A stretch of DNA of 64,000 bases from an uncultured virus (IMG/VR IMGVR_UViG_3300025109_000005) (IMGVR_UViG_3300025109_000005), one strand, 5' to 3'. Counted from the first letter of the stretch, positions 1 through 64,000 are shown. Notes: generated from the sequence alone by a model not told the origin. Program-made: numbers and translations.

Positions 1-1
1 C

Positions 2-328
2 GTCCGACTCGGCTTGGAGACGCTCGACCGTCTCAAGTGCGCTGGTCAGCGCCCGGCGCTCCGACTGGTCCGCCGCGCCGTAGTGCTGCCGGCGATCCCG
101 GCTCACCCGGAGCGCATCCTCCGCCGCGTAGACGTCCGCCCGGCCCGTGTACCGGCGCTGCTCGTGCCGGTCGTTGAGCTGGGCGTGAACGTGATCGTCC
201 ACGTCGGTGATGAGCTCGTTGACCCTGTCGCACATGTCGTTGTCGTACTGGTGCTCGTGGCGCACCATCTCCTCGGCCTGACTGACGAGCCAGCTAAGGG
301 TATCGAGTGGGACGGTTACTTCTCTCAT
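2..328 (-). CDS. Hypothetical early-region protein (partial, runs off the window)
   Basis: ATG at 328 after AGGGGAG RBS; frame (MREVTVPLDTLSWLVSQAEE...) stays open to the window edge; translated by hand. Confidence 0.65.
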   Translation of the reverse strand, partial: MREVTVPLDTLSWLVSQAEEMVRHEHQYDNDMCDRVNELITDVDDHVHAQLNDRHEQRRYTGRADVYAAEDALRVSRDRRQHYGAADQSERRALTSALETVERLQAESD

Positions 329-389
329 GCTTGCTCCCCTTGATTGAGCGTACGAACCCGACTTCACGCCGGGGCGCTCTGATTTAATG

Positions 390-692
390 TTAACGAGTCT
401 CCAGGTGAATGTCAACGCTCAAGTAGAGCGTGCCCATCTGCAGGTTATTCGCAGCGAAGTAGACATCGTCGACGTCTGCGACTCCAGGGACAGCACGCAG
501 GTGGGTCTGGATCTTCGTCGTCCATGCGTTGACTTCTTCGATGCGGAAGAAGTCACCTGGGTGCTCCAGTATGACCGTTCCGTTAATGAGGAGGCGGTCG
601 TCGTCGTAGCAATCATCTACACACAGGTGAACACTCGAGATTGCGGGTGCTTCGACGGCTTCGACTATGCGGGTGAGGGTGACGATGTTCAT
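390..692 (-). CDS. Hypothetical protein
   Basis: 100-aa ORF with AAGGGGAACTGAC-ATG RBS block; ATGA overlap with the upstream gene. Confidence 0.7.
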   Translation of the reverse strand: MNIVTLTRIVEAVEAPAISSVHLCVDDCYDDDRLLINGTVILEHPGDFFRIEEVNAWTTKIQTHLRAVPGVADVDDVYFAANNLQMGTLYLSVDIHLETR

Positions 693-1000
693 GTCAGTTC
701 CCCTTGAGTTATGAGAACGTCAATCAGGGCTTGCAGTTCCCTGATCTGGTCGTTCCCGTAGTCGCCAATCACCCAACTGCCTTCGGGGATCGGGCACCCA
801 GCTACGAGATCAGGACATTCGATGCCCCACACACCCGCTGACCGCAAGGGGATGTCATGTATATACCGGCAAGCATCTGTCCCTGTGTTCACTGTCAGCG
901 TTGCACAGGCGACAATCCCCACCTTGGGGTACTCGTCGTAGGGTTCCTCGTCAGGTTCGAGGTGGATCGTGATCGGCCCTGCTGTGAGTATGCGTGTCAT
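689..1000 (-). CDS. Hypothetical protein
   Basis: Start reassigned to ATG at 1000 (MTRILTAG), which follows the same RBS block and lies downstream of a consensus promoter. Confidence 0.7.
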   Translation of the reverse strand: MTRILTAGPITIHLEPDEEPYDEYPKVGIVACATLTVNTGTDACRYIHDIPLRSAGVWGIECPDLVAGCPIPEGSWVIGDYGNDQIRELQALIDVLITQGELT

Positions 1001-1025
1001 GTCAGTTCCCCTTGTGATGTACCTT

Positions 1026-1054
1026 ATCTTATACCGTGACGGTATGTCTGTCAA
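1026..1054 (-). promoter_or_regulatory. Sigma70-type promoter with a palindromic operator-like spacer
   Basis: TTGACA-17 nt-TAAGAT; perfect inverted repeat ATACCGT-N-ACGGTAT at 1031-1045. Confidence 0.8.
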
Positions 1055-1072
1055 CCGCTGTGGTTGGTGGTT

Positions 1073-1390
1073 TCACGTCAGCTCCCGCGCGCAGATGATG
1101 CAGTCTTCGGGGCATGGGGCCTTCGCCCATGGGTGTCCGAACATCGACATGAACCAGTCGACGGACAGCGCTTCACGGCCCCAGTCCATCAGGTCCGGTG
1201 AGGATGTGAATACCTCTATCGCTGCCTGTGCCTGCTCCTCCGAGGAGAAGCCATCGCTCATGAAGGCGTCTTCCCACCCGTCGTGCCAGATACCCCAACC
1301 CGCTATGTGTTCTTCGCCGTTGGCGCTGCTGTGCATGTACGGGAATGCTTTGAGCATGTCCGATCCATATTCGTCGGTGAAGGTGGTCAT
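1073..1390 (-). CDS. Hypothetical protein
   Basis: Start reassigned to ATG at 1390 (MTTFTDEYG) after the AAGGGGAGCTGAC block. Confidence 0.7.
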   Translation of the reverse strand: MTTFTDEYGSDMLKAFPYMHSSANGEEHIAGWGIWHDGWEDAFMSDGFSSEEQAQAAIEVFTSSPDLMDWGREALSVDWFMSMFGHPWAKAPCPEDCIICARELT

Positions 1391-1415
1391 GTCAGCTCCC
1401 CTTGTTGGTGTATTC

Positions 1416-1444
1416 AATCTATACCGTGTTGGTTGTTCGTGCAA
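1416..1444 (-). promoter_or_regulatory. Sigma70-type promoter
   Basis: TTGCAC-17 nt-TAGATT; spacer carries a degenerate copy of the operator (ACGGTAT half-site). Confidence 0.7.
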
Positions 1445-1608
1445 GTTTTATTCGCTTGGCTACCGGTCCGGCGGGCCTCCGGTCCGGTCCGGCTGGCCTG
1501 CCGGCGCGCACAGCTCACCGGCCTGCCGGCCTCGAGCGTGAGCTCCGGGCGCACTTCGGCGCAGACCTGGATGTTGTGCGGGTTCATGGGTGCGTCTCCG
1601 GTGTGCGA

Positions 1609-1633
1609 GGTAGCGGGCCCTGGACCCGCTACC
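1609..1633 (-). terminator. Stem-loop downstream of the 1642-2511 gene
   Basis: GGTAGCGGG / CCCGCTACC inverted repeat; no clear U-tract. Confidence 0.45.
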
Positions 1634-1641
1634 CCGTGGGT

Positions 1642-2511
1642 CTATGCTGCGTTGCTCCTGCGGAGCGCCGAGCCGAGTGCGCCATGCATGGCGAGACGGT
1701 AGCCAGCACGCCTTGAACCGCGCGACGTTCCATCGCATCCACCACAGTCTACACAGGGTAGACCAATGGCATCGGCGAGACACTCGCGCAAGCCCAGCGC
1801 CGTGAACGCACTATCATCCGCCTCGGACTCGGACGCTGCGAAGGGTCGCCAGCCCGCCGACTTGGCACGTAGGGCATCCGCGGGCCGTCCGACGCTCGCC
1901 ATGAACAAGGTAGCCCACTCGATGGGCAGGCTACGCCACTCGGCTGTATATCCGAGGTGTCGCTTTGCCTCGGACGCGAGACCTTGCCAGACCGACAGGG
2001 GTACCGCGGACGGGTCGCCCTCCATACCGAACCGCATAATTGCGTCGCGGAAGAACCCCGTGGGCAGGTGCGAGGGGTCAATCTGCCAGCCCGACCCTAT
2101 CGGCATAGGTGTACCGTGGGCTTCGAGGTAGCGGATAGCGGCTTCCCATGCCGCCTGTAGCCTGCTCTTATTCACGTAGCAGGTTCCCGCACCCCCGCGG
2201 GGCTTCGACTTGTGGCCGCATGCGTCGGGGCACACAGCCCCGTCTAGTCCGCGTACCCACGCCTCCATGGGGCTACGCGCCTGTGCCATGATAGCGAGCT
2301 GTATCGCGTCGCCCGTCTTGCCGTTGTCCGATGGCTCCCGTACGCGGGTCGCTACGACCATAACGGCTTCGCCATTCAAGCGAGACGGGCCAGCCCACAC
2401 CACGACGCTCGTGGGTATGTCCGCTATCCTAGTGATCCCTAGCAGGGATTTAAGGTGTTTCTTGTAGAGCTTGCGCCACTGGTTCGGCGCGCGCTTTCTT
2501 CTGTCAATCAT
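1642..2511 (-). CDS. Conserved Cys-rich phage protein (Gp88-like, tentative)
   Basis: WAGPSRLNG...NGKTGD, CxxxC...CY, RFGMEGD and GYT motifs, C-terminal CxxCxxC. Confidence 0.55.
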   Translation of the reverse strand: MIDRRKRAPNQWRKLYKKHLKSLLGITRIADIPTSVVVWAGPSRLNGEAVMVVATRVREPSDNGKTGDAIQLAIMAQARSPMEAWVRGLDGAVCPDACGHKSKPRGGAGTCYVNKSRLQAAWEAAIRYLEAHGTPMPIGSGWQIDPSHLPTGFFRDAIMRFGMEGDPSAVPLSVWQGLASEAKRHLGYTAEWRSLPIEWATLFMASVGRPADALRAKSAGWRPFAASESEADDSAFTALGLRECLADAIGLPCVDCGGCDGTSRGSRRAGYRLAMHGALGSALRRSNAA

Positions 2512-2540
2512 GGTTACCCCTTGTTTGAATGTCTACAGGT

Positions 2541-2569
2541 AGATTATTCCGTGGTGGTATGAATGTCCA
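2541..2569 (-). promoter_or_regulatory. Sigma70-type promoter
   Basis: TGGACA-17 nt-TAATCT; spacer ATACCACCACGGAAT resembles the 1031-1045 palindrome. Confidence 0.65.
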
Positions 2570-2753
2570 CACAATTCGTCAAGTTAATTTGGGCGCTGCA
2601 ATGGGCGGAGCTGTGCAACGGGCGCGCGGGTACCGCGCCTTGCCGGCCTTGCCGGCTATGATTTGACAGCTCTTGAGCTGGACCTGGAGATCCGCGCAGC
2701 TGTGCCCCGCCCCCTCTTGCGAGGGAGCTCCAGGGCTTCGAGATGCGTGCGGG

Positions 2754-2963
2754 CTATACGAGTCCGAGTGCGAGCAACCACGACGGGCAACCGCCGAACG
2801 TGGTACCGTCCGGTTCAATGGGCGAACCGTCCAGTGCTTCGCACACACTATCGAACACCCACGCGCGTAGGGTTTCGAAGCTGGGTGTATCGTATCGGGT
2901 ACCGCGCCATTCGATCCACGCGGGCAGACCGTCATCGTTGATAGGTCCCTGTGTTAGTTCCAT
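2754..2963 (-). CDS. Small conserved phage protein
   Basis: C-terminal CEALDG..IEPDG...CPSWLLALGLV pattern familiar from small phage proteins; GGAG RBS. Confidence 0.7.
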   Translation of the reverse strand: MELTQGPINDDGLPAWIEWRGTRYDTPSFETLRAWVFDSVCEALDGSPIEPDGTTFGGCPSWLLALGLV

Positions 2964-2966
2964 GGT

Positions 2967-3161
2967 TCAGTCTCCGTTGGTGGTAGCGTTGTAGGTTGCG
3001 CGGAATGCGTCGCACCGCGCCTTGTAATCTTCCCACGACTCACCGTCGTGGGGCGGCCCGGGCAATGCCGGGCAATCGTGTACGTTGAAGTCGAGTGCGG
3101 GCATGATTGCCCCGCATCCCGTGCAGCGCACGGCTCCAGTACTGTCTCCGTTCCCATTCAT
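2967..3161 (-). CDS. Small putative Zn-binding protein
   Basis: CxxC...HxC; same RBS block (CCAACGGAGACTGAACCATG) as the next gene. Confidence 0.6.
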   Translation of the reverse strand: MNGNGDSTGAVRCTGCGAIMPALDFNVHDCPALPGPPHDGESWEDYKARCDAFRATYNATTNGD

Positions 3162-3164
3162 GGT

Positions 3165-3251
3165 TCAGTCTCCGTTGGGGTTGTTGGGGTAGAGGTAGGC
3201 GCCCCATGCGAGCCAAAGCCCGCACAGAGCGTAGACACACAGCCACGTCAC
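3165..3251 (-). CDS. 28-aa hydrophobic peptide (not in the ORF track)
   Basis: MTWLCVYALCGLWLAWGAYLYPNNPNGD*; GTGA overlap with the upstream ORF; fills the gap exactly. Confidence 0.45.
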   Translation of the reverse strand: MTWLCVYALCGLWLAWGAYLYPNNPNGD

Positions 3252-3388
3252 GAGGTCTGCCAGCAAGGCAGGCATACGGGCACTGCATCGTATACGAAGA
3301 ACCCATAGCCCGCGCGATAGGCAAGCCCGACCTTGTAGCGGTGTAGGTTTTCATAGCGCGGGCCATGGCAGTCGTAGCAGCGAGTCAT
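3248..3388 (-). CDS. 46-aa zinc-finger-like protein (not in the ORF track)
   Basis: MTRCYDC...VCLPCWQTS* with two CxxC pairs; ATGA overlap with the upstream gene. Confidence 0.55.
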   Translation of the reverse strand: MTRCYDCHGPRYENLHRYKVGLAYRAGYGFFVYDAVPVCLPCWQTS

Positions 3389-3819
3389 GCGATACCTCGC
3401 TCACGGGCGTTCACGGTGGACACGTGGTCAGCGGTAAGGCGATGAACCTTGGTTGCGCCTGAACGCAACATTGTGCCGAGTGCTCCGCGTAGCGCGTCGA
3501 ATAGGGCGCGGTCCGAACCCTTCGCATCCTCAACTTTTGAACGGTCGCCCGCTTCGATTTCTCTCTGGACCTTGTCACGGGTATCCGCGTTGACCTTGGA
3601 CGCGAGTAGCAGCGCGATTGTCTGGTAGGGTAGGGGCTTACTGGCTTCCCTGTCTTCGCTCACGGTTACCGTGGCTGTGAGCCTGTGAGTGTAGGCGGTG
3701 CCGTTGACTACCACGGTTGACACGACGTCGACAGGTTCGGACCCGACGGCGGCATCCTTGCGCGTCTCCGCTGCGAGCTGGGCGTAATACTTGGACAAGG
3801 TCTTATATGTTGCGTGCAT
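3385..3819 (-). CDS. Hypothetical protein
   Basis: Start reassigned to ATG at 3819 after GGAGAAAAC RBS. Confidence 0.7.
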   Translation of the reverse strand: MHATYKTLSKYYAQLAAETRKDAAVGSEPVDVVSTVVVNGTAYTHRLTATVTVSEDREASKPLPYQTIALLLASKVNADTRDKVQREIEAGDRSKVEDAKGSDRALFDALRGALGTMLRSGATKVHRLTADHVSTVNARERGIA

Positions 3820-4149
3820 GTTTTCTCCGGGGATTGGATGGTTGACACGGTAGCCGTATCGACAGGTGCACGGGCCGACCCGTGCAACCATCGGGCGGCT
3901 ATCGGGGCTCTCCTGCGAACCGCACGGTATGCGTGTTCATATGGTGGTAGTTGTACAACGTGAACCCGGGCGGGTTCCCGTTCGGCCACAACTCACGGAA
4001 CAGGGCACTGTCGGTAGGGTACGTGGCACAACGACTCGTTGCGTATTCGTGTAGCAGCACGAGGGCCGCGGAAACGGTGCGCTCTTCACGCGCCGTCTTT
4101 GCAATGGTCATGAAGCGGGCAAAGTTCATGTTTTCTCCGGGGATTGGAT
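3817..4149. repeat. 23-bp direct repeat covering RBS and start codon (3817-3839 and 4127-4149)
   Basis: CATGTTTTCTCCGGGGATTGGAT is identical at both positions. Confidence 0.9.
3899..4129 (-). CDS. Hypothetical protein
   Basis: 76-aa ORF with the repeated RBS block; first gene after the promoter. Confidence 0.65.
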   Translation of the reverse strand: MNFARFMTIAKTAREERTVSAALVLLHEYATSRCATYPTDSALFRELWPNGNPPGFTLYNYHHMNTHTVRFAGEPR

Positions 4150-4168
4150 AGGCTTAATGCCTACACCC

Positions 4169-4198
4169 ATTATCTATTAGGTCATACCGTCCTGTCAA
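4169..4198 (-). promoter_or_regulatory. Sigma70-type promoter driving the leftward region
   Basis: TTGACA-18 nt-GATAAT; ACGGTAT half-site in the spacer. Confidence 0.65.
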
Positions 4199-4611
4199 GG
4201 GTAGCGGGTACGAATTCTAAAAGTAGTTTTTCACACACAAAGTAGTACAGCGCTGTACTTGTTCGCGTACGGAGTAGTGCGCGCGCACCTTGTTGTCGTG
4301 TTTTGCGAATACTCCCAGGAACACTGGCGCCGGCGCCGGCGCGCGGACTTCGAGCTGTCGACGGCCTATGCTGGCATCTCCCTAACAGCTTGTTCTAATC
4401 CGACCCTTCGCCCACGTGAGGGTCCGACCCGCCACAGTCCGGCGACCCGCCGGAGATAGAGGGTGCGGTACCACGGTCGCCCCGCGTGCGTTCGGTGCGG
4501 AGAGCCGGAGACCCCACCACCCCCCATCGCGCGATGCCGGGCCCCTCCGGAGAGCCCCCTCAAAATCCAAGACCATTTTTCAAAAACACAATACCATCGT
4601 GTTAATCTTCG

Positions 4612-4640
4612 TTGCACGGCCTTAACTATCTTGGTATGCT
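4612..4640 (+). promoter_or_regulatory. Sigma70-type promoter
   Basis: TTGCAC-17 nt-TATGCT upstream of the ATG at 4689. Confidence 0.65.
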
Positions 4641-4688
4641 GTGTCTCGAAGCCGGAAAGCCGGCGCCAAGTCAAACGAAGGAGAAATC

Positions 4689-5441
4689 ATGGCATGCGGA
4701 ATCTGTAGAAAGCCCGGACACAACCGACGAAGCTGCGCGGCTGTTGCAGCTGTTGCGGCTGCGGAGACCTGGCCGTTGCTCACGGAGCACTCTCTAAACA
4801 AGCCGAAGCCGGTCGAGGTCAGTCCAGCGTCGGTAGCCTCTCAGCTCACGGACCTGACGGGCCAGCGCTTCACCTGCGAGGGCGCGCTGATGAAGTTACT
4901 GAGTCGAGAAATCGTACTCACGCTCGAGGACGAAGTGATGAGGCGGCTCGACGCCCAGGTCGCGGTCGTGGCCCAGGGTGCAGCTGCCAGGGAGTTCGGC
5001 ATCGAGGTGACCCGCGAGGTGACCGCTCGAGTCGCGCTGCTCAGGGGCCTGGACGTCATGGAAGCAGGCGCCGGGGTGTCGAATGGCAGACCTGACCAGG
5101 CGAACCAACCCGCCCAACAGCTTCACGAAGAAAAAGCTGAAGAGGATGCAGTGGTTGATCGTAACACGGATGGGACCATCAGGACCCCTCCGGGCTGGGA
5201 ACTGTGGAAGTCTGCCGTTCCGGAGGAGCAGATGTCTGTCGATGACTACTACTCCAGCAAGGGCTGGGGACGGTGGTGTGGTCAGGTGGGCAACGAGACC
5301 ATCGTGTTCTACTGGACCAACAAGGAGTCCCTGCAGGGCGTGACTCCGTACACGGAGTCGGATGAGACGGGCAAGACCATTATCGTGCAGCCGACTCCAT
5401 GGGGTGAGGGGCACATCGTTCCGGCGGGCTGGGCGAGTTGA
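4689..5441 (+). CDS. Hypothetical protein with N-terminal CCHC zinc knuckle
   Basis: MACGICRKPGHNRRSC matches CX2CX4HX4C; AAGGAG RBS before 4689. Confidence 0.7.
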   Translation: MACGICRKPGHNRRSCAAVAAVAAAETWPLLTEHSLNKPKPVEVSPASVASQLTDLTGQRFTCEGALMKLLSREIVLTLEDEVMRRLDAQVAVVAQGAAAREFGIEVTREVTARVALLRGLDVMEAGAGVSNGRPDQANQPAQQLHEEKAEEDAVVDRNTDGTIRTPPGWELWKSAVPEEQMSVDDYYSSKGWGRWCGQVGNETIVFYWTNKESLQGVTPYTESDETGKTIIVQPTPWGEGHIVPAGWAS

Positions 5442-6793
5442 TGCGCTTTGTCGAGCTGTTTGCCGGAGCAGGAGGGATGTCACTCGGACTGCAGGCTGCG
5501 GGGCACGAGCACCTGCTCGGCGTCGAGTGGGACAAGGACGCTCACACGACCTACGTGGGCGGAGGATTCGAGGGTGTTCGTGGAGACGTCAGGGACGTTG
5601 GGGTCGTTGACCGCATCGTCGCCGCGTGTGGAGGAGAGCCCCTGGACCTGTTGGCGGGCGGTCCTCCTTGTCAGGCGTTCTCGAATGCGGGGAAGCGGGG
5701 TGCGGCACACGACGACCGCAACGGCTGGCCGTGGTTCCTGAGTGTCCTGCTCAAGCTCAAGGGACAGGGACTCGGGCCCACCTGGTTCGTCTGTGAGAAC
5801 GTCAAGGGGATGCTCTCGCATCGCAAGAAGGCACACGGAGGCAAGTACACGGGCGTGGTCGCGGATGACGTGATGGCGTGCCCACGATGCTACTGGGACG
5901 AGGTCTTGCTGCCTGCGTTCAGAGACGTCTTCGAGTGGGTCGACTGGTGGGTCCTGAACGCAGCGGACTACGGGGTTCCTCAGCGGAGGCACCGAGTATT
6001 CCTCGTGGGTGGGCCCAGACGCATCGAGCCGCCGATACAGACGCACAGCCAACAGGCCCTGGTTCACGACAAGTGGGTGAGCAGGTCGTACTGGGAGCGC
6101 CTTGGCATCAATGCAGTGGGTGCGCCCTCCAAGGAAGAACGGCGCGTCTTGAAAAAGATGAACGGTGTGACACCACAACACGCACCGTGGAACACCATTC
6201 GACAGGCCCTCGGCCTGGAGCAGGTCGTCGGTGGCGGGAGGAATCCTCAGAGCCCGGAGCTGGCAGAGAAGCGAAACTTCAGAGACCTCACAGACGAGCC
6301 TTCTGTCACCATGGCGGCTCAACAGGTGGGCAATCGCGGTCCCTGGTTCTCTGCCATTCGACACCAGAGTCCGTCTGCAGGAACGATTCAACATCCTGTC
6401 GATGCGCTCTGCCCCACGGTCGGGGGGAAGGGTGTGCTCTATGCAGAGGCGGAAAAACAGGAAGGCACGCACAACCCCCACTACCACGCGCATCGACTCG
6501 AGATGCTGGACAAGCCGAGCGTAGCTGTCTGCGCCACGGAGGTGAAGGGTGCGCGCCACCAGAAGTGGACCCCCGATAAGTCTCCGATGCGGGCCAGTGA
6601 CCAGATCTTTCGCGCAACGGGACGGAGGCGACTGACTGTCGAGGAGTGTGCACTCTTACAGGACTTTCCACAGGACTGGGAGTTCAACGGGACGAAGGCT
6701 TCACGTTACATGCAGGTAGGAAACGCAGTCCCGTCCAGGCTTGCCCGAGCGGTCGGTCTGGCTATCGCCAAAGGCGACGTTGATGGGAAGTAG
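5441..6793 (+). CDS. DNA (cytosine-5)-methyltransferase
   Basis: Motifs I FAGAGG, IV GGPPCQAFS, VI ENVKG, VIII QRRHRVF, IX RRLTVEECALLQDFP, X QVGNAV. Confidence 0.95.
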   Translation: MRFVELFAGAGGMSLGLQAAGHEHLLGVEWDKDAHTTYVGGGFEGVRGDVRDVGVVDRIVAACGGEPLDLLAGGPPCQAFSNAGKRGAAHDDRNGWPWFLSVLLKLKGQGLGPTWFVCENVKGMLSHRKKAHGGKYTGVVADDVMACPRCYWDEVLLPAFRDVFEWVDWWVLNAADYGVPQRRHRVFLVGGPRRIEPPIQTHSQQALVHDKWVSRSYWERLGINAVGAPSKEERRVLKKMNGVTPQHAPWNTIRQALGLEQVVGGGRNPQSPELAEKRNFRDLTDEPSVTMAAQQVGNRGPWFSAIRHQSPSAGTIQHPVDALCPTVGGKGVLYAEAEKQEGTHNPHYHAHRLEMLDKPSVAVCATEVKGARHQKWTPDKSPMRASDQIFRATGRRRLTVEECALLQDFPQDWEFNGTKASRYMQVGNAVPSRLARAVGLAIAKGDVDGK

Positions 6794-6986
6794 TCCCGCC
6801 GAAGAGGCGCTGTCACTCGTGCTGCCTGCCTTGTTCTCTGCGGAGGCTCACGTGGTCAGACAGCAGAGCCACGGGAAGCACGAACAGGACCGTATCGACG
6901 CGGAAGAGTGGGTCGAGAAGTTTGGGGGTCTCATGCACCAGTTGAGAGGTTACGGCTTTAACGGAGAAGAAGATGCCCAGAGATGA
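6783..6986 (+). CDS. Hypothetical protein
   Basis: ATG overlapping the MTase 3' end; 67 aa. Confidence 0.5.
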   Translation: MGSSPAEEALSLVLPALFSAEAHVVRQQSHGKHEQDRIDAEEWVEKFGGLMHQLRGYGFNGEEDAQR

Positions 6987-7203
6987 TTTCCAGAGACTCT
7001 GTCCGAACGGTCACCCCGCGAACGGAGCTCCTTGCGCCCACTACAAGTGTGAGAGGCGCGCGACTGTACCCGCTCCCGCACCACGGGAGACGAAACCCAC
7101 TCCCCTCGAGCCGCACCCGCTCGACCTGCGCCTCGACAAGATCGAGGTCATCCACTGGGATGGCCCTCTACGAGATGGTCAGCCGCCCAGGGGCCACAAG
7201 TAG
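6973..7203 (+). CDS. Hypothetical protein
   Basis: GGAG RBS, overlapping start, Cys/His cluster. Confidence 0.45.
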   Translation: MPRDDFQRLCPNGHPANGAPCAHYKCERRATVPAPAPRETKPTPLEPHPLDLRLDKIEVIHWDGPLRDGQPPRGHK

Positions 7204-7793
7204 CACTCGGTCTCGGCGCATCCCTTGGCGGCTACACGCAGCAGACCCGCGACTCCGGCAGTCGTGAGGATGGACGAGTCGATGAACAGCGAGAGGTGCT
7301 CGACCTCACCGACGAGGTCGTCACTCTCATCGAGAGCGCGGAAGGCCATGTTGTCGAGGTGGAAGGTGAGAGTCTCACCCTCTGCCTTCAGACCCGTGAC
7401 CTCGGTGACTCCGACCTTGAAGTTGCTGTCCTCGACGACTGCGTTGGGCGGATCGGCGACGAAGCTGTCGGAACCCTCTCCCCACATCGCGAGGAGCATC
7501 GGAAGTGTCAGGTCGAACGCCTGGCGCTCCGGGCGGTCTGTGAACGCGAGAGCCGTGTTGAGGTCGTCTGCGTTGAACGAGAGCTCGTGCCTCGTGTCGT
7601 TGACCTTCGTGACGGTGCCTGCCTCGATGGCGACGACGAACAGCAGCTTCGCTGGGGTGTCTGGGCTCTGGGCGCTGAGACGGTCGGCGAAAGCACGGAC
7701 GGTCTCGGCCTTGGTGTTCGTCGCTTCCTCGGCATTACCCGAGCAGGAAATGAGAGCAGCGAGCGCTACACAGGAAAATAGTCTTTGAGTCAT
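7179..7793 (-). CDS. Putative lipoprotein
   Basis: Signal peptide with lipobox LIS-C; GGAGGA RBS; FTDRPER...SFVADPPNA domain resembling bacterial exported proteins. Confidence 0.75.
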   Translation of the reverse strand: MTQRLFSCVALAALISCSGNAEEATNTKAETVRAFADRLSAQSPDTPAKLLFVVAIEAGTVTKVNDTRHELSFNADDLNTALAFTDRPERQAFDLTLPMLLAMWGEGSDSFVADPPNAVVEDSNFKVGVTEVTGLKAEGETLTFHLDNMAFRALDESDDLVGEVEHLSLFIDSSILTTAGVAGLLRVAAKGCAETECYLWPLGG

Positions 7794-7843
7794 GGTTCCT
7801 CCTCGACAGGGGTAACCCGTTAAGGAATGACCATGGATGAAGA

Positions 7844-8227
7844 TCAGGCCTTCTTCCGCCCTCGAGTCGTCCTGGCGGTGCTCTTCTTCGTGGTGTTCGT
7901 CCTGGGCCTGGGCGTCGGGCTGGCCTTGATTTTCGCCTTCTCGGACTTGACGGCTGGTTTCGGACTCCTGGGCGCAGCGACGGGAGCGGCGACGGGAGCA
8001 GGGGCAGTGACGTCTCTGACCTGAGTGGCAGTTGTTCTCAGTGAGCGCAACATGTCCACCACAGCGGATACATCCTCGACGCCCCTCACCGTGAGGGTTC
8101 CGGCCTCCTGGCGACCGGTAGAAGTGGTCTCTACGCTGTAGTCGTCGAGACCGAGATTACGCATCGCCTGGTGCGCGAAGGCCTCGAGCGACTGCTCTCT
8201 GGTGAGCTGCATGGTGAAGTCGGACAT
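7844..8227 (-). CDS. Hypothetical protein with Lys/Arg/Thr-rich tail (possibly DNA-binding)
   Basis: ATG at 8227 after AAGGAG; basic low-complexity C-terminus. Confidence 0.65.
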   Translation of the reverse strand: MSDFTMQLTREQSLEAFAHQAMRNLGLDDYSVETTSTGRQEAGTLTVRGVEDVSAVVDMLRSLRTTATQVRDVTAPAPVAAPVAAPRSPKPAVKSEKAKIKASPTPRPRTNTTKKSTARTTRGRKKA

Positions 8228-8240
8228 GGTGTCTCCTTGA

Positions 8241-9167
8241 TTACGTGCCGAAGATGCCACCTTCGGCGTCCTGTGCGGAACGTCGGAGGGCACCGAGTAG
8301 GTCATCGATTCCACGGCTCTCGCCAGTGGAGGTTCCGCTGCTCTGGCCCGTACCCATGTTCATCAGGTCGACGCTCTTGGGAACAGCCTCTGGCTCTGGC
8401 GGTGTCTCGACCACGGGAGCGGGGTAGCCTCCACGGATCATCTTGAGCGCCTGCTCTCTCGAGGCGCCTGCCTGCATCCCTGCGATGAGGAACCAGAAGG
8501 CCTCTTCGTTCGCGATGATGTCGGGAGCGCTCTCTTGGAGCCACGACTGGAACTCGTCGATGGCGGTCTCGGTCTCTTTCTCTTCGACGGCACGGGCTTC
8601 GTCGGCTCGCTTCGCTTCGGCAGATTCGAACGCCTTGAGCTGAGTCTGCAACTCTTCGTGCTTGCCTATCTGCTCCTCGTACTTGCTCTTCCAGTTCGAG
8701 TCTGCCTGGGCACCCATCTCGTCGTACTGCTTCTTCAGCGCATCGAGAGCACCCTTGTGGGCCTGCTTGATGTCGTCGATCTCGCGCTGCTTGTCTGCGA
8801 GGGGGTCGGCATCTCCGTAGAGCCACTGACGAACGCGCTCTTCCTGGGCGGACAACTCCTTCTCCCGCGTAACCAGGCTCTGTCGCCGGGCCGCGTTCTC
8901 CTGGGAGGTCTTGGTGAAGCCGCGCTCGAAGTTCTTGTACTTGGACTCGATGCCCTTGAGTAGCGTCTCCCTGACGTCGTCTTTCAGACCCGAGAGCCAC
9001 TCGGCATTCTTCAGGTCGTTGACCTCACCGTTCCAGTCGAACGCTGGAGGCGGCTCTGCAGATTCGACTGGTTCAGCCGACTCAACGGGTTCTGCGCTCT
9101 CTACGGGGGCACTCTCTGCGGACTCCGGGGCTGAACCAGCCTCGGCTACTCCGTCTACTTCGCTCAT
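8241..9167 (-). CDS. Capsid scaffolding protein (putative)
   Basis: Acidic N-terminus with ESAEPV repeats, YKNFERGFTKTSQE motif of the scaffold-type YxxxxxxYTxKxQE kind, long coiled coil, Pro/Gly linker and short C-terminal helix; lies in the portal operon. Confidence 0.75.
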   Translation of the reverse strand: MSEVDGVAEAGSAPESAESAPVESAEPVESAEPVESAEPPPAFDWNGEVNDLKNAEWLSGLKDDVRETLLKGIESKYKNFERGFTKTSQENAARRQSLVTREKELSAQEERVRQWLYGDADPLADKQREIDDIKQAHKGALDALKKQYDEMGAQADSNWKSKYEEQIGKHEELQTQLKAFESAEAKRADEARAVEEKETETAIDEFQSWLQESAPDIIANEEAFWFLIAGMQAGASREQALKMIRGGYPAPVVETPPEPEAVPKSVDLMNMGTGQSSGTSTGESRGIDDLLGALRRSAQDAEGGIFGT

Positions 9168-9175
9168 GTCGTCTC

Positions 9176-9667
9176 CTACATGGGGGGCATTTCAGGGGGC
9201 ATACCTGCCGGCGGTCCTGCGGGCGCGCCTTCGGCGGGCGCCATCTCCAGGGCCATGGCGGCGTCTTCGGAGCTGATGTCTTCGATGGAACCAGCGATCT
9301 TCTCCAGCTCCATGCGAAGCTGCATGTCGATGAGAAGTGCCTCGGCGAGCTCTTCGGGGGACATACCCTCGGTACGTCCCAGCTGCTGGGCAGCATCGTA
9401 GAGCGCACGGGCCTTGGCTTCGTCGATCTCGAGGCGCTCTGCGAGCACGGACACGTCCGGTCCGACAGGCTCGTCGCCTTCATCCTCGACGACTTCCTCC
9501 TCGACAACCTCACCCTCGAGCGGAGCTTCGGCTTCAGCGCCCTCGGGCCCACCCTCGGGAGCACCTTCGGGCCCACCGATCTCGGCGAGGATACGGTCAA
9601 CCTCGTCCATCAGGGGCTTCATGTCCTTTTCGGGGACGATTTCCTTGGGGGGCGCTTCTTCGGGCAT
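9176..9667 (-). CDS. Acidic, Pro-rich hypothetical head-module protein
   Basis: 163-aa ORF directly upstream of the scaffold; GGAG RBS. Confidence 0.7.
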   Translation of the reverse strand: MPEEAPPKEIVPEKDMKPLMDEVDRILAEIGGPEGAPEGGPEGAEAEAPLEGEVVEEEVVEDEGDEPVGPDVSVLAERLEIDEAKARALYDAAQQLGRTEGMSPEELAEALLIDMQLRMELEKIAGSIEDISSEDAAMALEMAPAEGAPAGPPAGMPPEMPPM

Positions 9668-9669
9668 GA

Positions 9670-9891
9670 CTACTCCACCTGTTGGGTGAGTGCGTCCTCG
9701 TCTGCCAGTTCAAAAGCGACCGGAAGTCCGAGGCTGAGGAGGTTCTTGTTGGAAAGGTGTCTGCGTTCTCCGGTGGCACGGTCTTCGTATACCACCATAT
9801 CACGATAGGCCACTTCGCCCACCTTGCGTAGACTACGCGGATGACTATCTGCCAGGCTGTGGGCCTTGTCGAGGAGATCGGGGTTCATCAC
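9670..9891 (-). CDS. Hypothetical protein
   Basis: 73-aa ORF translationally coupled within the operon. Confidence 0.6.
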   Translation of the reverse strand: MMNPDLLDKAHSLADSHPRSLRKVGEVAYRDMVVYEDRATGERRHLSNKNLLSLGLPVAFELADEDALTQQVE

Positions 9892-10367
9892 TTGAGCGCC
9901 CCCACCAGCTGTGCGGCGGACTTCTGCGTGATCGTGTGGCCCGGTTCCTCGGCGCGCAGTCGCTGCTTGGTGTCCGAGATCTCCTTCGCCATCTTGTCGT
10001 TGAGGTTCAGAGACTGCTTGCTCTGCCAGGACCGGTGACGAATCTCGTCTACACGAGAGCTCTTCTCGGCCCGCGTCTCGGTCTCGAGTTCGACCCGGTG
10101 GTTCGGAAAGCGCTCCTTGATGGTGGAGACCGCCCTGTCGTACTGCTCACGGGTCTCGCACTTGCCGAGGATACCCATGTCTACCGGGACGAATGTGCCG
10201 TAGCCATCACCCTGGACCCCAGGGAACCGTCCATGCGCCCATGACACTATACGCATACCTCCGCACTCACAGGGGGGAGGCCCCTCTTCACGGTGGTAGA
10301 AAACGTCTGGGTCGATTGTACCACACTCAGTGCATTCCAGGCCGTTGGCGATGAAGCTCATGGTCAC
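9888..10367 (-). CDS. Zinc-ribbon (FmdB-like) protein
   Basis: CTEC...CECGG N-terminal ribbon; a common position between portal and scaffold. Confidence 0.6.
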   Translation of the reverse strand: MTMSFIANGLECTECGTIDPDVFYHREEGPPPCECGGMRIVSWAHGRFPGVQGDGYGTFVPVDMGILGKCETREQYDRAVSTIKERFPNHRVELETETRAEKSSRVDEIRHRSWQSKQSLNLNDKMAKEISDTKQRLRAEEPGHTITQKSAAQLVGALK

Positions 10368-11212
10368 TCTCTCGGTGCGTCGGGGTGATCGGTGATGTTG
10401 TAGGTCTCAGCGGTTTCTGGCTTTTCAAAGAAGTGACGAGTCTTGTCTTCACCCTTGACCGTATGTAGGGTCCACCCAGAGCCGAACCAGTTTGCTTGCT
10501 CGGAGGACTCGATAGTTCCGTACTTCTCGGGTTGACCGACGCGCAAGTTCAAGTCTGCGGTGGACGCCTCGAAGATGTCTTCCTCGGGCACGTTTTTATA
10601 GATGTGTTTTTTCTGGTAGTTCGCGTAGTCATCGAGCCGTCCCTGAAGCCACGCGTCAGTTCCGTCGTCGTGATCAGGGTCATATATCATCACTCCTGAC
10701 TTTCCTTGTATCCAAGAGGGGCCGGTCCAAGAGGGGCCGGACTTTATCAGCTCGAAATCGGCTTGCGTTCTGCGCTGGGCCATGCGTCGAATGTAGTCGT
10801 CCCAGGACTTGATCTCTCCTGGCTGCGACTGAGCCTGAGCCTGCGGGGGCCCCCCACGAATGGGGTAGCGTTGACCTTCGGGGGAAGTGAACTCTGCCTG
10901 GAGTTGAGGAACCCCCTGCTCATCGGGCTCACTTCCTATGTATGTGAGTTGATCCTCTGTGCCGGGAAACATGCTGCCTTGAGCAACCTTGACGGAACCA
11001 TCCGGGGTCGAGAACTCTGCCCAGGGCAGGGACTTGTCGGTTTCGGTGAGACTATGCCGCTGAATCGCGACGTTCTTGAGCCGAGGAGGTAGCTCAGCTG
11101 TGGCGCCCCAGTCTATGCTCGTGGGCTTTTTGGAGGGTGCGAGCCTCGCTGCCTGTGCGTCTTGTCCGTCGATGCGCCACTGGTTGAGTAGAGCGGTAGC
11201 TTCGTCTGCCAT
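10364..11212 (-). CDS. Hypothetical accessory protein (candidate virion cargo)
   Basis: 282-aa ORF; N-terminal LLNQWRIDGQDAQ helix. Confidence 0.7.
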   Translation of the reverse strand: MADEATALLNQWRIDGQDAQAARLAPSKKPTSIDWGATAELPPRLKNVAIQRHSLTETDKSLPWAEFSTPDGSVKVAQGSMFPGTEDQLTYIGSEPDEQGVPQLQAEFTSPEGQRYPIRGGPPQAQAQSQPGEIKSWDDYIRRMAQRRTQADFELIKSGPSWTGPSWIQGKSGVMIYDPDHDDGTDAWLQGRLDDYANYQKKHIYKNVPEEDIFEASTADLNLRVGQPEKYGTIESSEQANWFGSGWTLHTVKGEDKTRHFFEKPETAETYNITDHPDAPRE

Positions 11213-11214
11213 GA

Positions 11215-14200
11215 CTATCCATACCTCGAGGAGTCATCCAGGGCTCCGGCGAGGGAGGCTTGAATGTCAGGATTCTTGGGGTCGAACATGCCCTTGTTGA
11301 GATAGCTCTTGATCTGGGTGGGCTCGAAAGCGATGTAGGAGTCCCCACCACCCTCAATGATATTGCGGTAGACGACACCGTCGTAGCCTTGAGCTTTTAG
11401 CGCTGCTTTGGCTTGTGCACCAAGTTCTGCGATGATGCGCTCACGTAAATCTGATTCTGTGTAATCTTCTGCGAGACTAAGAGCTTGGTTGTTTACATCT
11501 TCGCGGAACTCAATGTCAGTATCGTATTTTTTCCAGGCAGCGTCTATCGTCTCATCTGTGTAGTCAAACTGACGCCAAAAAGTATCTTCTATTAAAGCGT
11601 CATCGTTGATTTTTTGCCTTTTCGCTAACTGGAGTAACCCTTCCTCGGTCATTCTAGCCGGGTTTTTAATAGATAAGTAAACGGGGTAGACTCGTCCTGG
11701 GGCGTCTGTCTCTGATCGAAGTCGCTGCCACTTGAGACCACCGATTCCGGCAAATGTGTCTGCTACATGGGGGCTCGTCGCAAAGTGAGCCCCCATGTAG
11801 GCGTTTGGATCACCCGAGCCAGAAAGGATTGTCGCCTCGTCTACGTCTATCCAGGGAGGCCCCTCTACGGAGAACTCGCTGAAATCGACTTTTGCAGTTG
11901 TGCCATGGTAGACGACCAACGGCTTTCCAGCATCGTCTACCACTGCCGACTCACCGAACCACTTCTGGAAGTAGGGAGAGTTTGTCCCCATCTCCTGCCA
12001 CAGCCGCTTGGCCTCGGCAGCCTCGCCGAGCATCTGCTTGGCCGCAGTCTGGGCAGCCTGGTCGCCTTCCTGGGCAGCCTTGAAGGTCTCGGTGACCTTG
12101 GGCGCGATTGTGGTTGGGGGTGAGGGGAGGTCGCGCACCCCTTCGGCGGCTGATCGAGCGCTCACTTTCGGGCCGAGCTTTGTTCGGACTGCCGCTTTGT
12201 GCGCTCCGGCAGAGACACCCAGCTCGTGTGTCGCCTTCATCACCTCGGCAAGAGCGTTGCGGTCCTTCAAGCTTACGCCGAAGACATCGGCAACAGCTGC
12301 GAGGAGCTCGTTCCAGACTGTCGTGATTTTGCCGCCCGTGGTGGGGATCTCGATCTCCTTCAGTATCGCCTGGAACTCTGGATTGGAGAACGCTTCTGCG
12401 ACGAACTCCTCAGCGTCCGTGAATCCGTATTCGCCGAGAGCGTGGGGTGAACCCTTCCAGCGAGGATACTGCACGGGACCGACGCCGTACTTCTCGAGCG
12501 GCACCCCCTTAGGAGACATACGAGTCGAGGTTATCCGGGTACTTAGTATATCTTGTGTCTGCTTATAGATTTCTTCGATTCTGTCGGCAGCAGCGAGAGC
12601 GCGTCGACCTTCTGCGGTGCTCTTCAAAGAGCGCAAGATCTCGGGTATACCTGTTCGTCCATCATAGTTGGCTTCTCCTCGGTTCATTTTGGCGGCGTGG
12701 AGGACCCGAGCGGTGCCCCCATGTAGCAGCTCATGGATAACTGTAGAGAAGCCCTTCAGGTGACGTGTTTGGTTTATGACGACGACGTCGTGATTAACGC
12801 TATACCAAGAGGTGCCCCGTGCTAGTTTCCTCTTCTTCTCGTCCGCCAGGTGTGCCGCCACGCTACGAGGCAGGTCGTCGAGGGTGCCGAACACAGATTC
12901 ACGATACTTGGCTGGCGCATCAACGACTCCTTCTACGTCGTTGACGACATGGACGGGTATATCGTCTACGCCGGGGAAGCCTTTGAGATACTTCGCGACG
13001 GCGACTTCTGGGTCTCCGCGCCCATACATGCCTACATAGACCAGCTTTTGGGGTTGTTTGATTATTTCGTCGAGTAGGGTATTCGAGTCGGTCACCATGT
13101 AGCGGGGGCGGGGATCTTGGTCCCGGTACGGCGTGGGCGATTCATCTATATACTCCGTCTTCGTTTTGACTGTCTGGGTGATCCAATCATCGGCTTCGTG
13201 GTACGGCTCCCAACGCAGGGAAGCCTCCCACGGATCGCGGGGCTCGTACTTAGGATCGCGGAGCACATCGGGCGGTGAGGCACGAACCGCCGCCTCGGCT
13301 ACGGGTGCGGCAGGCGCTGCTTCTGCGCTTCTTTTTAACTCACGGTATTCATTTTTAAGCATCGCTCGCTTGAATCCGTAAACTCCTCGACTCGGCGGAA
13401 CTCCGGTCCGAGAACTGGGGAGAAGCGGCGTACCATCTACTGAGATACCTGTGCCGAATGTGACGAATCTGCTTCCGTCTTGCCTCTTGACCATAAGCTG
13501 TGTTGTTGGTTTGGCTCCTTTTGCGGGAGTCTTGTCGTATGGGGGAAATCGGTCTACTGGACCAAGGACTTGAACTTGTTCGTCGCCGAATGCTGCCTCG
13601 ACTGGATATTCGCGGGTGTGCATTTTATCGAGGGCCGCGTCTGCTTGTTGCTTGTATTCGGCTTTGGTCGCCTCATCGAGATCTTCCCAGTAAGTGACGC
13701 CCGGTTCGCGTGGTTTTGCTCTGGCTTCGAGGAACTCATCCCAAGAAGGTAGCTTCTTGGCTGCACGCGCGGCAGGCGCCACCTCGGCTGCTTCCCTCGC
13801 AGCTTTGACGATGGGCCCGACAGGCGGTCCGACAACTGCAGCCATGCCGAGACCTGACAGGGCAGCCATGGCTACGTCGCCTTCCTCGATGGCTTTGTTG
13901 AAGTAGTCTGCGTCGATGGCGTATCCGAGGGACGGGCTTGCGGCTCCCCCGAGTACTTCAGTCCACGCCTTTGCGCTGGGTCCGATCTCGAACTCTCCTT
14001 CGAGACCATAGCGCTTGGGCCACTCCCCGGGCGGGCGTTCGTCGAGGGGCGTTGCCTCTACCGATTCACCTGTGGTGGCTCGTCGATAGTGCTCTGGGCT
14101 GGCGTAGACACCCTCGGGGCCGGGCGCGTCTGCGACGGAGGGCTCCTCGGAGATCTCCTTCTTGCGCGACTCCATGACGGCTCTCCAGGCGTCTCGCTGC

Positions 14201-14577
14201 TTCTGCGTCATGTCCGGGGGCTCTTTCACCGCACCGCTGGGGCCCGGCAGGTCCACTGCTGTCGGAGGCGTGACGCGCTGCACCAGATTGCCGTACTTGT
14301 CGTAGACCTCACCCTCCTGGCGCGGCCTCTTGTAGCGCCGAAGGTCTGAACGTATCTGGTCGGCTTGTTCGCTGGTCAGCCCGGGGGCACTGTCCCACTC
14401 CGGCCTTTGAGCCAGAGTTTCGGCTGCGGCTTCGCGGCGAGCATCTGCGAACGCCTTCTCCTCTGTTTTCTTCGCAGGTACGAATGGCTTGACCTCTGCG
14501 TCTTCCTCTTTCGCCGCATCTTCGCGCAGCTTGCGAAGTCGCAGGTCGAGGTCAGGGGTCAGGCCATAGGTGCTCAC
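11215..14577 (-). CDS. Polyvalent protein: PT-TG-like segment, zincin metallopeptidase, C-terminal ADP-ribosyltransferase (ART-PolyVal-like)
   Basis: HELLH at 12721-12735 plus EEFVAEAFSNPEF; C-terminal FQKWFGESAVVD..GKPLVVYHGT...VYPVYLSIKNP...GYDGVVY...FEPTQIKS...FDPKNPDI. Confidence 0.8.
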   Translation of the reverse strand: MSTYGLTPDLDLRLRKLREDAAKEEDAEVKPFVPAKKTEEKAFADARREAAAETLAQRPEWDSAPGLTSEQADQIRSDLRRYKRPRQEGEVYDKYGNLVQRVTPPTAVDLPGPSGAVKEPPDMTQKQRDAWRAVMESRKKEISEEPSVADAPGPEGVYASPEHYRRATTGESVEATPLDERPPGEWPKRYGLEGEFEIGPSAKAWTEVLGGAASPSLGYAIDADYFNKAIEEGDVAMAALSGLGMAAVVGPPVGPIVKAAREAAEVAPAARAAKKLPSWDEFLEARAKPREPGVTYWEDLDEATKAEYKQQADAALDKMHTREYPVEAAFGDEQVQVLGPVDRFPPYDKTPAKGAKPTTQLMVKRQDGSRFVTFGTGISVDGTPLLPSSRTGVPPSRGVYGFKRAMLKNEYRELKRSAEAAPAAPVAEAAVRASPPDVLRDPKYEPRDPWEASLRWEPYHEADDWITQTVKTKTEYIDESPTPYRDQDPRPRYMVTDSNTLLDEIIKQPQKLVYVGMYGRGDPEVAVAKYLKGFPGVDDIPVHVVNDVEGVVDAPAKYRESVFGTLDDLPRSVAAHLADEKKRKLARGTSWYSVNHDVVVINQTRHLKGFSTVIHELLHGGTARVLHAAKMNRGEANYDGRTGIPEILRSLKSTAEGRRALAAADRIEEIYKQTQDILSTRITSTRMSPKGVPLEKYGVGPVQYPRWKGSPHALGEYGFTDAEEFVAEAFSNPEFQAILKEIEIPTTGGKITTVWNELLAAVADVFGVSLKDRNALAEVMKATHELGVSAGAHKAAVRTKLGPKVSARSAAEGVRDLPSPPTTIAPKVTETFKAAQEGDQAAQTAAKQMLGEAAEAKRLWQEMGTNSPYFQKWFGESAVVDDAGKPLVVYHGTTAKVDFSEFSVEGPPWIDVDEATILSGSGDPNAYMGAHFATSPHVADTFAGIGGLKWQRLRSETDAPGRVYPVYLSIKNPARMTEEGLLQLAKRQKINDDALIEDTFWRQFDYTDETIDAAWKKYDTDIEFREDVNNQALSLAEDYTESDLRERIIAELGAQAKAALKAQGYDGVVYRNIIEGGGDSYIAFEPTQIKSYLNKGMFDPKNPDIQASLAGALDDSSRYG

Positions 14578-14903
14578 TTGGCGCCTCTGTAGCGAGGAGT
14601 GATTTCTCCAGGCCTCACATCCATCGGGGAGACAGCTTCGCAGGGCTGATCCGTCTCGTACTCGCCCTCGGGCTGAAAGTGCCTGTCGTAGTCCTTCAGG
14701 TAGAAGCGTCGTCGGTTGAAGCTTCGAGAGGCCCCTCCGGCTTCTCGGTGGGAGAGCACCGTGTAACCCACGGTCACTCCAGGGAGACGGCTACGGGGAG
14801 GCTTTGTTTTCGTCGGAGCGAGCCATGAACTCTCACGCACGTACTCCATGTTCTCGATAGGCATGAGCCAGATCACTTCGGATTCTCTGGGGTTGACGTT
14901 CAT
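14574..14903 (-). CDS. DUF6009-like protein
   Basis: IWL..IE..EYVRES...VGY...F.RRRF.L..YDR..P.G.Y....PCEAV.P pattern; start reassigned to ATG at 14903 after GGAG. Confidence 0.6.
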   Translation of the reverse strand: MNVNPRESEVIWLMPIENMEYVRESSWLAPTKTKPPRSRLPGVTVGYTVLSHREAGGASRSFNRRRFYLKDYDRHFQPEGEYETDQPCEAVSPMDVRPGEITPRYRGAK

Positions 14904-14917
14904 TACTGTCTCCGGGG

Positions 14918-15343
14918 TTAGGTGACTGTCCGGCCTGCCCAGCTGAAGCAGACTCGCATGGATGCACACTTGAAGTTCCAGGCCTGGCAGTAGCCGAGCT
15001 CTCCGCCCTCGATGGCTCGTTCGGGGTCACCCTCTCCACCGAGTCCGGTCTCGATGCACTGGAGCATCTGCGGAGTCTGGATGAAGAAGGTGCAGCCCTC
15101 GCAGCGCATCGACATCACGTTGTCGACGGTGTCGTTGAACTTCTGGGCATAGATCTCCCAGAACGGCAGGTTCTCACCTACGTCGTCGAGCTGTGGATTG
15201 ACGGGACCGTACTTGGCTTCGTCGATGGCTTTCTGACGATGCTTCATGTTCAGGACGATGTCCTGCGTCACCCGAGGGCACCTGTCCGTCTCACGGGCGT
15301 CCCGCTTCGCTCGGTCGATGATCTCGTGTGATGTTCTCGCCAC
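14918..15343 (-). CDS. Cys-rich conserved phage protein, possibly Fe-S (HiPIP-like Cys spacing)
   Basis: CP..TQD..LN..HRQKAI..YGP.NP; RCEGC...GYC...KC...VCxSW. Confidence 0.7.
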   Translation of the reverse strand: MARTSHEIIDRAKRDARETDRCPRVTQDIVLNMKHRQKAIDEAKYGPVNPQLDDVGENLPFWEIYAQKFNDTVDNVMSMRCEGCTFFIQTPQMLQCIETGLGGEGDPERAIEGGELGYCQAWNFKCASMRVCFSWAGRTVT

Positions 15344-16009
15344 CTATCCCTCGTATTCTTTGATCATGGCTTGGATTTTCTCCCAGCCAGCTTTTTGGTC
15401 GAGAGGGGGAGCGAGCTCTGGCCTGAATACCATTGTGGTGCGCAGGATTTCGGGGTCGATTCCTCGGTCTACGGCTTGCGCGTAGTCGATGCTGCCGTCG
15501 AGGAAATCAGCCAGGTCTTGCCCCTGCTTCTGCTCCGACAGGATCTTCTCGGCCATTTTCATGGCGTCCTTGGATCGGTCCCCTGCGCGGATGGCCTTGA
15601 ACACTGCCTTGGCGCTATCACCGAAGACGGGGAGGAACCCGACTCCAGCCATCACCATTCCGAGAGTGTCGTTGCTGCGGATTGCCGTGGCGAGGTCCTT
15701 GACGTCGATGGCGACTCCCGCAGGTGTGGCTCCCGCAGCAATCTCGGTAGCAACCTTCGCAGGACCGAGTTCCACCGGTCCCGTGGTTCCATGTCTCGTC
15801 ACTCGCGTCTTGAGAGGCTCGGCTGCCTGCGCTGCCTGGCTGCTTGCGACAGAGGCCTCCCAGCGCCCCTGCTGCTCTGGGGTCATCTCTGGACGCTTCA
15901 ACGTTGAGCCGCCGAGACGTATCGCCTCTTCGTCCTGGGCCGACCGACGCATCTGGTTGATCTTGTTGTCGGCTTCGTTCTTCAGGTTCAGGTATTCATC
16001 GGTGGGCAT
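15344..16009 (-). CDS. Accessory protein with a pre-toxin TG-like hydrophobic hairpin
   Basis: AAGATPAGVAIDVKDL...MAGVGFLPVFGDSAK; N-terminal part homologous to 11215-14577. Confidence 0.7.
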   Translation of the reverse strand: MPTDEYLNLKNEADNKINQMRRSAQDEEAIRLGGSTLKRPEMTPEQQGRWEASVASSQAAQAAEPLKTRVTRHGTTGPVELGPAKVATEIAAGATPAGVAIDVKDLATAIRSNDTLGMVMAGVGFLPVFGDSAKAVFKAIRAGDRSKDAMKMAEKILSEQKQGQDLADFLDGSIDYAQAVDRGIDPEILRTTMVFRPELAPPLDQKAGWEKIQAMIKEYEG

Positions 16010-16017
16010 GGTGTCCT

Positions 16018-17751
16018 CTATTTGGCGGGTGCGCCTTCACGGATGGGTGCCCCTCCGCCTGCGGCGAGAGCTTCTTCGGGTGATTCTTCTCCACCACCGC
16101 CTGCCAACATCGCCAGCAGTTCTGGCGGGATGCCTTCTGCACCACCTTCACCGTTTGCGGCGACAGCAGCACCACCGAGGGCTTGCTGCTGGGCTGCTTC
16201 GGCCTGGGCAGCGGCAGTGGCTGCGACGTCTTCTTCGGGCAGTAGGATGTTGGCAGGTAGTCCGAGTCCGGTGATGAGTTCTTCGGTGAACCGTCTCACA
16301 TCGACGTTCGGATTCTGCATCAGGAAGGGCAGCAGGTTTATCATGGTCTCGGCGAGAACACTGGGGTTTTGGCGGATGGGGTTGTAGCTGACCATGGAGA
16401 AGCTGACGTCCACGTCGTGGATGTCGGGCAGGTTGACGGTCGCCCAGCGACGGTTGCCCGCGACCCGGACCATCTTCTCTTCCTTCATGTACTTGCGGCA
16501 CAGGTAGAAGGCCTTCTCACCCACGCTCTCGAGCGCAGCGTTGACATGACCCTCGCGGGTCGCCAACCTGGTCCGCATCTGGGCATCGATGATTGCCATC
16601 TCGGTAGCCGTCCTGGCACCTGTGACCTGACCTCGTGCAGCCTCGGCCAGGGCGCTGATGAAGGCGGCATCGTCTTCCTGTCGAGCCGTGAACTCCTTGA
16701 CGCCCACAGGGGTCTGGGGCTGAGGCATCTCGTAGAACAGGGTCGCCAATGTGCGCAGGGCTTCGCTGTTCTCGGGGCTGATTCCGATGAAGCTACCGCT
16801 GGATGCCTCGACGGCCTTGTTGAGGTCCTCTTCGCTGATGCGCCCAGAGTCGTAGAGGATCCTCGGAATCATCAGGTAGACGATCTGCTTCATGTGTGTG
16901 AGCAGGTCGTTCACGGTCTCCTGTTGACTGAGGACGAGCTGGACCTCGCTCAATCCCAGACAGTCCACGCCCGACTGGTTCAGTGAGAACATGGAGTAGG
17001 GGATGTAGTCGATCTCGTCCTCGAGCACGATGGTGTCGGCCTGTTGGACGTAGTGCTGCACGATGTTGTGCTCGCGGTCGTAGTACTCCCAGACGGTGAC
17101 CCACTGGAACGCATCACGGACGGAGTTGGCGTTCTTCTGGTTGCTGCCGCCCAGCATCCACGAGGGATAGCGGTCGGGCTGGATGTCTCCCATCCGGTCG
17201 ATCTTGTACATGCCTGACTCGACCCGCTTCTCGAACTCCGACCAGGGAAGCACGGTGGCCTCGAGCCAGTAACGAATGTCGTCCACGTCCCGGACGGTCA
17301 GGTCGAAGAAGATGGCGGACGGGTCGACGACCTTGATCAGGGGCCGGTCGAGGGTCTGGCTCCAGCCTGTCTTGAAGATGCCTCGCTTGCACAGCACCGC
17401 ATCGATGAGCGCCGTGGCGGCACGGCTCCGCATCCGGTTGGTATCGAAGATGTACTCCAGTAGACCGTTGACTGCGGGGAGCGCCTGCTGGCTACGCGGG
17501 TTGCGCGGGGTCGCCGCGACCTGGGGGTTCGGCCCGAGCAGTGCACTGATGGCTGTGTCCGCGATGGCGTAGATGAGGTTCTTGCTGCAGAGCATGCTTC
17601 GCAGCTGGCTCGTGTCGACGAGTGCGCCCTCCGAGGCCTGGTTCCAGAACTCGCCACGGTAGTAGCGACGAGCCTTGTCGAAGGACTGCTTCTCGTATTG
17701 GTCGTAGTACCGGCGATGGCGGTCGATGAGGCTCGATAGTTTCGGAGTCAA
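16018..17751 (-). CDS. Portal protein
   Basis: 577 aa downstream of terL; RRYYRG, KNLIYAIAD...NPQV and RTATE motifs; Q/A/G-rich C-terminal tail. Confidence 0.85.
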   Translation of the reverse strand: MTPKLSSLIDRHRRYYDQYEKQSFDKARRYYRGEFWNQASEGALVDTSQLRSMLCSKNLIYAIADTAISALLGPNPQVAATPRNPRSQQALPAVNGLLEYIFDTNRMRSRAATALIDAVLCKRGIFKTGWSQTLDRPLIKVVDPSAIFFDLTVRDVDDIRYWLEATVLPWSEFEKRVESGMYKIDRMGDIQPDRYPSWMLGGSNQKNANSVRDAFQWVTVWEYYDREHNIVQHYVQQADTIVLEDEIDYIPYSMFSLNQSGVDCLGLSEVQLVLSQQETVNDLLTHMKQIVYLMIPRILYDSGRISEEDLNKAVEASSGSFIGISPENSEALRTLATLFYEMPQPQTPVGVKEFTARQEDDAAFISALAEAARGQVTGARTATEMAIIDAQMRTRLATREGHVNAALESVGEKAFYLCRKYMKEEKMVRVAGNRRWATVNLPDIHDVDVSFSMVSYNPIRQNPSVLAETMINLLPFLMQNPNVDVRRFTEELITGLGLPANILLPEEDVAATAAAQAEAAQQQALGGAAVAANGEGGAEGIPPELLAMLAGGGGEESPEEALAAGGGAPIREGAPAK

Positions 17752-17754
17752 GGT

Positions 17755-18123
17755 CTACTCCTCGCGAGGCGCTTTCGCGCCACGAATGTGAGCAATCTTC
17801 GGAGCTGTCCCCATCGCGGAAGCCCGCAGCCCTTTAACATCGACCCCAGCCGCGACGTCACGAGGCGGGAGGCCCCATATGTGGGCTACAACATCGTCAA
17901 GTAGTGTCGCTGCGGGAAGCCCGTAGCGCTCTGCCAAGCCTTTTTCGTTGGCGAGACGCCGCACATGGTCCATGTAGGCTTGAACCTTATCTGGGTTCCA
18001 ATCAGGCGGCGGAACTTCAGGAAGCTTCTCTGCAGACGCAGGCGAAGGCGCTTGCGTTCTAGCCTCGGTTTTCATGTTGTGGATGATCTCGTCAGGTGAC
18101 TGCGTGTATTTGGGGGACATCAC
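17755..18123 (-). CDS. Hypothetical accessory protein
   Basis: ORF between terL and portal; N-terminal EIIHNMKTEART helix. Confidence 0.65.
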   Translation of the reverse strand: MMSPKYTQSPDEIIHNMKTEARTQAPSPASAEKLPEVPPPDWNPDKVQAYMDHVRRLANEKGLAERYGLPAATLLDDVVAHIWGLPPRDVAAGVDVKGLRASAMGTAPKIAHIRGAKAPREE

Positions 18124-19778
18124 TACATCCAGTTGCGGGGAGGGGGCTTGAAGGGGTTCTTGCGCTGATTGCGGTTGTGGCGATTGTACCGGTCGAGGTC
18201 CGCGATTGTAAGCTGACCGGGATGCCGCTCATTAACCTCTTCTAGGTTATCTGGCGTGAAGTGGCGACGGGACAGGATGTCGGCAGCCATGACAGCGGTT
18301 CTTGCGCGGTCGAAGTGGTGGGTCTCGCCGTCGAGGCCCTTCACTCTCTTCTTGCGCGAACCATCGTAGTTCAGCAGCTGGTGGAGCAGTCCCCTGGACC
18401 GGAGCTCGATGTCTTCCTGTCGGAGCATCCGAACCAGGCGAGCCTCGGCTTCCTGAATCCGCTTGTCGGTGGCGTACCAACCAGGATGGTTGCGGTTGGT
18501 CCACAGCAGCTTCTTGCAGCCGCCGTCCTTGAGCAGGGCGATACAGGCCGTGGCGTTGGACTCCACGGCGAGCAGGGCACCGTTGTACCGGGCCTGGACC
18601 TGCAGGAGTCGTCGGGAGAACCGGTCCGGTGGTTCTCTGTCCTCCCAGAACGCAACCTCTCTCCGCGTGATGGCGTTCCAGACAGTCAACGCACTCTTGT
18701 CGCCGTCTCCACCGAACCCCGCAGGGTCTGCAGTGATGACGTACTTGTCCCTGGGCTCGGGGGCGTCGATCTCTCTGCAGCCGGACAGGGCTACTGGAGG
18801 ATCATTGACCGCACGTGCCAGGAGAGGCTTCAGTATCTCTATAGGCATAACCGGTGCGAAGGCGCCGAGCCAGCCATCATAGGGGTCTGAGGGGTACTTA
18901 CTCGAGAAGAGTCTGGAGTCCCCTGCGAACTCGGTCTCGAGGGCGAGTCGGCGGAACGCCAGGTTGTCGAGAACCATGCCCGGGTGCCTCGACATGTATG
19001 TCTTTTCTTCTTCGGTGGGGACGAAACCGGCAGGGCTGACTCGACAGCTGGGGTCGTGCCACCACTCGAGGAACAGAGAACTGAAGCGACCTCGCCCCTC
19101 GAGAGAAGACTGCCACATCTGCTCATGGTGACTGCCAGATCGTCCCGGCGTGGACTCCAAGATGACGCGGGCGTTGGGCCGTTTGTTCAATGTCGGGAAG
19201 ATGTTGATCGCGGCTTTACGCTGCCACTGAGCTTCACCGAACTCGGTGATGACGAGGCGGTCGATGGAACGACCGATGGCAGGACTGCGTCCACCTGCAG
19301 TCAGGATCTTGATGGCGCCTCCGTGACAGAAGTGAATCTGGGTCGCACCAGCCTTGCGCCCATGAGCCAGTGGCATCTTCACGTCTTCGGGGAGTCGGTG
19401 GTAGGCAAACAGGATGCGCTCGAAGATGTCTTCAGCGGTGTCCTGGCGCTCTGCAATGAGTAGGCCCTTGATGCCGTTGAGGTACATACAGTCACGCAGC
19501 AGGAGCATGACACTGACGGTTGTGATCTTGGCCTGCCTGAACTTGTTGACCATGACCCAACGGTGGCTGCCGATAGAGTTGAGGAACTGCATCTGCGTGT
19601 TTGTCGGGTTCATGTAGCCCATGGACTCATCTTCTCGGATGATCTGACACATGCTCACGAAAGCAGACGGCGTGGAGAACATGGCTTGTATCTTGCCCAT
19701 GTGCAGGCCGGGCGCTTCAGCGAAGTCGGCACCACCAGACACACTGGTGCCTGTCACAGGCTGAATCAAGCTGCTCAT
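18123..19778 (-). CDS. terL: Terminase large subunit
   Basis: Walker A-type KFRQAKITT, Walker B LVITE, coupling motif ESTP, RNase H-like nuclease residues ADPAG/DKSA/VESN/HFD. Confidence 0.9.
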   Translation of the reverse strand: MSSLIQPVTGTSVSGGADFAEAPGLHMGKIQAMFSTPSAFVSMCQIIREDESMGYMNPTNTQMQFLNSIGSHRWVMVNKFRQAKITTVSVMLLLRDCMYLNGIKGLLIAERQDTAEDIFERILFAYHRLPEDVKMPLAHGRKAGATQIHFCHGGAIKILTAGGRSPAIGRSIDRLVITEFGEAQWQRKAAINIFPTLNKRPNARVILESTPGRSGSHHEQMWQSSLEGRGRFSSLFLEWWHDPSCRVSPAGFVPTEEEKTYMSRHPGMVLDNLAFRRLALETEFAGDSRLFSSKYPSDPYDGWLGAFAPVMPIEILKPLLARAVNDPPVALSGCREIDAPEPRDKYVITADPAGFGGDGDKSALTVWNAITRREVAFWEDREPPDRFSRRLLQVQARYNGALLAVESNATACIALLKDGGCKKLLWTNRNHPGWYATDKRIQEAEARLVRMLRQEDIELRSRGLLHQLLNYDGSRKKRVKGLDGETHHFDRARTAVMAADILSRRHFTPDNLEEVNERHPGQLTIADLDRYNRHNRNQRKNPFKPPPRNWM

Positions 19779-19872
19779 GATGAGATGGTATCATGGAGTT
19801 AAGGAGGAAGCACTGTGTGCGTAGTCTTTCCCTCTTGGGTATAAAGAGGTACAGTTTCTTGCAGGAGCCATC

Positions 19873-20091
19873 ATGGCAGAGAAGTGGATCAAGGGCGCAA
19901 TCAAGGAGCCGGGTGCTCTGCGTAAGTCCCTGGGCGTCAAGGAAGGCGAAACCATTCCCAAGGATCAGTTGGCCGAGAAGAAGGCTGAACTCGAGGAGAA
20001 GGCTGAGGGAGACAAGACACTGACTCCTACGCAGCGCAAGCTACTTCGACAGATCAACCTGGCGCAGACTCTGGCCGGAATGAAGAAATGA
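19873..20091 (+). CDS. Small basic conserved phage protein
   Basis: MAEKWIKGAIKEPGALRKSLGVKEGETIP...LAQTL pattern common in phage structural regions. Confidence 0.75.
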   Translation: MAEKWIKGAIKEPGALRKSLGVKEGETIPKDQLAEKKAELEEKAEGDKTLTPTQRKLLRQINLAQTLAGMKK

Positions 20092-20417
20092 CATCTCCAG
20101 CAGACTTGTCGGCACAGCAGGTTCAGGAAGAGAACCAGGCACTGACGGATGAACAGCGCAACATGGTGAAGATGGCGCTGGCCGAGGAGGCGCAGCTCGC
20201 TGCACAGGCGCAGCTGCCTCAAGTGTCCGCTACGGAAGAGACGTTGACAGGTGCGGGCAAGACGCTTTCGTCGGCGGCAAAGGGTGCGCAGATCGGTGCC
20301 GCGCTCGGTACAATCGTCCCTGGAGTGGGTAATGTCATCGGGGGTGCGATTGGGGCCGGTGCGGGTCTCATTGGTGGAGCGGCTGTTCGGGCCGCGCAGA
20401 AGAAACGCGGGTATTAA
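20088..20417 (+). CDS. Glycine-zipper protein (possible pilot or membrane-active virion protein)
   Basis: GAQIGAALGTIVPGVGNVIGGAIGAGAGLIGG. Confidence 0.7.
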   Translation: MTSPADLSAQQVQEENQALTDEQRNMVKMALAEEAQLAAQAQLPQVSATEETLTGAGKTLSSAAKGAQIGAALGTIVPGVGNVIGGAIGAGAGLIGGAAVRAAQKKRGY

Positions 20418-20602
20418 TTCCCAGAGGGTCAAAAAATAGACGCTCACCCTTGCGCCGATAAATCCGCCGTGTAAAGATAAATACGCACCCAATGGCGCGG
20501 GTAGCTCGAGAGAGTCCGTTGATAGACGCCACGGGCAGGCAACCACGCATTTCCTGACCCTTTCTCAGGCTGAGCACTTCTTGGTGCTCGCCCGGAGTAA
20601 TA

Positions 20603-21652
20603 ATGTCTATCACGACTGAAGTTCTCAACACTACGTTTGCGGACCTGAGGGGGCCCCTGGTCAACTCGTTCGTTCGCAGCAATGAGCTCTTCGACGCATT
20701 GATGTCCAAGGCCCGTATGCCCATGGAAGGCGGCTCATATATCGAGCGGACTTTCTCGGGTGGTGCTCCTGCACGCGGTGTCGGCATCTACGTCGGCGAC
20801 GAACTCCTCAACATGACGCGACGTCAGCAGATCAAGAAGTATCAGGTCGAGCCACATCGCCTGGTGGTTGCTGTCAACATCCCCAAGAAGGAGTTGATGT
20901 TCAACAGCGGCAAGCTGGCTATCGTGCGCCTCATCGAGGAGTACCCAAAGACTACAATGGACGCCGCTCAGGCCGACATCAACGCCTACATCCTGACAGG
21001 TTCCAGTCGCGGTCTGGTCTTCCAGACTGCCGAGCTCCGAGGCCTCCTGACCCTCAACGGTCAGATCTCCTCGGGTATCGGTACTGGGGTCACCAACGGA
21101 CTTCTGGACTTCTCGACTCCAGCTACGCAGACGGACACCGTCCAGAACGTGGCCAAGTCCAGCAGCTATTTCCACTTCAACAACTACGGTGCGATCACGG
21201 CCTTTGCCACTGACGGCATGGCTACGCTCCGGAAGACGTACCGCAAGTGCGCGCACTACGCGGGTGGAATCGGCAAGGGTCCTGACCTGTGCATCATGGA
21301 TGACGACACCTACACCAACTTCGAGGAGAGCCGTCTCAACCTCGTGCGGGTCAAGGTCGTCGAGGACAAGACCGAGAAGTCCAACATGCTTGGTCTCGAT
21401 CTCGGTGTCGCCAAGGTGTACAGTTCCATCGACCTCGACCGGAGTCTGTTCACGACTCCTGCCGACGTGGGTGTGACCTACATCCTGAACACCGACTTCA
21501 TCGAGTTCCCGCTCCACGAGGCTCCCCAGATTGGAGAGTTCAAGGAGAGGGTCGGAGATCAGGACGTTGTGACCTCGATCTTTTCGATGCAGGGTAACCT
21601 TATCAGCACGAAGCTTCCTGCCCAGGGAGTGGTTGCTGGTGGCTCGGCTTAG
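20603..21652 (+). CDS. Major capsid protein
   Basis: 349 aa, strongly biased codons, LNTTF..L...LVNS..SN.LF..L...GG..I N-terminus of HK97-fold MCPs; own promoter and leader. Confidence 0.85.
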   Translation: MSITTEVLNTTFADLRGPLVNSFVRSNELFDALMSKARMPMEGGSYIERTFSGGAPARGVGIYVGDELLNMTRRQQIKKYQVEPHRLVVAVNIPKKELMFNSGKLAIVRLIEEYPKTTMDAAQADINAYILTGSSRGLVFQTAELRGLLTLNGQISSGIGTGVTNGLLDFSTPATQTDTVQNVAKSSSYFHFNNYGAITAFATDGMATLRKTYRKCAHYAGGIGKGPDLCIMDDDTYTNFEESRLNLVRVKVVEDKTEKSNMLGLDLGVAKVYSSIDLDRSLFTTPADVGVTYILNTDFIEFPLHEAPQIGEFKERVGDQDVVTSIFSMQGNLISTKLPAQGVVAGGSA

Positions 21653-21661
21653 GAGGCCCTC

Positions 21662-22180
21662 ATGTCATACGGAAACCAGTTCAAGTCTGAACCACTCACT
21701 ACGACCTACACCACTGAGCAGTATCCTCTGGGTACGATCTTCGTTCAGCAGGCGGATGAAGTTGCTGCGGCGACTCACACTGACGGCACAACCTCGTTGG
21801 GCCTGAAGGGTGATCGCACGTGGATGTTCGTGCAGGCGGGTGTGGCCGTCAATATCTACGACGCCTGCGTCATCAACGCAATCGCAACGCCGCTCGTTGT
21901 GAAGCCTACGGATGCCGATGGCTCTGCCAACTATCTCTTCGTTGGCGTTGCGCAGGGTGCAATCGCGATCAACAGCTACGGGTGGATCGTCGTCCGAGGT
22001 GAGTGTGTTGTCAACGGAAATGCTAGCATCAATGCCGGGCAGCTGCTCGATACACATGGTGGATCAGCGGCTGGTCTGCTCGATGATGACACTACTGTGG
22101 CCCAGCTCGTCGGGCGCGCTCTCACGGCTACGGGTACTCCGGTTGCCGCGACTGTGGCTGCTCGGGTTCCCCTGCTGTAG
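21662..22180 (+). CDS. Capsid decoration/cement protein (putative)
   Basis: Directly after the MCP; YPLGT...W.FVQAG...GVAQGAIA..YGWI..RG pattern. Confidence 0.7.
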   Translation: MSYGNQFKSEPLTTTYTTEQYPLGTIFVQQADEVAAATHTDGTTSLGLKGDRTWMFVQAGVAVNIYDACVINAIATPLVVKPTDADGSANYLFVGVAQGAIAINSYGWIVVRGECVVNGNASINAGQLLDTHGGSAAGLLDDDTTVAQLVGRALTATGTPVAATVAARVPLL

Positions 22181-22207
22181 ATAGCCTCGAAGCTACCTGC
22201 GTGCTAC

Positions 22208-22245
22208 ACTGGGCACCTGAGGGGGCAACCTTTCAGGTGCCCAGT
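22208..22245 (+). terminator. 17-bp stem with GCAA tetraloop after the capsid genes (terminator or processing site)
   Basis: ACTGGGCACCTGAGGGG-GCAA-CCTTTCAGGTGCCCAGT. Confidence 0.7.
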
Positions 22246-22263
22246 CTCGTCTTGGAGGCGTGA

Positions 22264-23826
22264 ATGGATGTATCTCTCGGCGCGCTAAGAGACCGCCTCT
22301 TCAGTTTTCGTTCCTGGGACAGCTCTGGTTCGACGCTGAACAAGCGAGTTCGTGATGCGTTGAACACTGCCCTGGACCGGCTGGCTGGTGATGTGCCAGA
22401 GGCCCTGGTCCCTGACGAGGAACACGTTGTTCTCTACGCGGATGCGCTGGGCACGGACGCGGACATCGATGCGCGGCTGAACTCTACAGCTGACCCTCGC
22501 GTGCTCAAGTTCTCTGACTCGTCGTCTGCGGCTACCGCGATCTCGTCTTCATGGACACCCTCGGTCGATGGGACCTGGGATGGTGTCATGCACCTCGAGG
22601 TCAAGGACCCATCGGATGTCTGGCACCGTCGCCAGTCTCGTGAGTGGTGGCTCGACAGTGGCTTCTACTACGTCACCATCGACCGTCCGTGGAGGAACGC
22701 AACCGACACGTTGATGGAGTTTCGCGCCCACCAGCCCGAGTTCTTCGTGACCGATGATGTCATGGAGGTGCTCGAGCCTGCTCGAATCTGGGATTCGACT
22801 CGGCAGCAAGTATGGTCTATCGACACGGCAGGTGCGTATCGCCAGGACATGCTCGACTTCCAGGGCAACAGCAAGGCGCGCCCTTACCGCATGTGGCGAG
22901 GCCGGCACTTCCAGATGCCTACGCCGAGAGCCGCCCCGACAGCTATCCTCCCAGAGATAAATCAAGATGCCAAGGATCCTACGCTCGTGTGGGTGGGCCC
23001 CGAACAGAAGGGCACGTTCAAGTTCTGCTACACCATCGTGTGGGGTCGACGAGACACCGAATGGCAGGTAGCCCCCGGGGGCATTCAGGACCCTGTCTGG
23101 GAGAGTGCCCCCTCTCCTGCGAGCGCTGAAGTTGATAACTCGAATATGAAGACGAGTGGTACGTATGACGGCATTGTTCTCCGCGCCGAGAACATCGACT
23201 ACATGACGGACTTCGACCGCATTGTGCCTTCCGACGCCCCGGGGACGATGCTCAGAGACCAACGCTCTGGGTTCCGCATCCGGTTCTACGCGGCTCGAGA
23301 GAGCTTCGAGCTTGGTGCGTCATCGGGGGCCAGTGGTAGCGGTGACAACAATATCGTCGAGTCGGCGGGGATCTATTACCTGTTGGCTGAGATCGAGCCG
23401 GGTAATGCTGCAGGTGTTGTTACGCCGACGACCACGTATGTCTGGACAGGTGCAGCCATTCCAGACTTCTATCGGCCCCTCAAGCACAGCACTGGCTACT
23501 ACGCATGGAAGGTCTTTCCGCATCAAGATCAGCGGTACGAGCTCGACTTCCGAGTTCTTAGGCTACCTCGCGCGTTCGTCGATGACAGGGACACCGCTCC
23601 GATTCAACGTGATGCCGTGCCCGCGTTGCTCGAGCTTGCGCTCCACTACATGTGTCTGCTCGACGGTGTCGATCAGCAAGGTGCACAGATTCACCTTGAT
23701 CGATTCCAGACTCTCGCGCGTCGATACAGGGCGCGCTATGCCACACCCGGCGGCATTGTCGAACCGGTACCTTTCGGCGGTCGATACTCTCGACTGCAGT
23801 ACGGGACGTTCAGATCCACGACATAA
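22264..23826 (+). CDS. Head-tail adaptor-like virion protein with inserted beta domains
   Basis: N-terminal helix pair (LGALRDRL...ALNTALDRL) and C-terminal PALLELALHY helix; position after the capsid genes. Confidence 0.6.
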   Translation: MDVSLGALRDRLFSFRSWDSSGSTLNKRVRDALNTALDRLAGDVPEALVPDEEHVVLYADALGTDADIDARLNSTADPRVLKFSDSSSAATAISSSWTPSVDGTWDGVMHLEVKDPSDVWHRRQSREWWLDSGFYYVTIDRPWRNATDTLMEFRAHQPEFFVTDDVMEVLEPARIWDSTRQQVWSIDTAGAYRQDMLDFQGNSKARPYRMWRGRHFQMPTPRAAPTAILPEINQDAKDPTLVWVGPEQKGTFKFCYTIVWGRRDTEWQVAPGGIQDPVWESAPSPASAEVDNSNMKTSGTYDGIVLRAENIDYMTDFDRIVPSDAPGTMLRDQRSGFRIRFYAARESFELGASSGASGSGDNNIVESAGIYYLLAEIEPGNAAGVVTPTTTYVWTGAAIPDFYRPLKHSTGYYAWKVFPHQDQRYELDFRVLRLPRAFVDDRDTAPIQRDAVPALLELALHYMCLLDGVDQQGAQIHLDRFQTLARRYRARYATPGGIVEPVPFGGRYSRLQYGTFRSTT

Positions 23827-23856
23827 GCATTCCGCCTTGTTAAGATACTTCCAGAG

Positions 23857-24333
23857 GTGAACATGACGCGCATCGACTACATCAGCTTCGACCGCCCGCA
23901 GGTCGGAGATATCTACCACCGCTACAGTCTCAACAGTCTCTTCGAGGAAGCGATGATCATCAGTGTCATCGGCCCCGCTGATGACCAGGACCAGTGGACG
24001 GCAGTTCTCATGACTCGCAACGGAGCTGAGTTCTCGTCTTCGGGCGCGGACTACCGCAACAAGTTCGACTGGGTGCCGCATACGTGGATTTACGATGAGT
24101 TTCAGCGCGCATGGATCGACCCGAAGTCCGAGTCTACCGAAGAAGGTGCGCAGGCACAGACGCCCGAGGCGTTCAACCCAGCGAAGATTCCCGGCCCTGT
24201 CGAGGGTGAGCGGTTCATGACCTGGCGTGCTCGTGTGCTCAAGGAGATTCCGCTGCTCAAGAACAACAGTGAAGCGAAGGCGATGCTGTCTGCTGTCTGG
24301 AGGACTCGGGAACCAGGCGTGTCCGCGAAGTAG
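23857..24333 (+). CDS. Hypothetical protein
   Basis: 158-aa ORF in the structural region. Confidence 0.65.
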   Translation: MNMTRIDYISFDRPQVGDIYHRYSLNSLFEEAMIISVIGPADDQDQWTAVLMTRNGAEFSSSGADYRNKFDWVPHTWIYDEFQRAWIDPKSESTEEGAQAQTPEAFNPAKIPGPVEGERFMTWRARVLKEIPLLKNNSEAKAMLSAVWRTREPGVSAK

Positions 24334-24349
24334 CGTACGGGAGTCGTAG

Positions 24350-26455
24350 ATGGCGGGCCCAGCCCAGCAGCAGACTCGTAGACTGGTTGTGCCTCCTGGC
24401 GAGGCGCAGCGCTATTACTCGGCTGCGTCTTTGGCGTTCAAGGTACAGAACTTCACGGCAACCCCGGAAGGGACGATCACTTCGGTGCTCGGACCTACGG
24501 CATATGAGCCGCTCCGGGACTACTCGGCCCATATCGGGTCGGACTATGTGACGGCCATCTACGCCAGCGATACGCCGCATGGCATCTTCCAGACGAACCT
24601 GCAGGGTGGTCTGGTGGACATGTTGGTCATCCGCGCAGGCTCGAAGATTTATCGTCATGCCGGCTGGTACCGGGGCTGGGAGATCCTGCTCACAGGTCTC
24701 TCGAGCGAGAATCGTCCAAGATTCCCCGACCAGTTCACGGTTCTCAACGACCTGGTCATCTGGACCAATGGCATCGACCGTCCCCAGGCGATTGCTTCGG
24801 ACGGCTCTATCGCGAACCTGGGCTTTGCCGAGATCCCTGCGCCTCCTGACACCGCAGGCCCGATGAGTCATCTCCACGACACTGCCAACTTCCCGAACTA
24901 CTACGGGTACAGCTGGCCCGGTCGCATCGGGACTGTGGGTGATGTGCTCAATGGTCAGAGTGGTTCGCTGTTGTCGGGTGCCTGGTACTACTACCTTCGC
25001 TACGAAGACAGCTACGGCAACCTGTCTGCCCCTTCTCCGGCAAGTCGGCCTACGATTGTAGACACGCTGAGTGCGAGCCCCAACACCGGAATCACTGACG
25101 CTGAGTTCTACGACGCAGAGCTGGCGGACCTGACTCGGCAGTTTGCGGTGATGCTGCCCGAGGGACCGGACGAGTGTGTGGCGATGCACGTCTATCGGAC
25201 GCCAGACACCAAGCACGTCAGCACGATTCCCCGGTTCCTCACACGGGTTCCGAACAAGCGGGCGATGACCTACCCCGACAACATGGCGGACTCAGACCTG
25301 GGTTCCGAGATGGATTCTGGTGTCGTGGTTCCGGTTTTCCGGGTCATGTGTACGCACCAGGGACGACTCGTCATCGCGAACACCCTGGAAGACCCGGGCA
25401 TCGTCAGGCGCAGTGACCCGGGGTTTCCGGGCACATTCTCTTCGACGGAGTTCGTCTACCCCGACAGTGGCGGTGCCGAGGTTACAGGGGTCGCTTCGCA
25501 TGATGGGGCACTCCTCGCGTTTACCGAGAACAGCGTCTACTCTCTGCAGGACTTCTCGGTACCCGTTCCTCTGGCGCAGGGGGTGGGGTGTGTCGCTCCG
25601 AGCTCTATCAGGGCGATGGCGAACGGGGCGCTCATCTGGTTGGCTCGAGATGGCTTCTACGCGATGACGGGGGGAGCCATCAGCAAAGTCAGCACCCCTA
25701 TCGACCGCACGGTACGCAACTACCTCAACCGTGGCCGTCTCGGCATGTCTGCTGCCGCCTATGATTCGGCCAGTGGAGAGTATCGGTGCGCGGTTCCTCC
25801 TGCAGGTGAGCAGCACAACACGCTCATTCTCTGCTTCGATGGCGCGCACTGGCGTAGACAGAGGCTGGATCTGCACATTGCAGACTTCACTGCGACGAAT
25901 GACTGGAGACAGTACTTGTTGGGGCTGGGTCACAAGAAGATTACCAGCAGTGCAAGTAAGCTATGGGACTCTACTCGAGTCGAGACCTATGTGATGGATC
26001 GCTCTACGAAGCACGGAGTCACCACGGCGGAGGACATTATCTATCGCTCTGCGTGGTTGCGGGGCGACGAACTCGGTTTACTGCCCATCAACGTACGCTC
26101 TATGTTCGTAGGCATGATCGATGCCTGGAACGACGATGTGACTATCAAGTTCTACCGCAACGGCTCCTGGGCTGAGCATGTCTCGATGACGGACCTCAAG
26201 TCGATTGGGGTCAACGATGACTCGGGTGTGGTGACTGATGTTGCCGGGGCCGCAGTGCTTGGGACGTCCAAGGTGCATGATCCCAGGCTGTTCTGGCGTC
26301 AGATCCCGGCAGGGCTCGAGAACGTCAACTCGTGGGCATTCGAGATCTCGGCGACTCGCCCGACTCGCCTGCACCTGGCGTCGTTCGCATTCGACATCAG
26401 TGCCGCCACCAGTGGAAGTGTGAAGGGCCGCATCCCGCTTCGCAGTGATACGTAG
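24350..26455 (+). CDS. Tail nozzle / DNA stabilisation protein (tail tubular B or P22 gp10-like)
   Basis: 701 aa, beta-propeller-like; HQGRLVIA, GVGCVAPSSI and LIWLARDGFY motifs. Confidence 0.75.
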   Translation: MAGPAQQQTRRLVVPPGEAQRYYSAASLAFKVQNFTATPEGTITSVLGPTAYEPLRDYSAHIGSDYVTAIYASDTPHGIFQTNLQGGLVDMLVIRAGSKIYRHAGWYRGWEILLTGLSSENRPRFPDQFTVLNDLVIWTNGIDRPQAIASDGSIANLGFAEIPAPPDTAGPMSHLHDTANFPNYYGYSWPGRIGTVGDVLNGQSGSLLSGAWYYYLRYEDSYGNLSAPSPASRPTIVDTLSASPNTGITDAEFYDAELADLTRQFAVMLPEGPDECVAMHVYRTPDTKHVSTIPRFLTRVPNKRAMTYPDNMADSDLGSEMDSGVVVPVFRVMCTHQGRLVIANTLEDPGIVRRSDPGFPGTFSSTEFVYPDSGGAEVTGVASHDGALLAFTENSVYSLQDFSVPVPLAQGVGCVAPSSIRAMANGALIWLARDGFYAMTGGAISKVSTPIDRTVRNYLNRGRLGMSAAAYDSASGEYRCAVPPAGEQHNTLILCFDGAHWRRQRLDLHIADFTATNDWRQYLLGLGHKKITSSASKLWDSTRVETYVMDRSTKHGVTTAEDIIYRSAWLRGDELGLLPINVRSMFVGMIDAWNDDVTIKFYRNGSWAEHVSMTDLKSIGVNDDSGVVTDVAGAAVLGTSKVHDPRLFWRQIPAGLENVNSWAFEISATRPTRLHLASFAFDISAATSGSVKGRIPLRSDT

Positions 26456-26463
26456 GTGACAGC

Positions 26464-28095
26464 ATGAGTTACATCTTCCCCAAGCGCAGACTCCGCGACA
26501 AGGACGTGCTGGATCCGACCGAGCTGAATGAGGACGTTGCGCCTGCGGCAGAGCTCTACTCGGGAAAGCTGAACCAGCACAACTTCGAGACCGGTATCGA
26601 GCCGACTATCGCCAGTGAAGCCTACTGGAAGGTCTACCATCAGCAGCAGCACCAAGCTCCTGGGTGGAACACTTACAACAGTGGTACTAGGATGGACGAA
26701 GATCGAACCAACGGGATGCAGATCCCGAATGACGGCAGCTGGGCTCCAGTCGACGACATCACTCAGACGCTGACAACAACAAGCTCCAACCTGTGGATTC
26801 TCTCACAGGCACAGTATTTCTGGGTGGGTTTTCAGCTAAACAGTGGTGTCGCCATCCCTGGGTCCGCCGTAAGGCATGCGCACAGTCTTGGAACAAGACC
26901 CGCTCGAGTGCAGTTCGCGATTCGGGTCAACGGGAGCATTGTCGAGGGGACCACGACAGGTAAGTCCGATGTCTATGAGACGGTGCCTCAACCTTGGAGA
27001 CCCACAGACAATAGCCGTACTTTGTCTGATGACAAGGCAGGACCGGGCTCAGACTACACAGAGGATACAACGGCTCTCGGCCCTGAAGTTTTTCCTGTCC
27101 GTGTGATGGCGGTTTATCCGGTGCCCCCAGGAACGCACACGGTTGAGATGGTCTGTCGAAGACTCGCAAGAACTTCAGACGTAAGCCCTTATGCGATGAA
27201 AGATCGAGTTTACATTTATAACCGTCAGCTTGCTGTGGTCGATCTTCCGACATACGCAGCTGCGGCGACGACATTCTCTTTCGTAGACGCCCCCGCGTTT
27301 GAGGCGGAAGATGTAGTCTCTGCCGAGTCTCTGGGGACTGACCGCATCGACGCGGTAAGAGAGAAGCTCAATAGTGTCGAAGCAGGAGCGGCTGCTCGAG
27401 GTGCTTTCAACCACTATCACTTGCCGTCGATGATGGGCTCTGCGACTCAGCAGAAGACGCAGCCGACATCGGGATCACTCAGTGTAGGCATGAAAGCTGG
27501 GTACCCGGGATTTGGTCAGAGTGTGTTCTACCCGGACAGTTCCGACCCAAACATGGGCTGGATGCAAGTCAGTGATGGTGCAGGTACGTATCTCCAGAGC
27601 GATGCCATCACGATTACCGAGGACTCCACACTTATTGTTCTTGGAAATGTGCAACTGTTTGATGTCGGGGGCACTAAGCAAGCAGTGGATTCGCTCGCTT
27701 TTAAAAAAGCGTATGGGGCATACGCCTGTTTTTGCCTTGGCTATAAGAAAAGTGGTGACGCGGCACCAACGATTGCACGTGCCACGGAGTCTTATATCAA
27801 TTCGTTCAACACTAGCTGGGGAGACTTGGCGATCAACCCTGGATCTTACGATATTTCTGGGAGTGACGAGTACACTGGCCCTGCTTTGAGCAACGGCGCA
27901 GAGTGTGTCAACGTACCGTTGATGTGGGTCATGAAGTTCGGCCAAGGTGAGACGTTCAGTTTCAGCGATGCTCTGGACTACATCACGATTTTCGGATCGA
28001 GTCGGATAGACGGGTTTCACTCTGCAGCGAATCTACCCGATGTTGAAATAGGTCGAGCGAACTTGATTGTCCTTCACTTGAAGAAGGGGAGTTGA
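26464..28095 (+). CDS. Tail fibre/spike-like virion protein
   Basis: N-terminal D.DVLDPTELNED anchor-type motif; beta-rich; lower-GC 3' half. Confidence 0.55.
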   Translation: MSYIFPKRRLRDKDVLDPTELNEDVAPAAELYSGKLNQHNFETGIEPTIASEAYWKVYHQQQHQAPGWNTYNSGTRMDEDRTNGMQIPNDGSWAPVDDITQTLTTTSSNLWILSQAQYFWVGFQLNSGVAIPGSAVRHAHSLGTRPARVQFAIRVNGSIVEGTTTGKSDVYETVPQPWRPTDNSRTLSDDKAGPGSDYTEDTTALGPEVFPVRVMAVYPVPPGTHTVEMVCRRLARTSDVSPYAMKDRVYIYNRQLAVVDLPTYAAAATTFSFVDAPAFEAEDVVSAESLGTDRIDAVREKLNSVEAGAAARGAFNHYHLPSMMGSATQQKTQPTSGSLSVGMKAGYPGFGQSVFYPDSSDPNMGWMQVSDGAGTYLQSDAITITEDSTLIVLGNVQLFDVGGTKQAVDSLAFKKAYGAYACFCLGYKKSGDAAPTIARATESYINSFNTSWGDLAINPGSYDISGSDEYTGPALSNGAECVNVPLMWVMKFGQGETFSFSDALDYITIFGSSRIDGFHSAANLPDVEIGRANLIVLHLKKGS

Positions 28096-28096
28096 C

Positions 28097-28900
28097 GTGG
28101 CTGGAATTCCTACCTCGTACACGTACACGGATGGCAGTGAACTCGACACAGACGGCCACAACACGAATGTGTACAGCACGGATTCCAGTGGTGAAGGTAT
28201 CATGTCAGAGGCGAATGGCGGCCTCGACGGAGCAAATCTCGACGCTGGATTCAAGGTCTACGCCGAGCACATCCAACCAGGTGAGGTCACGCAGGCTGCG
28301 CAGGAAGCGCATGTTGAAACCGTCGACTGCTGGCAAGATGTTTTTGCCCGCGCACCAGCGCAGTCCAACGATGTAGTCACAGTCACCGTAGACAACTGCG
28401 TACCTGTGCCGGGTTGCGGCATCAGGTTCTATCAACCGTACGCAGCCTCATACGCCCTGCTTTCGTTTTCGTTCTTTGTCTCGAATCACCGAGCCATCAC
28501 AGGGACGAATGCGGGCTCTCCGTCTGAGCCTGTGTTCAGTCTGGATTCAAGCGACGGACTTCTCCGCATGGGCGTTTTCGCTTGTCTCGATGGTACCATA
28601 ATCGACCACACACGTCGACGTCTTCCCAAGACGAATGCGATTTATGGTTACTCTGGTCCTGCACTCTTGCTTCCGGGTACGACAGGGGAAAAACGAGCGT
28701 CTGTCTGGTATGATATGTGTCACCTCGAGAGCAGTTTGAGCAAGGGCTACCATGACCTTCAACTGTATCTTTATATGGAAGAACTCGACGCTTCTCAGAA
28801 TCTTACGGTGTCTCGCGGAAAGAGTGTTGAGATCGTTGCTCGATTCTATCAGCGATGTTCCTTCGGAGTTCGTAGTGCTCGGGTCTTATCCTTCCTGTAG
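28097..28900 (+). CDS. Tail-associated virion protein
   Basis: YTYTDG..LD...HN...NGGLD.AN anchor-type N-terminus. Confidence 0.55.
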   Translation: MAGIPTSYTYTDGSELDTDGHNTNVYSTDSSGEGIMSEANGGLDGANLDAGFKVYAEHIQPGEVTQAAQEAHVETVDCWQDVFARAPAQSNDVVTVTVDNCVPVPGCGIRFYQPYAASYALLSFSFFVSNHRAITGTNAGSPSEPVFSLDSSDGLLRMGVFACLDGTIIDHTRRRLPKTNAIYGYSGPALLLPGTTGEKRASVWYDMCHLESSLSKGYHDLQLYLYMEELDASQNLTVSRGKSVEIVARFYQRCSFGVRSARVLSFL

Positions 28901-28926
28901 AGTTATACTGATCTACGAGGTGTGAG

Positions 28927-29586
28927 ATGGCCGATAATCCTTTAACCGGTGCCACGATACAGGAACCAGAAAAAGACGCTGCGACGGGCGGAACCGCCGC
29001 GTTGACAGGTGCCGCTCCTGCACTCACTGCATTGGGCAAGAGTGCCTTAGATATTGGCAAGGTAGGAGCCGCACAGGCACTGGCTGCTGCCCCCGCGTAC
29101 TTCTCCAAGCCTGCTCGTGAGTCTCGTGCAGAGTATCGGGACCTTCTCGACGCACAGAAGGCGGGCAAGCTCGGCTGGACGCCCCAGCAGAAGCGCCAGA
29201 TGATGGGAGAAGCTCTTCGGGCGAGTCAGGCTTCGACCAAGGACATCGAGGCGAAGCTTCGACGCGAAGCGGCTGCGCTGGGTGGTACGGGTCGGTCTGG
29301 TCGTCCGCAAGAGGTTATCGCGAAGATTGCCAAGCAGGCGCTGGAGGTCATCCCCCAGGTCGCTGCCAAGGCTGAACTTCTCTCGCAGCAGCAGACCAAG
29401 GACCTCACAGGCAAGATCAGTCAAATGACGGAGTCGAGGCGCAGAGAGCTCAAGGAAGACTTGACTCAGGGAATGGCGCTGGCGCTGAAGGAAGGGGCGC
29501 CTACGACCAAGGAAAAGGCGGAGGAATACGCCAAGTTCAAGGCTGTACTTGATGCGTTAGAGGCCCAAGAGGCAGAGACTGCATAG
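28927..29586 (+). CDS. Internal virion (ejection) protein, putative
   Basis: Ala/Gly-rich N-terminus followed by a helical region; first of a set of genes after the tail genes. Confidence 0.55.
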   Translation: MADNPLTGATIQEPEKDAATGGTAALTGAAPALTALGKSALDIGKVGAAQALAAAPAYFSKPARESRAEYRDLLDAQKAGKLGWTPQQKRQMMGEALRASQASTKDIEAKLRREAAALGGTGRSGRPQEVIAKIAKQALEVIPQVAAKAELLSQQQTKDLTGKISQMTESRRRELKEDLTQGMALALKEGAPTTKEKAEEYAKFKAVLDALEAQEAETA

Positions 29587-29598
29587 GGAGTAGCGACG

Positions 29599-32500
29599 AT
29601 GAGCTTCTGGGACGACTACATGTTGATACACGGATGGTCGGCCCGGAGTGCGTCCACGCCCACGAGTGAAGCCGAGCACCTGAAGTTCGAGGGTGTTCTT
29701 GTCACTCAGCTTGCTAACTTGGAGAAGGGCATCAACACAGCCTTCTCACATGAGCGCATCGCGCAGTTGAAGGCTGGGGCGAAGATTCGCGCCGAACGTA
29801 TCCGGGCCGAGACCAATCTCGCGAAGGTCGATGTCACTGACCGCAACGGTGTTCGCAGTGCCATGGCTCGGATGCACTCGGCTTTGGTCAGGACACAAGA
29901 TGACCTCCAGAAGTCGGCGACACATAGGAATGAAGTGCTTATCAGCGCGTCTGTCAATGCGGGTCGACGGGGCATCGGTCCCGGCTTTGACGCATTTTTC
30001 AACGACAAGTCTGGAACAGCCGCGTCTCCGGGCAGTCGATTGCGTACGAATGAGACGACGGCGACGTGGGAGACCCTCATCGACCGAATCGGTGACGACA
30101 AAGTCAGAATCACCGAAGACGGAGGCATCGAGATCGCTGAAGGCACCGGGATGGGCCCCGGCTTGATCGCGAGGATTCAGGATTTCCACAATCATTATCA
30201 ACGGCTCAAGCAGAATCAGACCACGTTGCTCAGTGACGTTAGGTCAGACATCGCTGAAGTCGACGCTGAGATGGAGACTGTGAGCCGCGACGTGGGAGAT
30301 GCGGAAGTCGCGGCTGCCCTGGGTAGAGTTCGGTCGATTGCGACAAGAGCGAACAACGCCATTGACGAGTCTCCTGTAGCAAGTGGTGAGATGGCTGCGG
30401 AAGAGCTCAACGAGTTCTACGAGAAGACCAAGCTTCAACAGACGCTGATGGCGCGCCTGGAGGATATACAGTCGACGGCTGGGGGAGACCCGAAGCGCGC
30501 ACTGCTCAAGCAGTTCGTCGGTCGGGACGCAGCACAGCAGTGGGCCAAGGATCGGGGACTGTCCATCGGATACGTCGATGATGCCGGTAACTACGTCGCG
30601 GGTCGACACGACATGCGGGCTGCCATGCAGTTTGGGTGGGAAGCCACTCGAGGTGTGGCTGAGGGAGGCAAGCAGGCTCGGTACGGTGTCGGCATGCGCC
30701 GTCCCACCGACGAGTGGGTCAGAGTGACAATGGGCTACAGCCCAGAAGACCAGGAGACGTTCCGCCATAGCGATGGCGGCTATGTCATGCGAGACGGTCA
30801 ACCTGCTACCGAGGCTGAGCTCGCAGAGCGGGGTCTGGTCCCTACGTTTTATCGGCTCGGAAATTCATTCACACAACCACTCGGGATTGTTGATCCGCTT
30901 TTTGTCGACAATGAGGGTCGGTGGTATGGGGTTGATGACGAAAGCGGCAACTACGTTCAGATAACGGATCGACGCACTGCAGCCTTCTTCGACACTGAGT
31001 ACTACGGTACGGATGACGCTGGAAATCCTTTGTACGACAATGAGCCGTTGGCGGCTAAGGAGCCAGTGGTAATTCGCGACAGCGTCACGGAAAAGCTGCG
31101 CTATATGCGGCCTGAAGAAGGCGCGAACATTGCAGTTGTAGATGAGAGCGGTCGACCTCTTTTTGTGCATGAAGACATACAGGCTGACGAAGCTGCTCAG
31201 CTCGTGCACAGGGACAACAATCTGGAGCGTTTAGACACTCTTCCTGCTACTCGTGAGGTGAGGGGTCGCAGGATGAAGATGCATGGCGCGGACCTGACGA
31301 AGTACGGTGCAGGTGCCCGGCGTATTCGTGATGAGCTCACTGGGCGGGAAGAGATCGTCGACATCAACGACCCCACGGTCACGTACCAGGTCACTGCCGA
31401 AGAGCCCCTCGGTGTGACGGGCTTTCCCAGTAGCGTCAAGACTGAGCGCGACGTCAGGGTGCGTACCCGTCGAGACGAAGTACGCAAGCGCCAAGAAGAA
31501 GCCGAAGCCGAAGTCGATGTCGGTGTCGATGTCGAAGACGGCGGCTATGTGGATGTTGTGGATGGTGTGCCTCAAGAGGATCCTCTTGATGAAGACGCTC
31601 CCGCAGAGCGACCAGAGACCTGGCAGAGACGCGCCCTGGAGAAGCTGTTTGGCGTGGTCAGACCCGAGTCTCGCTTCAAGGGTGCTCGCACGGAGCTTGA
31701 AGAGGATTGGGAGCCTCCGGCAGAGGATTTTGAGAATCTTCCACTTCTTCCGCCTCCAGGCACAGATATTGATATTGAAGATGAGGCGCCGCCTTTCGGG
31801 GATGAACTCGAGGCGTCGAGAGAAGACACGCTTGAGGATCTTCAGAAGCTCATTAATGCGTACAATTACTCAGAAGCCACGCCCATCATCAAGGGCGCGA
31901 TCAAGAAAGCGCTCGAGGATAAGGTATGGCCCCTTGATCCCGGAAGCGACTTGGCGGTCGCTTTTGCTGAGATTGTCCGCCCCGTCGAAGAACCTGAAGT
32001 TGCCGAGCCGTCTGCCGAGACTGAGGTAGCTGCCGTCGAGGAGCCTGCAGAGGAAGCCCTGCCTGACCTCGAGCCCCTCTCGAAGACTGAAAAAGCCGAG
32101 CTGTATGGTAAACCAGAAGCGCCTCCGCGAGCGCGGGGGTGGTTTGGTAAGGTACTTGGGCGAAAGGGTATGGGAGAAGCTGAGGTAAGTGAGGACGTTT
32201 CTGTGCCTGACTACGACCCAGCACAGGCTGAAGCATTTCGTCAGTGGGTGACACACAAGCACCCCGATAAGAAGTACGAGACGGAAGAAGGCTTGGCGTG
32301 GGTACCTCTTCCTGGGGGCGAAGAGAACGCAGAAGACCCGATACTTCAAGCTGCGTGGGCTGACTATGGACAAGAGTTCAAGCGGCATGTTGCTGAAAAA
32401 GCTCGTCTTGCCATGCTCGCGAGTCTCGAGGAGCCGTCAACAGTCTCGCCAGATGCTTCGGAAGCACCCCCGCCAGTACCTACGCCAGCGGAGACTCCCT

Positions 32501-32733
32501 CAGTGACTCAGAGGGAACGACCACTAACTAGGGAGCAGAAGCGTACAGCGAAGGCGGGGGAGGGAGAGCTGCTCAGCGAAGAGGCTCAAGTCACGCCAGG
32601 GGAGCCTCTCGTTCCCACACGCTTTGCCAAATTCATGGATCGCCTTGACGGTCTCCCTCGTCCCAAGAAGAAAAAGAAGGAAGGGGAGACGGTAGAGGAA
32701 GAGACCGAGCAAGTCGTGGCGGGGAGGCAGTAA
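29599..32733 (+). CDS. Large internal virion protein, putative
   Basis: 1044-aa ORF; helical N-terminus, acidic Pro-rich C-terminus. Confidence 0.6.
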   Translation: MSFWDDYMLIHGWSARSASTPTSEAEHLKFEGVLVTQLANLEKGINTAFSHERIAQLKAGAKIRAERIRAETNLAKVDVTDRNGVRSAMARMHSALVRTQDDLQKSATHRNEVLISASVNAGRRGIGPGFDAFFNDKSGTAASPGSRLRTNETTATWETLIDRIGDDKVRITEDGGIEIAEGTGMGPGLIARIQDFHNHYQRLKQNQTTLLSDVRSDIAEVDAEMETVSRDVGDAEVAAALGRVRSIATRANNAIDESPVASGEMAAEELNEFYEKTKLQQTLMARLEDIQSTAGGDPKRALLKQFVGRDAAQQWAKDRGLSIGYVDDAGNYVAGRHDMRAAMQFGWEATRGVAEGGKQARYGVGMRRPTDEWVRVTMGYSPEDQETFRHSDGGYVMRDGQPATEAELAERGLVPTFYRLGNSFTQPLGIVDPLFVDNEGRWYGVDDESGNYVQITDRRTAAFFDTEYYGTDDAGNPLYDNEPLAAKEPVVIRDSVTEKLRYMRPEEGANIAVVDESGRPLFVHEDIQADEAAQLVHRDNNLERLDTLPATREVRGRRMKMHGADLTKYGAGARRIRDELTGREEIVDINDPTVTYQVTAEEPLGVTGFPSSVKTERDVRVRTRRDEVRKRQEEAEAEVDVGVDVEDGGYVDVVDGVPQEDPLDEDAPAERPETWQRRALEKLFGVVRPESRFKGARTELEEDWEPPAEDFENLPLLPPPGTDIDIEDEAPPFGDELEASREDTLEDLQKLINAYNYSEATPIIKGAIKKALEDKVWPLDPGSDLAVAFAEIVRPVEEPEVAEPSAETEVAAVEEPAEEALPDLEPLSKTEKAELYGKPEAPPRARGWFGKVLGRKGMGEAEVSEDVSVPDYDPAQAEAFRQWVTHKHPDKKYETEEGLAWVPLPGGEENAEDPILQAAWADYGQEFKRHVAEKARLAMLASLEEPSTVSPDASEAPPPVPTPAETPSVTQRERPLTREQKRTAKAGEGELLSEEAQVTPGEPLVPTRFAKFMDRLDGLPRPKKKKKEGETVEEETEQVVAGRQ

Positions 32734-34004
32734 TGGGAACGGACCAGTATAAAGTGGCTCCTGCAGAATTCGTTGAGCCTTCTACGCTCGGAAAAAGCAC
32801 AGCGGGACTGTCGGTGGAGTCAGCCGCTACACCGGCCACCACCACACCAGCCGCAGGCACACCAGCCACCGGCACACCAGGCACCAAGACTCGAAAGGTC
32901 GAGCCGGAGGCTGTGGCTGCTGCGGCAGAGCCCGAGCTTACGATGGAGCCTACGCCGAAAGCTCTGGAGAAAGCTGCGAAAAAGCACAAAGATTACGAGG
33001 AAGGCCTTGTTCGTCTGGGGAAAATCAGAGAAGGCGTTAAGGCAGATCCGCTGTCTTCTTCGGTCCCAGAACTCGGGCGCAAGAAAGTCGAAGAAGAATA
33101 CGGTAAAATCGTCAAGAAGTATGGTGACGAGGGGCCTCTAGGGATTGCCTTTCCTCCGCTTGGAGAGCCGCCTGAATCTATCGTCAAGGCTGGTGAGCCG
33201 CCAGAGGTGGTGGCGGGTAGCGCTGCAACACGTCTTTTCGCAGGCTACGGCGATTACGCAGCTCCCGCAAAAATGGAGGAAGCCGATGACACTTGGCTCG
33301 ATGCTGACTGGGCGTATCAAGATTTTGGGAAGCTGGGAGAGACGTTTGACTGGGTGTCCGTTCCGCTTGCAACGAAATATCAAATCGCCGTGAATGATCG
33401 CGCTGAGTCTTTGATCACGGTGCTTGATCGGATGAGCCGCGCTTCTGGATATGCGACAAATCCTCGATATGCCTCAACAGATCAGATTGAAGAGTTCAAG
33501 CAGCGCAGGGCTGCTCTTGAAAGAGAGTTGGGTAGGCTTCGTAGAAATTCTGAGTCTGCAGAGCAGTTTCTCGAGCACATGAGGAAAAACGCAGAGAGAG
33601 CAGGTTTGACCAAGCAGTATGAGAGCGTGCGTAAGTCGCTGGCACAACCCGAAATCGCGTCGACAGCAACACCTACGGGAGCGCTTGAGGAGGCACCAAA
33701 GGCGGAGCAGGTACCTCCCGCGAAGTCGGCGGCACAGATTTGGACCGCGGTAGAAGGAAAGGGCGCAGACAGTGTGCCGTTGTTGCGCGCGCTTTCCGGG
33801 GACCCGGAAAGACTACGCGATATTGCTCGTGTTTACGAGACTGCGTATGGAGAGTCTCTGGTTGATCGCATTCAAGCAGAGCATGCCGAAGCTACGTACC
33901 TCAAGTCGACAGGGGCTGAGCCTCGATACTGGGGAGAAGATCCTGTTCCCGTTGAGGCTTTGGGCAAGATCCTTGCCCTGTTGAGTGACGCAGGGGTTTC
34001 GTAG
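32733..34004 (+). CDS. Internal virion protein with a C-terminal annexin-like repeat
   Basis: AAQIWTAVEGKGADSVPLLRAL...LRDIARVYETAYGESLVDRIQAE. Confidence 0.6.
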   Translation: MGTDQYKVAPAEFVEPSTLGKSTAGLSVESAATPATTTPAAGTPATGTPGTKTRKVEPEAVAAAAEPELTMEPTPKALEKAAKKHKDYEEGLVRLGKIREGVKADPLSSSVPELGRKKVEEEYGKIVKKYGDEGPLGIAFPPLGEPPESIVKAGEPPEVVAGSAATRLFAGYGDYAAPAKMEEADDTWLDADWAYQDFGKLGETFDWVSVPLATKYQIAVNDRAESLITVLDRMSRASGYATNPRYASTDQIEEFKQRRAALERELGRLRRNSESAEQFLEHMRKNAERAGLTKQYESVRKSLAQPEIASTATPTGALEEAPKAEQVPPAKSAAQIWTAVEGKGADSVPLLRALSGDPERLRDIARVYETAYGESLVDRIQAEHAEATYLKSTGAEPRYWGEDPVPVEALGKILALLSDAGVS

Positions 34005-37000
34005 TGGCTGAGCCGACGACGGAGACGCCAATCCGCGACATCCCCCCTGTCTCTGAGGAGGTCCTGGGGAAGATCGAGGAGTCGATGGAGCCCGAGATCG
34101 ACCTCGATGTTGATCAGCTCATCAATACGACGCTGAGAGCGCGGCAAGCGGCGGTTACGAGCCCTGAGTCGGCTCGGCGGCAAGAAGACGCCCTCTCGGA
34201 GGGAAAGGAAATCAGCTACCCGAAGAGCATCGGCGCTGTGATCCCGTGGCACGCGAAGAGCCTCGGCCTATCGGAGGATGATCTCTGGCGGGCGGCGCGA
34301 AAGCAGGGTGTGCCCCTCGATGACCTGGTGGACCTCGTCGGTCGGAAGAACAAGACCCCCGAAGAGGCCAGGAAGATCGTAGCTGCTCGAGGCGTCACTG
34401 CGGTGATGCCCGAGGACATCCGGCACGTCAAGGAGAAGGGCAAGGTCATCCGTGAGGCAGCTGCCCAGAGAACGGCCATCAGAGAGGGAATCGACCTCAA
34501 TACGGCTCGCCGCAGGTTCATGCCCAGCGCAGACGAGTATGTCATCAGCGAAGCCACAGGCGGTCTCATGGGGACCGAGGCCAAGGGTGCCGAGGACATC
34601 GCCCAAGCAGGCGAGTTCGGTCACACGATGGCGCTCATCGAAGAGTCGAAGAAGGCGAAGTCCACAGACAAGGACATGCAGGATCTCATCGAGCTGAGAG
34701 AGACGCTCAGTGGAGACCTGCTCGGCTGGTCGAAGTACAAAGACCTCTACGTGAATCAGCGCATGCGCAACCTGGGCCTCTCCGAGCACGGCACCGAGTG
34801 GGAGAAGGAGAAGTCCAGATTCGAGAAGGCTGCGCTCAAGGACCTGGCGATGATGAAGACAGCGGGGCTCTGGACAGCTCCCATCTTCGTGCCGATTGGC
34901 TTCGACGAACAGGGCAGACTCAATCTACCCTCGGCAGAGAACAAGTCGTGGAGTCAGGCGTTCATGCCCATCGTCGAGATCGTCGGCGTCAACAACGAAG
35001 GACAGGTCGTCCTGCGCCAGGAGAGTGGCCTGAAGTGGTTCTTCGAGCTGATGGACACCCCGGAGAAGTTGATTGCGGGGGCTGTCACGAAGAAGGAAAC
35101 CGAGAGCCTTCTCGACGCGATGAAGCGTGCCGTTGCCGAGCGTAGGAACCTGTTCACGACCCTCGGGGAGTCCGAGGCAGCCAAGGTAGGGGGCAAGTGG
35201 ACGTCGATACCGATGGGCTTGGTCGGGTTCGGCGCGTCTGTGTTGACACCAGATCTACTGCTGGGTGCTGTGGCTGTGTCAAAGCTCGGCAGCCGTATCC
35301 TCAAGTTCAAGGGCTCAGCGAAAGACGCGGCAGAGGCGGCGAGTGAGCTCGGAAAAGTCATCAAGAGCCTCTCTGATGGAGACCCGGAAGCGCTCAAGAC
35401 AGCGGCAATGCTCGAGGCCAATCTCTTCAAGGACCCGAAGTATGGCGACACAGTCATGCGAGACGTCGATGCGATTGGGTCGGTGCTCGCGAGTACGGCG
35501 AACAATGACGACATCTTGTCAGTGGGAGCCAGGGCACTGAACGATCTGCTGCCTTCACGCCTTCAAGGTGAGTGGCTCCACGCACACCCAGCATCTCTTC
35601 GAGTGATCAAGACAACCGAAGAAGGCGATGTGCTTACGCGCAGAGATCGGATCTTCGGATTTCACACCAAACGCGAAAAGTTGGAGTCCGCCAAGCAAGC
35701 GCTCAATAACCCGGCAACGCGCGCACAGCTACTCGATACAGCTTTTTTGAAGTCGCTCAAGGAAGCCGACTATGCAAAGGGGCTCGGTGAGGCCACTGCG
35801 GCGAAGCTCAAGGCGATTCTCGTCGGTGGCCCGAAGCCCGGTCTGATGGCGGACTTTCTCACGGACGCCGAGAAGGCAAAGAAGGCGATTGTCGAGCGGC
35901 TCAAGCTGAAGGACGCAAAAGAGGTGGTGGCTCTTGAGAAGCGACTCGATGATCTTGCTGCCAAGGCAGGCGCCTTCGCCGTAGACGAGGACAACTACGT
36001 TGCGGTCGGCAAGCTGTTGTCCAGGGTGGAGGACGCGCTCGACCTGAACATCGAGATTCGGGCAGGCGCGCACCTCATGGCGCGGAAGCTGCTCATGGAC
36101 AAGTTCAATCTCGAGTACACCGAGATTGCGTCGAACATCTACAAGAAGTTCCAGCACTACTTCGAGGTCTCTCCCGAAGGCCACCAGTTCTCGCGGATTC
36201 TACAGAAGAACTTCAAGGTCAGCCCTGAGAGAGCCGACCAGTTTGCGCGCATACTCGACGCGAGAGCCGGGATGTGGCAGCGGAAGAACGGGCTGCCCAA
36301 GTCGGACTGGTGGAACACCCGGTTCCGTTTCAAAGAGGCAGAAGCGACCAAGAAGCCAGGTGCGCCTGAACCACCTCCCGCAACACCGCCTGTTGCTCCC
36401 GTATCACCTACCGCTCCCATAGTGCCCCCACAACTCTCTGGAGCGCCCCCACGACAGGCTCTCCCTGTGGTTGCTGCGAGAGAGTTGCCGACAGGACCAG
36501 ATGGTCAGGCGCTCAAGTTTGGGTCGCCCCGTGCTCGCATGGATGGACTGGAGCCGACTGTCCTGTGGGACCACATCGGTGGAATGAAGAAGGCCGAAGA
36601 CGTAGTCGAGTGGCTCACCAAGTACGGTGAGCTCGATGTCACGCGAGAACTCTGCAAGCGGATCAAGGGCCTCATCTCGAAGGACATCAACTTCAAGATC
36701 ACGTCGAGCCAGAGGGAGAGAGAGCTTCTGAAGCTTGACAAGCTCGGCTCTTATGACGCGAACGGCATAAAGATTTCAGGCGCAGGCTGGACCGATACGG
36801 GGCTCACAGAGCAGACTCTTGTACACGAGTTAATCCACGCTGCCACGTCCGCTGCGTTGCAGGCTGGTAAAAGAGAGTTCAAGGAAGGCGGTAACTGGGC
36901 TAGACGAGCACGCGCCGTAGCCTATAATGACCTGGATCGTCTCGCCGCCGAGGTCGTAGAGTACGCAAAGAACCAGCTCAAGAAGCCGGATCTCCCGTCG

Positions 37001-40000
37001 AGCCAAAAAGCTCTCTTCGAGCACATAGCAGACAAGTCTGTCCTGGGCGGGCCTCGTCGCGCCGAAGAGATCATCGCCTACACGTTGACGGATCCAGAGT
37101 TTGCAGAGGCTCTGCGGGTCATTCCGGTCGAGGCGCGTGGTGTAAAGCATGCGCTCACTCGGTTCGTCGAAATCATCGGAGACCTGCTGGGCTTGACCAA
37201 GGCAGACGAGCAAAATGCCCTGGCCTGGGTCATCGAGTACTCGGAGCGCACATTCAAGGCAGCCAAGACGCGCTTCCCCAAAGAGCTTGGAGAACAACCA
37301 CTACCAGTCAGGCCCCCAGAGCCGACACTGCCTCCGGTACAGCCAACGCTTGAGCCCGCACCACCAGTGCGGCCAACGCCCCCGGTGCGGCCTATAGACG
37401 AGCCGACTCCAGTTGCTGTGACTGAGGCACCGGTAGCGCCTGTAGTCAAGCCGCTTCCAGAGGCTGCTGCAGTTGAGCAAGGCCCGGTGCTCTACGCCTG
37501 GACTGATGGCGAGACGACCGTTCATAACTTGACCCGCAGCGAAATGGCTGAAAAGGTTCGGGCGAATACTTCCGGCTTCAACTCGGTGTGGAGTCCGGGC
37601 TTCGATAATTGGAAGCCTGCTGAGAAAATACTTGATCAAACAAAAGATGAAGTAAGTGTTCTTGTCAAAGCTGAGCCCGAGCCGACTGCTCCTCCAGTCA
37701 AGTCGACACAAGAGCCCGTGCTCAACAAAGAGGGCGTTGCTGTTGACTGGACTTTTGACGGCCAGCTACCGGGGGTTGATCGCGATGCCGGATTGAAGTT
37801 GGGCGAGAGAGACCTGACTACAGATCCGTTTGAGTGGAAGGGAGTCAAAGGAGAGACAGACGCAAACCACTTTAGAACCGAGGCGTATCTCCCAGACGAC
37901 TGGAACTATCCGGGCTCGGACAACTTCAAGGTTGTAGATGATGCTCTGAATAATATCGGTGACTCTAGCGCATGGATAGAGAGGCTCAGAGAGAAGGTGT
38001 TGACCTTCCCTGACGACGTATCCTTCAGACTTGTATGGAGGGGAATAGACAAGATTGTCGAGAAAGCGGAAGGGTCTGTTCTTGAAGAAGTAAAGGCTCT
38101 TGAAAGGCTGATGCATGGACGCAGTCGTTATGTCATACAGCGAATAGAAGCAGGCCAAGGTCCTCCCCCACTTCTCACACAGCCAGGCGCACGGCGCCGT
38201 TACATATACGAGCCGCCTCTGCTCTCGATCCCGCGCAAGGTCGATGAAGACATACCGACCTACTACTCCGAGCTGGAGGAGGTCATTGAGGGACTCAATG
38301 ATGTGTACAAGGCTCAGCCTGCGACAAGGACGAGAGCCGTCAGCGAAGCCACTCCGATTCTTTACACAAAGAAGTCGAAGGCTGTCCAGCGCGGAGAAGC
38401 CAAGGTGGGTGACCCAGTCATCGATCCAACGACGGGTAAGCCTCGACTTCATCACACCTATGAAAGCGTAGAGGTACCTCCCCGGTCGATCAAGGAAGTC
38501 ATACTCGAAGCTGTGAGGAAAAGTGCCACGCAAGAAGAGATCGAGTGGACCAATATCGAGCAGTTCATCGACGATGCCGTGGCACAGGGCAAGACGTCGA
38601 TCACCAAGAAAGAGATACTCGACCACCTGAAGAACAACCGCGTCGTCGTAGACGAGGTGTTGGCAGGTGTCATGCCTCCGCGTGTGAGGGCTGTGCAGAG
38701 GGCTGTTGATGAGGCGTACGCTCCTGTTGAGCCAATGGTTCGCGACTTTATAGACACCATGACGAGTAAGGGGTTCCTGGTCGAGAACACCTTGGCTCAC
38801 ATGGTGAAGGATAATCCAGATAAGATTTTTGGTGCTTTCGAGTCCTCCGTTGCTGGATTAATCCGTTCCGCTAAGATGGCTGCGATTAGAGCAGGATCCA
38901 AGGATTTGAGCACTAATGCTAAAAAGGTCCTGACTCTGTTTGAATCTGGCAAGGCTGATTTGTTTCGCAATCCTATGGGGTACAACCGTAAACAACGGAT
39001 GGCAGATATTAATGAGGCTTACCGCATCGTAGACTCGACAATCGCAGACGCCGCCACTACTGGAGTCAAGCTGTCTGAAGCTGACCAGCGTTTTTACACG
39101 TCTCTGAAAGAGGGGAGAGTAGAAGTAGACCGCCTGAAGCGTGCGGCATATCATGCCGAAGAGTTGAAGCGCTCAGACGCTTTCATGGATTTCGAGTCCG
39201 TCAAGGGTAACCTCGATTTACTGGTAAAGGAGCAGAAAATCCCACGCACCAAGTGGGGCACCTACACCCTTGGTGGGTACGGTGACGAGGCGGGATCGAA
39301 CTACCGCGAAGTGTTGATCACTCGTCCGATGAAGTCGCAGAAGATCCTCGACGATCCCGATGTTCAGCGCCTTTGGTATGGATGGAACGCTTCAGACACA
39401 CGGCGTAGCGTACCTGACTATGATGAGGTCTGGGATCGTGTTTGGGACCGCTACGACGCGCATGGCACATCGGTTGGCGACTGGTTCAAAAGCCTTCGCA
39501 AAGACGAGTTCGGCAGCGCGCAAGGCTCTCACTGGGACACCCCCAACGTCTTGGTTCATATCCGCGCGACTGACCGAGTAGACGAGGCAGGCCGGAAGAT
39601 CCTCTTCGTCGAAGAGATCCAGTCCGACTGGCACCAGAAGGGCCGGCAGGCTGGATACTCCGCCGAGGAGAACGAGCGGTTGGTGGAGAAACACCAAGAT
39701 GAGCTGCGTCGAGTTAAGGATGAGTGGGATGCTTGGGACACAAATGAGGGGCCACGGGCTCCACATAGGCGTTGGGGTGGCGAGGAGATGTCCGAGCTCC
39801 ATGCTGCGGAGCCTGATGTAGGTGCTGTGCAGGATCGATTACGTGCAGCGCAACAAGGCCCGATGCCCGACGCACCCTTCAAGGACACCAAGGCCTGGAC
39901 GGCTCTCGCGGTCAAGAACATCCTGCGCAAGGCAGCGGACGAAGGCTACGACGGTGTGGCGTTCACGAGAGGCGACCTCGCTAGTGGCTACGTCAGCATG

Positions 40001-43000
40001 CCCGAGAAATCCGCCAGAGAGTTCTACGACACGATCCTGCCCAGCGTGGTGAAGAATCGTACGAAGGTGCCTCTCGAGACAGTGACCATCGAGGGTTACC
40101 AAGTACCCTTCGTAGACCTGACGCCGAAGGTCAGGGCCAAGGTCGAGAGGCCCGCTCCGCTCTTTGCTACGCCACGGGACGAAGTCGTCGAGGACATCAT
40201 CCAATTTGAAAGCGACGGTAGGGTGATTCTCGAAGCCTTTGAGGGAGCCACGTTCAGAGACGCGGTCCGTGGCATCTCGCGGGTGCTCGTCCGAGACCTG
40301 GAGGAGAACGATATCGACACCTTGCTGGGCTGGCTGAAGACGACCGACCCAGAGATGGCGAGCCTGGTTCGCAAGGGCACACGCATCGTCGGAGACACCG
40401 ATGACATCACCAAGCGAGCGGAAGAGATCCTCGCCGATGCATTCGAGGATTATCTCCGGTCGGGTACTGCTCCTACAGCGAACATCACCAAGGCGTTCAC
40501 CGCGCTCAAGAACTACGTCGTCGGAGTCTACGCGAAGCTGTCGGGCGACTCTGGTGTCCGCATCAACGACGATGTCCGGAGCGTGTTCAATCGTCTACTG
40601 CAGGAGCCCGCGACCGAGGAGCAGGCGTTCTCTCGATTGCTGCGCAACACCAGGGAAGAGAAGCTACGTGAGGCAGGCGACACCGTTGATGTACTTCGTG
40701 AGATTCAGAAGGAGATCAACCGTCTCGGTGGTGCGCCCCGCAGTGTCAATGAGCTGGCAAAGGAACTCGAGACCACAGGAAAGCTCGTCATCGACAAGCC
40801 CATCATGTTCAACCGAATCGGGGAGGAAACGGGTATCGGCATAGCAAAAGATGGTGTCGTCACCCTGACGAAGAAGGACGTCAGTAAGCTTCAACAGCAG
40901 ATTTACGAGGAGCTCGTGCAGGCGAGAAACCCTGCCAGCCTCGCTCCAGCCCCCTGGACTCGTCGAGGACACGTCACCGAGGAGTCTGCTGCTGAGATCG
41001 TACGCTCATTCTTTCAAGATGACATCGGGCAGGGCACGACACTCACCAAGTTGGTGACCTATTACATCTTCGGCGGAGACGCTTATGCGAACCTCCGTGT
41101 GTTCCCTCCCCCGGTTCGACGCAGCATCGAAGGCGCTACTCGCCCTGTCCAGCAAGCCATTGGTGACCTGGTCACTCTGGCGAAAGACGGCGACTACGAT
41201 AACTTCATCAAGTATTTGACGGGTAAGTCTGTCTCGTTCAAGTCTGGTCGCCCTGTCACTTCATCAAGCATCAACTACTGGGGCGACTCACAGGACTTGG
41301 TCAAGCAGCTCTTCAAAACCCTTGACTCTAAACTGCAGGCGCGTATCTCGAAAGGGCTCCTCTACCGCATAACTCGAGAGCCTGGCTTGGTCCTCGCTCC
41401 GACTGACAAGCTTGATGAGATTGCTTCTAAATTAGTAGTAAGGTTCGGCGAAGACGTTCCTGTAGAAGCCGTAGACGACATGGGGGAAATTCTTAATGCG
41501 TTCCGCCAGAGTGATTTCGGAAAATCCATACTGCTTGCGCTACACAGTGGAGGTCGCCAGGACAACGTAAAGGCTTTGTCGATTATCGAGTCGTTGTTGT
41601 TTCATGCGGGAATTACAGCGCGCCAGGGGAAGTCCGCGAGCAAAGTTGACTATGACGACGTGCTCGGGCTCTTGAGGGAATGGGAAAATCCCATGGAGAG
41701 GTTCGACAGAGTGCTTCCCGCAGCTTTGAAGACAGAAGGGAAACCTACTGCGGTACACGGTCTCATGATGCTCGGCGGCTACGGGGCAGCCAAGAAGTCC
41801 ATGGATGACATGGTGCGTGTGGGCGTTGTTGTACGAAAAGAGGTCGGTGAAGCTTTCACTGCGTGGCAAAACGGTATGGAGGTGTCTGAGAAAATAATGC
41901 CCGAGGTCATGGAGTACGCTCGGCGTATCGGGCTCAACCCAGTGCTCATGGAGGCCACGGATCTCCTCGGCAAGAAGTCGTACCTGGCGCCCAAGGAGCT
42001 ACTCAATCGAGTCAACATGGCGCTCAAGCGACTCGAGGTCGGTGCACGGGGGAGAGGAGAGTTGAAGGATATGCAAGATGCCGGGAATTTCTTCTACCGG
42101 TTCTTGAAGATCAGGATGACTCGAGGTGCCTACGTCCCCAGGACTCGGTACTTCATCATGAACACCTTTGACCACTTCACGCAGATGGGAATGACTGTAG
42201 GCTTCAGGCCTGCCTTCGCCAGCGTGAGTCGTATCGCTGCACAGAATCTACTGGCTCTTCCCCCTATTACTGGAGGCGTACACATACTTCAGAAGACAGG
42301 TGTGCTGTCTCCTGACCAGTTCGAGAAGATCAGGCGCGGTCTGCAGAAGTACTCTGACAAGCTCAGCCAGACCATCAGCGGCACCAAGTGGCGGATAGAC
42401 GTCAACTCTGTGCTCAAGGGAGACGACGAAGTCATTACACTCGCGCACGGGGGCACCACCAAGTACTACAACGCAGCAGAGCTTCGACGCATCGCTGTGG
42501 AAGAAGGCATCTTCGCCAGCTTCGACACCCGCGCACTCGAGAGAGTTCTCAGGCAGGATATCGATAGCTTCTTCGATGCAGCTAAGAGAACGGACTCCAA
42601 GTTCGTTCAGTTCAATGACGACCTACTCGACATGACTGCGGACATCGCCGAGGCCTGGGCAGAGCGCGAGCGACTCGGCGCCATGATCACCCTGGTCGAG
42701 GCAGGCTACGACCCTCGCACGGCAGCACGTCTCACCATTGATGCACTCTACGACTACGCAGGATCCATGTCTGGGTTCGACCGCAGCTGGTGGATCAACA
42801 TGGTGCTTCCATTCTGGGCCTTCCAGAAGAACGCGAACAAGCACGTGTTCGACATGATGTTCAGCCCATGGGGAGCTTATCGTATGGGCGTCATTCGACG
42901 TGCCCAGGAGAGAGGCTCGGACGCACTGTCGTACATCCTCTACGAGGGCATCGTCGACCCATACGGTGTAGACGTCGCGAACCTCGATCCAGAGACGCAG

Positions 43001-44044
43001 TCTCGGTACTACCTGCTTCGGGCTCAGCTCGAGGACTACTTCGGCGGCCCCGAGAATGTCGACGACGAAGTACGCAAGGCGATGCACATAATCTTCCGAG
43101 GTCGTGACCAGATCTTGGAAGACGGCAAGTACTACGAGTTGAGCTCTGTCCTTCAACTGGCTCGACGAGAGGAACTCAAGGGAATGAGCTTCCCCGCGCA
43201 CACGATTCGTCGTCCGTCGAAGTCAGACCTCAGTACTTGGATGCGAGATCGAAACGTGATCCTCATTCCCCCGGCTGCGAGTGAGACTGTCCGCAAGTTC
43301 CAGGCACTCCTCGACCCAGACGAAGTAGCCTTCGTGGTAGCTCTTCCCGAGTCCACGATTGCTGCAGGGATGCGTCACATGGTCTATGGAATCGCGGGGA
43401 TCATGCAACTGGGTATCGGGTTCGTAGGAGCGCAGGCACTCACACCCGCAGACGAAGCCAAGAGCGCAGTAGAGTACACGTATGGGCCTGCGTTTGAAAA
43501 CATCATGCTCAACACGTTCCCGGTCAATCGAGCCCCTCTGCTTGCACCTCTCTTGTCCATGGCAGGCATGGACCCCGACATTCCTCCCATGCGCGTATCT
43601 CCCATCATTGGTGAGATGCTGATCTCCACCGGCCAGGTCGCCATAAAGAAAATCCCTGCCGAGATGGACCCCTTCGCCAACATCGAAGACCTGATGAAGA
43701 GGAATCCCGCGCTGACTCGAGAACAGGCCAAGCGTCTCGTGACGACGAGGGAGGCTCGCTACTACGTGGCGCCTGGAGTCGCTTCTCTGATGCTCGATGT
43801 AGCGCCTGCGTTGATCGGCCAAGCGCACCCACGACTACAGATTCTGGCTGCTGCGAGTGAGATCAACAAGCTGTATCTACAGATGCACGCAACCAAGTTC
43901 GAGCAATCGACCGAGGATACAGCCTCCCAGGTAGCAGAGATTCTGCGGCGCACTGGAATGCTCCAGGTGTACGAGACCAGACCCGGTAAGCTTGCTGGTC
44001 GTGAAATACCTCGCAGAAAAAAGAGTTCAATCAGCCCCCCTTGA
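34004..44044 (+). CDS. Giant (3346-aa) polyvalent internal virion / DNA-ejection protein
   Basis: HELIH zincin motif (36824-36838), GYF_2-like module, SHWDTPNVLVHIR...LFVEEIQSDWHQ module, degenerate second peptidase, C-terminal ALYDY...LPFWAFQKN region typical of ejection proteins. Confidence 0.8.
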   Translation: MAEPTTETPIRDIPPVSEEVLGKIEESMEPEIDLDVDQLINTTLRARQAAVTSPESARRQEDALSEGKEISYPKSIGAVIPWHAKSLGLSEDDLWRAARKQGVPLDDLVDLVGRKNKTPEEARKIVAARGVTAVMPEDIRHVKEKGKVIREAAAQRTAIREGIDLNTARRRFMPSADEYVISEATGGLMGTEAKGAEDIAQAGEFGHTMALIEESKKAKSTDKDMQDLIELRETLSGDLLGWSKYKDLYVNQRMRNLGLSEHGTEWEKEKSRFEKAALKDLAMMKTAGLWTAPIFVPIGFDEQGRLNLPSAENKSWSQAFMPIVEIVGVNNEGQVVLRQESGLKWFFELMDTPEKLIAGAVTKKETESLLDAMKRAVAERRNLFTTLGESEAAKVGGKWTSIPMGLVGFGASVLTPDLLLGAVAVSKLGSRILKFKGSAKDAAEAASELGKVIKSLSDGDPEALKTAAMLEANLFKDPKYGDTVMRDVDAIGSVLASTANNDDILSVGARALNDLLPSRLQGEWLHAHPASLRVIKTTEEGDVLTRRDRIFGFHTKREKLESAKQALNNPATRAQLLDTAFLKSLKEADYAKGLGEATAAKLKAILVGGPKPGLMADFLTDAEKAKKAIVERLKLKDAKEVVALEKRLDDLAAKAGAFAVDEDNYVAVGKLLSRVEDALDLNIEIRAGAHLMARKLLMDKFNLEYTEIASNIYKKFQHYFEVSPEGHQFSRILQKNFKVSPERADQFARILDARAGMWQRKNGLPKSDWWNTRFRFKEAEATKKPGAPEPPPATPPVAPVSPTAPIVPPQLSGAPPRQALPVVAARELPTGPDGQALKFGSPRARMDGLEPTVLWDHIGGMKKAEDVVEWLTKYGELDVTRELCKRIKGLISKDINFKITSSQRERELLKLDKLGSYDANGIKISGAGWTDTGLTEQTLVHELIHAATSAALQAGKREFKEGGNWARRARAVAYNDLDRLAAEVVEYAKNQLKKPDLPSSQKALFEHIADKSVLGGPRRAEEIIAYTLTDPEFAEALRVIPVEARGVKHALTRFVEIIGDLLGLTKADEQNALAWVIEYSERTFKAAKTRFPKELGEQPLPVRPPEPTLPPVQPTLEPAPPVRPTPPVRPIDEPTPVAVTEAPVAPVVKPLPEAAAVEQGPVLYAWTDGETTVHNLTRSEMAEKVRANTSGFNSVWSPGFDNWKPAEKILDQTKDEVSVLVKAEPEPTAPPVKSTQEPVLNKEGVAVDWTFDGQLPGVDRDAGLKLGERDLTTDPFEWKGVKGETDANHFRTEAYLPDDWNYPGSDNFKVVDDALNNIGDSSAWIERLREKVLTFPDDVSFRLVWRGIDKIVEKAEGSVLEEVKALERLMHGRSRYVIQRIEAGQGPPPLLTQPGARRRYIYEPPLLSIPRKVDEDIPTYYSELEEVIEGLNDVYKAQPATRTRAVSEATPILYTKKSKAVQRGEAKVGDPVIDPTTGKPRLHHTYESVEVPPRSIKEVILEAVRKSATQEEIEWTNIEQFIDDAVAQGKTSITKKEILDHLKNNRVVVDEVLAGVMPPRVRAVQRAVDEAYAPVEPMVRDFIDTMTSKGFLVENTLAHMVKDNPDKIFGAFESSVAGLIRSAKMAAIRAGSKDLSTNAKKVLTLFESGKADLFRNPMGYNRKQRMADINEAYRIVDSTIADAATTGVKLSEADQRFYTSLKEGRVEVDRLKRAAYHAEELKRSDAFMDFESVKGNLDLLVKEQKIPRTKWGTYTLGGYGDEAGSNYREVLITRPMKSQKILDDPDVQRLWYGWNASDTRRSVPDYDEVWDRVWDRYDAHGTSVGDWFKSLRKDEFGSAQGSHWDTPNVLVHIRATDRVDEAGRKILFVEEIQSDWHQKGRQAGYSAEENERLVEKHQDELRRVKDEWDAWDTNEGPRAPHRRWGGEEMSELHAAEPDVGAVQDRLRAAQQGPMPDAPFKDTKAWTALAVKNILRKAADEGYDGVAFTRGDLASGYVSMPEKSAREFYDTILPSVVKNRTKVPLETVTIEGYQVPFVDLTPKVRAKVERPAPLFATPRDEVVEDIIQFESDGRVILEAFEGATFRDAVRGISRVLVRDLEENDIDTLLGWLKTTDPEMASLVRKGTRIVGDTDDITKRAEEILADAFEDYLRSGTAPTANITKAFTALKNYVVGVYAKLSGDSGVRINDDVRSVFNRLLQEPATEEQAFSRLLRNTREEKLREAGDTVDVLREIQKEINRLGGAPRSVNELAKELETTGKLVIDKPIMFNRIGEETGIGIAKDGVVTLTKKDVSKLQQQIYEELVQARNPASLAPAPWTRRGHVTEESAAEIVRSFFQDDIGQGTTLTKLVTYYIFGGDAYANLRVFPPPVRRSIEGATRPVQQAIGDLVTLAKDGDYDNFIKYLTGKSVSFKSGRPVTSSSINYWGDSQDLVKQLFKTLDSKLQARISKGLLYRITREPGLVLAPTDKLDEIASKLVVRFGEDVPVEAVDDMGEILNAFRQSDFGKSILLALHSGGRQDNVKALSIIESLLFHAGITARQGKSASKVDYDDVLGLLREWENPMERFDRVLPAALKTEGKPTAVHGLMMLGGYGAAKKSMDDMVRVGVVVRKEVGEAFTAWQNGMEVSEKIMPEVMEYARRIGLNPVLMEATDLLGKKSYLAPKELLNRVNMALKRLEVGARGRGELKDMQDAGNFFYRFLKIRMTRGAYVPRTRYFIMNTFDHFTQMGMTVGFRPAFASVSRIAAQNLLALPPITGGVHILQKTGVLSPDQFEKIRRGLQKYSDKLSQTISGTKWRIDVNSVLKGDDEVITLAHGGTTKYYNAAELRRIAVEEGIFASFDTRALERVLRQDIDSFFDAAKRTDSKFVQFNDDLLDMTADIAEAWAERERLGAMITLVEAGYDPRTAARLTIDALYDYAGSMSGFDRSWWINMVLPFWAFQKNANKHVFDMMFSPWGAYRMGVIRRAQERGSDALSYILYEGIVDPYGVDVANLDPETQSRYYLLRAQLEDYFGGPENVDDEVRKAMHIIFRGRDQILEDGKYYELSSVLQLARREELKGMSFPAHTIRRPSKSDLSTWMRDRNVILIPPAASETVRKFQALLDPDEVAFVVALPESTIAAGMRHMVYGIAGIMQLGIGFVGAQALTPADEAKSAVEYTYGPAFENIMLNTFPVNRAPLLAPLLSMAGMDPDIPPMRVSPIIGEMLISTGQVAIKKIPAEMDPFANIEDLMKRNPALTREQAKRLVTTREARYYVAPGVASLMLDVAPALIGQAHPRLQILAAASEINKLYLQMHATKFEQSTEDTASQVAEILRRTGMLQVYETRPGKLAGREIPRRKKSSISPP

Positions 44045-44105
44045 TTGGCCTGTGTCAACACAGCGCCTTAACTGATAAGATAAGCAAGCAGCAGGAGACG
44101 ATTTC

Positions 44106-44534
44106 ATGTCGAACACTTTCGGAGGCTACAGGCGCGCTGGGTTCAGCTACAACAACAGCACGGCCCTCAGCACGACGTACGCGAAGATCGCGCTCACAGC
44201 AGATAGCACGAACGCGCCACGCAGCGCGAACGTACCTCCCTACTGCCGCATTGAGGACATCACCTTCGAGCTCTCGAGCCTCAGTGGACCGCCCGCCACG
44301 ATCACCTTCTACCTGGCGCGCGATGCGGCTGGTGACTACCCGCTGACCCCAGAGGGCACATCGACCATCATCGTGGGCGCGACGACTGCCTCTCTGGGAG
44401 GCACCGCTGTGGTGATCGGTCGCGACTACATGTCCACGGGCGCAGCTCCAGACGTCGCAGACACGCTCTACGCCATCGTCAAGGTATCCAGCGGCACCAC
44501 CACCGCCAAGATCTACCTGAACTGGAAGGCATAG
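44106..44534 (+). CDS. Putative virion structural protein
   Basis: Thr/Ala/Ser-rich beta protein; AGGAG RBS. Confidence 0.65.
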   Translation: MSNTFGGYRRAGFSYNNSTALSTTYAKIALTADSTNAPRSANVPPYCRIEDITFELSSLSGPPATITFYLARDAAGDYPLTPEGTSTIIVGATTASLGGTAVVIGRDYMSTGAAPDVADTLYAIVKVSSGTTTAKIYLNWKA

Positions 44535-44538
44535 GCTC

Positions 44539-45399
44539 ATGTCGGTCATGCACTCAGTCTTCGCGGGGGTCGACACGACGGTCTTCACGGATGCGTCTCA
44601 GGACTTCTCACGGATTCGGTGGATCGACTACCCCCTGGCTGTAAGCGGCTTCAATATCTCGTCACACGTAGATCATATCGGGCACTTTACATACACCAAC
44701 CCGGATGCAGATACACTGAGAATCACACTTTCAGACGATAACCATGGGCACACCCATGGCACAGGAATAATCGCAGACGCCTTGCACATGGTCATCCCGA
44801 CACCTATTGGCTCTTTTGCTCCTCCCGGTGTAGCGTCGTACAGTAGCTATAGGACACTGGTAGGCTTCGCTGTTGAGTGGGATTGGGCTCATGCGGACTG
44901 CCAAACCATGCAAATCTCATGCGGTTTGATCAGAGACAGTGGAGCATCAGTCATCACAGATGTCGATCTTCATCGGTTCTACAGAAAGTCCACGATTCAA
45001 ACCACTACAGCCCAAACAAAAGTCGAAGATATAGGTGTAGATGGGCCGTCTGCTAAGTCAACGAATGTAGCTACCTCGGTAGCAGTATCTGACGATACTA
45101 TCGGCACGAAGATTATAGTGGGTGCTGGTGGTCGAACATGGTTCCCAATGAGCTATGACTGGAAGGATGCCAGCTACAACAAGCAAGAGTCCAACTTCGG
45201 AGACCTGACCGCTAATCGTGGGTCAGGATCATTCAACGCAGGCGAGGCCTGGGATGCTGGCACTGATAGTATAGATGCGGAAAACTACCATTTCTTCCTG
45301 GGCTTTGGTGGTAATGGGAATACTGCTGGTACGGACAACAAAATAGACGTGAAGCGGATCATGTACTTTGTCCACTCAGTCGGGAACTGGTACAAGTGA
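44539..45399 (+). CDS. Putative receptor-binding or structural protein
   Basis: Beta-rich; visibly more AT-rich than its neighbours. Confidence 0.55.
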   Translation: MSVMHSVFAGVDTTVFTDASQDFSRIRWIDYPLAVSGFNISSHVDHIGHFTYTNPDADTLRITLSDDNHGHTHGTGIIADALHMVIPTPIGSFAPPGVASYSSYRTLVGFAVEWDWAHADCQTMQISCGLIRDSGASVITDVDLHRFYRKSTIQTTTAQTKVEDIGVDGPSAKSTNVATSVAVSDDTIGTKIIVGAGGRTWFPMSYDWKDASYNKQESNFGDLTANRGSGSFNAGEAWDAGTDSIDAENYHFFLGFGGNGNTAGTDNKIDVKRIMYFVHSVGNWYK

Positions 45400-45671
45400 G
45401 CACCCAAGCCATCATCCAGTGTGCCTCCGAGTCAGCTGCCGCAGCTGCTGCATCTGAAGCATTTGCTGGTGAAATCCTGGGCGTGACCTATACAGGAACT
45501 GCTGGAAGTGATGGTGACTTTCTTTGTCTGGAAAGCAGTGATGCAGAGGTCACTGCAGTAGAAGCAGCTCTGCCAGAAGGTATGGTCCTCTTGTCGATGG
45601 GATCAGGATCACATGCCATCCTCCACTGGGCCAGCCGAGAGGGACGCTTCGCCAAAGCGCTGCTGGGCTGA
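45396..45671 (+). CDS. Hypothetical protein
   Basis: GTGA-coupled 91-aa ORF. Confidence 0.6.
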   Translation: MSTQAIIQCASESAAAAAASEAFAGEILGVTYTGTAGSDGDFLCLESSDAEVTAVEAALPEGMVLLSMGSGSHAILHWASREGRFAKALLG

Positions 45672-45718
45672 TGGGTCGATTTACGCCGACATGTTATTCT
45701 GACTTCGAGAGGTAGACC

Positions 45719-46081
45719 ATGGCCCTGACGAACACTCCACTCGACCCTCGGTTCACCGATGTCGTCGTGAAGGACACCCTAGTCAACAACACCGCAGCTG
45801 CGAGCGTCACTGGGAGCACGCTGACATTTCACACCATCCAGGTGACCAATGCCGCGAGTCAGGTCAACTACGTCAAGTTCTACGATGCAATCACGGCAAC
45901 CGCAACGACGCTTCCCAACATGATCTTCATGGTCGTCAACGGAACTACGCGCACAGTCAGCATCTGTGATGGATATTCGTTCGGTACCGCTGTGACCATG
46001 CGCTGTGTTCAAGAGGCCGGGCTGGGAGGCACCACCAGCCCCTCCGGCGGTAACGTACAAGTCATTCTCACTATGAGCTGA
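45719..46081 (+). CDS. Small structural protein, paralog 1
   Basis: NYVKFYDA...P..IF...G.SFGTAV..CV.EAG..G.TSP shared with the next gene. Confidence 0.7.
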   Translation: MALTNTPLDPRFTDVVVKDTLVNNTAAASVTGSTLTFHTIQVTNAASQVNYVKFYDAITATATTLPNMIFMVVNGTTRTVSICDGYSFGTAVTMRCVQEAGLGGTTSPSGGNVQVILTMS

Positions 46082-46090
46082 GGTAGCAGC

Positions 46091-46456
46091 ATGGCACACG
46101 CCAAGATCACATCCGGAAGTAATCTCAGTACCTTCGTCATCGACTCTGCGTCAGTGACGGCGACTCCTGAGAACAACGTCCTGGGAACAAGCGGAACGCT
46201 GTTCGGCGTCTACATCGACAACACTGCCAACAGCGCCATCACGTACCTCAGATTGTGGGATGTCGCCTCGCCCACTGTGGGAACTACAGAGCCGAATGAG
46301 ATCTACCCGTGCCCCGCGTCTGTCGCCCGCATGTACACGATTGCTGAAGGGACTGCGTACGGAACTGCCGTCAGCTTTGCCTGCGTGAGAGAAGCAGGAA
46401 AGATCGGAGCCACGAGCCCGGTCTCCGCCGTCAAGGTCCGTCTACTCGTTTCATAG
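46091..46456 (+). CDS. Small structural protein, paralog 2
   Basis: TYLRLWDV...P..IY...G.AYGTAV..CV.EAG..G.TSP. Confidence 0.7.
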   Translation: MAHAKITSGSNLSTFVIDSASVTATPENNVLGTSGTLFGVYIDNTANSAITYLRLWDVASPTVGTTEPNEIYPCPASVARMYTIAEGTAYGTAVSFACVREAGKIGATSPVSAVKVRLLVS

Positions 46457-46465
46457 GAGACACTC

Positions 46466-46681
46466 ATGCCTGAGCGCCTGAAGAGTCGAAAGTTCTGGTT
46501 CGCTTTTATCGGAGCCGTCTTGCCCATCGTGGCACAGTACCTCACCAACGAGGTCGCCCTCGTTGATGCGCTGCAGCTCAGCGCTGCCATCGTCGTCAGC
46601 TACATCTGGGGCCAGGGCTACGTGGACGGGAAGGCTCTCGAGGGAGCTCCTACCGTGGTCGAAGCCGAAGCCTCTGAATGA
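46466..46681 (+). CDS. Holin-like protein
   Basis: LKSRKFW N-terminus, two TM segments, YIWGQGYVD motif. Confidence 0.75.
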   Translation: MPERLKSRKFWFAFIGAVLPIVAQYLTNEVALVDALQLSAAIVVSYIWGQGYVDGKALEGAPTVVEAEASE

Positions 46682-46929
46682 CTGACATGCTATGGGGCGC
46701 CATCATTGGCGCAGCGATGGTGGTCGCGACGTTCATCGCAGCCTGGATCAAGAGGCCGAGCCCAGAGATCGTGTTCTCTCCGCTCGAAGATGCTGAAGAA
46801 ACGCACGCGGTCCGCGTCGTAGAGATAGAGAAGAACCTCGACAACAAGATGGAGATCATCGATGTGGCTGCTACGAGCGACTCGCCGGCTGATGCGTTAG
46901 CTGCGTTGGGCAACAAGAGGAAGAGATGA
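46678..46929 (+). CDS. Membrane protein (i-spanin-like topology)
   Basis: N-terminal TM followed by a helical soluble region; coupled to the holin. Confidence 0.5.
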   Translation: MTDMLWGAIIGAAMVVATFIAAWIKRPSPEIVFSPLEDAEETHAVRVVEIEKNLDNKMEIIDVAATSDSPADALAALGNKRKR

Positions 46930-47360
46930 ATGCGCTTGCGATCCTCCTATTCCAGACAGCCCTCGCCGAACCACCAGAGCGGCCCAAGTCGCCAGAGCCA
47001 CTCGAGGGGGAGTGCCCGGGAGCGGTGGGCTTTACGCACGGCAACGCTGTACCTGGCGGGATTGTCGGTAGTGATGGCCTCGTGCTCTGCAGCGGTGTCC
47101 TCTCTCCGCTCAGTGACTACCAAGACCTACTCCAGACTGAAGTATGGGCCGAAGCCCTCGACGCCCGTTATCGTCTGGACACGGCATCTCTCGTACTCGA
47201 GAGAGACTGGTACCAACAGCAGCTGGAACTGATCCAGCAACCGCTACCCCTGCTGGAACGACCGGCTGTTATACTGACCATGGGCATCACCTCGGGGGTT
47301 GCAGTGGTTCTCCTATCGGCCTATGCGTTCGACACAGTCGCCGATGGGGGTACGCCATGA
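46926..47360 (+). CDS. Exported protein with C-terminal TM (lysis accessory?)
   Basis: Signal peptide ending ALA, coiled region, C-terminal hydrophobic helix. Confidence 0.55.
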   Translation: MNALAILLFQTALAEPPERPKSPEPLEGECPGAVGFTHGNAVPGGIVGSDGLVLCSGVLSPLSDYQDLLQTEVWAEALDARYRLDTASLVLERDWYQQQLELIQQPLPLLERPAVILTMGITSGVAVVLLSAYAFDTVADGGTP

Positions 47361-47536
47361 TTGAGACAGTCCACAAAGTCATGACCGCAGTTCTCACAGC
47401 CGCCGTGCTGGGGGGCGCGTCATTCGTGATCGACACACGCACCGAGATCGCGCTACTGCAGGCAGAGATCAAGCAGGTCAAGTCGATGAGCGAGCAGATC
47501 CTCACGATCATCGAGGCAGCCCACCCACGTCAATAG
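47357..47536 (+). CDS. Small membrane protein with coiled coil
   Basis: Start reassigned to ATG at 47357 (MIETVHKVMTAVLTAAVLGG). Confidence 0.6.
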   Translation: MIETVHKVMTAVLTAAVLGGASFVIDTRTEIALLQAEIKQVKSMSEQILTIIEAAHPRQ

Positions 47537-47545
47537 GAGGCCTCC

Positions 47546-47779
47546 ATGACCCTGATTCTTCTCAGCACTCTCGTCATGGCTGCGCCCATAGACGCTGCTC
47601 AGCTCCCTACGTCTGTTCAAGAGGCCCAGGAGTGCAAGGACACCCTGCAGCAGATTCTCGATGCGCTCGAGTCCATCGAAGCTGTCGCCGTGGCGGAGCC
47701 TGAGAAGCCTGCTGATACCGCAGAGCCTACGCCAGAGAAGTCGACCGCAAGTCCTTCTCTTCTACCAACGAGTAGGTGA
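47546..47779 (+). CDS. Small exported protein
   Basis: GGAGG RBS and signal peptide. Confidence 0.55.
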   Translation: MTLILLSTLVMAAPIDAAQLPTSVQEAQECKDTLQQILDALESIEAVAVAEPEKPADTAEPTPEKSTASPSLLPTSR

Positions 47780-48527
47780 AGCGTTCGACCCCACTACTCT
47801 CGCAGATGTGCATCGCCTCGCCCCAATCTGTCAGCCGGGCAAAAACCTGGCAGCCGGCGCTCCACTTATCCACTTGCGTGCTGTTGGTGCCTGCGTGGTG
47901 GATGTTGATCCCGAACCAGCCTGTGTGCTCTTCGCCGCCGTAGTCGAGTGTGTTGTCCTTGTTGTTGTCTCTCCAGACAGTAACTGTGCCGCCACGCTGA
48001 CACAGCGTCCGATAGCGTCCCTGGTGCAAGGCCCACTGGTACACAGGGTACTGGCCCGGGACGAGAATGGCCGTCCCGTCGACATTGCTCGGGTTCTTGA
48101 GCCAGTAGGTGCCGGGGTCCGTGGTGATGCGGTAGGTCTTGTGGTTCCAGGCATCACCTGACTTCCAGACCAGGTGCATCTCGTCGTCGAAGGCGTTGGC
48201 TTCTTCGCTCTCGAAGCGCACACCGATCAAGTTCACCTGCCCGTCGTCGAAGACCGTGTAGCCTTTCTCCTTGAGCACTTCGATGATTGCAGGGCTGCGT
48301 AGAGACACGAGCTTCAACGGAGTCGTGGGCGTCTCTCTGAGGTAGGTCTGGGTCATGGGCCCAGCGATGCCGTCTACAGACAGCTTTCTTGCACACTGGA
48401 ACCGCTTCACAGCGTTCTCTGTGTTCTTCCCGAACACGCCGTCGACACCGATAGGGCCGAATCCATGCAGGTTCAACTGCTTCTGCAGCCAAAGAACCAT
48501 GTCTCCAATATCACCTTTGCGCAGCAT
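47727..48527 (-). CDS. Endolysin: peptidoglycan-binding domain plus L,D-transpeptidase-like (YkuD) Cys peptidase
   Basis: LRKGD.G..V..LQ..L...VDG.FG..TE.AV..FQ...VDGIAGP.T; GINIHH...WSAGCQV catalytic His/Cys. Confidence 0.85.
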   Translation of the reverse strand: MLRKGDIGDMVLWLQKQLNLHGFGPIGVDGVFGKNTENAVKRFQCARKLSVDGIAGPMTQTYLRETPTTPLKLVSLRSPAIIEVLKEKGYTVFDDGQVNLIGVRFESEEANAFDDEMHLVWKSGDAWNHKTYRITTDPGTYWLKNPSNVDGTAILVPGQYPVYQWALHQGRYRTLCQRGGTVTVWRDNNKDNTLDYGGEEHTGWFGINIHHAGTNSTQVDKWSAGCQVFARLTDWGEAMHICESSGVERFTYSLVEEKDLRSTSLA

Positions 48528-48546
48528 GATTACCCACTAACTCCTT

Positions 48547-48855
48547 CTATTGAGCGATGCGCCCGAGGCGCTCCATACGTTCACTGATGCGAGCACGCTC
48601 TCCGGTGTCCACCAACTGAACCAACCAGTCTGCGTACTTCTGTGGCTCCGTGGCCTTCCCCGAGGGGGCTGCCGCGAAGGCCTCAGCCAGGCCCTTGACG
48701 TGACGCAGGGTAGGCTTGCGCGCACCAGATTCGACTCGACTGACCTCGGGCTGAGTCAGTCCCGCTCTCCTTGCCAGCTCGGCAACGCTCCAGCTACGAG
48801 ACTCTCGACTCATACGGATGAGCCTGGAGAACGCGGTTACGTGCTTGTTAGTCAT
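48547..48855 (-). CDS. XRE-family HTH regulator
   Basis: RESRSWSVAELARRAGLTQPEVSRVESGARKPTL; start reassigned to ATG at 48855. Confidence 0.9.
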   Translation of the reverse strand: MTNKHVTAFSRLIRMSRESRSWSVAELARRAGLTQPEVSRVESGARKPTLRHVKGLAEAFAAAPSGKATEPQKYADWLVQLVDTGERARISERMERLGRIAQ

Positions 48856-48871
48856 TTTGACCTCCCAGTAG

Positions 48872-48938
48872 AGCCTATCGTAGAGAAACCACGTCGTCAA
48901 GATTCTTACTTGACAGGCTGGCAGCATCGCTATAGTTT
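48872..48938. promoter_or_regulatory. Back-to-back sigma70 promoters
   Basis: Leftward TTGACG-17-TAGGCT; rightward TTGACA(48910)-17-TAGTTT. Confidence 0.7.
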
Positions 48939-48961
48939 CAGAGGGACCGCAAGGGGGTTCG

Positions 48962-50851
48962 ATGATCTGGCGACAGCCACACTATGTCTACCGCGTTCCC
49001 GCGAGCGCCGTCAGCATCGACTTGGATACCGTAGAGCACACTGTCCCGGGTGCCCTGGTCTACGCCTACTGGAACCAACGACGCTATCGACTGCGCCAGA
49101 TGTCTCCCGACGAGAGAGTCGCTGTCTCCGAGTACGAAATCCTGGCACCCCTGCACGGAGCGTGGCTCGTCGAGTCGACGCTCGCTCACCACCAGCTGCC
49201 CTACACTGCCATCGGCAAGGACGTAGAGGGTATCTCGTTCTGGAGTAACGTCGCAGAGGACCGAGCTGCGCTCGAGCAAGATGGACGCAACCGTGTCAAC
49301 GACCTGATCTCCCGGGGAATCATCCGACCCCATGTCGCGGACATTCTCACGCCCTACCAGGCGATGTCCGTGAGCTGGGCGGTGAGTCGTCCCTGGGTGT
49401 TCAACGTGTGGCCGTGCGGATCGGGCAAGACTCTTGGCGCCATCGTCGCCTCTTTCACGCGCACTGGCCCGACCCTCGTGCTCAGTCCAGCTAAGGCACG
49501 GCATGTCTGGTGGTCCCAGGTGCAGGAATATAGCACGATCACGCCGTTCCGTGTACGTCCGCAGGGAGAAAGAAAAGAAGATGACGAGACTCTCGACAGC
49601 TACCTGCGCCGCATGGGCTCGTTGGCCTTTGTCGTGGTGGGTGGAGAAGCTGTCGGTTTGTACATCGATGAGATCAAGCGAGTGGCGCCAACGGTTCTCA
49701 TTCTCGATGAACTCCACACGCACGGGAGTCGCAAGCGGTGGCAGGCCATCCACAAGGAAGATGGCACCGTGGACTTCGAGAAGAAGCGGACGAGCAAGAA
49801 CAACGTGACCCGTGCTGCCCATGTCATGGAGGTTGCGAACATGGACGGCATCAACCTGCGCGTCGGCCTGACAGCCACGCCCCTGGACGACGGCAGGCCG
49901 CGCAGACTGTGGAGTCAGCTGGACCTGCTCACCCCGGGTGGCTTCAGCCACAGCTTCAGCAAGTTCGCGTTCCGTCACTGTGATGCCGCGCCAGGACAGT
50001 ATGGGGGCTTCGACGACCGGGGCAGCAGCAACCTCGACGAGCTCCGGTCACGGTGCAGCTTCTTCACGCACGAGGTTCCCTATAGCGAGAGTCACGCCGC
50101 GCTCCCTGATACCCGGGTGCAGGTCGTCTACTTGGACCGCTCAGAACTGAACGGGGCAGGTCGGTTCAGCGACGAGCAGACATTCAAGCAGGCGTTCAAG
50201 TCTCTGTCGAAGGAGACCAAGTTCAACTATGTCGCTCGAGAGCGTATGATCGAAGCGAGGCTCGCAGAAGCCTGCAGTCGAAAGCGGGGGTTCGTCATCG
50301 ACGAGGTGAAGCAAGGCGTGCGTGGTGGTGGCAAGGTGGCAGTGTTCACAGCAAGGCGTAACGAGGCCGAGGTGTGGGCGCACAAGATCAAGAAGTCTCT
50401 CACCGAAGGCGACGAGAAGCTCGCGGACATCACGGTGTGGACAGCTCACGGAGGTGTCTCCGAGACCGAGCGAGATCGCATCACCGATGCGTACCGAGAC
50501 CACTCTGGTCCTTGCGTGCTCGTGGCGACAGGGCAGAGCGTAGGCACAGGTGTTGATGGACTTCAGACCACAGACGTTGCCATCTTCGCGATGCTGCCGT
50601 GGAAGCCCGGTGATTTTACGCAGTGGAAGGGTCGGTTCGACCGACTCGGAGGAAACCCGACGCTGTTGAAGGTCATCGTTGCGACCGGCACTTACGACGA
50701 GCGGGTGGTAGGGATTCTCGTGGAGAAGTTCGGACCCATCGAGCAGTTCCTCCAGGCAGATGAGTTGGAGGGCCTGGACACCAAGCTGCTCGGCATTGCT
50801 GACAAGGACGCCATGGTCAACAGCATTGTCAGCAGACTGGAGGCACTGTGA
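48962..50851 (+). CDS. SF2 (SNF2-like) helicase
   Basis: GSGKT, DELH, GLTATP, GTGVDGLQ and QWKGRFDR motifs. Confidence 0.9.
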   Translation: MIWRQPHYVYRVPASAVSIDLDTVEHTVPGALVYAYWNQRRYRLRQMSPDERVAVSEYEILAPLHGAWLVESTLAHHQLPYTAIGKDVEGISFWSNVAEDRAALEQDGRNRVNDLISRGIIRPHVADILTPYQAMSVSWAVSRPWVFNVWPCGSGKTLGAIVASFTRTGPTLVLSPAKARHVWWSQVQEYSTITPFRVRPQGERKEDDETLDSYLRRMGSLAFVVVGGEAVGLYIDEIKRVAPTVLILDELHTHGSRKRWQAIHKEDGTVDFEKKRTSKNNVTRAAHVMEVANMDGINLRVGLTATPLDDGRPRRLWSQLDLLTPGGFSHSFSKFAFRHCDAAPGQYGGFDDRGSSNLDELRSRCSFFTHEVPYSESHAALPDTRVQVVYLDRSELNGAGRFSDEQTFKQAFKSLSKETKFNYVARERMIEARLAEACSRKRGFVIDEVKQGVRGGGKVAVFTARRNEAEVWAHKIKKSLTEGDEKLADITVWTAHGGVSETERDRITDAYRDHSGPCVLVATGQSVGTGVDGLQTTDVAIFAMLPWKPGDFTQWKGRFDRLGGNPTLLKVIVATGTYDERVVGILVEKFGPIEQFLQADELEGLDTKLLGIADKDAMVNSIVSRLEAL

Positions 50852-52524
50852 AGCCTGCGAAGAAGCCGAGCTACGATATACGTCAATGTCCGTTGACTGT
50901 TGTTCGCGATCTTTGTGAGCGGTTTCATGGGTACAAGAGCGCAGGAAGTAACGCAACGTATTGTTTTGCCGTCTACGAAAATGACTGCGCAATAGCCGGC
51001 TATATCTGGTCGCCTCCGCCACCCGGTGCGGCACGCTCAGTGTGCCCTGAAGCGCCTCATGGTGTCTTGGCGTTGTCTCGTATGGTCGCTGTTCCCCGAG
51101 AAGAAAGACAGCTAAACCATATCAGTAAACCTTTGCGTCGTCAGATGCGGACCTTGATTGATCGTGGTCGTTGGCCCGTGTTGATCACCTACCACGATGA
51201 GGGTCAAGGTCACACAGGCCACGTCTATAAGTGTTCTGGCTGGAAGCCGACTACACGTAATCGTCGACCGGTGTACGAGACTGTCGAGGGTAAGCGCGCG
51301 TCTTCTTACAGTAACGGCAAACATGGTAAGCGCAAACTGAGCCGAGTCGGCTGGACCTATGTACAACGATGGGAGCATTGGTCATGTGCGCAAGGAACTG
51401 CGGCAGAGCACATCAAGCGCAGCGGTTGGGTGCGAGTACCCATACCCGGAAAGACATGGAAGTCGGGAAACCCTGCACACAGGTATGAGTTCAAGCCAAA
51501 ACAACTAACGAGCGCACCGGTAGTTAGGAGATCTAGCATGACGGAAAAGCTAATCGACGCAGGGCGAAGCCTCCGTGGATGGAGTCGGGTCGGCAACTTC
51601 TTCAAGTGCCCGCAGCTGTACTCCTATGACCAGCACCTGCACATCGACCTGATACCTGCGAGCGCACTCACGCGAGGTTCGATGGGTCATGTCATGCAGG
51701 CGCACCAGCATGCCATCTGGGGTGCGCGGCAAGGGAGCGTGCTGGTCGACGGGGTGAAGCACACGGACTCACGAGACTTTCTCGAGCCCGCTGAAGCGAT
51801 GTCTGTCTGGTGCGACCAGTACGGTGGAGACGAGCACTTCGACAGGATGCTCGACACGTTCGACAACTACATCATGCAGTACCCCGACCCGCCTGGACGC
51901 ATCGTTGCTGTCGAGACTTCGGTGACTGCCGTGATCGGTACGCGTGAAGGGCAGTGGGGTCTATGGGTGGTTCATCCTGACGTAGGCGATCTCGACCAGC
52001 CGGTCACATCCGTTCCAGGCATCGACGGAGTCGTCATCGAGATCACGCCGCTCAACATGCCGGGCCATGACAGGCACGACTGCCCGATCTACCTGACTCG
52101 ACGCATGGACCTGGTGGTCGAAGACCGCATGGGGCGCATCGCCATCTGGGACCACAAGCACCAAGCTAATGTTCAACCTAACCGAAGCGTAGATGCCTAC
52201 GCCATCGACGGTGGATTCGCTGCATTCCGCATCATGGGCAGGCAGCTGTATGGTCGCAACTTCGGTGGGCTGCTGCTCAACCTGATTCAGACCCAACCCT
52301 CTTGGAAGGTCGCTCGTCGAAGCGTGCCACCTACACCGCATCGGGACAGTCACTTCTGCGACATGCTCTGGCGCGCCGAGCACAGTCTCGCACAACTCGA
52401 GGCGAGCAATCTCGACCCGTGGATGTGGCCCAAGGCGATGAATGAAACGGCCTGCTATGGGCGCTACGGCGCCTGCTCGGCCATCAAGCTCTGTTTCTTC
52501 GGAGAGAGAGGAAAAGTCTGTTGA
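50848..52524 (+). CDS. Mom-like GNAT DNA-modification domain fused in frame to a Cas4-like PD-(D/E)xK exonuclease (internal start at 51538)
   Basis: N-part: RFHGY, LALSRMV, LITYHDEGQGHTGHVYKCSGW. C-part: KCPQLY, RMDLVV...IWDHK and three C-terminal Cys. Confidence 0.8.
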   Translation: MKPAKKPSYDIRQCPLTVVRDLCERFHGYKSAGSNATYCFAVYENDCAIAGYIWSPPPPGAARSVCPEAPHGVLALSRMVAVPREERQLNHISKPLRRQMRTLIDRGRWPVLITYHDEGQGHTGHVYKCSGWKPTTRNRRPVYETVEGKRASSYSNGKHGKRKLSRVGWTYVQRWEHWSCAQGTAAEHIKRSGWVRVPIPGKTWKSGNPAHRYEFKPKQLTSAPVVRRSSMTEKLIDAGRSLRGWSRVGNFFKCPQLYSYDQHLHIDLIPASALTRGSMGHVMQAHQHAIWGARQGSVLVDGVKHTDSRDFLEPAEAMSVWCDQYGGDEHFDRMLDTFDNYIMQYPDPPGRIVAVETSVTAVIGTREGQWGLWVVHPDVGDLDQPVTSVPGIDGVVIEITPLNMPGHDRHDCPIYLTRRMDLVVEDRMGRIAIWDHKHQANVQPNRSVDAYAIDGGFAAFRIMGRQLYGRNFGGLLLNLIQTQPSWKVARRSVPPTPHRDSHFCDMLWRAEHSLAQLEASNLDPWMWPKAMNETACYGRYGACSAIKLCFFGERGKVC

Positions 52525-52549
52525 CCCGCTGGGTCGCATCGGATAGTGT
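52521..52549 (+). promoter_or_regulatory. Sigma70-type promoter
   Basis: TTGACC-17-TAGTGT. Confidence 0.55.
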
Positions 52550-52575
52550 CTCTATAGTTTGACTGGAGAACCAAC

Positions 52576-53541
52576 ATGGAAAGCCCCGTAATGATCTGTG
52601 TGTACGGGAAGCCGAAGAGGGGTAAGACCTCCGACGCTCTCGCTGCATTCCCGAATGCCCTGTTTATCGGCGTACCGAGTGCCATTAGCCTCGTTGCGCA
52701 GAATGAGCTCGGGTTCACACCCGCTCTTCACACGCATCCTCCGCAGACGCTTGACGCCCTGGTACAGGTGCTCAAGGAACTTCACGAGAGCGGAGCCGCC
52801 AAGAACTACGGTGCCATCGTCATTGACGACGCCAGCCACATCTGTCGACAGAGCATGCTCTTCTGGCAGGCGAATGCACCTCGAGGACGGTCGGGTAAGC
52901 CTGACCGCTTCTACCAGTACCAGCAGCTCAACGTGCACCTGCTCACGCTCAGCTCCATGAGCCGGCACCTGGGCTGTCACCTCCTCATGACCTTTCACGA
53001 GAGAGCACCGGGACACAACGCCGATGGTGCATTCTGCCCCGGCGGTCCCGACGTACCCAGCCGCAACCAGGTAGAGATGTTGCCGTCGTGGTGCGACATG
53101 AGCCTCCGCACGCTGATCGACCCGACGTACCCAGATCCGTGGTTCCAGGCGATCTATTCGTGCAACCCCTCTGATCCCGACTGGATCACAGGTGACCGCA
53201 CAGGTGTCTGTTCGAGCAGGACCCCTGCGAACATCCGAGAAATCCTGCGCGCGAGTCAGTCCGGCTACGAGCTCTCTCGCCTCGCCGGACTCGAGTGGCA
53301 AGAGGATGTTGCCAACCGAGTTGCCAACGGGCTACAGGATGGTGAGGATCTTCGCGGGCTGCTTCAGCAAATCGCAGCCGGACACTCGGGCGACCCGCGC
53401 CACCTGCGGTGGGCCTGTCAGGACGGCATTGCTCGCGGAGTCCTCTCTCGACGCCTCAACCGAGGCTTGTTCGATTTCACTCTCGAGGAGTCATCCTCAA
53501 AACCCGGCGGCAATCTGCCACCACCCCCACCAACCCCCTAA
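52576..53541 (+). CDS. AAA ATPase (Sak4-like recombination protein)
   Basis: YGKPKRGKT, IVIDD and LMTFHER motifs; lies between nuclease and SSB-like gene. Confidence 0.8.
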   Translation: MESPVMICVYGKPKRGKTSDALAAFPNALFIGVPSAISLVAQNELGFTPALHTHPPQTLDALVQVLKELHESGAAKNYGAIVIDDASHICRQSMLFWQANAPRGRSGKPDRFYQYQQLNVHLLTLSSMSRHLGCHLLMTFHERAPGHNADGAFCPGGPDVPSRNQVEMLPSWCDMSLRTLIDPTYPDPWFQAIYSCNPSDPDWITGDRTGVCSSRTPANIREILRASQSGYELSRLAGLEWQEDVANRVANGLQDGEDLRGLLQQIAAGHSGDPRHLRWACQDGIARGVLSRRLNRGLFDFTLEESSSKPGGNLPPPPPTP

Positions 53542-53555
53542 GGGACTAAACCATC

Positions 53556-54203
53556 ATGGCAACTTTCCAAATCCCCGGTGAAATCATCACCTCTGTCACC
53601 GCTCTCGGTGGCGGTGCGCCCCCGTCCGGCTACTACGCCGCAAAGATCGAGAAGATCGAACCTCACCCGTCGCGCGCCACGGCTCGTCGGATGACCCTGT
53701 CGTTCCAGGGCTTCTCCTGCACTGACTGGCTGAACACCCCCTACGATGTCGAAGGGAAGGCTATCGCCGGTCTCAACGAGAAGCAGGTTCGCGGCATGGT
53801 TGCTGCGATCAAGAGTGTCTTCCTGTCCGCTGGGTACACCAACGAACAGATGTCTCAGGGAATCAGCGACGACTGGCTGATCGACAAGAGCGTCTGGCTC
53901 GAGTGGCATGCCGCCAAGGATTTGGGGGCCACCTACGGAAAGATCGACCGATACCTCACACAGGTTTCCTTCGACACTTTCCAGGCCGACGGATCCAAGC
54001 CGGCAGTTGCAGGAGCTGACGCTGTCAGTTCAAGCAGTGCCTCTGCAGCCGTTCCACCTGCGGTCGCTGCTGCAACACCGGCTCCGGCAGCTACTGTGGC
54101 TCCGGCTCCTGTTCCTGCACCTTCCAATGGTGCCTCTCAGACGACGATTGGTGGGGCTGTTCTGCCTCCTCCGCCCGTCGGCGCGCAGGGCCTGACCCAG
54201 TAG
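53556..54203 (+). CDS. Single-stranded DNA-binding protein-like
   Basis: PPSGYYAAKI OB-type start, low-complexity tail, synteny with exonuclease and ATPase. Confidence 0.6.
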   Translation: MATFQIPGEIITSVTALGGGAPPSGYYAAKIEKIEPHPSRATARRMTLSFQGFSCTDWLNTPYDVEGKAIAGLNEKQVRGMVAAIKSVFLSAGYTNEQMSQGISDDWLIDKSVWLEWHAAKDLGATYGKIDRYLTQVSFDTFQADGSKPAVAGADAVSSSSASAAVPPAVAAATPAPAATVAPAPVPAPSNGASQTTIGGAVLPPPPVGAQGLTQ

Positions 54204-54210
54204 TTGTCAG

Positions 54211-54247
54211 GGGGTGGCCTCGACACCGGCACGTCGAGGTCATCCCC
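54211..54247 (+). terminator. Stem-loop after the SSB-like gene
   Basis: GGGGTGGCCTCGAC / GTCGAGGTCATCCCC. Confidence 0.6.
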
Positions 54248-54266
54248 ACCCTTTCTCCGGTGCAGT

Positions 54267-56972
54267 TTGACTTTCAATCCCCAAGAACACGGCGCAAAGT
54301 GCGAGGTGTGTCCGCTCGGACCTCGTGGCTGCTTCAACGATGAGGACTGGCGCCCTGTCGGTCCAGAGATTCATGAAGGTGCCACAGTTCTCGCTGTCGG
54401 AGAGAGTCCGTCGCACGAGGACACCCACCACCAGCGTCCTTTCATGGGTCGAGGCGCATCAGAGTGGGCGACAGCGCTGGCTGTGATCTGCAAGAGTCGG
54501 CCCGACATCGACCTCACCAACGTCATTGCGTGCAAGCCTCCTGGTCAGGCCAGTGGTGCCTGGACACGGATGACGCGGAAGCTCGACCGACTGAACAAGT
54601 CTCGACAGAGCAAGGGGCAACAGCCTCACCCTCACCCGATGACCTGTTGCCTGCCGCACTTGCACAGTCTGGCTGCCAAGTACGAGAACATCATCACGCT
54701 TGGTCGTATCGCGACACTCGCCCTGACTGGGCAGAACAAGAGCATCTTCTCTGTTCGCGGCGGCCCTATCTACGTCGATGAAGACTGGCAGACTTCCGGG
54801 GAGGGCCGGCGCGTCTTTCCCACCGTGCACCCGGACTACATTACTCGAGCGCCGTCCTGGCGCAGTGTCCTGCACGCAGACCTGGGTAAGGCGTTTCGCT
54901 GGTTCACCGGAGCACTCAAGTGGACAGACCCAGACATTCTCTGGCGTCCATCGCCCGATGATCTACGCACCTTTCTTGCGCAGCCTGCACCCTACTGGGC
55001 ATACGATGTGGAGACTGATGGAGTCGAGCCATTGGAGTGCGGGCTGCGCACCATCGCCATTGCCATCCCTGACCTGGATAGCAAGGGCCGAGTCGTCAAG
55101 GGTGGCCGGTCTGTTGCCCAGAACAGTTATGCCGTGGGCATCACGCTCCAGTCTGTGCGAGGCGCTCGGTGGCTCTGCCCCGAAGACGAAGCCGAGATCA
55201 AGGACATCCTGTGCAAGGCGTTCACCGACGGGCGCACCTGGGTGGGGCACAACGCGGGTAGCTTCGACCGGATGGTCATCGAGAACCACCTCGGTGTCAC
55301 CCCCGCGCCTCTCGTCGATACCCTCTTCTCCACGCGGTTCCGTGCGCCAGACCTACCGAAGGGGCTGAAGACAATCGGATCCATCCTGACAGACGTGGAG
55401 CGGTGGGAATCCACAGAGAAAGGCGCAAGCATCTCGACAGGCACCACCGATGACGACGAGCTCCTCCGATACAACTGCATCGACACCGTAGTCAACGCGC
55501 GCATCCTGCCCCCGCTCATCGAAGCGACAGACTTCAACGGTGCCTTCAGACAGCTGCCCGCGTGGGCGCGGCCTGCAAGCTGGCCCGACAAGCCCTGGAA
55601 CCTACACCAGGTCGACCATGCCACCCAGGACATGTGCGTGCAGATGCACAAGGCAGGTGTCTGGATTGACCAGACTCGTCGTCGTCAACTCGAGGACCAC
55701 TACACGGTCTTGGTGGGTCAACGTCAGAAGTGGCTCATCGATGAAGCCCGGGGATGGACGCAGACGTTCAACAACCCGGGTAGCGGGGACCAGGTACGCA
55801 ACCTGCTCTACGACATCTGGTCACTGGGCATCCCTCCACAAATCGATGCGCGTGAGTTCTACACCGAGACGGGTCTCCCAGGAACGGGGGATGCAGTCAT
55901 CCGAGCGCACCTCGCTGCAGACAATGTCACTGCGAATCAAGCGACGTGGCTCAAGCAGCTGCGTGTGTATCGGCGGGAAAAGAACAAGATCCTGGGCACT
56001 GTGCTCATCCCCATGCGCAGACGAGATGCAGACCCCGTGAAGGGCATCGTGTTCGAGGACGGTCGTGTCCGCAGCAACTGGAACGCACACGTCACCAGTG
56101 TGGGCAGGCTCAGCTCCAGTGGTCCGAACCTACAAAACATCGGCAACCGCAAGGGTCAGGCTCCGCTCAAGAGCATCTTCTCCGCACCTCCTGGTCGAAT
56201 GTTCATCGGGGCGGATCTGGACCAGGCCCACTTGAGAATCACCGCATGCTACTGGCGCATCCCGATGCTCCTCGAGTGCTTCGCCAGCGGACAGGACCCA
56301 CACAACACGCTGGCGTGGAGCGTGTTCGGCGACAAGTTCAAGAGCGCAGACGGCTGGGGCCCAGACGGATTCAGCCTTCACCGCAAGCCCCCGGGCGGCC
56401 AGGCCAAGTCCATGCGCGACATCATCAAGACGTTCAGGTACGCATCCATCTACTGGGCGTCTCCCGCAACGGTCTGGCAGGTGCTCACTTCGACGGAGAC
56501 GGATGAGGGCGATCTCCCCTACCTGGGATTCAGTCTGCGAGATGTTCGGTTCATCCACGATGCGTGGCTCGAGGCAGAGCCCGAATGGATGAAGGCATGG
56601 CAGTCAATGCTCAAGCTCTACCGCCAACAGGGATTCATGGACGAGCCTGTGTTCGGCAGACGGTCGGGCCCCCTGAGCGATGGCAAGAAGAACGAAGTGG
56701 TCAACTACCCGATATTGAGTGCCGAGTCTGCCGTCATGCGGATTGCCGAGCAGCGTCTGATCGAGCAGTTCCCCTATGGATTCGCAGGACCCGGCACGGG
56801 ACTCATCCACCAGTGCCACGACAGCGTTGCCATCGAAGTGCCCGACGAGGGAGAGCATCAGCTCGAGCAGTGGCGCAAGCTCGTCGAGCAGTGCATGACC
56901 GTCGAGGTTCCCGGGTGGGTGGTCACCATGACTTCCGAGGCCGCAGTCGGTAAGACTCTGAAGGAGGTCTGA
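54267..56972 (+). CDS. polA: Family A DNA polymerase with N-terminal family-4 UDG-like domain and 3'-5' exonuclease
   Basis: UDG: CEVCPL, VGESP, PFMG, TN..CKPP, HP. Exo: DVET, HN..FD, YNCID. Pol: GRLSS..PNLQN, DLDQAHLR, RDIIKTFRY, HD. Start probably TTG at 54267, after the hairpin. Confidence 0.92.
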   Translation: MTFNPQEHGAKCEVCPLGPRGCFNDEDWRPVGPEIHEGATVLAVGESPSHEDTHHQRPFMGRGASEWATALAVICKSRPDIDLTNVIACKPPGQASGAWTRMTRKLDRLNKSRQSKGQQPHPHPMTCCLPHLHSLAAKYENIITLGRIATLALTGQNKSIFSVRGGPIYVDEDWQTSGEGRRVFPTVHPDYITRAPSWRSVLHADLGKAFRWFTGALKWTDPDILWRPSPDDLRTFLAQPAPYWAYDVETDGVEPLECGLRTIAIAIPDLDSKGRVVKGGRSVAQNSYAVGITLQSVRGARWLCPEDEAEIKDILCKAFTDGRTWVGHNAGSFDRMVIENHLGVTPAPLVDTLFSTRFRAPDLPKGLKTIGSILTDVERWESTEKGASISTGTTDDDELLRYNCIDTVVNARILPPLIEATDFNGAFRQLPAWARPASWPDKPWNLHQVDHATQDMCVQMHKAGVWIDQTRRRQLEDHYTVLVGQRQKWLIDEARGWTQTFNNPGSGDQVRNLLYDIWSLGIPPQIDAREFYTETGLPGTGDAVIRAHLAADNVTANQATWLKQLRVYRREKNKILGTVLIPMRRRDADPVKGIVFEDGRVRSNWNAHVTSVGRLSSSGPNLQNIGNRKGQAPLKSIFSAPPGRMFIGADLDQAHLRITACYWRIPMLLECFASGQDPHNTLAWSVFGDKFKSADGWGPDGFSLHRKPPGGQAKSMRDIIKTFRYASIYWASPATVWQVLTSTETDEGDLPYLGFSLRDVRFIHDAWLEAEPEWMKAWQSMLKLYRQQGFMDEPVFGRRSGPLSDGKKNEVVNYPILSAESAVMRIAEQRLIEQFPYGFAGPGTGLIHQCHDSVAIEVPDEGEHQLEQWRKLVEQCMTVEVPGWVVTMTSEAAVGKTLKEV

Positions 56973-57394
56973 TGACAACCGCACGCTGGTTCCTGGCACA
57001 CAGCAAGAGCTGTCCGGTCGAGCACATCGATACCTGGGCCAAGGCACTCACCCCAGCACTCACCTCACCGGGGTGGGATGCGCAGGTCACCTCGGCTCGA
57101 GACGACTATGAGCTCCGCGCGCGAGCAATGGGTGGGTGGCACCGCTGGTGCCAGGACGTGCCGAGGGGTGTGCGGTGGGATGGTACGCCACTCTTCCACG
57201 GCATCATCATTCCCGAAGGACCCATCGTCGGTCGAGCGACAGACAGTCTGATTCGTGGGTTCCTCGATGCGGGTAAACATGTCTTTGCGTGGGAGCCCAG
57301 CACAGGCAGATTCCACGCTGTCAGCGGATTAAAGGAGCTCGGGCTCGACAACTGGAAGCAGTGGTCGAAAATCGTGTTGACTTCTATATCTTGA
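56972..57394 (+). CDS. Hypothetical alpha/beta protein (weak nucleoside deoxyribosyltransferase-like appearance)
   Basis: WFLAHS...VGRAT...GKHVFAW; coupled to polA. Confidence 0.6.
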   Translation: MTTARWFLAHSKSCPVEHIDTWAKALTPALTSPGWDAQVTSARDDYELRARAMGGWHRWCQDVPRGVRWDGTPLFHGIIIPEGPIVGRATDSLIRGFLDAGKHVFAWEPSTGRFHAVSGLKELGLDNWKQWSKIVLTSIS

Positions 57395-57405
57395 ATCGTT
57401 ACCAT
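57377..57405 (+). promoter_or_regulatory. Sigma70-type promoter
   Basis: TTGACT-17-TACCAT. Confidence 0.7.
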
Positions 57406-57425
57406 CAGGGAATACAGGAGCAGTC

Positions 57426-59351
57426 ATGGCAAAGAAACAAATCCCCCTCCACGTTCAACAGATCAAGTCCAACCTCAAGAGCATCGACGGCGAGGCCTGG
57501 CATGTCGATCTCGGAGACAAGACACTCATCGTCGGGCCGAACGGCAGTCACAAGTCTGCCATCGCCCAGTCTCTCGAGCTGGCAGTCAGTGGTGCCGCAG
57601 ACGACATCGTCGGACGCACTGCCGTGAAGTCAGGAGACACCCTGCTTTCGACAGCTCACGAGGATGCTCTCTGGATCCAGGCGAACCTCTCCAACGGGGA
57701 GATCTCCTCTTTCAAAGTACAGAGAGAGGACGAGAAAGTCAAGCGCCCGGCTCATGTCAGCAACAGCACGGCTGTCCTTCCCCTGCGGGATGTGAAGGCC
57801 GCACTGGCGGGCTCGACGTCCACGGCCATGCGTGCCTTCTTCACGTGGGCCTGCGCCGACATCAGTGAGGATGCGTTCATCGTCGAGTCGTCTCCAGCCG
57901 TGAACATCACCTCGTCGCAGGATGTGCAGGAGGCTCTCGACGCCTACGAGATCTACTCGCGTCACCGCAAGGACAGCCCTGCTGACCGACTGCTCTCGCT
58001 GTACCAGTACACGGGTGAGCAGGTACGGAGTCGGTCAGGCAAGATCAAGGCGCTCGAGGCGAGAACCGTCGTCCTGCAGCATACGCTCTTCGATAGCTGT
58101 CCTTCCGACGAGGACATCGATGGAGCCAAGCAGCAACTGGTGCGCGCCGCGAGCGCGAACAGTGCGCCCACCCAGGAGATCGAAGCCGCAGAGGATGCGG
58201 TCCGTCTGTGGACCGAGCGAGTCAGGAGTCTGGACGCATCTCTCGTCTCCGACTCCATGGCGAACTGCGCGAACTCCATTCTCACGACAGCGACATTCGA
58301 GCACCTGCAGAGTTGTCCTATCTGTGCCTCCCCGGTTGGATTGGAGCACCTGCGCGCATGTCAGAGCCACTACAGCGGACAGGCGGACGCAGAGACCGAG
58401 GCCATCAGCGGAGACATCGAGACTGCCAACGAGAACCTCGTGGCATGGAAGACACACCTGGAGAAGCTGCGTAGCCAGTCTGCCGTCGATAGCAGCTCGG
58501 TCATTCGTGCTGCCAACGAGTTGACCGACATGGTCGCCAATCGGAAGCAGTGGGATGAGTTCTCCCAGTGCCGTGAAGACGTCAACGCACTTGAGGTAGA
58601 AGTCGACAGCTTCGGTCGAGCGAAGAAGGGCGTCGAGGTCATCATCAAAGACGTCCTCGCACAGCACACGATGTCATTCGTGGAGTCGGTGAACCGGTTC
58701 CTGCCCAAGGGGTACGTCTTCGACATGACCGTGCACCCGAAGCTGTCGGTGGGTCTGGTTCGTAACGGTGCTCTGCACACTGCCCTGAGCGGTGCCGAGT
58801 GGGTGACTGTGACGGCTGCCATCGCCATGGTCGCATCCTCTTCGATGGATGCCGAGCTTCGGGTCATCGTGCTCGAGGACCGTGCGCTCGACCCCGACAC
58901 ACTGCGCGGCCTGCTCAAGACGTTCAGTGCGTTCAATGGTCAGGTCGTCATCACCAGCGTGACCAAGCCGAAGGGTCGCCCCTTCAAGGCCTGGAAGGTC
59001 ATCGACCTGTACAAGGCTCCGCTGTGCGATGCTCCAATAATCAGCGCTGCTCCCGAACCTGACGCTGCCCCAGAGCCCGAAGCAGAGCCCGAAGCAGAGC
59101 TCCCCCCTGCGCCACCGACGGAGCCCGTGGTGGTCAAGCGGCGCAAGCGGTCAGCCATCAAGGCACCCTCCTCGAGGAAGATCCTCAAGGGCTTGGGCTA
59201 CACCGACGCTGACCTGGACGTCATGACGCCAGATACTGCGGTGAGCATCATCAAGGAGGGGCTGCTCGCCAAGGACGTGGACACGCACTCGGACGGCACG
59301 GTCACCGTGATCCTACGCCCGAACGTACACCAGCTTCCTCGCCTCCAGTGA
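57426..59351 (+). CDS. Rad50/SbcC-like ABC ATPase
   Basis: GPNGSHKS Walker A, coiled coils with central CPIC hook, LSGAE signature, VIVLED..ALD. Confidence 0.85.
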   Translation: MAKKQIPLHVQQIKSNLKSIDGEAWHVDLGDKTLIVGPNGSHKSAIAQSLELAVSGAADDIVGRTAVKSGDTLLSTAHEDALWIQANLSNGEISSFKVQREDEKVKRPAHVSNSTAVLPLRDVKAALAGSTSTAMRAFFTWACADISEDAFIVESSPAVNITSSQDVQEALDAYEIYSRHRKDSPADRLLSLYQYTGEQVRSRSGKIKALEARTVVLQHTLFDSCPSDEDIDGAKQQLVRAASANSAPTQEIEAAEDAVRLWTERVRSLDASLVSDSMANCANSILTTATFEHLQSCPICASPVGLEHLRACQSHYSGQADAETEAISGDIETANENLVAWKTHLEKLRSQSAVDSSSVIRAANELTDMVANRKQWDEFSQCREDVNALEVEVDSFGRAKKGVEVIIKDVLAQHTMSFVESVNRFLPKGYVFDMTVHPKLSVGLVRNGALHTALSGAEWVTVTAAIAMVASSSMDAELRVIVLEDRALDPDTLRGLLKTFSAFNGQVVITSVTKPKGRPFKAWKVIDLYKAPLCDAPIISAAPEPDAAPEPEAEPEAELPPAPPTEPVVVKRRKRSAIKAPSSRKILKGLGYTDADLDVMTPDTAVSIIKEGLLAKDVDTHSDGTVTVILRPNVHQLPRLQ

Positions 59352-59572
59352 TTTGCCCGCAATGCAGCGAGAAGACGATAGTGTCCAACACGAGGACTCG
59401 ACAGAGTATCGAGTCGCGGAAACACAGAATCATTCGAGAGGCGTACAGATTGATGCGCGGGTACGACAACTGGGTCGTCAGGCGAAGGCGGTGCTCACAG
59501 TGCGACTGGTCGGGAGTGACCATCGAGCTGTTGACCAACGATTTCAGACGAGGATGGTTTCGCCGTGACTGA
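59348..59572 (+). CDS. NrdR N-terminal-like zinc-ribbon protein
   Basis: CPQC...V.NTR...VRRRRCSQC....TIE. Confidence 0.75.
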   Translation: MICPQCSEKTIVSNTRTRQSIESRKHRIIREAYRLMRGYDNWVVRRRRCSQCDWSGVTIELLTNDFRRGWFRRD

Positions 59573-59742
59573 CTGGGACGTACTTCACAGCAGCATGTTC
59601 AGGCCTTCGCCCACCAACCCCATCAAGCTGGTGCGCCTGACCACAATCTCAGAAAAATGAACCGACTCGTGTCCGCGTTGGCAACTTCGGATCGTTCTTA
59701 CACACAGAGAGATACGTTCAACCCCATCCCTTTGGAGACATT

Positions 59743-60219
59743 GTGGAAACCTCAACCATCATCAACAACTACCCCCTGTCCCCCGAAGCCATCGAGGCCC
59801 TCGTCGCTGACGCAAGGCACTCGAATCAAGCAGTTCACGAGAGCTTTCTCGTGCACTACGCACAGCAGGAGACCCCCAGCGAGATCAACAATCATGTCCT
59901 CGCCCACTTCCAGAGCGACAAGCGCAAGCGCGAGCAGCAGCGAGACCTCGATGAGATCCGCCACTACCTCTCGATACCACCTACTCAGCGCCTGAGTCTC
60001 ATGGTCGAGAGTTGGGCCGAGTTCTTGACGGACCATGGGGATGACGAAGACGCTTCGCTCATCAAGTTCCTCGAAGACATCGCATTGCTACTCTACGCCG
60101 ATGACGGGGAAACAGCGCTACTCCTGGCGTACCATGGCGCTGAGTTGCTGGACGGGAACCTCCCCGACGACCTGGACATCGAGCACAGCCGCTTCTGGTC
60201 CGACGTGGAGAAGTCATGA
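59743..60219 (+). CDS. Hypothetical protein
   Basis: 158-aa acidic ORF; GGAG RBS. Confidence 0.65.
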   Translation: METSTIINNYPLSPEAIEALVADARHSNQAVHESFLVHYAQQETPSEINNHVLAHFQSDKRKREQQRDLDEIRHYLSIPPTQRLSLMVESWAEFLTDHGDDEDASLIKFLEDIALLLYADDGETALLLAYHGAELLDGNLPDDLDIEHSRFWSDVEKS

Positions 60220-60506
60220 CACCAGCCACTCCCATCTTCTTCTGGTTCCTGTGCAACCGACCCGGCGCTGTCTGGGTAGGTACGCAGGAGACCTGGGACT
60301 GGTGGCTCAGCGAGGAGGGCGGGGCATGCGAGCAGCCGCACCTGCTTCATGAAGGTGTCCTGTGTAACTTCGCAGGCAGAGCCGTCGAGTGGCACCAGTG
60401 GTGGCCTCGAGACGAGGAGGGCTCGTGGCCTGTAGCGCACACCTGTCGAGACCTTGCACAGGTTCTCGGGTGCCCTACTCCGAGCGTTTCCGGTCGAGCT
60501 CCTTGA
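60216..60506 (+). CDS. Hypothetical Trp-rich protein
   Basis: ATGA-coupled ORF. Confidence 0.5.
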   Translation: MTPATPIFFWFLCNRPGAVWVGTQETWDWWLSEEGGACEQPHLLHEGVLCNFAGRAVEWHQWWPRDEEGSWPVAHTCRDLAQVLGCPTPSVSGRAP

Positions 60507-60519
60507 GCCCCTCGTCCAG

Positions 60520-60548
60520 TTTACACGCTTCGCTGGAAGAGATACAGT
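60520..60548 (+). promoter_or_regulatory. Sigma70-type promoter
   Basis: TTTACA-17-TACAGT upstream of the AAGGAGG RBS of 60597. Confidence 0.55.
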
Positions 60549-60596
60549 TGACATGGGTACTGCCCACTCACACTGACACCTCCAAAGGAGGCTGAT

Positions 60597-61283
60597 ATGC
60601 CCGTCTCTCTTCCCCGCTTGCAGCAGTCACAGGTTGCTGCTGCCGTCAACCGCTCACGAGCCCAGGCCATCAAGGTCACCACGGCTGAAGCCATCACCGC
60701 GAACGACATCATCGTCGCCACCAGCTGTAGCGCTACTGGTCTCATGACTGTCAGCAAGGCCGACGCGGATTCCCTGACACTGTGTCGCGGACCCTTCTTC
60801 ATCGCAGACTACACCGCTGCGTCTGGTGTCACCACCGACCTGGCGATTCCCTGGAAGGTCATCACTGGAGTCGACACCAGCGCTGCTTCTCAGGTCGGAG
60901 ATCCTGTCTGGCTCAGCACCACTGCAGGCGCCTATGTCGTTTCAGTTATCCCAGCAGCTACAGCAACGAGTAATGATTTTGCGCTCGCGGTCAAGATTGG
61001 GCGCGTGCTCGTTGTTGGTGGTACTGGTGTTGGTGTGGTCATGCTCGAGCCGGGTATGGCTAACGGCGCCCCACTCGTCGGTCGCGTGACTCTGGACACC
61101 AGTGGGTCAACGACAGTTGATGGGTTTACCGCGGAGCTTGACGGCTCCCCCGTAGTCGTCAACTCAGGTAACGCCGGGAGTATCGACGCCAGCGACTGTA
61201 ACGCAGCAATCGCCAGTGGAACGCTGACAATCAGAAGCACCACCGGCATCACTACCGTAGCCACCTACATGATTCACTCGTAG
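60597..61283 (+). CDS. Virion decoration / head-fibre-like protein
   Basis: A.EAI.A.D...KADAD...GVDTS...VGDPVWLS..AG....KIGRV pattern; Thr/Ala/Gly-rich. Confidence 0.6.
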   Translation: MPVSLPRLQQSQVAAAVNRSRAQAIKVTTAEAITANDIIVATSCSATGLMTVSKADADSLTLCRGPFFIADYTAASGVTTDLAIPWKVITGVDTSAASQVGDPVWLSTTAGAYVVSVIPAATATSNDFALAVKIGRVLVVGGTGVGVVMLEPGMANGAPLVGRVTLDTSGSTTVDGFTAELDGSPVVVNSGNAGSIDASDCNAAIASGTLTIRSTTGITTVATYMIHS

Positions 61284-61475
61284 GCATCTCGCACCTCGGC
61301 GTCCGCCAGCAAATCCACCAGGACGCCGGGGTGTCTGCGCCGAGGCACTCACGCCTATGTGAAATCGACTCGCGTGCAGTGGTAATGAGAGCCCGAACAG
61401 GATAGACTTCAGAGGCTGCGGCATCACTGTCTCAGCCCCGGTAGTTTGACTAATCCCACCCCCGGAGGTGTTGCT

Positions 61476-63518
61476 ATGCCTGACTCGGCAGTCGGCTCGA
61501 GGACCAGCCTCGATCTGCTGCAGGGAGTTCGCTCGCGTCTACAACAAGCGTCACGTGGTGACATCGCCGCCATCTGGTCGGACCTCCAAGAAGTCGAGGT
61601 GCTCGAACAGCTCTCGGCGGAGTGGGGGGATGCACTACGCGCAGAGTTCACGGTCATCGAGTCGATACCCGGTTGCGCCCAGCGGACCCGTACCCTGGTA
61701 CGTTCCGTCGAACGTCTCGTCGAAGAGAACCGTAGTCGCCAGATTCGGGCGCAGATGGCTCAGCTCGAGCAGCAGATCTCTGTGGTCACGTCGCTCTCGG
61801 CAGAGCTCGATGTGCCGCCCGCAGTTGTCCCTGCTCCATGCCTCGCCCAGCTTCACGTCCCCTCTGGTTACCGGGTCAACGCTCGTGGTGTGTTCCGCGT
61901 GCGCCCCACCGAAGAGGGAGAGATCAGCGAGACCGTCATCGCACCTGCCCCCATCTTCCTGTCCAGGCGCTCACACGATGTGTTGACGGGTGAGTCCAAG
62001 CGTGAGGTGGTATGGCATGGTGCCAGTGGTTGGTGCTCTCGAGTGGTCGACCGTCGCACCATCATGGACGCGCGCAAGATCATCGAGCTGACCGACTTCG
62101 ATGCGCCCATCAACTCCAACGTCACCTCTGCCGTGGTCGCCTACCTGGCGGACTTCGAGGCAGAGAACGCCCACAGGCTTCCTGCCACCCTGTCGTCCTC
62201 GCGCATGGGCTGGCTACCTGACGGCTCGTTCCTGTTGCACGACAGGCACTACACCCAGGACGAGAGCGTCGGCTATGCCCTGACGCCTCCACCTGGTCAC
62301 GAGAAGGCAGCGAGTGGTTGGTGTGCGTCCGGTGAGTGGGAGAAGTGGCAGGAAGCTGTCGAGCTCGTGAAGGACTATCCCTACATGATGGTCTCCATCT
62401 ACGCGAGCTGTGCGGCTCCGCTGCTCGAGGTGCTGGGGGTGCAGGGCTTCGTCCTCGACTTCTCTGGTGAGACCAGTGGCGGTAAGACCACCGCACTCAG
62501 GCTCGCAGCCAGTGTGTGGGGCAAGGCAGCAGACACCTACCCGACTGCAATCTACGGCTGGGATGCGACCAAGGTATGGATCGAGCGAACCGCTGGGTTC
62601 CTGCACAACCTGCCACTCATCCTCGACGAGACCAAGCGGGCCAAGCATCCAAGCGTCGTGCGCGATGTCATCTATGACTTCGTCCAGGGACAGGGTCGAG
62701 GCCGTGGCTCGGTCGATGGAACCCGACAGACCCATAGCTGGCGCAGCATCCTCATCTCCAGCGGTGAGGGCGCAGCCACCAGCTTCAGCCAGGACGCAGG
62801 AACGCGCGCTCGAGTCATCAGCCTGCGCGGCAAGCCGCTGGGCAACGATGCCGTCGTCGGCGGACAGATCAGTGAGGACGTGCAGACCATCCTCGCTCGG
62901 CACCATGGACACCTCGGTCGGATGGTGGTCGAGTACCTGGTGAGCAACCAGCAGAACTACGAGACGTTCATCGAGGTGTTCCGCAAGACCAGGGACCACT
63001 ACGCCAAGTCGGCAGGCAATGCTGTGGCGCGTCGACAGTCCTCGCACATGGCCGTGCTCGAGGTGGCCGCCAGCATCGCACACTCGCTGGGGTTGCCTCG
63101 TCCAGACGTCGACCCGTTCATGTGTCTGATCGAGTCAGCAGAGAGGGCAGGTCGAGATGCCGACCGTCCGCTCGCTGCCATGCAGGACGTGGTCTCATGG
63201 TGCGCAGTCAACCAGACGAAGTTCTGGGGACGTCACAACAAGCGGTCTGACAACACCACTGTCGCTCCGCACAACGGTTGGGCTGGTGCGTGGCCTGGCT
63301 CGACGAACTGGAGTGAGGTCGGCCTGACCAGCACAGAGCTCCGACGCATCCTACGAACCCACGAGTACGACTTCTCCGAGATCGTGGACCGCTGGGTCGA
63401 GCGCAAGTGGCTCAGGGTAGGCGGGAGCAGGACGACCAGGCCGCTTCGTATCGATGGGATGCAGGTGCGCTGCTACTGTCTGCGACGAGACGTGGTCGAG
63501 ATGCTCATAGAAGACTGA
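61476..63518 (+). CDS. DUF927-domain replicative helicase (Cch-like)
   Basis: SRMGW, GETSGGKTT, LPLILDE, GQGRGRG, WRSILISSGE and RARV motifs; ATG at 61476 after GGAGG. Confidence 0.85.
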   Translation: MPDSAVGSRTSLDLLQGVRSRLQQASRGDIAAIWSDLQEVEVLEQLSAEWGDALRAEFTVIESIPGCAQRTRTLVRSVERLVEENRSRQIRAQMAQLEQQISVVTSLSAELDVPPAVVPAPCLAQLHVPSGYRVNARGVFRVRPTEEGEISETVIAPAPIFLSRRSHDVLTGESKREVVWHGASGWCSRVVDRRTIMDARKIIELTDFDAPINSNVTSAVVAYLADFEAENAHRLPATLSSSRMGWLPDGSFLLHDRHYTQDESVGYALTPPPGHEKAASGWCASGEWEKWQEAVELVKDYPYMMVSIYASCAAPLLEVLGVQGFVLDFSGETSGGKTTALRLAASVWGKAADTYPTAIYGWDATKVWIERTAGFLHNLPLILDETKRAKHPSVVRDVIYDFVQGQGRGRGSVDGTRQTHSWRSILISSGEGAATSFSQDAGTRARVISLRGKPLGNDAVVGGQISEDVQTILARHHGHLGRMVVEYLVSNQQNYETFIEVFRKTRDHYAKSAGNAVARRQSSHMAVLEVAASIAHSLGLPRPDVDPFMCLIESAERAGRDADRPLAAMQDVVSWCAVNQTKFWGRHNKRSDNTTVAPHNGWAGAWPGSTNWSEVGLTSTELRRILRTHEYDFSEIVDRWVERKWLRVGGSRTTRPLRIDGMQVRCYCLRRDVVEMLIED

Positions 63519-63520
63519 CG

Positions 63521-63790
63521 CTACGCCTCGAGACCGAGCATCAACGAGGCCGTGCGCCACTTCGACTCCAGCGAATCATCGGTAGCTATCAGTGCATCGA
63601 GGTCATCGTCGGTCAGGTCGTCAACCGTAGTCCAGGCAAGGTCGACCTCCGACTGCTGCAGGAGCAACTCGGTCACCGCCGCACCGTAGATGATGCCTGC
63701 ACACAACGTCTCTGCGAAGTAGTCTGCGTCTGCGAATGGTCCAACAGTGTTCACGGTGGGTCTCCAGGTTGCGAGGTAGGGTCGCTTCAC
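63521..63790 (-). CDS. Hypothetical protein
   Basis: 89-aa ORF converging on the helicase. Confidence 0.5.
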   Translation of the reverse strand: MKRPYLATWRPTVNTVGPFADADYFAETLCAGIIYGAAVTELLLQQSEVDLAWTTVDDLTDDDLDALIATDDSLESKWRTASLMLGLEA

Positions 63791-64000
63791 ACAGCTTCCC
63801 TGACGATGCCTCGCCTCACCGATCCAGTTGTTGTGCAGATCATGGACAGGCGCGGAACACAGAGCTGATGAAATCCTGCACGACGTGTCGTACTCGAGGA
63901 GAGCAGACTTGCGGCTGGATGCCGCGGTTGGAGATCAGCTCGCGCCTGAGGGATTAGAAGATTGCAACATAATAGATGTAGAGGACGAACAGTTGAAAGG

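Follow-up and report, generated by a model that had tools for sequence, protein, structure and literature searches.

The question raised by this locus is whether the helix that ends the putative scaffolding protein of an uncultured virus (IMG/VR IMGVR_UViG_3300025109_000005) also stands at the front of proteins encoded beside it and, if so, what it does there. The window, meaning the whole stretch of DNA analysed, is 64,000 nucleotides long and contains 66 ORFs; the features discussed are collected in Table 1. A sequence-only reading had proposed that the phage appends a copy of its coat-binding helix to diverse cargo, and the peptides that it quoted were all found in the translations of the ORFs to which they had been assigned.

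Table 1. Features of the head gene region, in window coordinates
Feature	Coordinates	Strand	Description
ORF after scaffold gene	7844..8314	-	156 aa; very basic C-terminus, weak motif at probable start
Putative scaffolding protein	8241..9167	-	308 aa; assigned by composition, predicted shape and gene order
Scaffold C-terminal helix motif	8262..8315	-	residues 285-302; 46 distinct C-termini aligned
Conserved 73-aa protein	9670..9891	-	weak motif claim unsupported, PSSM -12.1
Borderline tag of 282-aa protein 10364-11212	11153..11206	-	residues 3-20; PSSM 1.6
Polyvalent protein	11215..14577	-	1120 aa; HExxH motif and ART-PolyVal; between portal and scaffold genes
N-terminal helix of Cys-rich 141-aa protein 14918-15343	15284..15337	-	residues 3-20; PSSM rank 7
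Tag of 221-aa protein 15344-16009	15926..15979	-	residues 11-28; closest scaffold-helix copy in window
Portal protein	16018..17751	-	PF23899 at 2.9e-14; PF16510 at 6.7e-13
Tag of 122-aa protein 17755-18123	18049..18102	-	residues 8-25, then Pro-rich linker; PSSM rank 3
Large terminase	18123..19778	-	phrog_2 at 2.3e-22
Major capsid protein, proposed docking partner	20603..21652	+	phrog_9953 at 1.1e-18

The putative scaffold and its terminal helix

The 308-aa protein is presumed to be the scaffold from its composition, predicted shape and gene order rather than from homology. It matches no Pfam or PHROG family and shows no homology to known scaffolds, P22 gp8 included; the best match in a sequence search of the PDB (E 0.21) is unrelated, and neither portal nor scaffold found a match among 50,697 phage records. 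From its N-terminus, which is acidic and disordered, the protein runs through two very long helices and a linker of Pro/Glu and Gly/Ser/Thr to a C-terminal helix; its AF2 model (pLDDT 68.6) has helices at residues 63-117, 122-213 and 287-303, and disorder at 1-40 and 258-284. Orthologs occur in 76 loci, and the gene is the last conserved one in the terL-portal operon. The coat gene of the window lies on the strand opposite to the scaffold gene, beyond terL, while in a sister clade (clade B) an analogous but non-homologous scaffold gene, whose product ends differently, sits directly upstream of the coat gene.

The model and the alignment of relatives give the protein the shape of a P22-type scaffold, elongated and helical with a flexible linker and a basic terminal helix. 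In P22 the C-terminal basic helical element of gp8 binds coat protein, and cargo fused to this element is enclosed in shells (PMC9962691); coat binding by the present helix is putative. Where gp8 has a helix-turn-helix, the AF2 model ends in one helix, preceded by a long disordered linker. Relatives' scaffold tails conform to the consensus [FY]x[ED][IM]Mxx[ML][RK][RK]xAQ, the basic pair being kept across 46 distinct tails, and the protein extends eight residues beyond the end first quoted for it.

Copies of the helix within the window

An 18-column PSSM, for which the 46 distinct C-termini of related phages' scaffolds were the only training set, was run over 19,790 sequence windows from the 66 ORFs; the scaffold's own motif scores 29.1 bits. 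Among the N-termini claimed as carriers, those of the 221-aa, 122-aa and Cys-rich proteins take ranks 2 (15.0 bits), 3 (12.0 bits) and 7 (8.0 bits), and the best three of the 66 first-45-residue zones all lie in the terL-scaffold operon (hypergeometric p = 0.0038). The 282-aa protein is borderline, at rank 38 overall and sixth of the 66 N-termini. Both copies claimed for the 1120-aa protein (first copy rank 210, -4.1 bits; second copy rank 31, 2.4 bits) and that of the 73-aa protein (rank 1683) are at background. As judged from these scores, the tag is clearly indicated in the first three proteins and may be carried by the 282-aa protein. Recurrence of the scaffold helix at the N-termini of head-operon proteins holds as a sequence pattern, more strongly in the relatives than in the window, but not for three of the seven carriers originally listed. 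The true start of the ORF after the scaffold gene is probably the Met at residue 29, past the scaffold stop; this ORF has the fourth best N-terminal zone among the 66 (6.4 bits), with a 13-column score of only 1.4.

Pairwise comparison of the window scaffold's 17-mer with the other ORFs under BLOSUM62, taking the maximum over 1000 shuffles as null (mean 26.3, 99th percentile 36, top value 42), singled out only the N-terminus of the 221-aa protein, which scored 40. The 282-aa protein scored 20, one among 18 windows at 20 or more where 5.9 were expected. The consensus of the sequence-only reading, written as a regular expression, has exactly four sites in the window, at the scaffold C-terminus and at the N-termini of 10364, 14918 and 15344, against 0.16 expected from shuffles (none of 2000 reached four), although this test is circular because the pattern was derived from these very sequences. 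In the core common to the scaffold and the 221-aa protein 18 of 27 nucleotides are identical and the differences are synonymous, so that the likeness is one of protein rather than of a recent DNA copy.

The motif in related phages

In related phages a common motif occupies the N-termini of proteins with unrelated bodies, is enriched in the head operon and behaves as a module. Families from 98 related loci and the window were compared, a family being scored as a carrier when the median score of its first 40 residues was at least 7. Carriers make up 9 of the 79 families between terL and scaffold and 5 of the 559 families elsewhere (Fisher p = 5e-6), and shuffled N-termini gave none among the 79; the contrast between N-termini and residues 41-80 within the operon is weak (9/79 versus 2/49, p = 0.13). 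Of the carriers first claimed, only some score above chance. Several of the five carrier families outside the terL-scaffold interval have the motif at position 1-10, among them an SLT lytic transglycosylase (PF01464 at 1.7e-21; phrog_342, 'internal virion protein with endolysin domain'), an enzyme of the kind that virions typically eject. In most carrier families the motif begins at one of residues 3-13, a register that is consistent across unrelated families, and the carriers fall into at least eight unrelated groups that have no BLAST likeness outside the tag.

Profile comparisons agree in both directions. An HMM of the Cys-rich N-terminus matches the C-termini of scaffolds with 12.7, 11.9, 11.9 and 11.7 bits; among the 20-fold shuffled decoys the highest score is 7.5. 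Conversely, scaffold C-terminus profiles match the Cys-rich N-termini (up to 20.0 bits), a 208-aa family (12.6) and the N-terminus of the 221-aa protein (10.9); the decoy tops were 11.4, 9.1, 7.9 and 7.3 (ten times 1440 decoys), the first of these being the single decoy in 14,400 to exceed the 221-aa tag.

Modularity is seen in a 495-aa carrier (locus L015), which is 47% identical to its clade-B homolog from residue 68/42 on and differs from it at the N-terminus. When near-identical phages are compared, cargo bodies have drifted apart while the N-termini ahead of them are conserved. The 282-aa protein and its homolog in locus L004 are 100% identical over the first 50 aa, the remainder falling to 12-34%, and the gene for the 221-aa protein is missing from this otherwise near-identical locus. 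The family of the 122-aa protein has a 13-column median of only 4.3 (best member 7.7), and the N-terminus of this protein has a sub-motif in common with the N-termini of three other proteins, differing in length, from relatives.

The idea of a helix appended to diverse cargo fits the unrelated groups and this modularity, but it is in doubt for the Cys-rich family. This family has the highest median N-terminal score of all (26.5) and belongs to the conserved core of the head operon, in 38 loci, rather than to its variable accessories. Its helix abuts the invariant Cys22 without a linker (the AF2 model is poor, pLDDT 47), and the clade-B family retains a related N-terminal helix, shifted by one residue as aligned by eye. 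The clade-A motif itself is absent from clade B, where the best score among 372 ORFs in 21 loci is 3.2 bits and the decoy top 6.2. No co-variation of scaffold and tag was found, own scaffold/Cys-rich pairs averaging 27.3 and permuted pairs 29.4 (p = 0.97, 20 distinct pairs).

On another reading the copies share no function. Short amphipathic helices with many E, K, R, M and A residues occur widely, the composition of N-termini is biased, the Cys-rich helix may simply belong to that protein's fold, and the resemblance to the scaffold tail would come from chance and from descent within families. The lack of co-variation, the clade-B helix retained without a matching scaffold tail, the three claimed carriers at background, and the natural helical segments that outscore shuffled ones in the BLOSUM62 scan all point this way. 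We nevertheless regard it as unlikely. Against it stand the reciprocal profile matches above all or nearly all decoys, the family enrichment and the empty shuffled set, the constant register, and the tag swapped on the conserved body of the 495-aa carrier.

The proposed docking partner

Of the tags, that of the 221-aa protein was folded with the coat protein. Coat protein folded with residues 1-40 of this protein gave an ipSAE of 0.42 (runs 0.42, 0.49 and 0.37), the best of three controls being 0.00; contacts agreed to 87% or more, the pLDDT of the partner was 67 or more, and no interface was given. In the calibration, 116 of 157 solved complexes attained the mark, as did 2 of 215 mismatched pairs; the result is rated weak because the range at 0.60 or under holds only 18 of the 157 solved complexes and both mismatches. 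The model thus lends weak support to binding of the 221-aa tag to the coat protein.

The helix might instead be an assembly address that docks on the scaffold itself, by helix-helix co-assembly, or on the portal, the carriers riding the scaffold core in the way proposed for the ejection proteins of P22 and the core proteins of T4. P22 ejection proteins, which bind through their N-terminal parts, are described as needing the scaffold and not the portal for incorporation (PMC8402733), and the localisation of T4 core proteins has been called 'mysterious' (PMC9958956); the weak rating of the fold and the absent co-variation of the scaffold tail are further points in favor of such a partner. However, a copy of the scaffold tail would most simply bind the partner of that tail, which in 80alpha and P22 is the coat protein. 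The first ~60 residues of the coat protein, which are almost invariant in an alignment of relatives, fit a conserved site, and the fold does separate from its controls. A partner other than the coat protein is accordingly doubtful in our view, though it is the alternative to which we give most weight.

Comparison with known systems

One close parallel is found in staphylococcal phage 80alpha and SaPI1, where the C-terminal helices of the scaffold and of CpmB occupy one common site beside the coat N-arm (PMC5644958). Here too second proteins share the sequence of the scaffold's terminal helix, as the reciprocal profiles show, although the RIIK hook of 80alpha and CpmB has no counterpart in the present consensus. 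CpmB comes from a phage parasite, carries its helix at the C-terminus and serves as a substitute scaffold that alters the size of the capsid, whereas in this case the phage's own proteins bear an N-terminal helix on many unrelated bodies and are proposed to be loaded as cargo.

That two proteins can bind the same coat site through the same helix suggests another role for the carriers, as assembly modulators that compete for the scaffold site and might influence timing, the size of the shell or the release of the scaffold, or as auxiliary scaffolds or chaperones that leave before DNA entry. The Cys-rich protein, as a conserved core gene of the operon, would suit such a role. On the other hand, at least eight unrelated bodies are too many for regulators. 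The SLT transglycosylase among the carriers is of a kind typical of injected effectors, as are fast-diverging, cassette-like carriers adjoining an ART/peptidase polyvalent protein; modulation is therefore distinctly unlikely, and we rank it last.

Short N-terminal capsid-targeting signals are known from T4 IPIII and P1 DarB (PMC9024508). As with the T4 signals (IPII/IPIII) and the 30-residue DarB signal, the tag is a short peptide at the extreme N-terminus of otherwise unrelated proteins, head loading being proposed in the present case. The T4 signal, about 10 aa long, is clipped by the prohead protease gp21; a protease family was matched by none of the 34 window proteins compared with Pfam or the 17 compared with PHROGs, and unlike T4 the head looks to be of the P22/SU10-portal, scaffold type. 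PMC9024508 describes the P1 Dar N-termini as having no common consensus, whereas here there is one consensus, the same as in the helix that ends the scaffold. For the T4 signal, PMC9958956 gives the docking partner as unknown. Injected enzymes are found among head cargo, such as the ART Alt of T4 and the Dar proteins of P1 (PMC9024508, PMC9958956, PMC5512222).

Phage polyvalent proteins have likewise been predicted to be packaged in the head and injected (Iyer, Burroughs and Aravind 2017; PMC5512222), and the 1120-aa protein resembles them in its ART-PolyVal and HExxH regions and in being encoded among head genes. Many polyvalent proteins have MuF or portal-type domains for head association (PMC5512222); unlike these, the 1120-aa protein shows no such domain in Pfam and possesses instead a conserved N-terminal module of ~400 aa ahead of variable enzymes. 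Compared with L004 it is a mosaic, with identity mostly at 90-98% over residues 1-400 and at 14-68% in the enzyme part. The ART domain noted earlier is confirmed (PF18760 at 1.3e-19, 71.8 bits against a cut-off of 31.2, residues 881-1094), and phrog_37402 and phrog_21376 also match. The translation contains HELLH, the sole basis for naming a putative peptidase. Within the 1120-aa protein, residues 189-278 are similar to a segment of the 221-aa protein, residues 72-158 (34% identity, E 3e-8). By family analogy the protein is probably cargo, though without a demonstrable copy of the motif. ART-PolyVal is the only Pfam family found in the accessory proteins at E <= 0.01, and the DUF6009-like gene reported in this block has no DUF6009 match at that threshold.

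Proposed mechanism and significance

The diversity of the carriers, the SLT transglycosylase and the modularity of the tag fit an address label for capsid loading. We propose that the scaffold-ending amphipathic helix of ~15 residues, with its basic pair, would be a docking element for the assembling shell, its partner most likely being the conserved N-terminal arm of the coat protein. In this clade of uncultured phages the same helix would have been placed ahead of unrelated proteins, at their very N-terminus and mostly with a flexible linker behind it. Tagged proteins would take some of the scaffold sites during procapsid assembly, become enclosed, and then either leave with the DNA on ejection or work inside the head. 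We infer coat binding and packaging of the carriers, and the reading of the helix as a putative N-terminal label that loads several unrelated neighbours into the young capsid seems to us about evenly poised. More tentatively, and at somewhat less than even likelihood, a portable address code may be in use across a large clade of uncultured marine phages that have P22/SU10-type portals, helix-tagged proteins being co-assembled through scaffold sites in a copy number set by competition with the scaffold.

If this is true, the phages would provide a natural counterpart of engineered P22 scaffold-fusion encapsulation, with the fusion made in nature and of the helix alone. It would also explain in concrete terms how heads that lack a protease take up ejection and effector proteins, and the cargo sets of such phages would become readable from sequence alone.

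The head operon and neighbouring genes

The source of the window is an uncultured tailed phage, and the window is part of its genome. Pfam, PHROGs and NCBIfam gave no family name to the 308-aa protein or to the other accessory proteins of the head operon, and nothing scored above the NCBIfam cut-off among 10 operon and neighbouring proteins scanned. No protease was detected among the window proteins scanned. The portal and the 308-aa protein had no match in 50,697 deposited phage genomes, and cultured relatives were not found. A single ORF of 3346 aa (34004-44044) lies among tail and virion genes and has no Pfam match.

Head operon, coat gene and other assigned genes of the window
Feature	Coordinates	Strand	Remarks
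Large terminase (terL)	18123-19778	minus	same operon as the portal and 308-aa genes; PHROGs
122-aa protein	17755-18123	minus	head operon
Portal	16018-17751	minus	Pfam SU10 and P22 types; PHROGs
221-aa protein	15344-16009	minus	head operon
Cys-rich 141-aa protein	14918-15343	minus	head operon
1120-aa protein	11215-14577	minus	ART-PolyVal domain at residues 881-1094 (Pfam)
282-aa protein	10364-11212	minus	head operon
159-aa protein containing Cys	9888-10367	minus	head operon
73-aa protein	9670-9891	minus	head operon
Acidic 163-aa protein	9176-9667	minus	head operon
308-aa putative scaffold	8241-9167	minus	head operon
Coat gene	20603-21652	divergent from terL	PHROGs
Mom-family protein	50848-52524		7.4e-09
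Uracil-DNA-glycosylase-superfamily and family A DNA polymerase fusion	54204-56972		
C5 cytosine methylase	5438-6793		

The putative scaffold

A profile search of the 308-aa protein against solved structures returned unrelated matches only (E ≥ 0.21), and thus no homology evidence for a scaffold. The AF2 model (mean pLDDT 68.6) has an acidic, disordered N-terminus, very long helices at residues 63-117 and 122-213, a disordered region at 258-284, which is first Pro/Glu-rich and then Gly/Ser/Thr-rich, and a terminal helix at 287-303. The protein is conserved in 76 related loci, and its gene is the last conserved one of the head operon. In the sister clade B, the matching position, which follows the Cys-protein and acidic-protein genes, is held by a gene (X) that lies immediately upstream of the coat gene; the product of X has no detectable homology to the 308-aa protein (hhalign probability 0.2). 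Although homology is silent, composition, predicted shape, conservation and gene position fit, and on this reasonable, indirect case the 308-aa protein is likely the scaffold.

The scaffold tail motif at N-termini

Ninety-eight related loci were retrieved, 28 via the portal and 70 via scaffold alignment. Their scaffold tails comprise 46 distinct sequences with the consensus LMN[ML]G, a flexible stretch, and [FY]x[ED][IM]Mxx[ML][RK][RK]xAQ. In the profile tests one sequence class was used for training and the other was read. A profile of the Cys-rich protein, built from the first 18 residues ahead of the invariant Cys-Pro in 10 distinct sequences, had scaffold C-termini as its best non-self matches (12.7, 11.9, 11.9 and 11.7 bits), the highest score being 7.5 among decoys (471 proteins, each shuffled 20 times) and 5.3 among reversed sequences. 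When eight scaffold tails were used instead, two Cys-rich N-termini (13.5 and 9.2), residues 51-60 of a 208-aa family (8.2) and the N-terminus of the 221-aa protein (7.7) scored above the decoy top of 5.6. The profile of all 46 tails raised these to as much as 20.0 for the Cys-rich N-termini, 12.6 for the 208-aa family and 10.9 for the 221-aa protein, with decoy tops of 11.4, 9.1, 7.9 and 7.3 (10 × 1440 decoys).

Within the window, the N-termini of the 221-, 122- and 141-aa proteins rank 2, 3 and 7 of 19,790 segments scored with an 18-column PSSM trained solely on scaffold C-termini, and are the top three among 66 N-terminal zones (p = 0.0038). The sequence-only reading had also placed this helix (the tag) on the 282-aa protein, twice on the 1120-aa protein and weakly on the 73-aa protein. 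It stands for the first three, and many families in relatives have it as well; the 282-aa protein, whose PSSM score is borderline, is a doubtful case, and the last two are unsupported, both copies and the 73-aa peptide scoring at background level. When the scaffold tail of the window itself was used in a pairwise scan, the 221-aa protein alone stood out. The core that these two share is identical at 18 of 27 bases and differs at synonymous positions, on which grounds a recent DNA duplication was rejected as its origin.

Carrier families among the relatives

The 1440 distinct ORF products of the 98 loci and the window, scaffolds excluded, were clustered into 640 families, and those with a median N-terminal score of at least 7 on a 13-column PSSM were counted as carriers. 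This applied to 9 of the 79 families whose genes lie between terL and the scaffold gene, as against 5 of 559 elsewhere (p = 5e-6). Shuffled N-termini never passed (0/79), and the operon families passed in 2 of 49 cases at residues 41-80 and in none of 31 at residues 81-120; set against operon residues 41-80 alone, the operon N-termini give p = 0.13. In most cases the motif begins between residues 3 and 13.

The carriers fall into at least eight groups with no BLAST likeness outside the tag: the Cys-rich family, present in 38 loci; the 221-aa, 122-aa and 495-aa proteins; a mosaic collection of proteins of 208-314 aa; two large proteins (666 and 965 aa) whose genes lie downstream on the opposite strand; several small proteins; and a 189-aa SLT lytic transglycosylase of locus L037. 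Eleven of 12 carriers from relatives lack a Pfam or PHROGs match. The transglycosylase matches PF01464 at 1.7e-21 and the PHROGs "internal virion protein with endolysin domain" and "lytic tail protein." Enzymes that cut peptidoglycan are textbook examples of proteins that short-tailed phages, T7-like ones among them, carry in the virion and eject.

Four proteins of 122, 495, 85 and 155 aa (17755-18123 of the window; L015, 13890-15377; L065, 7969-8226, minus strand; L063, 13400-13867, minus strand) share a sub-type of the tag, in which Pro is followed by [QD][EQ][IM]I and a basic stretch ending Q-A; they have no BLAST likeness outside it.

Constant N-termini and variable cassettes

The 495-aa carrier of L015 and a 480-aa protein of clade B are 47% identical from residues 68 and 42, respectively, to their ends, whereas their N-termini cannot be aligned and the motif is present only on the clade-A protein. 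In relative L004, which lacks the 221-aa gene, identity to the window is 99.65% for the portal and 99% for the scaffold. The L004 homolog of the 282-aa protein (52% identical overall) agrees in all of the first 50 residues and in 12-34% beyond, and that of the 1120-aa polyvalent protein (61% overall) is mostly 90-98% identical over approximately 400 N-terminal residues and 14-68% identical in the enzyme part. The head operon thus contains a hypervariable cassette region inside a near-identical backbone. The 1120-aa and 221-aa proteins also resemble each other, at residues 189-278 of the former and 72-158 of the latter. In translation, stretches rich in Pro, Gly or Ala come after the tags of the 221-, 122-, 282- and 495-aa proteins. 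The layout of the carriers is that of a constant putative address followed by a variable payload.

The ORF at 7844-8314 extends over the scaffold stop, and the Met at residue 29 is probably where it truly starts. From its weakly tag-like N-terminus and an extremely basic C-terminus rich in Pro, Thr, Lys and Arg, we surmise that it may be a DNA-binding internal protein. In relatives, three small, very basic conserved proteins (31, 22 and 17 loci) are encoded in the portal-scaffold interval, e.g., at 11788-12520 of L005; they are without the tag and absent from the window.

The Cys-rich family and clade B

Seven cysteines are invariant in the Cys-rich family, whose members come from at least two phage clades of differing genome layout. 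The family has no Pfam match, is found in Atlas in viral hypothetical clusters only, and in one source has a member labelled "Fe-S cluster biogenesis protein NfuA." The Cys spacing may resemble that of high-potential iron-sulfur protein. The AF2 model (pLDDT 47) was unusable for a fold search.

The helix of this protein directly abuts an invariant Cys, and it may be part of the fold and not an added tag. The clade-B members keep an N-terminal helix resembling, by eye, that of clade A, while the clade-B scaffold end is quite different. The clade-A motif was not found among 372 ORFs of 21 clade-B loci; given this and the non-homologous scaffold, extension of the clade-A tag to clade B was rejected. 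In clade-B locus L119, the N-termini of the Cys-rich protein (9995-10414) and a 480-aa protein (6981-8423) look alike by eye, with F-D-x-x-L-x-x-A-M-x-G. There are hints that clade B may have its own tag, one that does not match its scaffold tail.

Within loci, scaffold tails and Cys-rich N-termini were no more alike than in permuted pairs. A conserved partner would explain such missing co-variation; the positive test nonetheless failed.

Possible docking on the coat protein

One complex was folded, pairing the coat protein, for which 11 sequences were aligned, with the first 40 residues of the 221-aa protein. The ipSAE was 0.42 (runs 0.42, 0.49 and 0.37) and 0.00 for the best of three controls; the runs shared at least 87% of contacts, with partner pLDDT of at least 67. 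On a benchmark, 116 of the 157 solved complexes reached the ipSAE mark, as did 2 of the 215 mismatched pairs. Since the range up to 0.60 held just 18 of the 157 solved complexes but both mismatches, the fold lends weak support to binding, with no interface assigned. Among relatives whose coat proteins are 72-75% identical overall, the first approximately 60 residues hardly vary, which is suggestive of, and would suit, a conserved docking site. Docking is the least secure step in reading the tag as a cargo address.

Relation to known systems and significance

In a 2023 review, the localisation of T4 core proteins is called "mysterious" (PMC9958956), and of the recruitment of P22 ejection proteins, scaffold dependence and entry via N-terminal parts are all that is known (PMC8402733). 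N-terminal capsid-targeting signals are described as established for T4 IPII and IPIII and for P1 DarB, with no consensus common to P1 cargo N-termini (PMC9024508). The 80alpha scaffold and SaPI1 CpmB are reported to have a common terminal helix and to bind the same coat site (PMC5644958), and head packaging is predicted for those polyvalent proteins of phages that combine ART and peptidase domains (PMC5512222). Here these lines meet: the phage's own unrelated proteins bear the scaffold tail helix at the N-terminus, within a head system that showed no protease among the proteins scanned. Of the openly accessible papers listed, some treat N-terminal capsid-targeting signals, CpmB mimicry or engineered fusions, and none describes phage cargo with a scaffold tail at its N-terminus.

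A cargo address for loading into the procapsid is the best explanation of the tag, and we put the chances of its being correct at about even. As the scaffold's own docking helix, the tag would lead to one specific site, in simple competition with the scaffold. How internal and ejected proteins enter phage heads is unsettled even in model phages, and this proposal names a site and a mechanism, testable with three recombinant proteins. If true, sequence would suffice to list the "first-strike" proteins that uncultured phages inject, here the ART/peptidase protein, the SLT enzyme and the seven-Cys protein, and the helix would serve as a natural tag of minimal size with which HK97-fold shells could be loaded with proteins.
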